Below the pieces are notes generated by a model. That model was not told the DNA's origin, made no database searches, and worked only from the letters and a program-made list of their open reading frames with translations. Positions 1 through 64,000 of a stretch of 64,000 bases of DNA are shown one piece after another. Where the stretch lies: contig OZ231126.1 in assembly GCA_965153355.1 (NCBI GenBank), positions 38,378,001 through 38,442,000 of the forward strand. The letters run 5' to 3'. This DNA comes from Flaccisagitta enflata. Lineage: Eukaryota. The position numbers were made by a program, and so were the translations under genes. Positions within the stretch are counted from its first letter, which is position 1. Every line of letters begins with the position of its first letter.

Positions 1-10
1 TAATTATGCG

Positions 11-1158
11 ATGTACGAGCATACTTCAGATCCTGATGATTGGGAAAAAGTCCATAAAGGGTTGGAGGCGGCGTTGAAGGAAGCTGGTGTCATGGGTGTG
101 ACGGAGGATTTGGGAGCGTTAAGAGGCGTGGTGTTGCGTCATCTAGCCGCCGACGCATCCGGCAGAGGCGTGGTTAACGGCGACGATCTCTCATGGGACT
201 ACGCCGGCGTGCCTGATCCGACAGCAACGACTTCCGGCGCCCCTGATCCGGCAGCGACGGCTACCGGCGCTTCTCGACCGGCAGCAACGACTTCCGGCGC
301 TTCTCCTCCGACAGCTTTGGCGCTCGGCGTTCCACTTCCGCCCCCGCCGACGTCTCGCGTCCCACTTCCGGCTGCGGCGTCGACGGACGTTCATCCTCCA
401 TCCGCGGCTGCAGACGACGCTCTTCCTCCTGATCCGGCGTCGTCGGCGGCACGTGCATCGGCATCTCCATCGTCCAACGGATCTGTGGAAATGGACTCGT
501 TTAGCGATACATCTACTCTCTGTCCTACACCAGAACCAAGTGCGGCAGTCTCTACTTTCGATATTCCGGATTCACCCCATCCAACGCCATCTCAGTGTCG
601 TACCCCCACCCCACTTCGTCCCCCATCGCGCCCACTGATTTCCTTGAATTAACTCAAACTGCTGCGCGATGTAAATCATAAAAACATCTGATGATTGGCG
701 GCGAAAAATCGCTTGTGTGACCATCCCAGCAACCATCCATGAAGGTTTCACCTTACCTTATGGCGCCTGTTACTCGCGTCGACTTTGCCACGCATACGAC
801 TACGCCGGTAAGGGCACGTTCTCCGTCACCCTGCCGAAGAACTTCCTCCTCCGTGTCTCCCGTCTCCACGTCCTTCCCCGCATCCTCACTCATCCTCCTA
901 CTTCGCATCTTTCCAGCATCCTACTCTCCTACTGCTCCTCATCATGCTCCTCACTCTTCGCCTACTGCTCCTCATCATGCTCCTCTTCCTGCTCCAGCGG
1001 CGCCGATTTTGCCGCCGGTTGCTTCAGCGGCGCCGATTTGCCGCCGGTTGATCCAGCAGCGCCGACCACGACGCACGTCTATTGGCCCCATTCGCTCTCC
1101 ATGGCGCCACCGCCGCACATGCAACTCACGACGATTCTCCACCACCGGAACCGCGTAA
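11..1158 (+). other. Pro/Ser/Ala-rich low-complexity ORFs upstream of the gag core (probable disrupted N-terminal gag extension or extra 5' ORF)
   Basis: ORFs 11-652 and 739-1158 are GC-rich and disordered. They contain ~30-bp repeats (GxPDPxATxx, ~200-310) and 27-bp repeats (SPTAPHHAP, ~920-985). No recognisable domain. Confidence 0.4.
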
Positions 1159-2380
1159 GCCACGCCCTCCAGGCCTAATGGAAGTAGAGGGTGTTGAGCT
1201 TATCCATTCGGACGACGGACATGTTTGCGGCGGTCATCCTGAAACTCATTTGATAGCAAAATTACTGAAATTTGTCAAACCCGAGTTTAAGTCCCAGGAA
1301 AAGATTGATGTCTATTTGAAAAAAAGAAGGAATTAATGAATTGCTTCAAGGCTACTTTTCCATCTGAAACCCTTTACACTTTGGTCAACATCTTCACATT
1401 GCAATGTGATTCTGAGCTTTGTTCTTACATTGAAGAATTAACCGCAAAGAAAAGTTATTTCACTTCTTTTGAAATGTTCCTACGTGAGTTTGAGGAGCAA
1501 GTCTACCCAAATTCACGTCAAGCCGCCTACACGCGCTTTATCAACAGATCAACCCCATCTGATGCCAAAATCGCAGTGGCATGGAAGCAATTCAAAGAAG
1601 ATGCCAGGTTGGTTAATTTGGACCCACTTGAGCACAACATGCTTTTCATTAGGGTATTCGCCATCGTGAGAAGAAAAAGGCGCTTGCAAAAATGGTTATC
1701 CACTAAAGACATGGATGAAGTTTTAGAAGAAGCAGTCTCCTTGGAATCTACTAGTGATATGATGAAATTGTGGGACCAAGAAGAAAAGGAAGGGAAAAGT
1801 AAACAAAAATCAAATGCCAGCAACAATGCTAACATCAATGCCATTACTGCATCGGGGAATGGTAAAGCGGGTAAACAGCAACAACAGCAAGGTCAACAGC
1901 AGCAGCAGCAACAACATCAGCAGCAAAATCAGCAAAATCAGCAGCAGCAGGACCAGTTGACTAAATCTCAAAGAAATAATCAAAAGAGGAAGGAGCAACT
2001 GAAGCTTGGCAAGCAGATGCAGAAACAGATGCAGGAGCAACAACAGCAGCAGCAGCAGCAACAGCAGCAGCGCCCTGCAGCAGCAGGGAGGTGGTAGGGG
2101 TGGAGGAAGAGGAGGAAGAGCGATTAGGGGTAGTGGAGGTGGAGGTGGAAGAGGAGGTGGAAATGCTGGTGGTGGTGGTGGTGGCAAGGATGGTGGTGTG
2201 ACTGTAGCAGCAAATGAAGTGCAGGAAGCAGCTACTAAGCAAAAACAATCAAACCAACCTGTTTCATCTGGATGGACGGGCCACTCTAGCCCAAAATTGA
2301 ATCTTCCGACCACTTTTATCTGCCATGTCCACCAATTCACAAACAACTTGATTCCACCGAACGAAGCTTTGAATAAATGA
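1082..2380 (+). pseudogene. gag: gag (capsid-like core, poly-Q, RGG-rich C-terminus), split over three frames
   Basis: Segments 1082-1336, 1336-2097 and 2006-2380 join across an A-run (~1320) and a CAG repeat (~2080). FTSFEMFLREFEEQVYP resembles retrotransposon capsid helices. RGG boxes follow the poly-Q. Lies immediately upstream of the protease. Confidence 0.7.
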
Positions 2381-5300
2381 CGACGTTCAAATCTCCACGC
2401 CCAATCTGCAAAATTTAAAGTGGAGACAATTTCTAATTCAGAGGAGGTGGGTGAGGTGGTGGTGACAGAGGAGGAGGAGGGGGGAGAGAAGGTGGGGGTG
2501 GACAATTCTAACTCTAATCATCACTCGTCATCTAATTGCCCGACTTTGAACATTTCATCTTCAACAAAAATTGGTGGAAAAAAATACTTTGTCACGGCCT
2601 GTTTGCCTAACTCTAAGCTTTTTACCGCGTTCTGTGACTCTGGGGCTGACGTCAGCGCGGTCAGTCCTAAGATGGTGACTGGTTTACCTTTGAGTTGGAG
2701 GAGCCGTTGGTGGTGAAGGGCTTCGATGGAAATCGCACCACAGCTATCACCCACAAAGTTGAACTCGAATTGAACTTTCACCCTGGGGGGTTGAAAGATT
2801 ACTTCTATGTTTGCGACGTTCCCCACGCTATTATTGGAAACGACATTCTCCAAAATGATGAGCACCATCTATCGCTGGAAACAGGAAAAAAGTTCTTTCA
2901 TATTGGCAGTGACATTATTTTTACCAAATCTTCGCCATTTTTGTCCATTTCTGAATACAAACGTCGGCGTCTCTCATCGGTTTCTAGCTACAGGAGAGCA
3001 TATAAACACCACTGTCATGGTCGAAATTGGGTTAGACTACTCCAGGATTACCGTCTTGAGCCAAATTCAATCACTATAGTGGAGGGGTATGTGGATAATT
3101 ACTTCGCTGACTCGCAAAGTTTCTTAAGTCTTTATGATGGCTCATATCTGAATGCGGCTGACTGTGGTCACATTTACATACCATCTCTTTCCTTCCCAGA
3201 TGGTAGGGAAAAGGCTTCAAATGGTCATGACACCCCGCTATTGATCCCTGTTGCAAATAATCTGACTGAGGCCAAAACTATGTCAACGTTGACTATCTTA
3301 GGTGAAATGGTTCGTCACTCAACTGATTCACAGCAACATGATGCCGAGTGTTATGATTTGAGGGAGTTGTTGGAGGAAATAGAAAGGAGGGAGCTGGTGT
3401 CTGGTGAAGATATGACCTGTAGATATGGTATCACATCCCCTTATGATGTATGCAATATTGACACTGATGAATTTTCAAATGTAAATAACCCTACCACTCC
3501 TACCAACCAACCCAACCAACCTACCACTCCTACCAACCATCCCAACCAACCTACTACCCTACCAACCAACCAAAATTTCACTCCCGCGTTTTCGTCCGAC
3601 ATTGATCATCCTCAATACACCCCTCCCTCCTCACCTGTGCCATTTTCATCACTTGTTGGGAAGAATAAGGTGGGTGATGATGTTCTCGACCGTTGCCGCC
3701 GGGATGGTATAGACTTTGACTTGCAATTGGATGACAAAAATGGACCCGATGTTGAAATGGAGATTCTTGAAGATATCGACATTGAGGCTGAAAGGAAAAA
3801 AGCAGATGATTGTCCTTACTGGAAAGATAAAGATTCTTTTTTTTCTGAATTCAACTTCAAAGATTTGGCCCAAGAGCATTTGGACCCACTCAAAGAACTT
3901 CTATTTTCGTTCCGTCACATTTTTGACTCTTCTGACCCTGCCCAATTCAGGCAGGGGATAAACATGAAACCAATCGAGATAAAGTTGAAACCTGGCATGA
4001 CCCCTAAAAAGCACAAACTTAGGCGTCTCTCGGATGAGAAAATTCGTCACCTCAAAATTCACCTTAAAACGCTTCTCGATCAAGGCGTCATCGCCGAATT
4101 GGACAGCAGCGCCGACGTCTACGCAAGTCCTTTGCATCTTGTCGTCGAACAAAGGTTCGTCAGTTCGCGCAACGCCGTGGTGGAAAAAAGTAGGGTAACT
4201 GCAGACCAGCGCCAATTGAATGCTTGTCTGGCTGACAGCTCCTTTCCGCTTCCAAACTGCAATGAATACCGTGAAAAAGTAGGAAAAATGGGTTACACCA
4301 CCTTTAGTAATTTCGATTGCTCGTCCTTCTTCCACCAGTTTCCGGTCTCAAAGGAAAGTTCTAAGTTGTTAGGCATTCACGCAATTAATAAGATCTATTG
4401 TTACCTTCGCTTATCTCAAGGCCTAAAACTCAGCCCACCTATTGTCCAAAATTTCATCAGCAAGGCCATGCGCTGTCATGAGCGCGTCTTTCCGTTCATT
4501 GATGACTGTTCAGTTGCTTCAGAGAATGTTCAACAGCATCTCTATGAAGATCTTCCCAAATTCTTCGCCCTCTGTTCCTACTATCGGATACTTCTTAAAC
4601 CTAGTAAGGCTGATATGGTCAGGAAATCGACTAGAGTCTTAGGGTTTCAAATTGGTGAATCTCAATTGTCAATATCCAAGGAAAAAGAGGTGAAAATTTC
4701 AGATCTTAAATTCCCGGTCACAAAAGATGAGTGTATCGCTCGCCTAGCCTTTCTGCAATACTTTAATGGCGTGGCGCCAAAGCTCAGTGAGCATTTAGCG
4801 CCATTACGCCGTTTGACTAAGTTAAAGGTAAGGTACACGCCCACTGACTTACACAGGGAGGCTTTTAACAAGGCCATAACTCACCTGCAAGATAAGAAAG
4901 TGAATGTCATTTGTCTTCCGTCTTCTGACCCTTCAGACCAGTTCGTGCTGTGGACAGATGCATCGTCAAATTCAATATCGTGTTTATTGACGCAATATAT
5001 GCTTCCTCCATCGTCTGCACCTGATAATGATGGAAAAAGAAGATTGTATGTGGTAGGGTGTTTTTCTTCAGTCATCAAGGACAGCTGGCTTAATTTTCCA
5101 ATATGGCTGCTCGAGTTGATCAGTCTTTACGAAGCTACTCGCAAATTCCGCCATCTGCTCAGTGCAAAAGCTTTTTGGGTGGTCGTTGATAGCTCTACAG
5201 TGGCTAACTGGGCCAGTCTTGAGGGTATCCCCAAAGACTTGGCCCGTAAGATCCTACACATACAGAAATTTCAGGCTAATATCGTCTTTGTTGAAAGTAG

Positions 5301-7285
5301 ATTGCAAGCTGCAGATCCATTCTCACGCTTAGAATCACTCCCAGCACCATCAGGCACTTACCCAAAATTTTTGAGGGAAAGGATCTACAACGCCCATGGA
5401 CAGAAGGTGCCTTGGCAATCACTCTTTTCCCAACGAAAACACGATGAAATGATCGCCTTTTTTCATCGCCATCGGAGACAGCCGTTATCATACGCCGTCG
5501 ACGGACCGTTGGAAGAGGAGGAGGAGGAGGAGGAGGAGGATGATTATGCTTCTAGACCCGACGGCGAATACACCATTGTCGTCGACGATCTTCCGGCGAC
5601 GCCGCCGGAAGTGACGCCCATCGCCGGCGCCATCGCGGCGATCCACACGTCGATTTGCGCCATATCTCTCGACGACGACAATTTGAATGCTGGAAGAGTG
5701 GAGGAGAATGATGATTCCCTGCCGGATAGTGACGTCATGGACAGTATCAAACTGCCGCGTTTTTCCGGAAGTCGATTGGATTTCGTGCGTCGCCTTCAAG
5801 CCGGCGACGATATTCTTGATCGTTGCCGAGACTTTTTGATGGGAACGACGCCGCTTCCAAACAAGGCTGAGGCTTTGTTATTACCGGCGCCGTTGCAAGA
5901 TTTCCTTCGCCATCGTTCGCTTTTCAAACTGACAGACCAAAACATTTTGATCAGATATTGGTTAAATCCGTTGGGCATCGTTGACCCACTTATTGTGGTG
6001 GGATCTAGAGAATTTTTGAAGCTTGTCGGCGAAACTCATTCATTCAACTCACCATCATCATCCGGTCACATTGGTCAAAGAAAAACCATGGATTCTCTCA
6101 AAAGACAGTACTATTCTTTCAACATGAGGCGGGTGATCAATTCTTACGTCCGTTCATGTCCCCAATGTGTGTTAAACAACCATCCCACCTGTAGGAAGGA
6201 AGACGATGGCAACAAAATCGCGACTGAGCCTTTATCGACCGTTGAAGTGGACGTGTGTGGCCCGTGGAACAATTTCAAGACCACTTCCGGCCGAACGCCA
6301 TCATACTTTGTCGCAATTGACGCGGCGTCTCGATTTGCGTTCACGTCAACGATATATTCGACCTCTGACGCCGAAATTCTTCGTTGTTTTCTCGATATGC
6401 GTCGCCACTTCTCCGGACTACCTTCAAAAATACAATGCGATAACGGGTTGCTGAAAGAAAACTCACGCACAAAACAATTTCTGATTTCGCATCACGTTTC
6501 GATCACACATGGACACGCGTACGTCAGCAGATCACAGTCCCGTGCTGAAAAAACTATCGGCACTATTTCTCGTCTCATCGTCAAATACAGAACCGAGTGT
6601 CCAAAAATTCCTTTTCCCCGTCTGTTAGAGGAATCCACGCTCACCTATAACGCATCTCCATGTGACGCTCTCCCCATGAATCTTTCCCCACGTGATCTCT
6701 TCTATGTGCGTCCTCCAACTTCGTTTCTTCGTTCTGCATCCGACGAGGTCGTCGACGGCGTCTCCAAATCGCTCGTCGACTGCGTCGCTGCTGCACGTGC
6801 CGCCGGCGCCGCGTCTCTCCAAAACGACGTGGCGACAGAAGAAACGATCTCCGACGAACTACACGCGCCGCCTCAAAAGCGGTGATTGCGTCTTAAAGAA
6901 ACGCTCTGTGTGGCCTGTCGGGACGCCGAAGAAATACGGCCACAGAGTGGTTGTGGACGGATTTGTGGTGGAAGAACGAGTCGCCACAAATGCCTTTAAG
7001 GTTCGAAGTGTCGTGACGAGTGAACATCAAATTCTCCCAGGTGACGTGTTGATCAAAACTAAACTCACTGAAGATGAGTTACGTCGCCTCGCGGACTCAA
7101 TGAATGTAAGTTTGGAACTGAGTGAGCCAGAGATTGAGCCAGCTTTAACGCGTTCTCGTGCCAGGGCATTGAATGATGATGCCTCGGTGAATTCCGTCGA
7201 AAAACTTTTCATCCATCATAGTGGAAAAAACAATTATAGTCTCGATTCACTTGTTGATTTTGGAATCTCTGATTTGTGGGTTTAG
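2381..7285 (+). pseudogene. pol: pol polyprotein: aspartic protease, degenerate dUTPase-like segment, reverse transcriptase, RNase H, integrase with SH3-like C-terminal domain
   Basis: PR FCDSGADVSAV...IIGNDIL (frameshift ~2693). RT YASPLHLV, FSNFDCSSFFHQ, LSQGLKLSP, FIDD. RNase H WTDAS/LLEL/VVVD/AADPFSR. IN H..GHIG..CPQC and VDVCGP/CDNG/SRAEKT. The C-terminus continues in ORF 6692-7285 after a frameshift near 6835. Confidence 0.92.
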
Positions 7286-7438
7286 TCTATTTTTCCATAT
7301 GATGATCAATTTTGAGTTTATAGGAAAGATGATTTTTTTATTTTTTTTGTTTTTTTGTATTTTTTTTAAGAAGTACAAAGTAGAAAGAAAATGAATAACC
7401 ATGATCATTTTACCATAAACTCGGATTACCCCTTAAAT

Positions 7439-7822
7439 TTAGATCCACACACTTCTTGCGGGCGCATCGTAGTGACCATTGTTATTTTGATCACGTTCAC
7501 GCATCTCTATAATTTCATCATCTGTAAAATTACGCGGAACACCATTACGGGGTGGTGGTAGTGGTGGGGTGCCGTTGCCTCTGTTCCTAACTCTTTCTCG
7601 CATCATTGAGAGAAAATCTTGACTTAGTCTCAGCAGGCGTTGAGCTAAGTCAGGATTTTTTATCCCAATGATGGCAAGAACGATTATTAGGACAAGGGCC
7701 CCGGCACTAATCAGCACTTCCTCCAACCAGTAAGGGTGCCCTGGGCTATAATGGGCCTGCTCAATTGTAGCATTCTCGGTCGCTGAGGGAGAATGGTTCC
7801 AATAACTCTCATTATAGCTCAT
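7439..7822 (-). CDS. Antisense 127-aa single-pass membrane protein inside the retrotransposon (FAST-like architecture)
   Basis: AAAATG start. ~35-aa N-terminus with sequons NES, NHS and NAT. TM VLISAGALVLIIVLAIIGI, then amphipathic/basic PDLAQRLLRLSQDFLSMMRERVRNR and PPLPPPR. Minus-strand AATAAA at 7342-7337. Confidence 0.7.
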   Translation of the reverse strand: MSYNESYWNHSPSATENATIEQAHYSPGHPYWLEEVLISAGALVLIIVLAIIGIKNPDLAQRLLRLSQDFLSMMRERVRNRGNGTPPLPPPRNGVPRNFTDDEIIEMRERDQNNNGHYDAPARSVWI

Positions 7823-8456
7823 TTTGCACGTGATTTTACAGACAAGTGTGCAGATATAAATTATCTATAGACGGAACAGCGACCACCTACCTTTAAATTT
7901 CTAAAAGAAAAGATTTTTAAACACTCAAACCCCCAAGAGAAACGAAACAAAAGGTGGAAACTAAAATGTTAAAAATGATAAAAACTTGCTTTTGCTGTAA
8001 AGAAATGATTAATCGAGTTATGTCATGTACAGAATTTTTTTATTTGCGATAATTCATTATACGCGGGTACAGTCTCACAAAAACTCTATCTGACTGTATC
8101 TACAATTTAATTGCCTTCTGTCTAAGTGTCTCGGTCTTTCACAAACAATTTTCATGACTGGGACGCTTTATTGTACATATTCGTTAGTAACGAGTCTCTT
8201 ATTCGCGGTGATTCGTTATATCAGTTTCTCACTGTATTCTAGTTTTTCTCTTTTTGACGTTCTTAATGTTGCCCTCACTCACTATGTGTCTGTTATGAAG
8301 CGCGCGCCGATCCTTTTTCTCTCCACTCCTCGGTTGTCCAATTTCGTTATCAGCGCGCCTTTTGTTTCCATCTGATGCATCCGATCCTGATCCTTATTGC
8401 GCAAAACGTCGATTTTGCGCCCATTTTGCGCATAAGTCGCGGGCCTTTTGTTTCCG

Positions 8457-8573
8457 TCAAACTCGATTCCTCCCATCGTCTCGATCGTCGTCGTTGTTTC
8501 TGTCGCGTCGAGGGCCTGGGAATAAAATGTAGTACACATTTTTTTTGAGCGGTGGTCGCTGGATATTTGCGTT

Positions 8574-8632
<59 letters not shown>

Positions 8633-9770
8633 TCTTTCTCTCTTTCTCTCCCTCTCTTCCTCTCTTCTCAATTTTTGGTTGAATTTTCAACGCTTTCTCT
8701 AAATATTATCCATTTTAGTCTCTCCATTTTCTCACGAATTTTAAAAATATTAACTACTGTTTCCCGGCCGGAAATATTTACTCATGTTCTATTTTGTCAA
8801 TGACAAAAATATTATTCTGCACACCTTTTTTTTTCCAAAAATATTACTCAAAAATATTAACCGTATTCACAAATATTATACTATAGTTACATCCGGATTC
8901 CCTTTCTGCGCAATTTTACCCCTCTTTCTCCCCCTCTCTCCCCCCACTCTGCTTTGCGGAAGTCAAAAATCAAGAAAGGGTGCGTTCTTTCGCCTCTGAC
9001 ACGTTCACACTGAGTTCACTTACTGACATAATGGTAGACTTTATGTCGGTTTTCTTCTTCTTCTTCTCTTTCCTTCGAGGTCGCTTGTTTCTTGCATCGT
9101 AATAGTCCTTGGATAATAACCGCCACAACGTTGGTGATAGTGATGCCGATGACGGCCCATGATTGGGTCTCCAGCTCATCTGTCTGTTCGTTGATTTGGT
9201 TATACTCCTTTCCGCACATTAGAGGTGACAGGACCAGATCGCTCCTCTCGAGGCATCGTGAGATGTGGAGCACGTCTTTTCCATTTTTGCCTTTGATGGG
9301 GCTAGGACTGATGATGATGAGACACGTTTTGCCATACTCTGTTGGTAGAGAAGATACAAAAAAAATTAAATTAAATTTCAGAAGTTAGTGTGAACGTTGT
9401 CGCTCCCCTCGGTGACTGTGGCGCCGATCAGATTAAATAATGCATAAAATTTTCTCACCGTATCCAAAATCGCGTATGACGGCTTGTTTCGAATCAAGTT
9501 GGCAATCGGGCTTTTCTGGACGCGTGCTCAACCATTGCACGATGCGTTGATTGAAATCGCCGTTGCTTTCTCCGTCTCGTTGTTGCGGGGTCTGTGAACA
9601 AAATTTTTGCGTTGGCCTTGAATTTTCTTCTTTTCAGCGAAGAAGGAAAGTTAGGGTAGGGTTAGATCACGAATCTGCTGAATTGGTTTTCTCACCTCTG
9701 ATTGGTCCGCTACGCTCCCCGGGAGGAGGAGGACGGAAAGAATGAAGAAGAGGAGGGGGTGATATCTCAT
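8457..9770 (-). CDS. Spliced antisense gene in the retrotransposon: ~193-aa type I membrane protein (signal peptide, 4-Cys ectodomain, TM, charged tail)
   Basis: Exons 9770-9696, 9591-9459, 9338-9024 and 8515-8457. Donors GTGAG, GTGAG, GTAAGT; acceptors ttttgttcacAG, ctaccaacAG, ttttattcccAG. Phases 0/1/1 are all compatible (582 nt). Protein MRYHPLLFFILSVLLLPGSVA...SWAVIGITITNVVAVIIQGLLRCKK...RNRV*. Minus-strand AATAAA at 8172-8167. Confidence 0.75.
9744..9759 (+). promoter_or_regulatory. Polypurine tract (plus-strand primer)
   Basis: GAAGAAGAGGAGGGGG immediately 5' of the TG that starts the LTR. Confidence 0.85.
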
Positions 9771-10218
9771 TTTCACGATTTGTCTGTTGTTCTCTTGTCT
9801 TCCACTCGAGGTGATTGTAACTTGTTTGTCAGTATCTCGTCAGTATCTTGTCAGTACTTGTCACTTTCACTACCACAACACGCACTTTGTTGATTTGAGT
9901 GGTCGAGGTGTTGAGGAGAGGTGAAGTGTTGATTTTTGCTTTCGGAGCGCAGAGTCCAATTTCTTGTACAGAATTTTGCGATTATGATTTTGATTTTGTC
10001 CTTTAACTTTCCGTCGGCGATTGTTATTGTTTTTCATAATGCGGAATGATTGTACTTCAATTTTCGGCGTGCCTCGAATGAAATGAATGACAGTGAATGT
10101 TTGAATCACGTGTTCCTTCGATTGAATGGTATGTTGAGAATTGTGTTCTTATGTTAAGTATGTTTGAATGAATGGTGGTTTTTCATCTCCGTAACACCTG
10201 GAGATTTTCCACATATCA
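9760..10218 (+). repeat. 3' LTR (right boundary tentative)
   Basis: TGATAT...ATATCA 6-bp terminal inverted repeat after the PPT. Three ~11-bp TCAGTA(T)CT(C/T)G repeats at ~9829-9860. A plus-strand AATAAA at 10491 means the LTR could instead extend to ~10571 (..GATCA). The 5' LTR is not in the window to confirm. Confidence 0.65.
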
Positions 10219-10626
10219 AAATTTTTTGATTTTTTTTTAGTTCCGTTCTTTTCTAAATTTTTCTAAGAATTTAGTTTTTAAACGTAACAATATTAGTCGA
10301 GGTCCGAGCTTTTTGTTTTCTAGACATTATCTTCACCTATCCTAAATAGATTGAGGATGATCTCTAGATAGCGTTGGCCGAGTCATGAACCGCTCGGTTC
10401 TGACCTTTGATATTATTATTATTATCAAATTCTCTCTGCCTCTCGCTTTTTGCATTGCTCGACTGCGATCCAATTTTCTCTTCAGTCTGGAATAAAGCCT
10501 CTTTCTTTTAGCTCAATTTCTTTCTCTTTCTCTCTCAATTAATGATAATTAAGAAGCTCAGAAATTGATCAAGGACAGATCTTTAGCCAGGACGGATGAT
10601 CATCATCCGGATGATCATTCGTTACT

Positions 10627-12665
10627 GCATGGTAACATGGACTTGCATAGCATGACGGCGATCATGGCGACATCGTGGATCGTGCTGTGGGGTTTTGCAT
10701 TTCACGACCGACCTCCTGACGGCATTCTGTTACGTGATTTTATTCGCCGGACAACTTGGCCATCTTTTTGCCGTTTCTGGTTGCGCTGTAGTTTTGGGTT
10801 ATGTATGTTGCTTGTGTTTCCACTGTGTTTGTGGTATTGCTTTTTCATAATTTCCGTCCGTCGTTGATGATTACGTTACTTTTATGCGTTAATAGGTTGG
10901 TTGGGTAAAAGGGTGGTTTTGTTTTTTTCACGTCATGCTGCCGTCGTCGTTCGCTATCATTTTCCCTGCATTAGCCTGCGTTCGTGCCCTTGCATGGGTC
11001 CATTTTTTTTTGCCCCCCCCCCCTGGTTTTCGTTCTTACATGCGGTTGTGCTAATAGTATTTTGGGTTAGTGGCCACTTTGGCGTGTGTTATTTATTCCC
11101 CCCTCCCCACCCTGGCCGCTTTGTGATGGATTTTTGTCTGATATTGTTGGATTGATTTCTCTCAACTGATGGCCCATGTGGTGCGCGCGCCTCGGGTCCC
11201 TGCTTTTGTTTCTTACCTGGGGACATGGGTTTGGATGTGTTTATCCATTTAGGCTTTAGGTTAGTTTTAGCTGACTACACACACAAACGGGATTGATGAC
11301 TAAAGTCCAGCCTGTATTTGCCTGGCCCAGTGCCAAACCACACGGGCAAGGACTCATAGCGAACACTGCTTACACGCATACCGTTAGCCGGGGGTTTGGA
11401 TCTCAGTCAGCTTGGTGCGTTTGCTCTGCACATCTCGCCATATCACTGAGGGGCTCAGGTTTAGGTTTAGGCTTCGATTTTTGGAGGTTTAGACGCCGAG
11501 GACGTCGTCTTCGTGAGAGGGGGAGTAACTGTGGTACGGGGACCTCTGCCTCGGGCTAGCTCACTGCTACGTTTTCTATGTTTTTCTTTCTTTTAACGTG
11601 GCATCATCTTCCATTTGCCCAGGGCTTGCTATCGTGAACATGCGTTCAACATCACAAATGGGCGTGCTAACATGGACGCGCATTACGTGGCCTCTTCCTT
11701 GAGCATGGTAACCTGGACTTGCATAGCATGACGGCGATCATGGCGACATCGTGGATCGTGCTGTGGGGTTTCGCAATTCACGACCGACCTCCTTACGGCA
11801 TTCTGTTACGTGATTTTATTCGCCGGACAACTTGGCCATCTTTTTGCCGTTTCTGGTTGCGCTGTAGTTTTGGGTTATGTATGTTGCTTGTGTGCCTACA
11901 AGCTTATCACACTGTTTCCACTGTGTTTGTGGTATTGCTTTTTCATAATTTCCGTCCGTCGTTGATGATTACGTTACTTTTGTGCGTTAATAGGTTGGTT
12001 GGGTAAAAGGGTGGTTTTGTTTTTTTCACGTCATGCTGCCGTCGTCGTTCGCTATCATTTTCCCTGCATTAGCCTGCGTTCGTGCCCTTGCATGGGTCCA
12101 TTTTTTTTTGCCCCCCCCCTGGTTTTTGTTCTTACATGCGGTTGTGCTAATAGTATTTTGGGTTAGTGGCCACCTTGGCGTGTGTTATTTATTCCCCCCT
12201 CCCCACCCTGGCCGCTTTGTGATGGATTTTTGTCTGATATTGTTGGATTGATTTCTCTCAACTGATGGCCCATGTGGTGCGCGCGCCTGGGGTCCCTGCT
12301 TTTGTTTCTTACCTGGGGACATGGGTTTGGATGTGTTTATCCATTTAGGCTTTAGGTTAGTTTTAGCTGACTACACACACAAACGGGATTGATGACTAGA
12401 GTCCAGCCTGTATTTGCCTGGCCCAGTGCCAAACCACACGGGCAAGGACTCATAGCGAACACTGCTTACACGCATACTGTTAGCCGGGGGTTTGGATCTG
12501 TCAGCTTGGTGCGTTTGCTCTGCACATCTCGCCATATCACTGAGGGGCTCAGGTTTAGGTTTAGGCTTAGATTTTTGGAGGTTTAGACGCCGAGGACGTC
12601 GTCTTCGTGAGAGGGGGAGTAACTGTGGTACGGGGACCTCTGCCTCGGGCTAGCTCACTGCTACG
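10627..12665. repeat. Near-identical ~950-bp direct duplication (10627-11571 and 11703-12665)
   Basis: The two copies align along their length with few substitutions. Copy 2 has a ~20-bp extra segment near 11894. Confidence 0.95.
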
Positions 12666-13339
12666 GGTCCTTCTGCTCTCTTGCTCTGGCTATCACTACC
12701 TTGCCTCCTCAGCTTCTCCTTCCTCCTGATTGGCTGTTGCTCTCTCTCTCCTCTGCTACCTGCTTCATCTTCCCCGTTTGCTCTGCTCTTCCTTCCTGAC
12801 TTTTGCATCCCTGGTCTAGCAGCTGGCAGAGGCTTCCCCACCCATTTCCTAGGACACACCTCTCACTTCTGCTCTTTTATAAGGACCAGTGGTCGGAATG
12901 ACCATGTCCCTTGAGCATTTAGGGCATCCCTTGAGTCTTCCCCCCCCTTTAGCAGTCATGACAGCGAGCTGCCTTTGCTCTGCTTAAGTCAGCTCATTTC
13001 ATGGGGATTCTAGGTCTTGATATATTTCCCTTTTGCCTAGACTGAGGTTTGGCAGGACACTTATACCCGCGGGCCCTTCTCAGGTCTTCCTTCTTTAGGC
13101 AGGGCAGGGTCATCTTGGCAGGCGACTTTCTCTTTTGGTTCCCTTTTGGGCATTCTCCACTGACCCCCTCTTTTCCCGTTATTATAATATGAAATACAAA
13201 TACTATCGGCGGAATGTTTCATGTGATATTAGGATGAAAAATTGAACTATCCCTTGGTTGGTGCTATACGTATTTCCTAGGTAGTAGTCAAACGGCATTG
13301 TCAAACGGCATTGACAGCAGAGGCGCTGATTGTGTAGCA

Positions 13340-13955
13340 CACTGTGCATTTAAAACAATTCTGAGTGAAAAGTCACATAACTGGGTTTTTCTGCAGTTTT
13401 GTATAGTACTGGAGTGTGATGACATATATATAGCAGAAATAAAATCATTCCCTGAGCGCTTTTTGAGAAATCATAAAAATAAAAGAAAATAAAAACCATT
13501 TTCATTGCTGATTCTACTGAGTTGCATTGACTCATATTCTGATTATAAATTATTAATTCTTACAAAATTCCATCTGATTTGATAGGTTACACTCTATACT
13601 TCTGTAAACAATCAAAGTTTTCATTTCTTGAGCCACCATTACATTTTCGAAACGGTAACAAAAAAAAAATAAAAACTTAAATTCTTTACAAAAGTATACA
13701 ATGCAACCTATCAAATAAAAGAGAATTTTGCAAGGATTAACGATATGGAATAAGAAAATGAGTCAATACAACTTAGTAGAATCTACATTGAAAATGGTCA
13801 AAATTTTTTTATATTTTCAAGATTATTCAAAAAGCGCTTGGGGAATGATTTTAATTTTGCTTGATATATAATTTTTTACACTAATACTACAAAAAACTGC
13901 TGAAAACCCCACAGTTATGTGAATTTTCACTCAGAATTGTTTTGAAAGCGCAGTG
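13340..13955. mobile_element. MITE with long imperfect TIRs (CACTG...CAGTG)
   Basis: CACTGTGCATTTAAAACAATTCTGAGTGAAAAGTCACATAACTG matches the reverse complement of 13910-13955. Inverted similarity extends ~200 bp. No clear TSD. Confidence 0.75.
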
Positions 13956-14059
13956 GCTGATTAAGGACATGCTGATAAATGTTCTTTATGAATGAATGAA
14001 TGAAAGCATGAATGAATGAATGAATGAATGCATGAATGAATGAATGAATGAATGAATGC

Positions 14060-14416
14060 GGCCAAGGGTAATTGAGTGGCAAATGAGATTAGCAATAATC
14101 TCATTTGCATATTGCAGATGAACTTTATTTCATTCATTTTTCATTCATAGATTTCTTTGGTAGATCTGGTATTTGGTTAGCTTGAATAGCCTTTATGTTT
14201 AGTATCATTAGTTATATTCCTATTTTTTAAAATTAAACATCAATTAAATCAAAATAGGAATATAACTAATGATACTAGACATAAAGGCTAGTCAAGCTAA
14301 CCTAATACCAGATCGATGAAAGAAATCTATGAATGAAAAAAAATGAAAAAAAGTTAATCTGCAATATGCAAATGAGATTATTGCTAATCTCATTTGCCAC
14401 TCAATTACCCTTGGCC
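14060..14416. mobile_element. Fold-back (palindromic) MITE
   Basis: GGCCAAGGGTAATTGAGTGGCAAATGAG...CTCATTTGCCACTCAATTACCCTTGGCC, with arms pairing almost to the centre. Confidence 0.85.
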
Positions 14417-14553
14417 ACATAAATGCCGCTGCTGCTGTTGTGATGAAAAAGCCTCGGATTTTGCGAATTTTATGAATGCGCCACCGACCGACCGACCGAC
14501 CGACCAACTAATCAACCAACGATGGACGCAGCCTTTTACAGATGTGCGAGAAC

Positions 14554-15127
14554 TAGGGATGCAGAAGCGGAAGATTTTTGGACCGCTTCCGCTTCCGCTT
14601 CCAAAAGGCATATTTGAGAATTGACAGCTTCCACTTCCGCTTCCGCTTCCACCATTTCAAAAAGCATAGCTTCCGCTTCTGCTTCCGCTTCCACCCTTTT
14701 AGAAGGCATAGCTTCCGCTTCTGCTTCCGCTTCCGCTTCCACATTATTGAGAATTTCACTATAACATTTATTTAATTATGTAAAATGTTTTTTCATGTAA
14801 AAAAAGAGAGGGGATAAAACAAGGAAATATAAAAGATAATAGAAAAAATGTTGATGACATAGATTTGATATAATTTTTTTGCTGTCACTAGTTATTGCAA
14901 TGAGTTTAAATAATCATTTTGTCTTTATTTATTTATTTATATATTTATTTATTTACATATTCTATACCTTTCAATAATCTTTGAAATCATTTTTTTCTTA
15001 AATTTGTATATTTGTTTAAAACATCATTGGATCATCTATGTGCTTTTTTTTTCTTAAAATTTATGAAAACAGGTCTTAAGGTGTATGAGTATTGCTTTTT
15101 TCCAATTAACCAAACAACTGTGAATAA

Positions 15128-15200
<73 letters not shown>

Positions 15201-15240
15201 AAAAAAGACAGACAGAAAGATCGATAGACAGACTGAGAGT

Positions 15241-15333
<93 letters not shown>

Positions 15334-15340
15334 AAAGAGC

Positions 15341-15402
<62 letters not shown>

Positions 15403-15816
15403 AAGGGAGAGAGTGAGTGACTAAAAGACAAACAGACAGAAGTAGATATATACTCAGACAGAAAAAAGTAAGATAAAGCCAAAGAAGAATAAAAGGATAG
15501 ACCACAGAGCGAAACAGATGAAGGAAAAATATACAAAAGCAATGAAAAAAAATAACACCAAGAGAAGAAAAGAAACAAAAAATGAATGAATTATACTAAA
15601 ATAAGTATGATTAAAACTGACATGATTATTGTCAAAATATTGTCAGAATCTGAAGCGGAAGCGGAAGCGCTTGATTATGTCCGCTTCCGCTTCTATTAGG
15701 CATCGAAAAAAGTTTTCGCTTCTACTTGATTTCAAAATTGCGCTCCCGCTTCCGCTTCCATGCTCAAACTACCGCTTCCACCCGCTTCCGCTTCCGCTTC
15801 CGCTTCTACATCTCTA
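14554..15816. mobile_element. Non-autonomous hAT element with GAAGCG/CTTCCG subterminal repeats
   Basis: TIR TAGGGATGCAGAAGCGGAAG / CTTCCGCTTCTACATCTCTA. Perfect 8-bp TSD GCGAGAAC at 14546-14553 and 15817-15824. Confidence 0.9.
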
Positions 15817-16389
15817 GCGAGAACGCTCATAAAAATAGAATTAAAAAAAAAAGAGCCTTTTGTATGAACAATTCTGAATTCTTTTTCATTCACTCATCCG
15901 ACGCTTTACAAAGATAAAGATTGCAACTTACTCTTATCTAGCAGTAGCAACTCGATTCTGCGACAATCTTTTGTTTTCTCGCTCAATATTGACAATGACA
16001 GAGATGAGGGAGGGGCAGTGGGAGGGGAAGAATGCAAATGAGAGAGGGAAAAAACGAGAGAAAAAAAAAACAAGCAAAAAACAAAAAAGCAAAATCAGAA
16101 GAAAAGAGATGGAAAAGAACAAGGCCAACACCTTACAGTCGCGTGCGGTTGTTAAAGCCATAAGACCAAAAGCCTTAAAGACTAAAAAGACTTTGCGATT
16201 AAAAGACAAAAACACTAAAAGTAGATTGTCTTGAAATACCTTAAAACGACTTAAAACGACGTAAAATGACAAAAAAAAAGCTATGTGTGACAGACGCACG
16301 GACCAACAGCCGGACAGAGTGGGTCATAGAGTCACGTGCACGCGACCTAAAAGGACTCCTTTGAAGCTCCCATCGATTCATATACGGTA

Positions 16390-16733
16390 CGTCCCGTGAA
16401 GCGCCCCAAACTTTGACTATGGCTCTCACCAATCTTACCACAGTTGAGGCTTGGTAAAAAAACATTCCATGCAAAATTTTGGGTCTCTGAGATAGCGGGA
16501 ACCTTCGTCAGGGTGAGGTTGAAGTTTGTATTGAATTCGCATTGGAATCAATATTTCTATTATGCAAATTTTATCTTTGCCATAGGTTTCTATGGAAACT
16601 TCATGGTCACCCTGACAAAGGTTCCTGCTGTTGCAGAGGCCTGAAATTTTGCATGGGATATTTTTTTACCAAGCCTCAACCATGGTAAGATTGGTGAGAG
16701 TCAGCGTCGAAGTTTGGGGCGGTTCATGGGACG
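16390..16733. mobile_element. Tc1/mariner-type MITE
   Basis: TA|CGTCCCGTGAAGCGCCCCAAACTT...AAGTTTGGGGCGGTTCATGGGACG|TA with long inverted arms. Confidence 0.85.
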
Positions 16734-17238
16734 TAATATACGGTAATTAGACAGAGAGAGGAGTGGCGGCAATTTGAAGATCTGCTCCACAATACGATGG
16801 GTACGGGCAGTATCTGTTGTTGGAGAGTTTTCAGTGTGAGTAAAGTCCAATACTCCCACCCTGGTTTGTTGGAAAAAAGTCGAATTACGTAATTCGACTT
16901 TTTGAAACGTAGGGGAGAAATCGGGTTTTCCATTTTCGATTTGAGGAACTTTAGGAAGTTGAGCCATTTCCTGCCTGGGATGATACATTTTTTGATATTC
17001 ATAGCTAAGAAAGAGCTTATTTTTCTCTTTCAAATGGCGCCAACCAGAAGTCTCTATGATCATTAGTTCTGGCGCTATGATTTTTTTAATCTTTTTTTAT
17101 TTTTTCGCATTTTAGCGAAAATCGAGATTTTTTATTTATCTTATTTTTTGGCCCCTATGTAACATTACAGAAGAGTCAGGATGTTACATAAATTGACCCT
17201 GAGTTTTATGACGCTAGCTTTTGCATTTTATTCTGCTT

Positions 17239-19215
<1,977 letters not shown>

Positions 19216-21622
19216 ACGGGGGAATCCCCTTAGTGAGACGATTTTTTTCCCTTAAGTGAGACACCAAAAAATTCCCTCCAGTGAGACCAAAAAAAATGTC
19301 TCACTTGAGGGAAAAAAATGTAGTCTCACTGGAGGGAATTTTTTCTCACTAAAATTCCCATTTTTTCTCACTAAAATTCCCTCTAGTGAGACAAAAAAGG
19401 AGGAAAGTGGAGGAAATTCCCCCCAGTGAGACAAAGCAAAGGAAATAGCAGATACTCATAACAGGAGTCTCCCTCTTTCCACTTACAACAAGATGGCGAG
19501 AGTCGTGTGCTCATTTTTGCAACTACACATCTTCCCTCACCCATTCCTCCCATCCACCCTTCCTACCATTTCAACCTCCCTTACATCCATTCCCTACTTG
19601 GTTTAGACCTTCCTTCCTTCCTTCTTTTTTTTCTTTTGTTCCTCCCTTTCCTCCCTTTTTTCATTTCTTCCTTCCTTCTGGACGGATGACCTATGCTTTC
19701 ACATTAGATTCGACGGATGCATTTGTTAATTCCTTCTTGCCGTTTCTCCCTTTCTGCCTAACTTCCTTCTTTCCTTTCAATCCAACCCTCCTCCCTTTTT
19801 CAGCAGCGACCTTAAAAGGCCAATGCACTGTAGCAAACAAAGGTGAATTTCAAGATGTCTGTCCCTCCATCCAAAATCACCTCTGTCATGCTTGTAGTAA
19901 GCCATCTCTTGTCTAAAAGTTGCCCTCTCAAGCCTCTTATCTGACCTTTCTGGCTTCAATCTTGCCTTCAGATTACCCTCTCAAGCCTCGAATCTGCCCT
20001 CATGCATCATATTGGCTCTCTTATGAGGCTTCAAGTCAGCCGCTGGATGCCTCATATTTGCCCTGTAAAAAATCAAATCAATCCTCCATAGTGCCCTCTT
20101 AGGAAGTCTGGTAATTCCCCCCCTGTGTCCTAAAGGACATTGGTCCTTTGGGGCCGCTGCCCTGCTCTCACTCAATTTCTGCAGCTCATTACTCAAAGCA
20201 GGGCATCTGGTGCCGCTGAACATATTCGATCAGTAGATGACTAGTTTCCATTGCTCCATTCCTTCCTCCAATTCCTCCCTTTCTTCTTTCTTCCTTCCTT
20301 CAATTCCTACCTTCCTTCCCTCCTCCCATTCATCCCTTCTTATCTTACCTCCATTCCGTCTTCCCTTTCTTTTATTCATTCCTTCCGTCCTTCCTTCTTT
20401 CCTTCCCTTCCTTCATTCTATCTTTTCCATTCCTCCCTTCTTTCCATTCTTTCCTTCCTTTCTTTTTTCCTTCTTGCCTTCAATTTTTTTCTACCTTCCT
20501 TCCTTCCTTGCATTCCTTCCTTCTTGCCATCCTTCCATTCCTCTCTTTCTTCCTTACTTCATTCCTTATTTTTTTTTCTTTGCCTTTAAACAGATTGAAT
20601 TGTCCAAAATTTGATAGTATTTGAGACAGACGGACAGTCAAATAGAGGAAAATGACTGACCAACTAACCAACATAGTGTAAAGTCGCGTGCATTCGAGTG
20701 AAAATGAGAAGAATCATCCTATTGTAAGAATTTAAAGAAAGCCCCATCGAAAGCGCTGTAGTATCATTTGAGAAAAAAACATCAGATAGCTACTCTGGTT
20801 GTTTTCTTTAGGAGCAAAGAAGTGATTAGTGTGTTAAGCCCATGGAGAGGTTAGCCCGATTCTAGATTCCTCATGAAAGAGACAATTGATTTCCCGACAA
20901 AGGTGTCGGCCTTGTGACCAAAAAAAAAATTTATCCCCAAAAAAGCGGGAATCATCAACATCCAACGTTGGCAATTACCATTCTCTTTCGCCCTTTTTGA
21001 GCAGTGGTGAAGTGGCCATTGACCTACACTATCTTTTTCTTTTTCTTTTTCTTTTTCTTTTTCTTTTTCTTTTTCTTTTTCTTTTTCTTCTTTCTTCTTC
21101 TTCTTCTTCCTACCCCCCTCTTCGCCGCTCCAAAGTCTTGAGGCTGAAATCATAGTTTGGCATTCTAAACAGGTATCGGCTACCATCCAGATGGATAATG
21201 AGAAGTTGATGAGGTGGTGAAGGCTCACCCAATGTCTTACTCCAAATCTTTTCCCTACCCGATTATTGTCACTAGATCCTCGCTTTTTTCTCTCTCATAC
21301 CTGGCCCGAAATGTAATCCCCAGTCGATTCTTGACACTGGGTTCACATCTTTTGCTCTCACTCGCTTACATTCTTCTACATTTCACTCTCACTTTCTCTC
21401 TCAATCTCTCTCTTTTTCTCTTTCCTTTTTCTCTTTCCTGTTTTCCTTTCTCACTAAAGGGAAAAATTAGTCTCACTAAAGGGAAAAATGATGGTCTCAC
21501 TGGAGGGAATTTTTTCTCACTAAAATTCCCTCCAGTGAGATTATTTTTTTGTCTCACTAAAGGGAATTTTAGTGAGAAAAAATTCCCTCCAGTGAGAAAG
21601 TCGCACTAGGGGTACCCACCTG
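19216..21622. mobile_element. Probable non-autonomous hAT-like element with AGTGAGA/TCTCACT subterminal repeats
   Basis: Imperfect TIR (GGGGGAATCCCCTTAGTGAGAC vs GTCGCACTAGGGGTACCCACC). Clusters of CCCTCCAGTGAGA at both ends. GAGAGACAC flanks both sides. Confidence 0.6.
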
Positions 21623-21820
21623 AGAGACACACACACACACGCAAGCACACACGCACACACTCAAAGACAACGGAAGACCAAAAAAGAGACGCAGAGAGAC
21701 AAATTGAATGACAAAAACAGGCAGGCAGTCAACCAGACATCATGAGATGCACACAGAAGAAGATGCAATGAAAAAAAAGACTCCCATTTACGACTTTTTT
21801 CCGGTCGGCGAGAGCCGCCT

Positions 21821-36085
<14,265 letters not shown>

Positions 36086-36681
36086 GGTTTTTAATCAGTT
36101 TTCCCGTTGTCCGGAATTAGTCAGATTTCATGAGAGGAAAATCATTTTGGAGGGGTCATGTGTAGGACTAAAAATTACCACCTGATTTTTTGCTTTTATA
36201 ACAAGCGGAAAAAGTCAGTTTACCCAAAGGGAAAATTATGTAAGAAGGTCTTGTGAACTCTCACTAAGTAGATACAACGCGCGTCACTCATAGTTTTCCT
36301 TCTAAAGATACTAACTTCGCAAACATACACGCTGAGTCATACCCAAGATCAGTCAGTGACACCCACAAATTCTTATCGATTATGGCCAATGATAGTAAGT
36401 AATAGCGCAGAATAAAGAACCACGATCGTTACCATGCCGGGTAGTATTCGCAATAGCGCTGGAGGTCATCAGGTCTCAGAGGTGCTCTAAGCCTCCAAGT
36501 CTAACCTTGGTCGCTCCGCCCGTTACGACTCACTTGTAGACGTCATCGTTCTAGTGTACCCTGATCCAAAATTTCGCATGAGGGGGATTTTGTTGATCTT
36601 TGATTAAATAATTGGAAAGAAACAAATGCAAGAAATGATCATGAAAAACTCTGATGTAGAATTAATGCTTTTAGCAATGTG

Positions 36682-38015
36682 TTTTTGTCCGCGACGGAAT
36701 ATCATTCCGACGCGGACTATAATTCAAGGCGGGTGGGTGTCGTCGTCGTCGTCGTCGTCGTTGTCGTCCCGGATTTTAAAAAATGGATAACTTTTTTATG
36801 CTTTGACCGATTTGGTTCATATTTGGTGGGAAGTTGTGCTAGGGTAAGGCGCTTTACATCCTATCCGATTTTTGTGATCCGACCAACCCAACCGGCCCAA
36901 CCAGCCTACCGGCCTAAAAGTGAAAAACGTGCATAACTTTGGCATTTTTCAACCGATTTGGCTGAAATTTGGTATGGAGTCTCTAAATGGAAGGCCTCAA
37001 CATATGTATATGATTTATATGCATTTGAGCATGCTAACCGGCCAAACCGACCTACCACCCAACCAGCCAACCGGCCTAAAAGTGAAAAACTTGCGTAACT
37101 TTGTCATTTTTCAACTGATTTGGTTGAAACTTGGTATGGAGTCTCTAAATAGAAGGACTCAGCATATGCAAACTATTTATCCTGTTAAACCAGCCTACCA
37201 CCCAACCAGCCTACTGGCCTAAAAGTGAAAAACGTGCATAACTTTGGCATTTTTCAACCGATTTGGCTGAAATTTGGTATGGAGTCTCTAAATGGAGAGC
37301 CTCAACATATGTATATGATTTATATGCATTTGAGCATGCTAACCGGCCAAACCGACCTACCACCCAACCAGCCAACCGGCCCAAAAGTGAAAAACTTGCT
37401 TAACTTTGTCATTTTTCAACTAATTTGGTTGAAACTTGGTATGGGGTCTCTAAATGGAAGAACTCAACATATGCGCACTATTTATCCTGTCAAACCAGCC
37501 TACCACCCAACCAGCCTATCAACCAAAAAGTGATAAATGTGCATATCTTTGTCGTTTTTCAACCAATTTGGTTGAAATTTAGTATGGAGTCTCTAAATGG
37601 AAGGACTCAACACATATATGTGATTTATTTATGTTTGAGCATGCTAACCGGCCAAACCAACCTACCACCTAACCAGCTTACCGGCCTAAAAGTAAAAACT
37701 TACATAAATTGGACATTTTTCAACCAAATTGGTTGAAACTTGGTATGGAGTCTCTAAATGGAAGAACTCAACATACGCACACTATTTATCTAAACCAGCC
37801 TACCACCCAACCACCCTACTAGCCTAAAAGTGAAAAACGTGCATAACTTTGTCATTTTTCAACGGATTTGCATGAAACTTTGTATGGCGGCTCTAAATGT
37901 CAAGACTTATAGTTTTGGCGAACTTACAGGGTTAGCGATCTTTTGGTCATAGCGATCTTATGGAATTGGTGATCTTTAACCCCCTTCCGTCGCGGACCCA
38001 GATACTGTTCAGATT
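36682..38015 (+). mobile_element. Long HINE/DINE-like element with an internal ~305-bp higher-order tandem array
   Basis: 5' sub-TIR/hairpin GTCCGCGACGGAA..TTCCGACGCGGAC, (GTC)n, repeated CCGATTTGGCTGAAATTTGGTATG units (~160+145 bp alternating), and 3' sub-TIR TTCCGTCGCGGAC. Confidence 0.75.
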
Positions 38016-39194
38016 TTTTCATAGTACTATCTTGGCGGAAAGAAACGCGACAGTTGTTAAAAGTAGTATCAACTTTGAAATGGTGCTGCTCCTAAACGAA
38101 TAAAGGTTAAAAGGTCTGTGTCAAATCTTCAAAATGAGACCAAGTTGAAGTATTCATCTTTATTCGTTTAAGCGTAGCACTTTTCTAAAGTGGATGCTAT
38201 TTCAAGCCACTGTCGCGTTTCTTTCCGCCAAGATAGTAAATAACATAAGATCAGGCAAGCTACTTTTTTTAGTTGCGGACACGCAACTCTATAGGAGGCT
38301 TTGTCCGTCCGTCCGTCCGTCGGTCCGTCCGTCGGTCCGTCCGTCCGTTGGTCCGTAACCATCGAGTCGAAAAGTGGGAAAACGCGCATTTCCGCCCCTG
38401 CCCACCCGTCCGCAAATGATGGCCGTGTATCCGGCCTTGTTTATTATGGTTAACTTTCATCATTTAATGATAGCTGCGGAAAGCGCTGTTTGAAGCCACT
38501 GCAATATTCAAATGAAGTTGTTGCAAACAATCTCGTCAGTCCTTCACTGTTTGTCTTTCAAAAACAATATCCGATTTCTTGTATTATATTCCGCTTCATT
38601 GAATGAAAGACTCTTACATCTAAAGAGGAAGAAGGATTACTGCGTGATTTCTCGGAACTGCTGCATCGATAACGATGAGGGTGTCTCTTACCCCCGATCG
38701 TAAATCGATGTGTCCTCGTTTTTATATGAACATATATTCGAGCCACAGCTTCCCCCCTTGGGTTTTTGCCCCCCTTTCGTCCATCTTGACCCACCAAACA
38801 CGAAACTGAACATCCAGATGGTGGACAAAAGTGAAACGTCGGGTCATCCGTTGGCTTCACGACGGGCACGTAGAGCGAGTAACCAACCATCGGCCAAACT
38901 ACGGCAGTTGCTCCCCGAGCTCCCCCTCGAACAGCCTCGACAGACCCCGAGCTACCCCGCGCTACCCAGAGAGTAGCCCCATGATGCGTCCGAGTGACGC
39001 AGCTTGTCGTTGGTGAACCCCCTGGCGGGAAGACGATCCATAAAGCGGGGGGACGGGGGGTCCGTGAATATCCATCCGGATTTCGATTCGAGTGGAAACT
39101 TGATTGACATTGATTCAAGCAACTTGAAATGACAATTCATGTAAATTTCCTTTAGAAGCCGAGGGAGTCATACAATCCGAAGGATGACAGGAAG

Positions 39195-39281
<87 letters not shown>

Positions 39282-39423
39282 GGACAGCCTGACTGACGGG
39301 GAAACAGACTGGCGGACAGGAGGGGAAAAACAAATAGGAAAGAAAGAAGAAAAGAAAGGAAAATTGAAGGAAAAAAGGAAAAAGATGAGAGAAAGAAAGA
39401 GAGTAAGAAAGAAAGAAAGAAAG

Positions 39424-39458
<35 letters not shown>

Positions 39459-39461
39459 AAA

Positions 39462-39526
<65 letters not shown>

Positions 39527-39527
39527 G

Positions 39528-39650
<123 letters not shown>

Positions 39651-39962
39651 ATGAAAGAAAGAGGAGAGAAAGAAATGAAAGAACGACGGAAAGAGGGAGA
39701 GACGGAAAAAGGAATCAGTCGCTTAGTCAAGGCAGGAAAGGGAGAGCGAGGGATTTTCCGACTGACCGCGCCTTCAGGGGGCGCCAAGTACTCTTGGATC
39801 AGATTCTTATCGCCGGAATAGTTTGTGTTACGCAACATTAACTCAGAACAGAAAGAATAAAAGTAAATGAGAGAGTGAACGAACATCCGACTCAACTTCA
39901 ATAAACTCTTCTACATGAACTTCGATTAATCCCTATTAACCTTCTACTGACCCGCGCTGAAT

Positions 39963-40006
<44 letters not shown>

Positions 40007-40532
40007 AATCGCGATTGTAACTTTCATAAAAAGCCGATTCCAGCGCACTCTAGCTCCCTCATCGCGTCATTACTGTACCGTATCAAAAAGCCAAGCGGTC
40101 AACGCGCACAGCTCATAATAACATGAAAACACGATGCCACTGAACGATAACCTATCACAAATGAAGATCTAATGACCGAGACTTGACGGCGTCAGATGGG
40201 TAGAGATAAAAAAATGTGAAAGGGGGAGATACGGCCGCTTATAAGTCATTAAGTTAAAGTTGAAACGACGTGATACCGATGTCACGTGAGATATCCGTTA
40301 TCATAACGATGCCAAGAGAGATATCCGCTTTATCGTCATTAGTTGACTTTTGAGGACCAATTGGGCGACACTAAATGGCGACGGATGATACGAGATAAGC
40401 GGAATCAAGCGTATATGGAAATGCGCTCAGAAGTTCATTAGTTGTTGATGCCAGATGTGATAACCAAGGGCAATTGGGCGCCAGATGATACGAGATAAAA
40501 CGCGTTGGCTGTCTGTGGACATGGGACTTAAA

Positions 40533-41157
40533 CACCATCCGTTCAAACTACCGCCAGGTGGCTTTTAGTATTACTCTCAATTTTTCGCTTGTTTATACTC
40601 AGGATGGACTTTCTGAACAAGGTTCTAGCTTCAAAGAAATCTTTCTTGTGGCGCCTTTTGAAAAAAATCCAAAATTGATAGTTTTTCATCATATTTTGCA
40701 CCTAGATTTTAGAGGGTTGTTAGAAAATTTTTTTAGAAAGCATATTTGAATTCTTGATGAAATTTCCTTTCATTTGATAGGTCGCACTACATAGTTTTTA
40801 AAAGAGATCAAATTTTCAATTTTTTAGCCACCGTTACAAATACTTACTTTTAGTAACGGTGGCTTAAAAATTAAAAATTTTATTCATTCTTAAAAATATA
40901 TAGTGCAACCTATCAAATGAAAGGAAATTTCATCAGGAATTCAAATATACTATTTAAAAGGATCTTCTAACAACCCTAAAAATTCTGAATACAAGATGAG
41001 ATAAAAAACTGTCAATTTTGGATTTTTTTCAAAAAGCGCTACAAGAAAGATTTCTTTGAAGCTGGATTCTAATTCAGGAGGTCCATATTGAGTGTAAACA
41101 AGCAGAAAATCTAGAGTAATACGAAAAACCACCTGGCGGTAGTTCAAACGGATGGTG
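40533..41157. mobile_element. Fold-back MITE
   Basis: CACCATCCGTTCAAACTACCGCCAGGTGG...CCACCTGGCGGTAGTTCAAACGGATGGTG, flanked by TAAA on both sides. Confidence 0.85.
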
Positions 41158-41220
41158 TAAACTTCATTAGTTCGATGCCGAGAGTGATAGGGAAGTTAGG
41201 CGACACTAGATGGCGCCAGA

Positions 41221-41679
41221 CAGGGGCGTAGGGCAGTTAAATTTTTTACTACTGCCAACCAAAATGGGTGTCCCGACAAGTTAAGTGTCCCAACAGAAGC
41301 TTAACTAGTGGTTTTTGCCCTAAAAACAAAGAAAACAATGATTCCTTCCATACTATATTTAGAAATACACTGTTTTTTGTTGATTAGTAAACAAATTGTT
41401 TTCAATTATCAACATTTCATGATAGTTTCTATATTGACCTAAACTTGTGATATAGAAGATTCATTCTTTCATTAATCAATCTTACAGATTTATCAACTAT
41501 GGTATTCATTTTATCTTTTATTTTAAATCGTTTTTTTCTCTTTTTTTTTCTTCCATTTTGCTTTTCTGCTTTTTTTAACTTTTTCTTTTTTTTTTAATTT
41601 TTTTAGTTTTACATTTTTTTGCCTCAATCTCAGTGTCTCTCTGTCTCTCTGTCTCTCTGTGTCTCTCTCTGTGTCTCTC

Positions 41680-41727
<48 letters not shown>

Positions 41728-41848
41728 TTCTTCCTTTTCCTCTTTATTTTTTTATTTTTTTTGACAAATTTGGTGTCCCGACAGCTTTGGTGTCCCGACA
41801 AAAGGTACTGCCATGGCAGTAGTGGCAGTACCTTCTCCTACGCCCCTG
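41221..41848. mobile_element. hAT MITE
   Basis: CAGGGGCGTAGG...CCTACGCCCCTG with perfect 8-bp TSD GCGCCAGA. Confidence 0.9.
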
Positions 41849-42859
41849 GCGCCAGATGATACGAAATGATTATCGAATAGAATGGTAAAGCGTTCGTAGC
41901 GAAGCAAATAATTCATCTTTACGATTCCGAGAGTGGCGCCATTCTAGATTTAGTTGGAGAAGTTGACGTTATGTCGCATCTATACAGCGTGAAAATTTTA
42001 CTAACAACAGGATGGGTACTTCTTTTGCTTTTAGCGACCGCAGAATATGAAAGGTAATTCTGGTTGGACTTGAATACTTCAGATGAGGAGAAAGAAACAG
42101 ACAATGTCAATGACAACTGTACTACTAATGATCGGATTGAACGATGATTCTCGAATGTAATGAGGCTGATGTAAATTACCGCGACTAAATGGCGTCAGAT
42201 GGGCAGATAAAACCGCCGAATGGTCAAATCAAGATCGTAATCTAAGCCAATTAATGGTTTCCGGAGTCAATGGCCGAGACTAAACGACGCCTGATGCGCC
42301 AAATTTAACATTTTTGACATCGATCGAATGCAGCGGTGCAGAATCGGGGGAGGGTTGCCTTCAGCTTTGGGAGATAAGAGATCGAAGTCAATGGTGCAGG
42401 GACGAGCGTAGGGTAGCCGTACGCGTTCCACATTGCCGAATATTCAAATCAGCAAACGCTTTCGTGATACCATCATAAACTAACATTGAATCACCCGCGG
42501 ACCGTATCAACCCCCTTCCCGTTACTCCCTATCGGTCCAATTTCATTTTTTCGAATGAGCTATTCTGACCGGACGATACTTGATATTGAGCCAACTGTAA
42601 CTTTATTGACGACTTCACCCACAACACGTGACGTAGTCCTTGCCTTTCTAATGTGAAGTCTTCTCTGTATGGAACTCCCTCTTTTCCCCGGAAGCACCCC
42701 TGCCATGATACAACCCGTATGCCTTCCGGTCAACGCATGTCTCATGCTGCAATTCTACATCGTGGCCAAATTGACCACCGATGCTTTGCACAATGCCGTG
42801 CCATTGGGATTGCCGCATTGGCTTCTTTTTGCCGTACCCCCAACTCTCTCTCTTTCTCT

Positions 42860-42911
<52 letters not shown>

Positions 42912-43331
42912 CATTTAACCTCCCTCTCTTGATGTTGGGTGCGGTGAATTTCCTTATTTCCGGTCCAAGCATTCGGTCGATTTTGACGTCATACGAAGAA
43001 AATCCCTCAACGAAATAAGGAAAAAGAAAAAATAATTGTTTTGTTAAGAATCGAAAATCTAAAAAAATAAGCCAGACCGGGCAACGATGCGTCCTATGAA
43101 GTTTTCTGGGGTTACCCTTTGATTGACAGAAGAACTCATGCTTTCAATTTTGCTATCCTCAACGTCTTGCTTTAAGATGAAGAATGGTCAATGGTAATTA
43201 ATTTGTGCAAGGCTTAGAGAGAGGTCACCAATTTGAAATAAGTGGACAAACATAAAACCATAGAAGGAAAAAGAATAAAGAACAAAATCAGACATAAAGA
43301 CAGGCAGACCGACAGAGAGAGAGATGGAATA

Positions 43332-43404
<73 letters not shown>

Positions 43405-43674
43405 GAGAAAGAAAGAAAGAAAGAGACAGAGAGATAGAGATAGAGACAGAGATTCAGCGATACAGGCTTACAGCGATGGTATTTTCAAGCAGGTGGAGCA
43501 GGGGATAGATTTGGGTTCAGAAATGGAATTTAGGAGATCGTACACAAAACTTTGAAGGTGAGTACGCAAGTAGATTCTTTTATTGTTTGAAGATGCGATT
43601 AATCTGTTTATTTCTCAACACCTTGCTCACCTTAGATACCAATCCAACAACCAGGCCCAGCATTAGTTGTTTTA

Positions 43675-44391
43675 CAGTGATATCCCGTTCTAGCGAATTT
43701 CTTAGGATTTACATATCTTTTTTGGGTGCAATAAAAAGAAGTTGAGAGGACATCCATTATAACAGGGTGTGCAAAAAATTTTGCAGTCAGTATATTGCTT
43801 AAAAACCCTACATGTTATTAAAGTTATAAGCTAAAATTTGATTCCAAGCATGTGAATTAGTTGTACTAAAAGAAGAAACCCAGATCAGCTTATAAAATTC
43901 CCATATATGTTATAATTTGTATCTTTGAAGAAACAGAAGAGGAGATTTTAAAATGATTTTATTAGCAGAGCTGTATTTCCTAATAAAAAAAAAGTTTTTA
44001 CTACCTCATTGGCCCTTAAATGATTTTTTTTTAAAGAAATGCATCAAGGGGAGAGAGTTAGGTCAAGCATGTGGGGTATCAGTCTACAAAAAATGATATA
44101 TCAATTAAATCTAGATGAAAGATAAACATCATTCACATTTTAGTCACATTCTATTTATATTTCATTCATTTTTGAAATGGAAACATAATCTGCTGTCAAC
44201 TATACCCACACTTATTCTTCATCTAAAGTAAGAAAATAACCTAATTTATAACTTTGAGCATTAGCTTGAAGAAATGTCTTCAATTATCTGATTTTTGTTT
44301 TTGTAAAAATAATGATGAGTGCAAAATTTTTTGCACACTCTTTTAGACAGAATTCCGTTAGTGGTGGGTTCGTTAGATCGGGGTTTGACTG
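43675..44391. mobile_element. pogo-like MITE containing a nested Tc1-like MITE (~43763-44341)
   Basis: Outer TA|CAGTGATATCCCGTTCTAGCG...CGTTAGATCGGGGTTTGACTG|TA, with related short copies at ~49345-49487 and ~52686-52850. Inner AGGGTGTGCAAAAAATTTTGCA...TGCAAAATTTTTTGCACACTCT. Confidence 0.65.
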
Positions 44392-44773
44392 TAACCATAT
44401 TAGTTTATCAAGTGTAAGCGAGTAGAAGAGCCTCCGGATGTTCTTACAGACTTGCGAATTTGTTTTTAAGCATAACTGCCCCTGCCCACCCGTCCGCGAC
44501 TGATTGCGGCCTTGTAACCGGCCTTGGTATGAATTGATCATCACCGTTTGGTTATTAGTCTTGAGCTACTGTGACCATTATGATGCCCCAGAACACGAAA
44601 CGTGTGCGGAAAAAAAGATAGGCGTCATGCTCAATTACGTAGTATGTCCATCGGCGGGTCTCTGTCTGTTCATCTCTCCGTCTCTGTTTGTCTGTCTTTG
44701 CAACTCTCCGTCTCTGTTTGTCTGTTTGTCTGTCTGTTTGTCTGTTTGTCTGTTTTTTACTGTCTGTTTTTTA

Positions 44774-44868
<95 letters not shown>

Positions 44869-44932
44869 ATTTTCACTATCCCGCCTCTTAGGCCAAAGAA
44901 CACAAAATGATTATCTTGCAGTCAATCTCGTT

Positions 44933-45022
<90 letters not shown>

Positions 45023-45160
45023 AAAAAGGAGAGAATGAATCAGAATTCGAGAATAAAGGAAGAAGTAGGAGGAAAGCACAAAAACTGATTTCCAGACGAT
45101 AAGCAAGGAAAATTAAAAGAATTGAGTGAAAACAGCTTCAGAGCAACAACGAAACAGAGA

Positions 45161-45270
<110 letters not shown>

Positions 45271-45342
45271 ATTCCGCCCACGCACCTCTACTTGTCATCC
45301 CAACCGATGTTCGTCATTCCGCCTAAAACCAAAAGGCAGATA

Positions 45343-45921
45343 CAGTACCTTCCGAGCAAACCCGGGAGGATCAATTTTTTACATTTCCAAACTTCATTTT
45401 TTGTACATAACTTAATTAAAGATACATTTTTGAACATATTTGCTGTAAAATAACTCGTGAAATCAGTATAATATCAATATTGAGTGTTCTAACCCAGACT
45501 ATTGGATTTGGCAGAAAATTTTACCTATCCTAGACTACCAGAACAGCTCAGTCAGATAATTACTTCAGATTTTATAGCTATTTAAAGTTTTTAAGGACAA
45601 TTGTCTCAAAATAATTTAGGACAATTGTCCTTACAAATTTTAAATGACCATAAAATCTGAAATAATTGTCTGACTGAGCTGTTCTTGTAGTCTAGGATAG
45701 GTAAAATTTTCTGCCAAATCCAATGGTCTGGGTTAGAACACTCAATATTGATGTCTTCATGCACTTTGATTTCACGAGTTATTTTTTTTTACAGCCAAAT
45801 ATGTTCAAGGAATTAAGTATCTTTTAATTAAGTTTGATGCAAAAAATGAAGTTTGAGAAATGAAATTAAAGTAACAAAAATTAATCCTCCAGTTTTAAAC
45901 GGGTTTGCTCGGAAGGTACTG
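45343..45921. mobile_element. Fold-back Tc1/mariner-type MITE
   Basis: TA|CAGTACCTTCCGAGCAAACCCG...CGGGTTTGCTCGGAAGGTACTG|TA, with arms pairing to the centre. Confidence 0.9.
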
Positions 45922-46698
45922 TACTTTGGAGGTTTCCGGTTTTCTTGTCCTTTTTTTTCGTCTTTCTTCCTGGAAGGGGGGGGGTTACTTGCCCCATAAA
46001 TGCAAACACGTTCATACTCGAATTTTTCAGAGCCAGAAAATGATGGTATATGAATATATCATGCCATACTTTCAGTATGGCTGATGTTTGCCTGATGGGT
46101 CAATTTTTTTTGTAAGCAAAGTCCAATTTTAGTGATCAGATCTCGCGCACAGGCGTTCACCACCACAAAGATATTTCTGTGTGGGCCGGGACCTTTGACT
46201 TTTGCAAGTCTTGGATTTTTGACTTCGACTAGAACGTTAACTCCATGCTTGGCCTTATTGGCCGTGCTTAATATCGACATGAAGAGGAGAACCCCTTTTG
46301 CATCGGACGATTCCTCCGTGGTAGGTAAGTAGGTTGTTTAAGATGAATATGAGTGATTTTTTGTTTTGTTATTTTAAGCAGTTAATCGCGAGCCGGCGAT
46401 TCGACGCCGCCATAAATCTGTCTTTTTTTTTCATTTCGAAAATTTGAAAGTCCTCACTGACGATTTATGTTCAATTACGTCGCCATTGAGTCTATCCAGG
46501 GTAGAAAATGTACAAAAACAATCGTAAATATAACATTACGTCGGCTACGGTTTTTCCTTTTCTTCACCATCTTTCTTTTCTTTTTAGTTGCGGACACGCA
46601 ACTCTATAAGAGGCTTAGTCCGTCCGTCCGTCGGTCCGTTGGTCTGAGAGCACGAGTCGATAAGTGGGAAAACGAGTGTTTCAGTAGCTTTTTGTGTA

Positions 46699-47207
46699 CA
46701 GTAGATGTCGTCTAGACTTGGAAATACGGGGGAGCTCATAACCTGAGCATCAGTATAGTGAGGGGACTGATATTTTTCTGATATGATGTATAGACCTTAA
46801 GGGGTTGACGATGGGGTATGGCATCCCCCTACGGCTTACCCTAGAAAAAAAACATAAAGTATAAAATTTTAGGATCAATCATTTTTTTTGCAGAATTTCA
46901 GCTTCATTCATTTGCTTAAAGTGCAAAACCTGTCTAAGATTCGAACCTGGAACCTTTGACTAAATAATCTGATCAAGACAAATCCAAAGTCAAGTAAGTT
47001 AACCACTAGACCAATTCTAGAAACTGATTCAAATAACCGAATTTGATTTAGTATATTTAAAAGAATTTTCTATTAACAGAGCTGCCATACCCCATCGTCA
47101 ACCCTATAGGACATAAGCATTATACACACACAGTTTCATTTCATTTGCACAAAAGGTAATTAAGATATGAGGGCCCCCGTATTTCCAAGTATAGACGACA
47201 TCTACTG
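46699..47207. mobile_element. TA-flanked MITE with a second MITE nested at ~46801-47105, both inside a HINE copy
   Basis: TA|CAGTAGATGTCGTCTAGACTTGGAAATACGGGG...CCCCGTATTTCCAAGTATAGACGACATCTACTG|TA. Inner GGGTTGACGATGGGGTATGGCA...TGCCATACCCCATCGTCAACCC. Confidence 0.85.
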
Positions 47208-47726
47208 TATGTGTCTGTGTTGGAAGGGGGGTTGGGTGGGGTGTTGGGTGTGGATGGGGGTTGGCTGCCCCTGCCCACCCGTCCGCAACGATATTGTGAC
47301 CCCGCGTCACTTGTTCTTTTCTACATTTTTTTACCATTTTCTAATGTCTAACAAGGCCGATTGCACGATTTTTTTACGTTTCAAGTAGTCGCTTTTAAGT
47401 GGGCAGGGGGCAGAAATGTGGAAGACATCACTTTTTCACTTGATTTCACGCCATCGTAACAAATAGGTTACTGCGTTTAGTATGGACCAACCCACGGACA
47501 CACGGACACACTTACCTGAAGAATCTCTTGACAAGTGACTAAAAACACAATAACAATACCGATAACAACAACAATAATAACAACCCGACCAACTCGTTGC
47601 CCTTTACAATACAGAGGTACAGAGGTTGCTGAGAAAAACTATCCCTCTTTGCCCATTGTCTAATCTTGAAATGGCATCTCATATTCGGCGGCAAATTTTC
47701 AAAAGAAAGTAAGAAAGAAAGAAAAA

Positions 47727-47774
<48 letters not shown>

Positions 47775-47885
47775 GATTGAGTGGTCCGCGGATTTCGTTT
47801 TAGAACCTTATTAGCAATTCGATCTTTTCCGAGCTTTTTGCAACAGGCACATTCATGCCCCGCCCGAACCTAATGAGGACGCATG

Positions 47886-47976
<91 letters not shown>

Positions 47977-48059
47977 CAGACAGACGTAGACAGAAGTCGA
48001 ACAGGGAGACAGTCTTACAGAATACAGATACAAACATGGTGCACATAGTAACATACACA

Positions 48060-48485
48060 CAATACATCAACAAGTCTCCCAAGGGCAATATGTGGTCAGC
48101 GATTCCCGTTGACCTGCTTTGCATGGTTGTAAATTGGTATGAGAGGAAGCAGGGCAGTGGCCTCAAAGGGGAAGAAGTTCTGTAGAACACAGGGGGACTT
48201 TTGTTTGTCCGTCCGTCCATCAGTCCCCCCAGGCCCTCTCAGGCCTGAAATCTGCCTGAAATCTACCAGATTCAAGGCCTGAGAGGAAAGGTTTCCGGAC
48301 TGAGAGGGCAGATTTCAGGCCTGAGAGGGCATATTAAAGGCCTGAGAGTGCAGATTATAGATGTGAAATGACCGATTTCAGGCCTGAGAGGGCCAGGGGG
48401 GACTAATAAACGAATGGACAAACTGATAAACAAAAGTCTCCCTGTGTTCTACAGGACTTTGTCCCCTTCGGGGCCGCTGCCCAAA
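48060..48485. repeat. Dispersed repeat family with AGGCCTGA subrepeats
   Basis: Shared CCCTGTGTTCTACAGGAC..GGGGCCGCTGCC motif and CAGGCCTGAAA units. Related copies at ~19840-20230 and ~62590-62995. Confidence 0.65.
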
Positions 48486-49207
48486 AAGCCGAAGCAGAAA
48501 CCGAGAATGTCTAAGGTGCAAGAGAAAGCATACCCAGATAACCCAATCATTATCAAGTCAACGTTGCATTGTATCAAAACCAGGCAAGGAGGGCTAGAAG
48601 TTGCGCCTGGAGCCCGTTACTATCTGAATGACTGACCGACCGACCGACCGACATACATACAGCCCAACCGGTTAATCGACCAACCGGCCGACAGGCGTTT
48701 GCGCGTCTATGGATAAAAGACTTTATAAATTTTTTTGTGTTTTGTTTGAACATTCCGTGTTATCAGGCTGACTCTCCATTAAGTAACGAAAACCCCAGTC
48801 AGCCTTTAGGCTTTGCCCATACGGAGGGATAGCTGACCTAACGGGCGAGAGATACGCAATGGTAAGGCAAGGCGGGTAAAACTCTGCCGCGCAACACGAA
48901 TTCGCGCTGAAGGCAGATTGACCGTTGACAAGATAATAGACACCCTTGGTTACAGCCAGAGGTAATCATTATTCCTTGAATTCAGAGGAAGTTGTAAACA
49001 AAAGATTATCAAGGGAAAAAAAAGGTAAGAAAGAAAAACAGAAAGAAAGAAACAGGAAAAGCAAAGAATCAACTGAACAACTGCGAAACAAAAGGTGAAA
49101 AGAAAATTAATGGAGAAGGAAATGTCCATTTGGCATCTATTAGGATGTAAAACTGCCAAATGCAGATGAGGTAGAGATGATTAGTGGTCACCCGATACGG
49201 AACGAAG

Positions 49208-49316
<109 letters not shown>

Positions 49317-49878
49317 GAGTGTATGGTCAAAGCTGAAGATTCTACAGTTGAATCCTGCTCTAACGGATTTCAAGGGACTAACAAATATAATCTGTTATAG
49401 GCGGAATTCTGTTTAAAAAAAAAGTGAAATAAATGGTGAATTTGCATCGATTATAGACGGAATTCCGTTAGAGCGGGGTTCAACTGTTCTACGCGAATTA
49501 AAAAAAAAGACGCCCCTTTGCATCTGCCAATAAAACTGGTTCAAAAAGCTCCACAAACATTTATTAGTCAAACTGATTACAAAGATTTTCAAAAGATCTT
49601 TCATTCTAGACCAATCCCAAGTCTCTATCTTTGACCGTTTAGGAGCTAGAGTCAGTCAAAGTGAAAGACCATTTTGCTCAAATGCATTTTTTTCTGTGCA
49701 ACTGCAAAAATGAAATAAGCAAAGCTTTTTCTCAAACTAATGCCATTCCCATACGAAAAAAGAGCTTTCTAACGACCCAGAATTTTATGAGCTTTTCAAA
49801 TCTGCGTCTTTTTTTTAATTCGCGTAGTATGTGGTAAGAAAGCAGGAAAGAAGAGGAAGAGAAACAAAATGGGGAAGA

Positions 49879-49964
<86 letters not shown>

Positions 49965-51206
49965 GCAACAACAACAACAACGAAGTCTATTTGCAAATAG
50001 TAATACCGTAATACCCCTATTGTTTCATGTATCACCCTTCATTTTTCTTGCGCCATGGCAGCGCGGCAAAAACCTTGTATCTTCTTTATCGCGAATACGC
50101 GACTCTATAGACTATGAGCCAATTTTTGGTCGGTCCCTCTATCGGTCGCGGCTACTTTTCGAGGTTGTGCGCTCCTGCCCATCCGCCTGCGACAACAGTG
50201 AAGAACCGCTAGAGCACATCCGTTATCAAGGCATAAAACATGCTGTCCAATCAACGATTTTGTTGTTATTTTTGTATTGGCTTCTCTATAGGGCAAAATT
50301 TTGCCCAGTCCCTGGGGACGCGCTTTCGTGAAGCGTAATTGTATCAGGCAGAAGACGCATACGCGCATCCTTGCTCATTTTCAAAGTTTTTCAAATAGCT
50401 AACCAATAACAAAGGCACTATATTAAAGACAAACTTCAAAGCGCTTCTACGGGGGTTCTCTGACCTCAAGGCCTGGGCAAAAGATGCTGATGCTAATTGT
50501 GTATTCGCTCATGATCCCCCCATCGCGAGCTCCACGCACTCCGCGGTACGATGGAATCGCTTTCGTAGGTTTCTTCGTTTTGGCCCCGATTTCTTCCCTC
50601 TCCTACCATTCCTTTCTTTTCGGGCCGACCCCAGAAAAAAAAAGTTTGAAGGGGGACGAATTATGTACGACGTGGTTTTGGTCCAATGAAGATGGCCCGA
50701 CTCACGACGACGAAAAAGACGACCTACCGATTCGTTTCAGCAGAAGGGCTACAGAAAGGTCTCTCTCTCTTTCTCTCTGATTCTTGGTACATTGGAATAA
50801 ATTAGGACAGGGTAATGGACTAATGGTCAAAGTTTGTTCCTTGTACAACCCCCACCCGGGCATTGATCGCGGGCTTTTGAGGCCCGACGTGATAAATGAT
50901 TGCATGTAAATGAACTCGAGGTTTCTTTGTTCCTAATGAACTCGTCATCTCTACAAAAAGAAAAAAACACGCATCGAATATAAAGGCAACAAAACCGCCA
51001 CACCTAGATAAGCAAACGGTTTTCAGCGTTCATCGGTGACCTTCCTGAACGGATCCATCGGCGACAGAAAACTATGCTATTAGTAATTTAGTATATGATA
51101 ACGAACACATCTTTCATCCCTTTACGTTGTTTTTTTTTCACATTTTGATGTCCACAAAACTGCGATTCGCCAGTGCGGTGTCAAACCGCCAAAGAAATGT
51201 TGCTCA

Positions 51207-51381
51207 AATGCACTGCATTGTTATGTCAAGTATGTCAACAAAAAGGATCTATTACTGATGGCAAAGTTAGATCTGCTCACTTTTGCACATTACGAATATG
51301 TGCACTGCATTGTTATGTCAAGTATGTCAACAAAAAGGATCTATTACTGATGTCAAAGTAAGATCTGCTCAATTTTGCACA
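51207..51381. repeat. ~93-bp tandem duplication
   Basis: TGCACTGCATTGTTATGTCAAGTATGTCAACAAAAAGGATCTATTACTGATG occurs twice in tandem. Confidence 0.9.
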
Positions 51382-51764
51382 GTACGAAGGAATGCATCGA
51401 ATCTTTCCCAAGACAGCCAATACCTTGAATTTCGAGTTTTTGACCCAAGTTTCCCAGGAAAATGAGTCACCTTGAGTAAACAATTGAAAAATGTTTTCAT
51501 AAAAATAGAGATGTTTTTAAAAAACAAAAGTTTAAAGAGTTATATCGTCCAGAGTCTGGACTCCATACACACACACAACGAGCATCCGCACACAAACACG
51601 AGAATCAACATACAGACATGAGCATGAACATACAAACACAAGCATCTACACACAAACAAAAGTACGTGCGCAAACGTACGCAAGCGCGGGCAAACAACAA
51701 CGATCACTTCCGCTGACAGGGATTTGCAAACATCTGGATTATTCAATGGTTTGCCATGGGCAAT

Positions 51765-51859
<95 letters not shown>

Positions 51860-52167
51860 ATGGTTACATTCTCATGAATGTAGTAACAAGGCCGGATACA
51901 CGGCAATCCAGTCGCGGACGGTTGGGCAGGAGCAGTAATGCAAAAACCGCTCGGAATTCAAAAATGTGACGGACCGACCGACCTACCGACCGACACGGCA
52001 AGGTGTAGAGTCGCGTGTCCGCGACTAAAAATTTCAATGAACAGATGGTTTAATAAACAGATGGTTTACTCCTAGTTAAGTCTTCATCTCATTCAATAGT
52101 ATTGACCAATTTCTTCACGTGTGTGGAATCAAGTCACGCAGCTGCTATTACCGTCGCTTAGAAACGC

Positions 52168-52341
<174 letters not shown>

Positions 52342-52567
52342 TTTCCTTTGTGTTGATAATCTCTTACTTTTTCTTTGATTAGCTTTTCAGATGACGTATG
52401 GACACGAATACATTGACATATTAATCAACGGCCGCGCGCGTTGATAGCATATTTGCATTTCTTCCGGCGTCAGTCGCTAGGAGGAGGCGCAGAATGACAA
52501 ACAATTGGAAAATCAATCTTTTGTTTGCGCTGCGCTTGTCATTGCTCCGTAATTTCTGAGGTCATTT

Positions 52568-52667
<100 letters not shown>

Positions 52668-54045
52668 ATGGTTACTTCTCCTGTACGGTTAAACCCCGCA
52701 ATAACGTATGTCAATAGATGAACAAATTCTGTCCTTCATAGTTAGATTTTTGACATTGCCAATATAAAAATGAAAAGAAATAACATGAAATTACCAAGTT
52801 TTTAGGTCCATTATGGGCGAATTTCCATTATTCTAGCGGGGTTTAACTTCACTATACTACTTTTTCCTTCTGTTCTTTTTGTTCTTGGTTTTCCTCTCGT
52901 GCTTTAGATACTTTTAGGGTATGTTTGCGCGTGGGAGGGTTATGGGCTGGGGGTTTGGGTGTGGATAGAGGTTGGAGGCCCCTGCCCACCCGTCGCCAAC
53001 GATATTGTGACCTCGCTACACTTGTTCTTAATTTTGACTATTGATTCGATAGTGACTTAGTGTCCTCATGCGGTATTGGGTGTCTGCATTACGCTTAGGG
53101 TTGCTTTGAAAGCAATGCTTTCATAAGCTAGGATAGGTATTGTTATGAAAGTTGGACAACATTACTGCTCAACCCTTGTCTTACTTAAGGATGAGGGCCT
53201 CTGGATCTTACGTAACCTAACGTTTGATAATAATCAAGAGTTGAATAATAAGAATCCATTTGATCAGTGACACAGTATCCATTATCTGAATGACAATGCT
53301 TTCGATTGACGAAAGAAACTTCCCCCACATCTATCATCAAGCGATTGTTTAACAAATAAACAATTATTGTATCACAATTTGATCGCGCAGTTCCTAGAAC
53401 ATCCAATCAATTAAAGATATATTCGTCAATTGGAAGGTGTCAGGGATCTAGATTCCGCATTTGCCAAAGGCGTAACGTAAATCAATGCTTGGTTGCAATT
53501 GCATTCATTTATTAGCTGTTTTAATCGTAAGTGTAATCGAAGGTTATAAAGAAAAGCACATGCTTTCGATTGCGTTTTCCTCCTTGGTAAATAACTTAGT
53601 TAATAAGGCTTTCCATTTGTCAGTCTCTTGGTCTGTAGCATTTATGGTCTACATGGGAATTCGTCCGCTGCACCTGTCCAGCTGCATGAAATCATTTCAT
53701 TAGGGTTGTTCCATTAGTACTTTTAAGATACTATATATGGAAATTTCAAGTCACGTACATGCTTCTCACAGCAACAAAGATCATAAATGAATATCAAGCA
53801 TTCTCCTTTAGTCCATTAAGTATCAGCCGCTCCAGTTAAGCAAGCCTGATTGGAGATGCACCATTTTCTTGAGACCTGTTCACTGGCGCGTTATCAAAGA
53901 CACGCAATAAGCGAGGTCTCCAGCTTAAAAGCTAGGCAACTAATCAATCATAAAACCAATTCATAACCGATGAGTTGTTGCATGACAGCCTATACGTACC
54001 TAATCCTCAATAGAAAAAAAAGTAAGATAGAAACGAATTGTAAAA

Positions 54046-57000
54046 ATGGAGAGACCAGAGACAGATGCTATGGACGATAGTTTTTTAAAGATATGGAAGA
54101 CTTATACAAAAATCATCTTGATTCTCGCGCTGCCTTTGATTGACTTGTTCACCGATATTTACACCCTCAATTTGTACTATGAGCCAAACAAATCATTGAT
54201 GGTGAAGGTGTTCTGCGCCAGTCTCTTTGTGATATCCCTTCACAACGTGATTTCTACGGCCTGCGGAGTTACTCGTATTTCCGCTCTTCACAGCCGAAGC
54301 AAACTTGTGATTTGGGGATCCAATGGATGGAAATGCGTAACCGTTGCTCTACATGCTATCGGAGTTGGCGGGATCCTCGTACCACTCGAGGCAATCTTGT
54401 CCACTCAGAAGCTTAGCCCAGAAATGATTTATGAAAGGTAGGTTTTGAATTTCCATGCCTGAAGAACATTTTTAGCATTCGCAGGAGTAGTGTGCATTGA
54501 TTTCCATTGAGATAGAGGCAAGCATGATGTTATAAGGATGGACTTAGGAGCGCATTTAAGAGGAGGGACTGTATGGTTTTGGGGTTTTGATTAGTTTTTA
54601 ACGGGCAGGGATCCAGGATGAAAATATCTCAATTTTAAGGGTTTAGAATAAAAAAAAGACACCACTCCCAATTTTTTGCACAGGGTATCTGAAAAGGGTG
54701 TATAATCAGAATATGATATTCATTTTGGTCAAATAGTGGCCAACAAAATTAGAAATGGTTTTTTTTACTATAAATTGTGTTTTTTACTATAAACACATAG
54801 AATATTAAACCTTTTTTTATCAATATTGATTGAAACTGATGTATTTTGATCATTGGTACTATGCTGATTCAATTTTTGGTGTTTTCGACCAATTTTGGCC
54901 ATTTTTGAAAATTTGCACTTTTTTGTCATTTGCATATTGCGGTTTCGCATTTTTCGCTCACAACTTGAGCGTTTCTTATAGTAGCTCAATGAAACTCATA
55001 CCTGATGTATATTATAACCTAAGACACAGTCTTCAATGCTTTTTTATTAGAATTGTACAAATTTGGCTTATTCCCTCATAATTTGGCTTTTTAAAGCCAT
55101 TTTTAAGCTCCTTAGACATACAGAGAAATATAGAGAGTTCACCCAATTATCATTCTTCACAAGGGCTACACATGTTTGCAAAAAAAATCACAGAAATAAT
55201 GAAAGAAATACTGTTTTTAAAGCAAAAATAACAGTTTTTACCACAAAAAACCGTTTCTAATTTTATTGGCCAATATTGGACCAAAATAAATATCATATTC
55301 TGATTCTACACCCTTTTTATGACCACTGTGCAAAAAATTGGGGGTGGTGTCTTTTTTTTTTTTTTTTTTTTTTTTCTTTTTAGAAATTTTCATCCTGGAT
55401 TCCTGCCCGTTAATGGTAGACTGTAAGCCATTGTTGTAGAGGTTTTTGTGGATATGGCATTGTTGTTCTAGTGTTTGCAGACCCAAACTATCTTTACCAA
55501 AAGAAGCGCGACACCTTCTATCTAGAATATCTTTGCTTCTAGAGAGGCTAGAGACTTTTTAAAAAAACCTAATTAATCTACTCAATAAGGTCTACACAAT
55601 ATGTCCAATCTGGAGACTGTACCTTAAAGCGTTTAGAAATGGCAAGCAGAAGAAGCCAAGTAGTCATTTTCAGAATTGATAAAAAAATTGTGAAAAAAGA
55701 ACAGGAAAAATTTCATGTAACTTTAACTTTGGAAAAGCTAAATACTTTTTCCAAAAAAAAGCAAAAAAATCTACATCAAAAAATCTAAAAGATGAGCGCA
55801 ATCTGGATTCTGTAGCTCAAGCCGTTTGGAAATGGCAAGCAAAAGAGTAGACCTATTTTAAAGATCATAGGCTCGCAATAACTGTGGAAAATGAAAAAAA
55901 GATCATCATCCCTGTTAATGAAGAAATGCAATAGAAATTGCATATTAGATTCACAGCCTGGTTTGTTTCTCATAAAAAACTCATTTGACTCACAAACTCT
56001 CTCCGTTAACCAAATTTTGTGAGCGTATGGTCAATAAATCATATTATTCCTAGGGTGTCGCGTTTCCTTTGGTGAAGATAGTGGTTATTTTTTAGTCCCG
56101 TGCACGCGACTCTCTACCCGCTATGTCCGTCCGTCGGTCTTCGGTCTGTCAGTAACACTTTGCTTTTGTTGCGTTTTACGGGCGGTTTTTGCATTACTGC
56201 TCCCGCCAAAAAGATTGGTTAGCCTTATTCATCACAGGCCCTGCCTACCCGCACGCGACTTGTTTCAAAAACAAGGCGAACACCTAAAATACGCGTGCTG
56301 GACTTACTTGTTTTCTTAATTTCTTATAATTATCTATAATGATAAAATATCCTAAATCATGTTAAGTCTTCAAACCTAAAACCTATAAAATCACAAAAAA
56401 TTGACTTGGAATGACCTAGTATTTAGATGGCCCTAAATGACTTAAAATGAACAAAATGACTTAGAATGAATTATATGACAAAAATAACTAATAAAGACCT
56501 AGATGACCTAAAATGACTAAAAAGAATAGAATAACCCTGATTGATGTAATTGACAAAATTGACTAAAATGACCAAAATGACTAAGAATGACTTAGAATGA
56601 CTTGAAATGACTTGGAATGACTTGAAATGACTTGGAATGACTTGGAATGACTGGGAATGACTTGGAATGACTTGGAATGACTTGGAATGACTTGGAATGA
56701 CTTGGAATGACTTGGAATGACTTAGAATGACTTAGAATGACTTATGATAAGAAATGACTAAGAATGTCTTAAATTGACTTAGAATGACCTAAAATGACTT
56801 GAAATACCTTCACCTATAAGTCGCGTGCTGTACATAGATAACTTAAGATGACTTTTATTGACTCAAGATGACTTAAGAATGACTCAAGACGACTTTAAAT
56901 GACTTAAAAAGACATAAAATGACTAAAATGACTACATTGACTGATTTGACTTAAGTGACTTAAAATAACTTAGAATGACTTAGAATGACTCAGAATGACT

Positions 57001-59751
57001 TCAAATGACTAGAAAAAACTGAAAGTATAATAAAAAAGTAGTGTGACGTACGGACGGACCAACAGACTGACGGACCAACGGAACGATGGACCAACGGACC
57101 AATGGACCGACAAAGTGGGTTGTAGAGTCGCGTGCACGCGACTAAAAACATGGCATCACCTAAAATGAATTAAAATGAATTAGTTTGATGTAAAAAATGT
57201 AAGCGACAAAGGAGACCAGATGATAAATATAAGTAAAACTGATTGTAAATGACCTAGAATGACCCTAGATGACCCTGAATGACTGACTGAGAATGACCTT
57301 AAATTAAAATGACATACATGACCAAATTTACCAAATTACCAAGAATGCATGACTAAGAATGACTAAGTATATTCTTCAATTACTTATGATGACTTAAAGA
57401 AATGAAATTGATAAAAAAGTAAAATTATGATCAACAGACCGACCAATCAACCGACAGATGGACAGACCAACCGACTGATAGACTGACCAACCAACCAACA
57501 GACGGAAGGATGGACAAAGCAGGGTGGAGAGTCGCGTGCACGCGACTAATAAATCCAGGTAGACAATTTGCGCTTTTGAATACTTCAGTTTGTTTGTTTG
57601 TTGATTTAACTAAAAGTTTCATCCTATTCATATATCTGCTCACCGCATTAAAACTTTTATATTTTTGCAGATTGGAGGATATGGAGGATTTTGCTACTTC
57701 AATCAGTTTGATTCATACAGTTTTTGAGTCGATCCCACAATTCTTTATACAAGTGGGTGTCATCATGGCACCCTTGGTCAGTTTGTGGCCTACCCAAATT
57801 TTTAGGTGTAACCAATGCGGCAATATGCTACTCCCGCTAGACTTTCACTCCCGGCTATCTCTCCAGCCACTTTTGGCTTCTGACTCCTTTCTTCCCGGCA
57901 CTTAGTCCATTCCTCTCCACTTATTTCCTCCAACTTCTCTCTTGCCACTCCCCAGACTCCTATTCTGTAATTCCCGCCTCTTCTGCAACTTCCTCTTTCC
58001 TGCTACTCCCAATCTTCAACCTCTCCGACTCTCCCGTCAATCCTGCTCTCCCCCACTGCTGCTACTCCTGCTCTCCCGCTATTCCGCCCATCCCGCTATT
58101 CCGCCAAACCCGCTCCGCTCGCTCCTCCCGCTCCCGCAACTCCCGCTAGTCCCGCTCCCGCAATTCCCGCTACTCCCGCTCCAGAAACTCCCGCTCCTCC
58201 CGCTCCCGCTACTCCCGCTCCAGCAACTCCCGCTTCTCCCGCTCCCGCAACTCCCGCTCCTCCCGCATCCGCAACTCCCGCTTCTCCCGCTCCCGCTCCT
58301 CTCGCACCCGCAACCCCCGCTTCCGCAACTCCCGCTCCCGCATTTCCCGCTTCCCAAACTTTGGTAAAATCAAAAAAGAGAAAGAAAAAAAAGAAAATGA
58401 GAAATGACGAAAAAAAAAGAGAAAAAAGACAGAGAGAACAAGGAAAATAGGAAGAGAGAGAAAAGGATTAGGTGAAGAACGAAAGATGGAAATGATGAAA
58501 GAAAGAAAACAATGGAAAGAAAAAAAGAGAGAAAGGAAGACATAAAAAGAAGGGAAACGGGAAAAAAACTAGGAAGTAGAAATGGAAAACAGAAAGAATG
58601 AAAGAAAGAAAGAAAAAAAGAAAAAAAGAAAAAAAGAAAAAAAGAAAAAAAGAAAAAAAGAAAAAAAGAAAAAAAGAAAAAAAGAAAAAAAGAAAAAAAG
58701 AAAAAAAGAAAAAAAGAAAATAAGAAAGAAAGAAAGGCAGAAAGAAAGAAAGAAAGAAAGAAACAAACAAGCAAACAAACAAACAAACAAACAAACAAAC
58801 AAACAAACAAACAAATAAAAGAAAATCAAAGGAAAGATGAGGTAATGGATGTAAGAAAGGGTATGCAGAGAGAGAGAGGAAGACAAAGAAATTTAGTCAT
58901 TTCGTGGCGTTGAAGTTCCCTCATGGCGTCAATCTTTCACCACTAGAAATTTTAGAATTTCTGGTAACTTGCCATACAACTAAAAGAAAACAAAAATAAA
59001 CAAAAAAAAAAAAAAACTCTTTTGAAAGGCTAATTTTGCCTATGAATTTTAGAAAAAACTTTGTCCGTCCTTCCATCGGTCGGTCAGTTGGTCAGTTTGT
59101 TGTTCTGTCAGTAACACTTTTACTTTATTCATGAATTTTATTTTTCCTCTCACTGCTCCTGCCTAGTGAACTTTATTATAGCCCCTGTCCATCTGCATGC
59201 GACTGGGGTAGACGTGTATCCGGCCTTGTCATTTAAACGCGTGCTACGCAAATCTACACCCCGCTTTGTCCATTGGTCGATCAGAGTCTGTAAGTCTGTC
59301 ATTCACATTCTACTTTTTTATGAATCTTGTAATATGACCTCAATGCCCCTACCCAAATGATTGATTATTCTCCCTCGAGAATTTAAGAATCATTACAGAA
59401 AAATCGCTGAAATGAATGAAGAGGTTTTCGCGTTGAGAACATTATTGAGATACCATGTAGTGAATATCTAGATAATATCTATATGACTTGTGACAACATT
59501 GCTTTATTTAAAAGATACATAAAAACAAAGGATGAGAGTCTTGGGAACTCCCAATGGTGCTTAATCCGGACCCCTCACAACTATCCTTTATCATTATAAA
59601 GCATCACTATCAAAACAAAAAATGGTAAACATAGTCTTTCATATGCAGATAACCTACTCCCCGCAGAACCAAGTGCAGGATCTCAGAGTAATCCTATTGC
59701 ACAGTCACCTAGTCAAAACGCCTGATCCGAAAACCCCTTTAGTCTTTTCCC

Positions 59752-59820
<69 letters not shown>

Positions 59821-62800
59821 CGTCTTTCTCCAACAAAGAAAAAAGTCTAAAACAGTGAATGGCAAGGAATAATAAGGTATCGCGATTGGGCATTATCTTC
59901 CGGTCATCGACAACCAAACATCGGAAAATAGGGTCTCAAACCAAATTAAAACTAAAAACAAATGAGGAACTGAAATTGCAGCATATTCTGCATTTCTTTT
60001 TATTTCTAGTTGTTTGTTTCTTTTTTCTCTTTTCTTTTCATTGGCAACGATTTTCAGCAGTATTTTAAAAAGAATAAGAAGTATAATCTTGATACCTAGA
60101 TTTTTTTTATCATTACCCAGTACCGAGACCCTATACCGTTCCTCAGTACTGCCCCTGCCCGTACCGAGCTCCCGACTTCCGGTATCCAGCTCTGCCGTTC
60201 CGAGGGACCAGCCAACCCTGCCCATGGGGTCCCGCAAGGCATTGGGCATTGGGCCACTGGGCAGGGGCGGATATGCGCGTTTTCCCACTTTTTGACTGGT
60301 GCTGACAGACCAACGGACGGACAAAGCCTCTTATAAAGTTGTATGTCCGCAACAACAAACCAAACAAAAACATATTTAAATCATGTGTTTACACAAAAGA
60401 GATTGAGTGAATTTGATTTAGAATGAGGCCAGTTTACTATATACTACGCGAATCAATAAAAAAAAAAGAAAAAAAAAACAAGGCCGGATACACGGCTACC
60501 GAAGTTGCGTGCAGGTGGGCAGGGGCCATATTTGAGGTCACCAGACCATTTGGGCAGGAGCAGTGAGGTAAAAGAAATAAAATCATAAAAAAAAGTAAAG
60601 TGTGACCGACCAACCAACCAACCGACCGACCGACCGACCGACGGACAAAGCGGGTTGTAGAGTCGCGTGCACGCGACTAAAAACGCACTTTCAAATAGCT
60701 CATTTAGCCATACAATTTTAAGAAACTAATTAAAACCTTAGACCATTTTAAAGCCCTTAGAAAATACTTTCATTTGGCGCCAATCTGGTTATTCTATCTC
60801 TTTTCGTTTAGGAATGGCATTAGTTTGAGTAAAAATGTTGCCTATTTCAGTTTTGCAATCCCTATACTATGAAAAAAATGCATTTTAACTAAATAGTGCT
60901 TCTCTTTGCAGAGCTCCAGTTTCTTAACCGTTTGAGATACAGACCTGGGGTTGGTCTAGAATAAAAGATTTTACAAGATCTTTAAAAATGACTTAACTGA
61001 TAATAATCGGAATATTCTTTTTTATCTGTTTTATAAGTAAAGAAGCGCTTCTTCTCTTCCTTATTCGCGTGGTACACTTCTGCAGGAGCAATAATTTGAA
61101 TAGATTCAGTAGATAAGAAAGGCAAGAAACAGAGGCGGGGATGGAACAGGCGGAGGTGGTAGGAGAGGAATAAGCGGGAGTGGGGGAAGTTGAGGCAGAG
61201 GGCGTGGGGGGCGGAAGTCGCGGAAGCGGGAGTTGGGGGTGGCTAAAGCGGGGGTAGCGGGAGTTGCGGGATTGGGAGGAGCGGGATTGGGAGATACCGG
61301 AGCAGGAGTTTCTGGAGCGGGAGGAGCGGGAGCGGGAGGAGCGGGAAGTACCAGAGTAAGAGGAGGAGGAGGAGGAGCGGGAGTTGCGGGAGCGGGAGTT
61401 GCTGGAGCGGGAGTTGCTGGAGTGGGAGTTGTGGGTGCGGGAAGAGCGGGAGCGGGAGGAGCGGGAGAGCGAGGAGCAGGAGTTGGAGTTGTAGGAGCGG
61501 GAGTTGCAGGAGCGGGAGGAGCGGAAGGTAAAGGAGCTAGAGGATGAGCAGGAGCGGGAGTTGCGGGAGCGGGAGAGGGAGGAGCAGAAGTGGGAGGAGC
61601 GGGAGCGGGAGGTACTGGAGCGAGAGGAGCAAGAGAAGCGGGAGCGGGAGTGGGAGAGGGAGCGGGAGAGGGAGGAGCAGGAGTGAGAGTTGCAGGAGCG
61701 GGAGTTGCAGGAGCGGGAGGAGCGGGAGGAGCAGAAGGTAAAGGAGCTAGAGGAGGAGCAGGAGCGGGAGTTGCGGGAGCGGGAGGAGCGGGAGAGGGAG
61801 GAGCAGAAGGTAAAGGAGCTAGAGGAGGAGCAGGAGCGGGAGGAGCGGGAGCGGGAGGAGCGGGAGAGGGAGGAGCAGAAGTGGGAGGAGCGGGAGCGGG
61901 AGGTACTGGAGCGAGAGGAGCAGGAGGACCTGGAGCGGGAGTTACGGAAGCGGGAGTTGCGACTGCGGGAGGGAGCAGTAAGGGAATAAGCTAAGCAGGA
62001 GCCGCGGGAGAGGAACTAGCGGGAGCTGGAGTAGCGCTGAAGCAGATAAAAGGTTCTTCGCTGGATTTGGGCTGGATTTGGGCTGGCCACAGGCTGTCCA
62101 TACCTCCATCATGGTCTTTGCAGGTACAAAGAATTTAGTTAAAAAATTCAAACGTCGGTCGTCCATCCCTCTTCTAAAAATGGTTACAGGCAAATTTTAA
62201 ATTACCACCTGTCCCTATCCATTTAACAAGTAGTCAATAAGTAGTCGCTTGCAGGTCGGCAGGGGCAGTAATTTGGGTGGGCAGGGGCAGTTTGTGGTTG
62301 AGCGGGTGCAATAATGTGACTGGGCAGGGGCCTTAATGCTCAACAATTGCCATTACAGCCTATTTCGCACCTTTGATTTTCGCGTTATGGATCTTCCTCC
62401 CTTCCAACTAAGGGACACACTATCTTTTAGAGTCACTTAGCAAGGGACTAAAAAGCGTACTAATGAGCTCAAGTTTATCCTCGCGAAACATGGCTGCCCG
62501 AGCCTTGAATTAATCCTTTTTAGCGCCGACTGCGCTTTCTTTGACGTTAAGATACTCAAACACCATTTTTCTTGCCCATACTTTTTTTGGCAGCGGCCCC
62601 AAAGGGCCAATGTCCTTTTAAACACAGGGGCAAAATTTGTATGTTTGTACCGTCTTTCCATCCCCCCTTGAGGCTTAAAGCTCTTTGCGGTCAGATACCA
62701 GCCCAATTAGGCCTGAAATGAGCTCTCTCAGGCCTGAGATGAGCTCTCTCTGGCCTGAAATCAGCCCTTTCAGGCCTGAATTTAGCTGTCTTAGGTCTGA

Positions 62801-64000
62801 AATTAGTTCCTCCAGACCTGAAATCATTCTTTGAGGCTTCAAATTTGCCTCCTCAGGATGTCTTGAAATTCACCCCTGTGTTCTACTAAACATTTGCCCT
62901 TTAGAGCCACTGTCCTGCTCTTACTCTACTTCATCACTTAATAATTACTAGCAGAGCATCGGTTACCTCTGACCATGTGCAATCCTTGGAAGGTTTAGTT
63001 CTTGTCATTTCATCATCCCATTTTTGTTTCAACAGGAGAGGATAAACAGTGTTTACCGACTGAAAACTCAATCAATGCAACGGGAAATTGGTTGCTTGGA
63101 GAATCAAAGCGTGGCATTGACAATAATCTAGATGCGCCGTTGCCTCCCATAATAAAGGCAACACTATACTCATTAGAATCATTCGAGGCGACCGGGACAG
63201 ACTGCCAATGCGAACTTAAAAAGGTAGACGATTATATTCCAGAAATTAAATGCTCTTGGCCAATCGATCTCAATGATAGCTTCAAGTATGTCTCAGTGGC
63301 TTCGTCTACATTTTCCATCGCTCATGCTATCCTCAGTTACGGCTACAAAGAAATTGTTTACGACCATCTTTCCAGCAAAAAACGTATCTTGTTTCAAGGT
63401 TTCGGATTGTTAAATTTGATGTATGGTATGACGGTTGGTGTTTATCAAGTGTATATTGCTGGAATGACCAAAACTCCTTGGTTTTTCCTGCTCGTTTTCC
63501 CGCTTATTTTGCGCATGGCCCCCATCAATGTTTGGTACCGAATCTTTTCTGAAATTTTTCCTATACTAAAGAGCGTCAGATACTTTTCCTGCCTACCAAC
63601 GAGGTTCAAAACGGGGGTAATGGTTTGCTCGCTATTCTGGTTCGCAGGGTTGACACTGGGTCTGAACTGTCTGGCTGATTTACTGAGGAAATTATCTCGT
63701 GATGTACACGGCAAAGCCACCAGCTTCCCTTTCGAGTCTGTCTTTCCATCCATTGATCTACCCACCAAATGCATCGGTATGGAACAAAGGGAGTTGTTCG
63801 AATGTTTCCAGTTTCGTGGTTGGATTGATGAATCTATGGGAAGAAATCTACTCGAAAGAGCGTATCCCAAATATTTTGTGACTGCAACCAAACCCGACAT
63901 TCGTAATTTTGACGAGAAGGATTTTGATCGCGTCATGGATGGCATGACTTACTTTGAAAACCTCGTCCCCAGTTTGCGAATAATGTTCGGGAATTATTGG
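54046..64000 (+). CDS. Multi-pass membrane protein, XK-related (Xkr scramblase-like) family, 3' end beyond window
   Basis: Exon 54046-54437 ([21 protein letters not shown]). Exon 57671-~57752/57776 ([12 protein letters not shown], matching the XK-family ExxPQ motif). Exon 63036-64000 is open to the window end with several hydrophobic helices ([16 protein letters not shown]...). The phase between the last two exons is unresolved, so a small exon may be missing. Confidence 0.65.
54602..55409. mobile_element. TTAA-flanked MITE (piggyBac/Kolobok-type target)
   Basis: TTAA|CGGGCAGGGATCCAGGATGAAAAT...ATTTTCATCCTGGATTCCTGCCCG|TTAA, with ~180-bp inverted arms. Confidence 0.88.
56400..57400. repeat. 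10-bp minisatellite (GAATGACTTG)n, degenerate at the edges
   Basis: Near-perfect core at 56585-56745, interspersed with HINE ends. Confidence 0.9.
57830..58342. repeat. C-rich minisatellite (CTCCCG-based)
   Basis: CTCCCGCTCCCGCAA-type 6/9/15-bp units. Confidence 0.9.
61130..62040. repeat. G-rich minisatellite (GCGGGA-based), reverse complement of the 57830-58342 family
   Basis: GGAGCGGGAGTTGCG-type units with higher-order repetition. Confidence 0.9.

Follow-up and report, generated by a model that had tools for sequence, protein, structure and literature searches.

A conserved antisense gene for a predicted membrane protein downstream of pol in a marine Ty3/Gypsy-type repeat

Introduction

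The route by which env-less retrotransposons reach the germline or new cells was opened to experiment only in 2025, with the work on sORF2 in Drosophila (10.1101/2025.03.14.642691). According to this preprint, Gypsy elements of the MDG1 group encode the FAST-like protein sORF2, which is linked to the transfer of capsids from the soma to the oocyte (bioRxiv 10.1101/2025.03.14.642691). sORF2 is a small single-pass N-out protein of about 70 aa (63–107 aa) with an ectodomain of about 30 aa and a cytosolic amphipathic motif; it is encoded by env-less Ty3/Gypsy-type elements and conserved among copies (10.1101/2025.03.14.642691). All 105 of the 105 insect candidates are in forward orientation, and the gene lies upstream of gag, except in 7 of 22 consensus sequences from Lepidoptera, where it follows pol (10.1101/2025.03.14.642691). 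The published screen, as it is described, was limited to arthropod consensus sequences (Repbase entries), to hits on the forward strand and to proteins with a myristoylation motif (10.1101/2025.03.14.642691).

The FAST proteins p10, p13, p14, p15 and p22 are encoded by dsRNA viruses. They are type III proteins of less than 200 aa whose ectodomain, shorter than 40 aa, needs myristate and/or exposed hydrophobic residues; they have a strong polybasic motif, and short motifs in their disordered tail connect them to actin. This coupling involves Grb2 and the YVNI motif of the tail of p14, and the SH3 domain of intersectin and a PxxP motif of the tail of p22 (bioRxiv 10.1101/2020.06.03.130740). The addition of one functional glycan to the reovirus protein p14 (V9T) is reported to make it non-fusogenic (PMC3979892).

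Other small or motif-rich membrane proteins are worth comparing. Vaccinia A36 and EPEC Tir are membrane proteins with Tyr and Pro motifs in a disordered cytosolic part, through which they engage SH2/SH3 adaptors (Nck, Grb2, intersectin) and nucleate actin for spread from one cell to the next (PMC9333988, PMC10883800); both bind the SH2 domain of Nck via HI-pY-D motifs (PMC9333988). Influenza A M2 and influenza B NB have no signal peptide, a very short ectodomain, one transmembrane (TM) segment and an amphipathic helix that starts the tail. NB carries N-terminal glycans at Asn3 and Asn7.

Last, antisense ORFs are located between pol and the 3' LTR in some plant Gypsy elements, the examples given in PMC7264820 being maize Grande (gene23), rice RIRE2, Silene Retand and PvRetro13. 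These ORFs are present in most copies, an own promoter has been demonstrated for Grande, and the products that were studied are nuclear, according to the same source (PMC7264820).

Here we describe ORF127, an antisense ORF in Flaccisagitta enflata. The window is the whole stretch of DNA that was analysed (64,000 nt), and the coordinates of its features are collected in Table 1.

Table 1. Features of ORF127 and of the surrounding repeat (window coordinates).
Feature	Position	Strand	Basis or remark
ORF127, complete CDS	7439..7822	(-)	127 codons, ATG to TAA; homologues; one open frame of six
Predicted ectodomain, residues 1-35	7718..7822	(-)	acidic: 0 K/R, 5 D/E; sequons N4, N9, N17
Predicted single TM helix, residues 36-54, VLISAGALVLIIVLAIIGI	7661..7717	(-)	Kyte-Doolittle mean 3.08
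Juxtamembrane K55-N-P kink, then predicted amphipathic helix with Arg-rich end, residues 55-79	7586..7660	(-)	
P-L-P-P-P-R, residues 87-92	7547..7564	(-)	fits PxxPxR; conserved Pro residues
P-R-N-F-T-D-D-E-I-I-E-M, residues 96-107	7502..7537	(-)	most conserved family motif
Y-D-A-P-A-R-S-V-W-I, residues 118-127	7442..7471	(-)	Tyr motif and hydrophobic C-terminus
A-rich tract (T-rich on +), with AATAAA	7333..7368	(-)	candidate polyadenylation region
Region 5' of ORF127	7823..8570	(.)	same repeated unit; metatranscriptome-covered
pol, PR-RT-RNaseH-IN	2462..7285	(+)	Pfam matches; tblastn of P0143
'193-aa ORF', C-terminal part of pol	6704..7285	(+)	P0143 residues 1466-1615, 98% identity
gag-like ORF, 253 aa, Gln-rich end	1336..2097	(+)	same repeated unit

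Results

The repeat that carries ORF127

ORF127 sits in a repeat of at least 8.5 kb which also holds gag and a Ty3/Gypsy-type pol. All 30 bins of positions 1–8570, including those of the region 5' of ORF127, are deep in the host-labelled DNA run X7 (3245 contigs) and in the metagenome X1, whose contigs have like depths over pol and over 7892–8255 (52.6–65.3). The window copy differs by only about 1–3% from its siblings. Its pol is split into three frame segments, that is, it has two frame changes relative to intact siblings of 1615 aa (tblastn of the pol protein P0143 gives 2462–2692, 2689–6912 and 6833–7282, at 97–99% identity), and its 5' side shows several small length changes relative to most sibling contigs.

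The pol ORF of the window stops at 6885, whereas the intact sibling pol proteins extend to 7282–7285. The 193-aa protein that the original prediction treated as a separate accessory partner of ORF127 is the C-terminus of pol, which is read in another frame in the window copy; three pol proteins at 39–45% identity likewise read through this region.

The element had been described as env-less, and indeed there is no env-like ORF between pol and 8570, the forward frames of 7286–8570 having 19–23 stops. On the contrary, the LTR that had been supposed was not located: self-BLAST of 1–14000 against the window gave no pair flanking the element, and a repeat search of 6900–10600 gave nothing useful. 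A location of ORF127 between pol and a 3' LTR is therefore not established. The self-matches that were obtained are a 967-nt direct repeat (10627–12665) and an inverted self-match (13336–13958).

It is depth only that links ORF127 physically to pol in other copies, since none of the contigs listed bridges 7325–7448; two sibling contig records end at 7325, at the A-rich tract. When the sizes of the contigs encoding ORF127 were compared with those of the contigs encoding pol, none agreed among the 15 pol members listed (of 71).

ORF127 is a coding gene

The intact 127-aa ORF convergent with pol is present as predicted. The two genes are on opposite strands and their stop codons are 153 nt apart (7285 and 7439). 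The frame of ORF127 is the only open one across 7439–7822, the other five having 6–14 stops each. The length of ORF127 by itself is not beyond chance in the window, because there are 52 stop-to-stop ORFs of at least 130 aa in 8000–64000, mostly over microsatellites; what places it beyond chance is that the other five frames are closed and that the protein is conserved in 45 protein clusters (see below). An in-frame stop is found upstream, at 7867, the ATG has an A at −3, and the AATAAA that had been attributed to the gene is there, 97 nt past the stop (7342–7337, minus strand). No other copy was found within the 64-kb window. On this sequence evidence, ORF127 is very probably a real, conserved coding gene.

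Conservation of the family

ORF127 is not specific to one copy: the 45 clusters span 22–97% identity. A first homologue search returned 18 clusters at 59–97% identity. A profile search against 1.84 billion representatives then gave 12 matches at E ≤ 1e-3, eleven of which are family members (71–150 aa); the twelfth, P0080, is a repeat protein and was judged spurious. All 45 clusters, which were obtained with a wider profile, originate from ENA or Logan assemblies and none from the annotated proteomes of NCBI or UniRef; they are all unnamed and lack Pfam domains. The clusters share the start, the length, one membrane helix, the tail motifs and the hydrophobic C-terminus. At 22–50% identity the proteins are still collinear regarding the start, the N-terminal sequon, the TM segment, the Pro-rich stretch, the T-D motif and the C-terminal pair.

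In the close family (n = 70), 61 proteins start with M[SG]YN, 66 end with SVW[IM] and 65 are 123–131 aa long; 58 of the 70 are full-length and distinct from one another, and the four largest clusters comprise 44, 46, 75 and 11 members. Mosaic variants are many per subfamily (clusters of 44, 46, 75 and 33 members). Among 34 close-family sequences, 52 of the 127 columns are invariant. Parsimony requires 285 changes in the 58 full-length sequences (dispersion index 3.77), and the number of unchanged columns is 52, versus 13.5 expected under a Poisson model. The slowest-evolving segment is 96–107 (0.71 changes per column). The TM segment is one of the faster-changing ones, although not a single charged residue occurs in its columns (0 of 1102). 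The protein database consists of called ORFs only, so that broken copies of ORF127 are under-sampled. Judged from these alignments, ORF127 is probably a selectively maintained accessory gene.

No relation to a described family emerged from the other comparisons. In Pfam, the best match of ORF127 has an E value of 0.033, below the curated cut-off, and no family matched more than 1 of 14 members. A search of PDB sequences with the profile gave nothing above chance (best E 0.082, a designed repeat protein). In the ESM Atlas, the leads obtained with the whole protein are all below 0.9 and the tail alone gave no usable match. Two scans of metagenome contigs and one scan of viral contigs for the DNA of relatives returned pattern matches but no relative.

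Topology and motifs of the predicted protein

The segments that the original prediction had listed are all found in the translation: three N-glycosylation sequons in a short N-terminal segment, no signal peptide, one TM helix, an amphipathic helix with an Arg-rich patch, a PPLPPPR motif (residues 86–92) and the hydrophobic C-terminus SVWI. Regarding the signal peptide, no 19-residue window before residue 28 exceeds 1.0 on the Kyte-Doolittle scale, and residues 36–54 are the sole hydrophobic segment. Confidence in the two AF2 models is low (mean pLDDT 58.1 and 60.6); an AF2 helix at 31–55 covers the TM segment (block pLDDT up to 88), and the ectodomain is disordered in both models.

The ectodomain has 35 residues in ORF127 and 30–38 in full-length family members, and its aromatic residues Y3, Y7, W8 and W32 do not vary within the close family; the one to three conserved sequons are interspersed with these residues. 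The charge bias is consistent with the N-terminus being outside: nearly all of the 51 family sequences compared have 0–2 K/R versus 3–9 D/E in their N-terminal part, and the 15 residues that follow the TM segment have 2–5 K/R (3 in ORF127). The first sequon starts within residues 1–5 in 45 of the 51 sequences, and eleven subfamily representatives have 21 sequons where 5.05 are expected, a number that none of 20000 shuffles reaches. There is also a sequon in the tail, N98-F-T, in 34 of 34 sequences, whose glycosylation would contradict the N-out topology. We consider that the product is quite probably an N-out glycoprotein, as predicted.

After the membrane, the putative amphipathic helix (57–79, or up to 82, in both AF2 models) has a maximal hydrophobic moment of 1.8 for the windows that start at 58–59, and the Arg-rich patch RERVRNR is at 75–81. 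K55, P57, L59, A60, R62, L63, R77 and R79 are the same in all 34 sequences of the close family.

The motifs of the tail are short and degenerate, and the ligands that we assign to them are putative. The PxxPxR sequence at 87–92 matches the class II SH3 ligand pattern. P87, P90 and P91 show no variation in the close family, and in distant subfamilies P91 is invariant and P87 nearly so; the full PxxPx[RK] pattern is present in 25 of 51 family sequences and absent from 26. In the segment 96–107, T100 and D101 are found in all of the 26 diverse sequences compared and E106 in nearly all; AF2 predicts a helix at 101–113. At the C-terminal end, the close family does not vary at Y118, D119, A120, P121, S124, V125 and W126. 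A terminal [WYL][IVLM] pair is present in 46 of the 51 family sequences, YxxP is limited to the main family, and one subfamily has Y-x-N at the position of the Tyr.

Other candidate motifs were considered. A dileucine signal in the tail was dropped since position 104 is variable, as were FFAT and LIR motifs since position 99 is non-aromatic in distant subfamilies. No PPxY, PTAP or YPxL late domain was seen by eye in the tail of ORF127.

Expression

In the metatranscriptome X9, the four bins over 7151–8294 have depths of 27.7, 75.6, 60.8 and 17.2, versus 0–4.9 over 3719–7150. The contigs thus pile up about 15-fold more over ORF127 than over pol, with the restrictions that the strand is not readable from contigs and that depth summed over contigs measures expression poorly. 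For comparison, the depths in the DNA run X1 are 33.6–130.8 over the same four bins and 56.7–158.1 over pol. The region 5' of ORF127 (7823–8570) has depths of 60.8, 17.2 and 11.7 in X9. Of the words sampled in 6900–8400, 16–46% are present in five RNA runs. About 6% of the host polyA RNA run X24 (12.2 million records) was read, with no read on 3719–8570; all 64 reads placed are partial matches of less than 95% likeness. ORF127 is probably expressed from its own transcript.

The original prediction had raised the possibility that such a transcript is spliced from an antisense promoter in the LTR. We found no spliced joint near the candidate acceptors 7865 and 7901, and no LTR was located. The one joint within the ORF, 7555 to 7629 (which skips 73), is carried by an RNA contig and also by a DNA contig, so that it comes from a variant copy and is not an intron.

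Discussion

A proposed membrane-anchored adaptor

In the reading that best explains the data as a whole, ORF127 is a maintained antisense accessory gene of a marine Ty3/Gypsy-type family and its product is a glycosylated, membrane-anchored adaptor; we are evenly divided about whether this is correct. We are more hesitant about the mechanism that we infer for such an adaptor, which we put forward as a tentative proposal. The protein, whose gene follows pol directly on the other strand, would be a type III single-pass glycoprotein (N-terminus outside, C-terminus inside, no signal peptide). Its acidic, aromatic-studded ectodomain of 35 aa would carry one to three N-glycans, the TM helix would be conserved in hydrophobicity only, and the kinked amphipathic helix would run along the inner leaflet. 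The tail would be mostly disordered, exposing the Pro-rich stretch (PxxPxR in the lineage of the window), the invariant T-D-D-E-x-I-E-M, the conserved Tyr (YDAP here, YxN in one subfamily) and the terminal aromatic-aliphatic pair. It may be that these motifs recruit host cortical or trafficking proteins of the SH3, SH2 or PDZ type at a membrane site, possibly coupling it to actin, and that this recruitment serves the trafficking of capsids or the passage of the element from cell to cell. The job would then be the same as that proposed for the insect sORF2, but it would be performed by recruitment and not by a membrane-disrupting ectodomain of the FAST type.

A36 and Tir may provide a working likeness for this type of function, since their tail motifs bind SH2/SH3 adaptors and nucleate actin (PMC9333988, PMC10883800). 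The H-Y-D-A-P sequence of ORF127 resembles the HI-pY-D-E/S-V of Tir and A36, but this is a short match and not a homology (PMC9333988), and some subfamilies of ORF127 have lost or never had the PxxPx[RK] and YxxP patterns.

Regarding its position and orientation relative to pol, and probably its presence in most copies, ORF127 is like the plant antisense ORFs (PMC7264820); here, the 3' LTR that bounds the plant ORFs was not located. It differs from them in that the plant products that have been studied are nuclear, whereas ORF127 is predicted to be a membrane protein, and no sequence relation is known, as far as that source goes (PMC7264820). We found no earlier report of a conserved antisense gene for a membrane protein in a metazoan Gypsy-type element in open-access papers or in bioRxiv; even if it has another role, ORF127 would be the first such antisense gene found, within the scope of these sources.

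The ORF127 family indicates that Gypsy-type elements outside insects also keep small type III membrane proteins, here in the opposite orientation and with an ectodomain that is predicted to be glycosylated. If ORF127 serves transfer or trafficking, the spread of elements independently of env would be more ancient and more diverse than is known, and a compact, motif-rich protein would be available to test how a membrane anchor and tail motifs contribute to moving capsids between cells. A bolder version of the adaptor reading, which we find doubtful, is that the whole family serves the env-less Ty3/Gypsy elements of marine invertebrates as the factor for transfer between cells, having evolved independently of sORF2. 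This factor would be antisense, with its own promoter, and could be switched apart from gag-pol; it would be N-glycosylated and would recruit actin or junction machinery through its tail motifs instead of using an acylated fusogenic ectodomain.

A possible fusogen of the FAST/sORF2 type

The original prediction had left open whether the protein is a minimal fusogen or an adaptor that lets an env-less element move between cells. Of this, the genuine accessory gene, the layout and the precedent stand; the ectodomain, with its conserved sequons and no acylation site, and the antisense orientation speak against a fusogen. In the fusogen version, the short ectodomain would merge the membranes of neighbouring cells, pushed by actin, and the element would thus pass between cells. 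We think this unlikely. The FAST-like layout is real as far as it goes (127 aa, a predicted N-out/C-in topology, a 35-aa ectodomain, one TM helix, a cytosolic amphipathic helix and a Pro-rich tail), and it is accompanied by invariant aromatic residues in the ectodomain, by a hydrophobic or aromatic residue after the first sequon that is kept in distant subfamilies, and by the absence of an env-like ORF from pol to 8570. The PxxP and Tyr motifs of the tail resemble those by which p22 and p14 couple to actin (10.1101/2020.06.03.130740), and sORF2 is a precedent in Gypsy elements (10.1101/2025.03.14.642691).

On the contrary, several properties of ORF127 do not fit. ORF127 starts with MSYNES and so lacks the myristoylation Gly, as had been noted; it has no MGxxxS/T motif, and the two proteins out of 70 that start with MG (MGYNET) have a Tyr next. 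The usual myristoylation pattern excludes Tyr directly after the Gly. The juxtamembrane basic residues are weak (3 K/R and 2 D/E in 15 residues), RERVRNR being 20 residues away from the TM helix, and there is no Tyr directly after this helix, where ORF127 has K55-N56-P57 and distant subfamilies have [RK][RKQ]N-L-E. The conserved sequons of the ectodomain count against fusion because one added glycan makes p14 non-fusogenic, according to PMC3979892. FAST proteins are also encoded by dsRNA viruses and ORF127 by a retroelement, and no Pfam family or PDB chain was found to be related to it in sequence.

The comparison with sORF2 leads to the same differences (sequons, weak basic patch, neither MGxxxS/T nor the Tyr that sORF2 conserves directly after the TM segment), to which are added the length of 127 aa, versus about 70 aa, and the antisense location downstream of pol, versus 105 of 105 forward candidates in insects (10.1101/2025.03.14.642691). 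ORF127 belongs to a marine, non-insect host and was compared with sORF2 by description and not by sequence. The published screen could not have found the ORF127 family, because it required the myristoylation motif and arthropod entries (10.1101/2025.03.14.642691).

A possible viroporin or receptor modulator

Another possibility is a protein of the influenza M2 or HIV Vpu kind, which as an oligomer in the membranes of the secretory pathway would alter the ion balance or remove a surface factor of the host. The type III single-pass architecture, with an amphipathic helix directly after the TM segment, would suit such a function, and Flu_M2 appears at 0.85 in the list of language-model look-alikes of the ESM Atlas, as a lead only. 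The acidic T-D-D-E of the tail is in a casein-kinase-2-type context, which presumably resembles the phospho-motif of Vpu. However, the Atlas score is below 0.9, the recognition value is 1927 when 91% of known-family proteins reach 2300, and there is no Pfam match to Flu_M2 or to another family. The TM segment is among the least conserved ones and has no conserved polar residue that could line a pore. We consider this reading improbable.

A possible captured host gene

It may also be that ORF127 is a host-type gene that was captured by the repeat, or merely lies within it, and serves the host or nobody, its conservation reflecting a host function or recent copying. Its own AATAAA and good start context, its enrichment in RNA relative to pol and its intactness in a copy whose gag-pol is broken are consistent with this idea, and the plant antisense ORFs are suspected captures (PMC7264820). 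But ORF127 is found in a high-copy unit with many mosaic variants per subfamily, and none of the 45 clusters is named or comes from an annotated proteome of NCBI or UniRef; as for its intactness, over 384 nt it says little because the copy differs by only about 1–3% from its siblings. This explanation, too, has a small chance of being right.

A possible non-coding RNA or chance ORF

Retroelement antisense transcripts with no coding capacity are known, micropia for instance (PMC7264820), and ORFs of like size are common in the window, but an antisense RNA that regulates the element as a source of dsRNA or small RNA, with an incidental ORF, or an ORF due to chance, is hardly credible here, given that the other five frames are closed, that sequons are enriched, that rates differ strongly from site to site with a strictly hydrophobic TM segment, and that start, stop, length and motifs are kept at the protein level down to 22% identity.

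ORF127 and the element that carries it

The 127-codon frame of the original prediction is present and intact, and we confirmed its features as first described. Residues 36–54 are the only hydrophobic segment (Kyte-Doolittle mean 3.08) and no window exceeds 1.0 before residue 28, in agreement with a single TM helix and no signal peptide at the N-terminus. The three N-terminal sequons are found at N4, N9 and N17, the amphipathic stretch (residues 57–79) ends with the Arg-rich patch RERVRNR, PPLPPPR and the C-terminal SVWI are both there, and an AATAAA lies 97 nt past the stop. The five alternative frames across ORF127 have 6–14 stops apiece. An ORF of this size is unremarkable in 8000–64000, where there are 52 stop-to-stop ORFs of at least 130 aa.

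Coordinates of the features in the window
Feature	Position	Strand	Remarks
P/A/S/T-rich open frame	2–652		Inside the high-copy 5′ part
gag-like ORF	1336–2097	+	Inside the high-copy 5′ part
pol of Gypsy-type element	2462–7285	+	From P0143 mapping; two frame changes, ORF127 intact in the same copy
193-aa protein	6704–7285	+	C-terminus of pol
ORF127	7439–7822	−	127 codons, ATG to TAA
85-aa ORF	8282–8539 (stop-to-stop 8282–8686)	−	On the ORF127 strand, upstream of ORF127, within its repeated unit
(CT)47 array	8576–8669		Adjoins the 85-aa ORF
Direct copies	10627–11571 and 11703–12665		About 950 nt, 96% identity, 132 nt apart
799-aa open frame	29119–31518	+	RVT_1, E 1.1e-28; no integrase
334-aa open frame	62999–64000	+	Open past the window end; several hydrophobic stretches

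The ORF at 3280–6885 encodes RT, RNase H and integrase domains. An intact sibling pol (P0143, 1615 aa, from a cluster of 71 members, with weak Pfam matches to RVP, RVT_1, RNase H, Integrase_H2C2 and rve) aligns to the window in three frame segments (2462–2692, 2689–6912 and 6833–7282), which shows that the pol copy of the window has two frame changes. The 193-aa protein, which had been proposed as a partner of ORF127, is not a separate protein but the end of pol: P0143 and three pols of 39–45% identity read through. The + frames of 7286–8570 are closed (19–23 stops), so that they contain no env-like gene downstream of pol.

The region 1–8570 is high-copy: the host-labelled DNA run X7 contributes 3245 aligned contigs and the DNA metagenome X1 295, with 30/30 bins covered in both. 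X1 contig depths are alike over pol and 7892–8255 (52.6–65.3), which, together with the coverage, places ORF127 within a repeated unit that is 8.5 kb long or more. None of the contigs listed spans 7325–7448, because contigs break at a T/A-rich tract, and there is no LTR pair inside the window, so that depth is the only basis for inferring how exactly ORF127 lies relative to the 3′ LTR and that other copies also link it to pol. The 5′ part (1–2320) is likewise high-copy and has several 1–2-nt length changes compared to most sibling contigs; in this copy gag is probably fragmented, with its start lying upstream of the window. The 85-aa ORF has no Pfam match.

A family of small membrane proteins

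The sequences indicate that ORF127 is a member of a real gene family. A first protein search returned 18 clusters (59–97% identity, 108–131 aa), four of which have 44, 46, 75 and 11 member sequences. Among 70 close-family proteins, 61 start with M[SG]YN, 66 end with SVW[IM] and 65 are 123–131 aa long, while a few have frame-shifted tails, as expected of decaying copies. Four have the in-frame upstream extension MKLRAK. These 70 proteins look mosaic, with N-terminal, TM and tail blocks in varying combinations, as recombination between element subfamilies would give.

A profile built from 34 clean sequences and searched against 1.84 billion representatives, without length limit, had 12 matches at E≤1e-3. 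Of these, 11 belong to the family (71–150 aa) and the twelfth (P0080, 220 aa) is a repeat protein that we judged spurious, hence no fused or longer form is seen among these matches. A wider profile gave 45 family clusters, all from ENA or Logan assemblies and none with a name or a Pfam domain, in a database where sampling is limited to called ORFs. Nor is there any convincing relative of ORF127 in Pfam, solved chains or Atlas clusters.

The common plan is preserved in members at 22–50% identity: an initial Met followed by a sequon inside the first five residues (45/51 sequences), an acidic ectodomain of 30–38 aa, one TM, [RK][RKQ]-N-L-E, an amphipathic helix, a Pro-rich stretch with P91 invariant, P-R-N-x-T-D-D-E-x-I-E-M (T100 and D101 invariant in 26/26) and a terminal [WYL][IVLM] pair (46/51).

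The 58 distinct full-length close-family sequences require 285 parsimony changes, counts that are inflated by recombination among subfamilies; the dispersion index is 3.77, and 52 columns are without change, where a Poisson model would give 13.5. Replacements are frequent in the TM (3.0 changes per column), yet not one of 1102 residues there is charged; the T-D-D-E motif (0.71) and the C-terminus (0.9) are nearly static.

Topology and predicted structure

Residues 1–35 contain no K/R and five D/E. By the positive-inside rule, and from the sequons, the predicted topology is N-out, C-in. In 11 subfamily representatives, which are relatives rather than independent draws, the ectodomain has 21 sequons versus 5.05 expected (0/20000 shuffles reach 21), and one starts at residues 2–5 in all 11 (1.5–11.5% in single shuffles). 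Two AF2 runs (pLDDT 58.1 and 60.6) concur on helices 31–55, 57–79/82 and 101–113, with the N-terminus, Pro-rich linker and C-terminus disordered.

Expression

The region 6900–8400 is partly present in 20 of the 24 runs listed (marine metagenomes and a coded organism), five being RNA runs. In the metatranscriptome X9, summed contig depth, which is a poor measure of expression, is 27.7, 75.6, 60.8 and 17.2 over 7151–8294 and 0–4.9 over pol (3719–7150), an enrichment of about 15-fold or more; the depth of X1 is flat over both. A transcript of its own, roughly 1 kb in length, would be consistent with this depth, although contigs do not reveal the strand of the RNA. Evidence to the contrary comes from the sampled part of the host polyA RNA run X24 (about 6 in 100), where no read falls on 3719–8570; the matches are 64 reads, all partial and below 95% likeness. 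The only joint inside ORF127, from 7555 to 7629, is also in a DNA contig and is thus a variant copy, not an intron.

A membrane-anchored adaptor?

Conservation is highest in the short motifs of the cytosolic part and at the very ends of the protein, not in the TM, a pattern that would mark an anchored adaptor and not a channel or an enzyme. The tail contains PxxPxR (PxxPx[RK] in only 25/51 sequences), which we take to be an SH3 class II pattern; H-Y-D-A-P, presumably an SH2 ligand of the YxxP or pY-D type; Y-x-N in one subfamily; the acidic T-D-D-E motif; and the terminal aromatic-aliphatic pair, which we assume to be PDZ class II-like or a di-hydrophobic ER-export signal. These ligand assignments are deduced from motifs. 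H-Y-D-A-P may be compared to the pY-D motifs for Nck reported in Tir (EEHI-pY-DEV) and A36 (TEHI-pY-DSV) (PMC9333988), and Y-x-N and PxxPxR to those of the FAST proteins (small reovirus fusogens) p14 and p22, described as working via YVNI-Grb2 and PxxP-intersectin, respectively (10.1101/2020.06.03.130740). From the conserved tail motifs and termini, the product may be read as a glycosylated anchor in the membrane that would recruit host cortical or trafficking proteins to the benefit of the element, possibly for its passage between cells.

Comparison with sORF2, FAST proteins and other retroelement ORFs

The original idea of a minimal membrane protein in an env-less Gypsy element has, by our comparison, a direct precedent. 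Drosophila MDG1-group Gypsy elements are described as encoding sORF2, a TM protein (about 70 aa) that is FAST-like and located at protrusions that bring capsids into the oocyte; a screen of arthropod Repbase gave 105 candidates, all forward, of 63–107 aa, chosen for MGxxxS/T (Voichek et al., bioRxiv 10.1101/2025.03.14.642691). In drosophilids sORF2 is reported to be stable and under purifying selection (PNAS 2026, PMC13486581). ORF127 has the generic layout in common with sORF2 and FAST proteins, but it has no acylation site and its basic patch is weak; unlike sORF2, it lacks a Tyr following the TM and runs antisense, whereas the insect candidates are forward.

FAST ectodomains are said to require myristate and/or exposed hydrophobic residues and to protrude about 1 nm over the bilayer (10.1101/2020.06.03.130740), and a p14 variant with one functional glycan added (V9T) is reported to be non-fusogenic (PMC3979892). 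The conserved glycan sites of ORF127 are a difference that would speak against a FAST-type ectodomain. Thus, of the FAST-like reading, this much stands: the accessory membrane protein is real and has a published analogue. That it is a FAST-type fusogen is unlikely.

In plant Gypsy elements (Grande gene23, RIRE2, Retand), the stretch from pol to the 3′ LTR is described as carrying antisense ORFs, with products whose function is not known, some of them nuclear (PMC7264820); the smaller TM ORFs reported in rotifer elements are forward ORF3s (PMC5408684). In the main text of the open-access papers and bioRxiv preprints covered (including PMC13524379), we found no metazoan Gypsy-type element with a membrane-protein gene in antisense orientation.

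Other features of the window

The direct copies have no sequence relation to the Gypsy unit and could have arisen by tandem duplication or be the LTR pair of a very short element. The 799-aa frame probably belongs to a non-LTR (LINE-type) retrotransposon. The 334-aa frame has no Pfam match and may represent an exon of a host membrane protein. Microsatellite arrays of kilobase scale, made of (CT/GA)n, (CA/TG)n and similar repeats (15000–19300, 22100–22700, 23300–23800 and 39150–39900), give rise to spurious ORFs as long as 690 aa. Last, a 630-nt stretch (13336–13958) is 77% identical to its own reverse complement and forms a long imperfect palindrome.

What the first reader, a model, noticed from the sequence alone, without database searches (positions are those of the whole stretch)
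9696..9770. Polypurine tract does double duty as signal-peptide coding sequence; start codon lies inside the LTR end
Seen: the antisense ATG is the CAT at LTR positions 9-11 (TGATATCTCAT). The LTR terminus and the complement of the PPT read R-Y-H-P-L-L-F-F, the start of the signal peptide's hydrophobic core. Inference: purine tracts read antisense give Leu/Phe codons, so replication cis-signals were overprinted to make a signal peptide. This ties the gene to the element rather than to the host, and implies an antisense promoter and 5' UTR in U3. The 5' LTR would carry the same ATG pointing into flanking host DNA.
Basis: partly seen in the sequence, partly recalled or inferred. Interest (0 to 1): 0.8.

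Follow-up and report, generated by a model that had tools for sequence, protein, structure and literature searches.

The report
Antisense membrane gene starting inside LTR
A jumping-gene copy from a marine animal seems to carry a backwards-facing gene for a small membrane protein, whose first coding piece overlaps the element's own replication signal and the edge of its terminal repeat; this is a neat example of overlapping signals, but no RNA evidence yet shows the gene is used.

Summary
Read on the minus strand, CAT at 9768-9770 gives MRYHPLLFFILSVLLLPGSVADQSE, followed by GTGAGA. The hydrophobic core is the complement of a purine run (9721-9759) that abuts TG at 9760.

The setting is a Ty3/gypsy-type element with a decayed pol. 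Its 3' LTR is about 9760-10628. The right end is fixed by a sharp loss of homology to a flanking tandem repeat. The left end rests on the purine run plus TG and on contig breaks in two runs.

The antisense gene is probably real:
- Exon 3 (9338-9016) has 12 ENA homologues (66-98% identity) that keep the frame.
- The part upstream of its only Met is the best conserved, so a spliced start is needed.
- The proposed two-intron path to the LTR ATG is the best of 49 GT-AG paths.
- 266 nt upstream of that ATG hold no ATG (6 of 5000 shuffles match this).

A second antisense ORF (7822-7439) is conserved down to 34% identity, and a relative with 42% Pol identity has a similar ORF.

Still unproven are the 5' LTR (outside the window), splicing, and an antisense start site. 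One polyA run gave one read, and a metatranscriptome contig is unspliced.

The parts
1336..2097 (+). gag-like ORF (253 aa, Q-rich); no Pfam match
2462..7282 (+). pol (protease region, RT, RNase H, integrase). In this copy it is read in three frames relative to the uninterrupted 1615-aa relative P0001, with frame changes near 2690 and in 6833-6912
   Evidence: Pfam RVT_1 2e-14, RT_RNaseH 1.7e-11, Integrase_H2C2 1.7e-12; tblastn of P0001 and P0002
7439..7822 (-). second antisense ORF 'as2' (127 aa plus stop). It has an N-terminal stretch with N-x-S/T sequons, one TM helix, a basic helix, and PPLPPPR / RNxTDDEIIEM motifs
   Evidence: 5 homologues at 34-97% identity. Cluster of 44 members, with 14 of the 15 listed at 127 aa. 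L001 counterpart: hhalign E 3.2e-5, probability 73%. AF2 model has helices 31-55, 57-82 and 102-114, mean pLDDT 55.8
9016..9338 (-). proposed exon 3 of antisense gene 'asTM1' (EYGKTC...KVYHYVSK plus TGA). It covers the rest of the ectodomain with 3 Cys, the TM segment WAVIGITITNVVAVIIQGLL, and the tail RCKK..EEEEE..YHYV
   Evidence: 12 homologues at 66-98% identity keep the frame. P0102 keeps it up to the acceptor. No indel shown among copies inside it
9339..9458 (-). proposed intron 2 (GTGAGA ... T-rich tract ... CAACAG)
   Evidence: Site scores. 2-nt and 3-nt deletions at 9358 and substitutions at 9376 and 9384 in other copies
9459..9591 (-). proposed exon 2 (133 nt, TPQQRDG...IRDFGY plus 1 base). 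It has one Cys and no ATG in frame, and converts phase 0 to the phase 1 that exon 3 needs
   Evidence: The only variant shown in it, 9475, is synonymous (ATA>ATT Ile)
9592..9695 (-). proposed intron 1 (GTGAGA ... TTGTTCACAG)
9696..9770 (-). proposed exon 1 (the finding): ATG plus 24 codons, signal-peptide-like (n: MRYH; h: PLLFFILSVLLL; c: PGSVA)
   Evidence: Kyte-Doolittle 9-mer maximum 3.19. Donor GAG|GTGAGA has the best donor score on the minus strand between 10700 and 9600
9698..9705 (+). CTGATTGG (inverted CCAAT / Y-box) inside exon 1, 16 nt before the purine run. The same 8-mer lies 15 nt before a GGAGGA run in L001
9721..9759 (+). polypurine tract candidate (37 of 39 purines; the last 16 uninterrupted)
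9760..10628 (+). 3' LTR (about 869 bp, TG...CA); right end known to within 3 nt
   Evidence: Left end: purine run plus TG. Contigs of runs X1 and X9 end at 9742 / 9733 and restart at 9763 / 9764. Right end: homology to the downstream tandem unit begins sharply at 10626. AATAAA at 10491
9771..10036 (-). ATG-free stretch upstream of the proposed start codon; candidate antisense 5' UTR and start-site zone in U3
   Evidence: 0 ATG in 266 nt. 6 of 5000 dinucleotide shuffles have none, and 22 of 5000 whole-LTR shuffles have an equally long ATG-free tail
10626..12665 (+). flanking tandem duplication (unit about 1076 bp, 96% identity) into which the element is inserted

Best explanation
The window holds a slightly decayed copy of a Ty3/gypsy-type LTR retrotransposon from a marine animal. 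Between pol and the 3' LTR, on the opposite strand, it carries two genes for small single-pass membrane proteins.

The upstream gene (asTM1) is most likely a three-exon gene, and the steps below are inferred. Transcription starts on the minus strand inside U3 of the 3' LTR, somewhere in 9771-10036. Translation starts at the ATG 9770-9768, which is 9-11 nt inside the LTR. Exon 1 (9770-9696) runs across the LTR edge and the complement of the polypurine tract and encodes a cleavable signal peptide. Two GT-AG introns (9695-9592 and 9458-9339) are removed, giving a 176-codon type I membrane protein. This protein has an ectodomain of about 105 aa with 4 Cys, one TM helix, and a basic juxtamembrane tail with an acidic cluster and YHYV.

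Because the introns are antisense to the genomic RNA, they survive retrotransposition. The same 39 nt therefore serve as the plus-strand primer site on the sense RNA and as Leu/Phe codons on the antisense mRNA.

Shown: the sequence features, the element context, the conservation of exon 3 and of the second ORF, the frame logic and the LTR right end. Inferred: PPT function, the LTR left end, splicing, the start site, signal-peptide cleavage and protein function.
For: 1. Element context. RT, RNase H and integrase are found on the + strand. A 98% identical 1615-aa Pol and seven relatives at 40-45% identity are found.

2. LTR. There is a purine run plus TG at 9760. The shown contigs of two runs stop and restart within 3-4 nt of 9760, and no shown contig bridges it. 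The right end is fixed by a sharp homology breakpoint at 10626, with AATAAA 135 nt before it.

3. Exon 3 is coding. 12 of 15 candidates are homologues at 66-98% identity, all in frame, with in-frame length changes only in the E-run and a shared C-terminus KVYHYV. In the most diverged cluster (P0038, P0102), the 46 residues upstream of the only Met are about 87% identical versus about 56% downstream. The frame stays open up to TEYGKTC, which is exactly the proposed acceptor. There is no ATG upstream in that ORF, so a spliced start is needed.

4. Splice path. The proposed path is the best of 49 GT-AG paths from the ATG. 26 of 2000 shuffles reach its mean site score and 15 of 2000 have donors as good. 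Only 2 of 17 minus-strand ATGs between 10700 and 9768 have an in-phase donor, and the other gives MQKARGRENLIIIIISK.

5. Leader. The 266 nt upstream hold no ATG (6 of 5000 shuffles), and there is an A at -3.

6. Variation among copies. The indels shown fall outside exons 1-3, including 2- and 3-nt deletions in intron 2. 1 of the 40 shown substitutions lies in the 528 nt of exons 1-3, and it is synonymous. 31 lie in the 2812 nt outside all four ORF parts.

7. Topology is coherent. The N-terminus has n/h/c regions, the ectodomain has an even number of Cys only if exon 2 is included, and RCKK follows the TM. The topology rules applied here are recalled, not computed.
Against: - No RNA support. 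One polyA RNA run of organism A (about 6% of its reads were read) laid 1 read on 6900-10620. The metatranscriptome contig 9323-9733 crosses both proposed introns unspliced, and no joint at the proposed sites was listed.
- The 5' LTR is not in the window, so the LTR start, the TSD and conservation of the CAT are untested.
- No homologue of the exon 1 ORF was found, and exon 2 has no independent conservation evidence.
- The hydrophobic core is what a purine tract must give in 1 of 3 antisense frames.
- In L001, the only distant relative reaching this region, the equivalent ATG opens only 13 codons (MLRFLLQNPSANQ). Three further ATGs lie within 190 nt upstream. The shared CCAATCAG sits in a different frame, which points to a DNA-level signal rather than coding.
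- No asTM1 homologue was detected in L001.
- My splice scores are a crude hand-made matrix, and the thresholds were set after seeing the data.
- Only 40 of 134 substitutions and 12 of 31 indels were shown.
- The homologues come from ORF callers, so broken copies are under-represented.
Confidence: 0.5

Rival explanations
1. Exon 1 is a by-product of composition. Reading a purine tract backwards gives Leu/Phe/Ser/Pro, and an ATG happens to lie in frame. Under this view the real antisense product starts elsewhere. It could be the 67-aa MCGKEY... protein (short acidic N-terminus, TM, basic tail, the same architecture as as2). Alternatively it could be made from an mRNA driven by an internal CCAAT-box promoter just inside the PPT, or from another first exon such as the ATG at 10455.
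For: - Most database ORFs start at MCGKEY; that cluster has 39 members, and 14 of the 15 listed are 67 aa.
- The short form is a coherent N-out/C-in protein like as2.
- CTGATTGG is conserved at the DNA level between the window and L001, in different reading frames.
- Only 1 of 3 frames is needed for hydrophobicity.
- No spliced RNA was seen.
- A second in-phase first exon exists.
Against: - The 46 residues upstream of MCGKEY are better conserved than those downstream, and the frame stays open to the acceptor in the 67%-identity cluster.
- ORF callers pick the first ATG/GTG/TTG by rule, so their starts say nothing about the true start.
- In an unspliced or internally started mRNA, MCGKEY would be preceded by several out-of-frame ATGs, as read.
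- The ATG-free 266-nt leader and the top-ranking splice path would then be coincidences.
Confidence: 0.27
2. asTM1 is not a functional gene at all. Its ORF is open in many copies only because the copies are young, and the apparent exon structure is chance. Only as2 is a real accessory gene.
For: - 10 of the 12 exon 3 homologues are 78-98% identical.
- Nothing below 66% identity was found, whereas as2 reaches 34%.
- L001 has no detectable asTM1.
- The element copy itself is decayed.
- There is no Pfam or Atlas lead.
Against: - The 67%-identity cluster keeps a 106-codon frame, with a 3-codon in-frame deletion and mostly conservative changes (I/V, S/T, K/R, D/E).
- Among the differences shown, frame-breaking indels occur in flanking and intron sequence but none in exons.
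- The word-based search cannot reach distant relatives of a 106-aa query.
Confidence: 0.13
3. 9760 is not the LTR start. Under this view the purine run is one of the many purine-rich stretches of this genome, and the repeat boundary lies elsewhere, so no cis-signal is overlapped.
For: - No 5' LTR is available.
- The window is full of (GA)n runs.
- Contigs restart at 9763 / 9764 rather than exactly 9760, and could break because of variation in the G-run.
- The terminal inverted repeat is only TG/CA.
Against: - It is the only such purine run within 1-9759, and it ends exactly at a TG.
- An insertion end lies 869 bp downstream, at a sharp breakpoint in a host tandem repeat ending ...CA.
- A sense AATAAA is in the expected place.
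- L001 shows the same Y-box / purine-run / CATTTT(C)AC order.
Confidence: 0.1

Closest known systems
HTLV-1 HBZ, spliced SP1 isoform (PMC1459196; abstract and passages read)
   Same: An antisense transcript initiates in the 3' LTR. Its first exon lies in the LTR and carries the AUG used for translation, and it is spliced to an internal exon between pol/env and the 3' LTR.
   Different: HBZ is from a deltaretrovirus of mammals. Its starts are in R/U5 and its exon 1 contributes only a few residues of a nuclear bZIP protein. In the passages I read there is no overlap with the polypurine tract and no signal peptide. Here the ATG is at the outer edge of U3, the exon crosses the LTR/PPT junction, and the product is a membrane protein.
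Antisense additional ORFs of plant and fungal Ty3/gypsy elements: Grande gene23, RIRE2, Retand TRP28, Boty (PMC7264820 and PMC11963269; passages read)
   Same: These are conserved ORFs between pol and the 3' LTR on the strand opposite gag-pol. They are present in most copies and lack cellular homologues. Grande uses its own upstream promoter.
   Different: Those are plant or fungal elements with nuclear or DNA-binding products. The word 'intron' occurs 0 times in either paper, and no overlap with the PPT or LTR is described in the passages seen. Here the host is a marine animal, the gene is intron-bearing, and the products are membrane proteins.
sORF2/FAST-like small transmembrane proteins of insect MDG1-group Ty3/gypsy elements (PMC11952523, preprint; abstract and passages read)
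   Same: These are env-less Ty3/gypsy elements encoding short single-pass N-out/C-in membrane proteins with a basic patch and an amphipathic helix after the TM. The as2 ORF and the short form of asTM1 have this layout.
   Different: All reported candidates are in the forward orientation, and most carry an N-myristoylation motif MGxxxS/T. Here the ORFs are antisense, as2 starts MSYNES with N-x-S/T sequons, and asTM1 would use a signal peptide. No sequence similarity was tested or found.
Oikopleura Tor elements with env (PMC4402516; passages read)
   Same: This is a marine-animal Ty3/gypsy element with an extra membrane-glycoprotein gene after pol, sometimes expressed from a promoter other than the 5' LTR.
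   Different: Tor env is large, sense-oriented, and expressed by splicing of the genomic RNA or from an internal sense promoter. No relationship to this element was tested.
Sense-strand coding over the 3' PPT and U3 in HIV-1 nef, and the HIV-1 antisense protein ASP (recalled; only the search listing of PMC2099442 was seen)
   Same: A replication signal lies inside a coding sequence (nef), and a hydrophobic antisense product is driven from the 3' LTR (ASP).
   Different: The nef overlap is on the sense strand, and ASP does not start in the LTR or overlap the PPT. Both statements rest on recall.

Membership tests
Ty3/gypsy (Metaviridae) LTR retrotransposon | pol with RT, then RNase H, then integrase, in that order | tested here: met
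   Pfam RVT_1 at 308-458, RT_RNaseH at 550-664, Integrase_H2C2 at 927-968, and rve at 984-1081 (rve scores below its curated cut-off). The same order is found in P0001.
Ty3/gypsy (Metaviridae) LTR retrotransposon | two long terminal direct repeats | not testable with these tools
   Only the 3' repeat lies in the window, and no genome is held.
Ty3/gypsy (Metaviridae) LTR retrotransposon | polypurine tract abutting a 3' LTR that starts TG and ends CA | tested here: met
   Purine run 9721-9759 followed by TG at 9760. ...CTGCA ends at 10628, at the homology breakpoint. PPT function itself is inferred.
Ty3/gypsy (Metaviridae) LTR retrotransposon | primer-binding site and target-site duplication | not testable with these tools
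   The 5' end of the element lies outside the window.
Antisense accessory gene of a retroelement (aORF-3R / HBZ type) | ORF between pol and the 3' LTR on the opposite strand, conserved across copies and related elements | tested here: met
   as2: 34-97% identity in 5 clusters, plus L001 with the same orientation relative to pol. asTM1 exon 3: 66-98% identity in 12 proteins.
Antisense accessory gene of a retroelement (aORF-3R / HBZ type) | antisense transcript, spliced in the HBZ type, starting in the 3' LTR | tested here: inconclusive
   The polyA run X24 laid 1 read. The X9 contig is unspliced across both introns, and contigs cannot show strand or starts. The only positive evidence is indirect: the splice path and the ATG-free leader.
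Cleavable secretory signal peptide | basic n-region, hydrophobic h-region of 7-15 residues, c-region with small residues at -3 and -1 | tested here: met
   MRYH / PLLFFILSVLLL / PGSVA, followed by DQSE. Kyte-Doolittle 9-mer maximum is 3.19. This was judged by inspection against recalled rules; no trained predictor was available.
Cleavable secretory signal peptide | translocation and cleavage | not testable with these tools
   This needs expression of the cDNA.
sORF2/FAST-like small fusogens | short protein, single TM, N-out/C-in, polybasic and amphipathic region after the TM | tested here: inconclusive
   The as2 model has a TM helix at 31-55 directly followed by helix 57-82 (RLLRLSQDFLSMMRERVRNR), but mean pLDDT is 55.8. 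Conserved N-terminal sequons suggest a luminal N-terminus. Topology is inferred.
sORF2/FAST-like small fusogens | N-terminal myristoylation motif MGxxxS/T and forward orientation (as reported in PMC11952523) | tested here: not met
   as2 starts MS-YNE / MF-SNE, and both ORFs are antisense to pol.

The most novel reading that the evidence does not exclude
A lineage of marine-animal Ty3/gypsy elements has replaced a sense env with an antisense, intron-protected cassette of two small membrane proteins expressed from the 3' LTR. The LTR-edge/PPT exon would be a built-in signal-peptide leader. It could even be shared, because exon 1 ends in phase 0 and the acceptor-like ...CTATAG at 7865 opens the as2 frame in phase 0. 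The proteins would act like FAST/sORF2-type factors for cell-to-cell spread of capsids. On this reading the PPT, the LTR end recognised by integrase and a signal peptide are co-encoded in about 50 nt, so replication and expression constrain each other.
Probability: 0.15. Interest if true: 0.8.

Novelty: new variant of a known kind. Interest (0 to 1): 0.55.

Why it matters
If the gene model holds, it would be the first case I could find of an antisense retroelement gene whose start codon sits at the outer edge of U3 and whose signal peptide is the complement of the polypurine tract. The searches found no description of one. The model extends the HBZ-type design (an LTR-borne first exon) to an animal LTR retrotransposon, and it shows antisense introns being carried through retrotransposition. 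It also adds antisense-encoded small membrane proteins to the recent idea that env-less Ty3/gypsy elements use short transmembrane proteins to move between cells. The model is directly testable with strand-specific RNA data and a census of genomic copies. If it fails, what remains is still a previously unnamed element family with one well-conserved antisense membrane-protein ORF (as2).

Tried and rejected
- **5' LTR and second copies in the window:** none found. One search was swamped by a microsatellite.
- **Whole genome:** not held.
- **Earlier notes of this scan:** nothing found by place, sequence or words.
- **Other DNA copies:**
  - Viral contigs with the Pol alignment: 0 of 37 pattern matches were confirmed.
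  - Viral contigs with the exon 3 alignment: 0 of 67 were confirmed.
  - The as2 alignment was too variable to search with.
  - Genome contigs with a 24-nt LTR pattern: 0 matches.
  - Genome contigs with the Pol alignment: 0 of 49 were confirmed.
  - Metagenome contigs: 1 locus, L001, which stops about 190 nt past its purine run.
- **Protein search with the exon 1 ORF:** no candidate. A first attempt with 39 aa was too short.
- **RNA evidence:** no verdict.
  - X24 laid 1 read.
  - The X9 contig 9323-9733 is unspliced.
  - No start or end clusters were listed.
  - In X9 the depth over as2 (187 and 72, against 10-30 nearby) is not matched in the DNA run X1. This is only a hint, because contig depth is a poor measure of expression.
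- **Pfam:** nothing for gag, ORF 2-652, as2, exon 2, exon 3, P0102 or P0051 above chance.
- **ESM Atlas:** as2's best score was 0.87, with Flu_M2 at 0.85, so these are leads only. Exon 3 gave no usable hit.
- **hhalign of the exon 3 alignment against the L001 ORF 4193-4399:** probability 0.3%.
- **Fusion of exon 3 to as2 through the GTAAGT just before the stop:** phases do not match, and read-through copies (P0041, P0091) are not conserved beyond the stop.
- **Sense ORF 9143-9388 as the cause of conservation:** rejected, because 2-nt deletions at 9358 in other copies would break it.
- **Short 43-nt version of intron 2 (acceptor CCACAG at about 9416):** it runs into a stop after 13 codons.
Full report
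**What is in the window**

Positions 1 to about 10628 belong to one copy of a Ty3/gypsy-type LTR retrotransposon on the + strand.
- A gag-like ORF lies at 1336-2097.
- A pol with RT, RNase H and integrase follows it.
- The closest protein is P0001, a 1615-aa uninterrupted Pol at 98% identity in a cluster of 71 members.
- Seven more Pol proteins are 40-45% identical, and everything else is at most 27% identical.
- Against P0001, the window's pol is read in three frames, with frame changes near 2690 and within 6833-6912. This copy is therefore decayed.

No genome is held for the window. Public runs that hold parts of 7300-10500 are marine metagenomes, marine metatranscriptomes and an unnamed 'organism A'. 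Word depth in the thousands in the organism A DNA run shows the stretch is repeated there many times. The rest of the window has a non-LTR RT ORF and many microsatellites. It is therefore a repeat-rich animal genome.

**The observation**

- The + strand reads a purine run at 9721-9759, with 37 of 39 purines and the last 16 uninterrupted. TGATATCTCAT follows from 9760.
- On the minus strand, the CAT at 9768-9770 is an ATG.
- The frame reads MRYHPLLFFILSVLLLPGSVADQSE and ends at 9696 before GTGAGA.
- The purine run is the only one of its kind inside 1-9759.
- Only one of the three antisense frames over it is hydrophobic; the others are Pro/Ser-rich.

The Leu/Phe core is therefore partly forced by composition. 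The in-frame ATG, the PGSVA c-region and the donor are not.

**Is 9760 an LTR start?**

The 5' LTR is not in the window. The start sequence occurs only once, and BLAST of 9501-12500 finds only a downstream tandem duplication. Three indirect lines support an LTR of about 869 bp (9760-10628).
- The purine run abuts TG.
- In two independent runs, the shown contigs end at 9742 / 9733 and new ones begin at 9763 / 9764, and no shown contig bridges the junction. That is what a repeat boundary does to a de Bruijn assembly, although variation in the G-run could have the same effect.
- The right end is well defined. The sequence from 10626 (GCATGGTAAC...) is 96% identical to a second unit starting at 11701-11703, while the 65 nt before it are unrelated. 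An insertion ending ...CTGCA therefore sits in a host tandem repeat. A sense AATAAA lies at 10491.

**The antisense gene**

*Exon 3.* Exon 3 (9338-9016) is the best supported part.
- A search with its translation found 12 proteins among 15 candidates, at 66-98% identity.
- All 12 keep the frame. Length changes occur only in the Glu run and only in whole codons.
- The TM segment and the C-terminal KVYHYV are invariant. Ten of the 12 end at the same K, one (P0038) runs four residues past it, and one (P0041) reads through the stop.
- Two members of the most diverged cluster extend upstream of the only Met. P0102 reads MTEYGKTCLIVISPSPVKDK..., so it stays in frame up to exactly the proposed acceptor.
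- The 46 residues upstream of the Met are about 87% identical to the window, with I/V changes. The 66 residues downstream are about 56% identical.
- That ORF has no ATG upstream of the Met, so the conserved ectodomain needs a start supplied by splicing.

*Exons 2 and 1.* Exon 3 must be entered in phase 1. Exon 1 (75 nt) ends in phase 0, and the 133-nt exon 2 (9591-9459) is open in the right frame and converts phase 0 to phase 1.
- Both donors read GTGAGA, and the second acceptor follows a long T-rich tract.
- Of 49 possible GT-AG paths from the ATG into exon 3, this path has the best sites by a simple scoring scheme of my own.
- When 9363-9695 is shuffled, 366 of 2000 shuffles give some path with all sites at least as good as the weakest observed site. 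Only 26 of 2000 reach the observed mean site score, and 15 of 2000 have donors as good.
- Of the 17 minus-strand ATGs between 10700 and 9768, only two have an in-phase donor. The other encodes MQKARGRENLIIIIISK.
- The 266 nt upstream of the ATG (9771-10036) contain no ATG. Only 6 of 5000 dinucleotide shuffles of that stretch have none, and 22 of 5000 whole-LTR shuffles have an equally long ATG-free tail. That is what a scanned 5' UTR looks like.

*Variation among copies.* The differences between copies shown fit this model.
- Frame-breaking indels lie at 7433, 7907, 8351, 8458, 8683, 8718, 8742 and, inside intron 2, at 9358 (2 nt). A 3-nt deletion at 9358 occurs in other copies.
- The indels shown inside the antisense ORFs come to a single 3-nt deletion in as2.
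- One of the 40 shown substitutions falls in the 528 nt of exons 1-3, and it is synonymous. Thirty-one fall in the 2812 nt outside the four ORF parts.
- Only 40 of 134 substitutions and 12 of 31 indels were displayed, so these counts are indicative only.

*The product.* The product would be a 176-codon type I membrane protein made of:
- a signal peptide;
- an ectodomain with four Cys (one in exon 2 and three in exon 3);
- one TM helix;
- a tail with RCKK, an acidic cluster and YHYV, which fits the YxxΦ pattern (recalled).

**What speaks against it**

- There is no RNA evidence. The one polyA RNA run of organism A that I could lay gave a single read on 3.7 kb, with about 6% of the run read.
- A metatranscriptome contig covers 9323-9733 without either intron removed, and no joints at the proposed sites were listed. 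Contigs cannot show strand and they drop rare forms. This is therefore no verdict rather than a refutation.
- No homologue of the exon 1 frame was found, and exon 2 has no independent conservation test.
- L001 is the only related DNA I could fetch (Pol 42% identical).
  - It shares the order CTGATTGG, 15-16 nt, GGAGGA-type purine run, CATTTT(C)AC.
  - Its antisense ATG opens only 13 codons, and three more ATGs lie within 190 nt upstream.
  - The shared CCAATCAG sits in a different reading frame. That motif therefore looks like a DNA-level signal, possibly an inverted CCAAT box (recalled), rather than conserved coding.
- No asTM1 counterpart was detected in L001.

**The second antisense ORF**

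as2 (7822-7439, 127 aa) is the firmest gene here.
- A full HMMER scan of 1.84 billion representatives found five relatives at 97, 50, 63, 37 and 34% identity.
- They share a start (M-S/F-x-N-E/D-S/T), N-terminal sequons, one TM segment, a PPxLPPR motif and RNxTDDE-IIEM.
- Its own cluster has 44 members, and 14 of the 15 listed are 127 aa.
- L001 has a matching ORF on the strand opposite pol (hhalign E 3.2e-5, probability 73%).
- The AF2 model is poor (mean pLDDT 55.8) but shows a TM helix followed directly by a second helix.

The family as a whole therefore carries antisense membrane-protein genes.

**How it most likely works**

My confidence in this model is about 0.5.
1. An antisense promoter in U3 of the 3' LTR starts transcription within 9771-10036.
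2. The first AUG is the one at the LTR edge.
3. Exon 1 crosses the LTR end and the complement of the PPT and supplies the signal peptide.
4. Two introns are removed. Being antisense to the genomic RNA, they are copied faithfully at each retrotransposition.

The main rival (about 0.27) is that exon 1 is a compositional accident. The product would then start elsewhere, for example at the 67-aa MCGKEY form or on an mRNA from an internal CCAAT-type promoter. The lesser rivals are that asTM1 is not functional (about 0.13) and that 9760 is not the LTR start (about 0.1).

**Comparison with what is known**

- Antisense ORFs between pol and the 3' LTR are well described in plant and fungal Ty3/gypsy elements (PMC7264820 and PMC11963269; passages read). 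Those encode nuclear or DNA-binding proteins, and neither paper mentions introns.
- An LTR-borne first exon with the AUG, spliced to an internal exon, is established for HTLV-1 HBZ SP1 (PMC1459196; passages read). There the starts are in R/U5 and the product is a bZIP factor.
- Small single-pass membrane proteins in env-less insect Ty3/gypsy elements (sORF2, FAST-like) were recently proposed to mediate cell-to-cell transfer (PMC11952523; passages read). All of them are in the forward orientation and most carry a myristoylation motif, which as2 lacks.
- Tor env of Oikopleura is sense-oriented (PMC4402516; passages read).
- Searches for an antisense signal peptide over a PPT found nothing relevant.

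**Verdict**

This is a new variant of a known kind. It combines antisense accessory genes in an animal LTR retrotransposon, an intron-bearing gene, and a probable start codon and signal peptide laid over the LTR edge and the PPT. I score interest at 0.55. The design is elegant and testable, and it touches a current question: how env-less elements reach new cells. However, the key step, use of exon 1, rests on computation alone.

Noticed in passing
window 7439-7822 (-): as2 is a 127-aa single-pass membrane-protein ORF, antisense to pol. It is conserved down to 34% identity in metagenomic relatives and in L001, and its layout resembles FAST/sORF2-type proteins. In the metatranscriptome run X9 its depth (187 and 72) stands out from neighbouring bins (10-30), which is not the case in the DNA run X1.
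   Followed up: partly
window 9698-9705 and L001 about 4666-4673 (+ strand CTGATTGG): An inverted CCAAT / Y-box 8-mer sits 15-16 nt before the purine run in both the window and a relative with 42% Pol identity, in different antisense reading frames. L001 has a second CCAATCAG about 100 nt further in. It may be a conserved promoter or replication signal.
   Followed up: partly
window about 2690 and 6833-6912 (+): The window's pol changes frame twice relative to the uninterrupted 1615-aa relative P0001. The second change is also seen against P0002. This copy is therefore not intact.
   Followed up: partly
window 10626-12665: A tandem duplication (unit about 1076 bp, 96% identity) begins exactly where the LTR ends, so the element appears to be inserted into a host tandem repeat. 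The first bases of the flank are TGGTAAC.
   Followed up: partly
window 9829-9869 (+): Three to four head-to-tail copies of GTCAGTATCT-like decamers lie in U3, about 70 nt inside the LTR. They may be a repeated factor-binding site.
   Followed up: no
window 8572-8676: A (TC)n/(GA)n microsatellite lies inside the element between the two antisense ORFs. The surrounding 8254-8825 shows frame-breaking indels among copies, and the ORF 8539-8282 (-) is not preserved.
   Followed up: partly
window 2-652 and 739-1158 (+): Pro/Ala/Ser/Thr-rich ORFs lie upstream of gag, and the first runs off the window start. They have no Pfam match, and it is unknown whether they belong to the element's leader.
   Followed up: no
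window 29119-31518 (+): A 799-codon open frame with a reverse-transcriptase domain (RVT_1, E 1.1e-28), probably a non-LTR retrotransposon. Long (GA)n, (CA)n and other microsatellites lie at 15-19 kb, 22-23.7 kb, 39.2-39.7 kb and elsewhere.
   Followed up: partly
window 7865-7823 (-): The stop TAG that opens the as2 frame is also an acceptor-like ...CTATAG, and exon 1 of asTM1 ends in phase 0. An exon 1-to-as2 splice would therefore be in frame. This is purely a frame observation with no supporting evidence.
   Followed up: no
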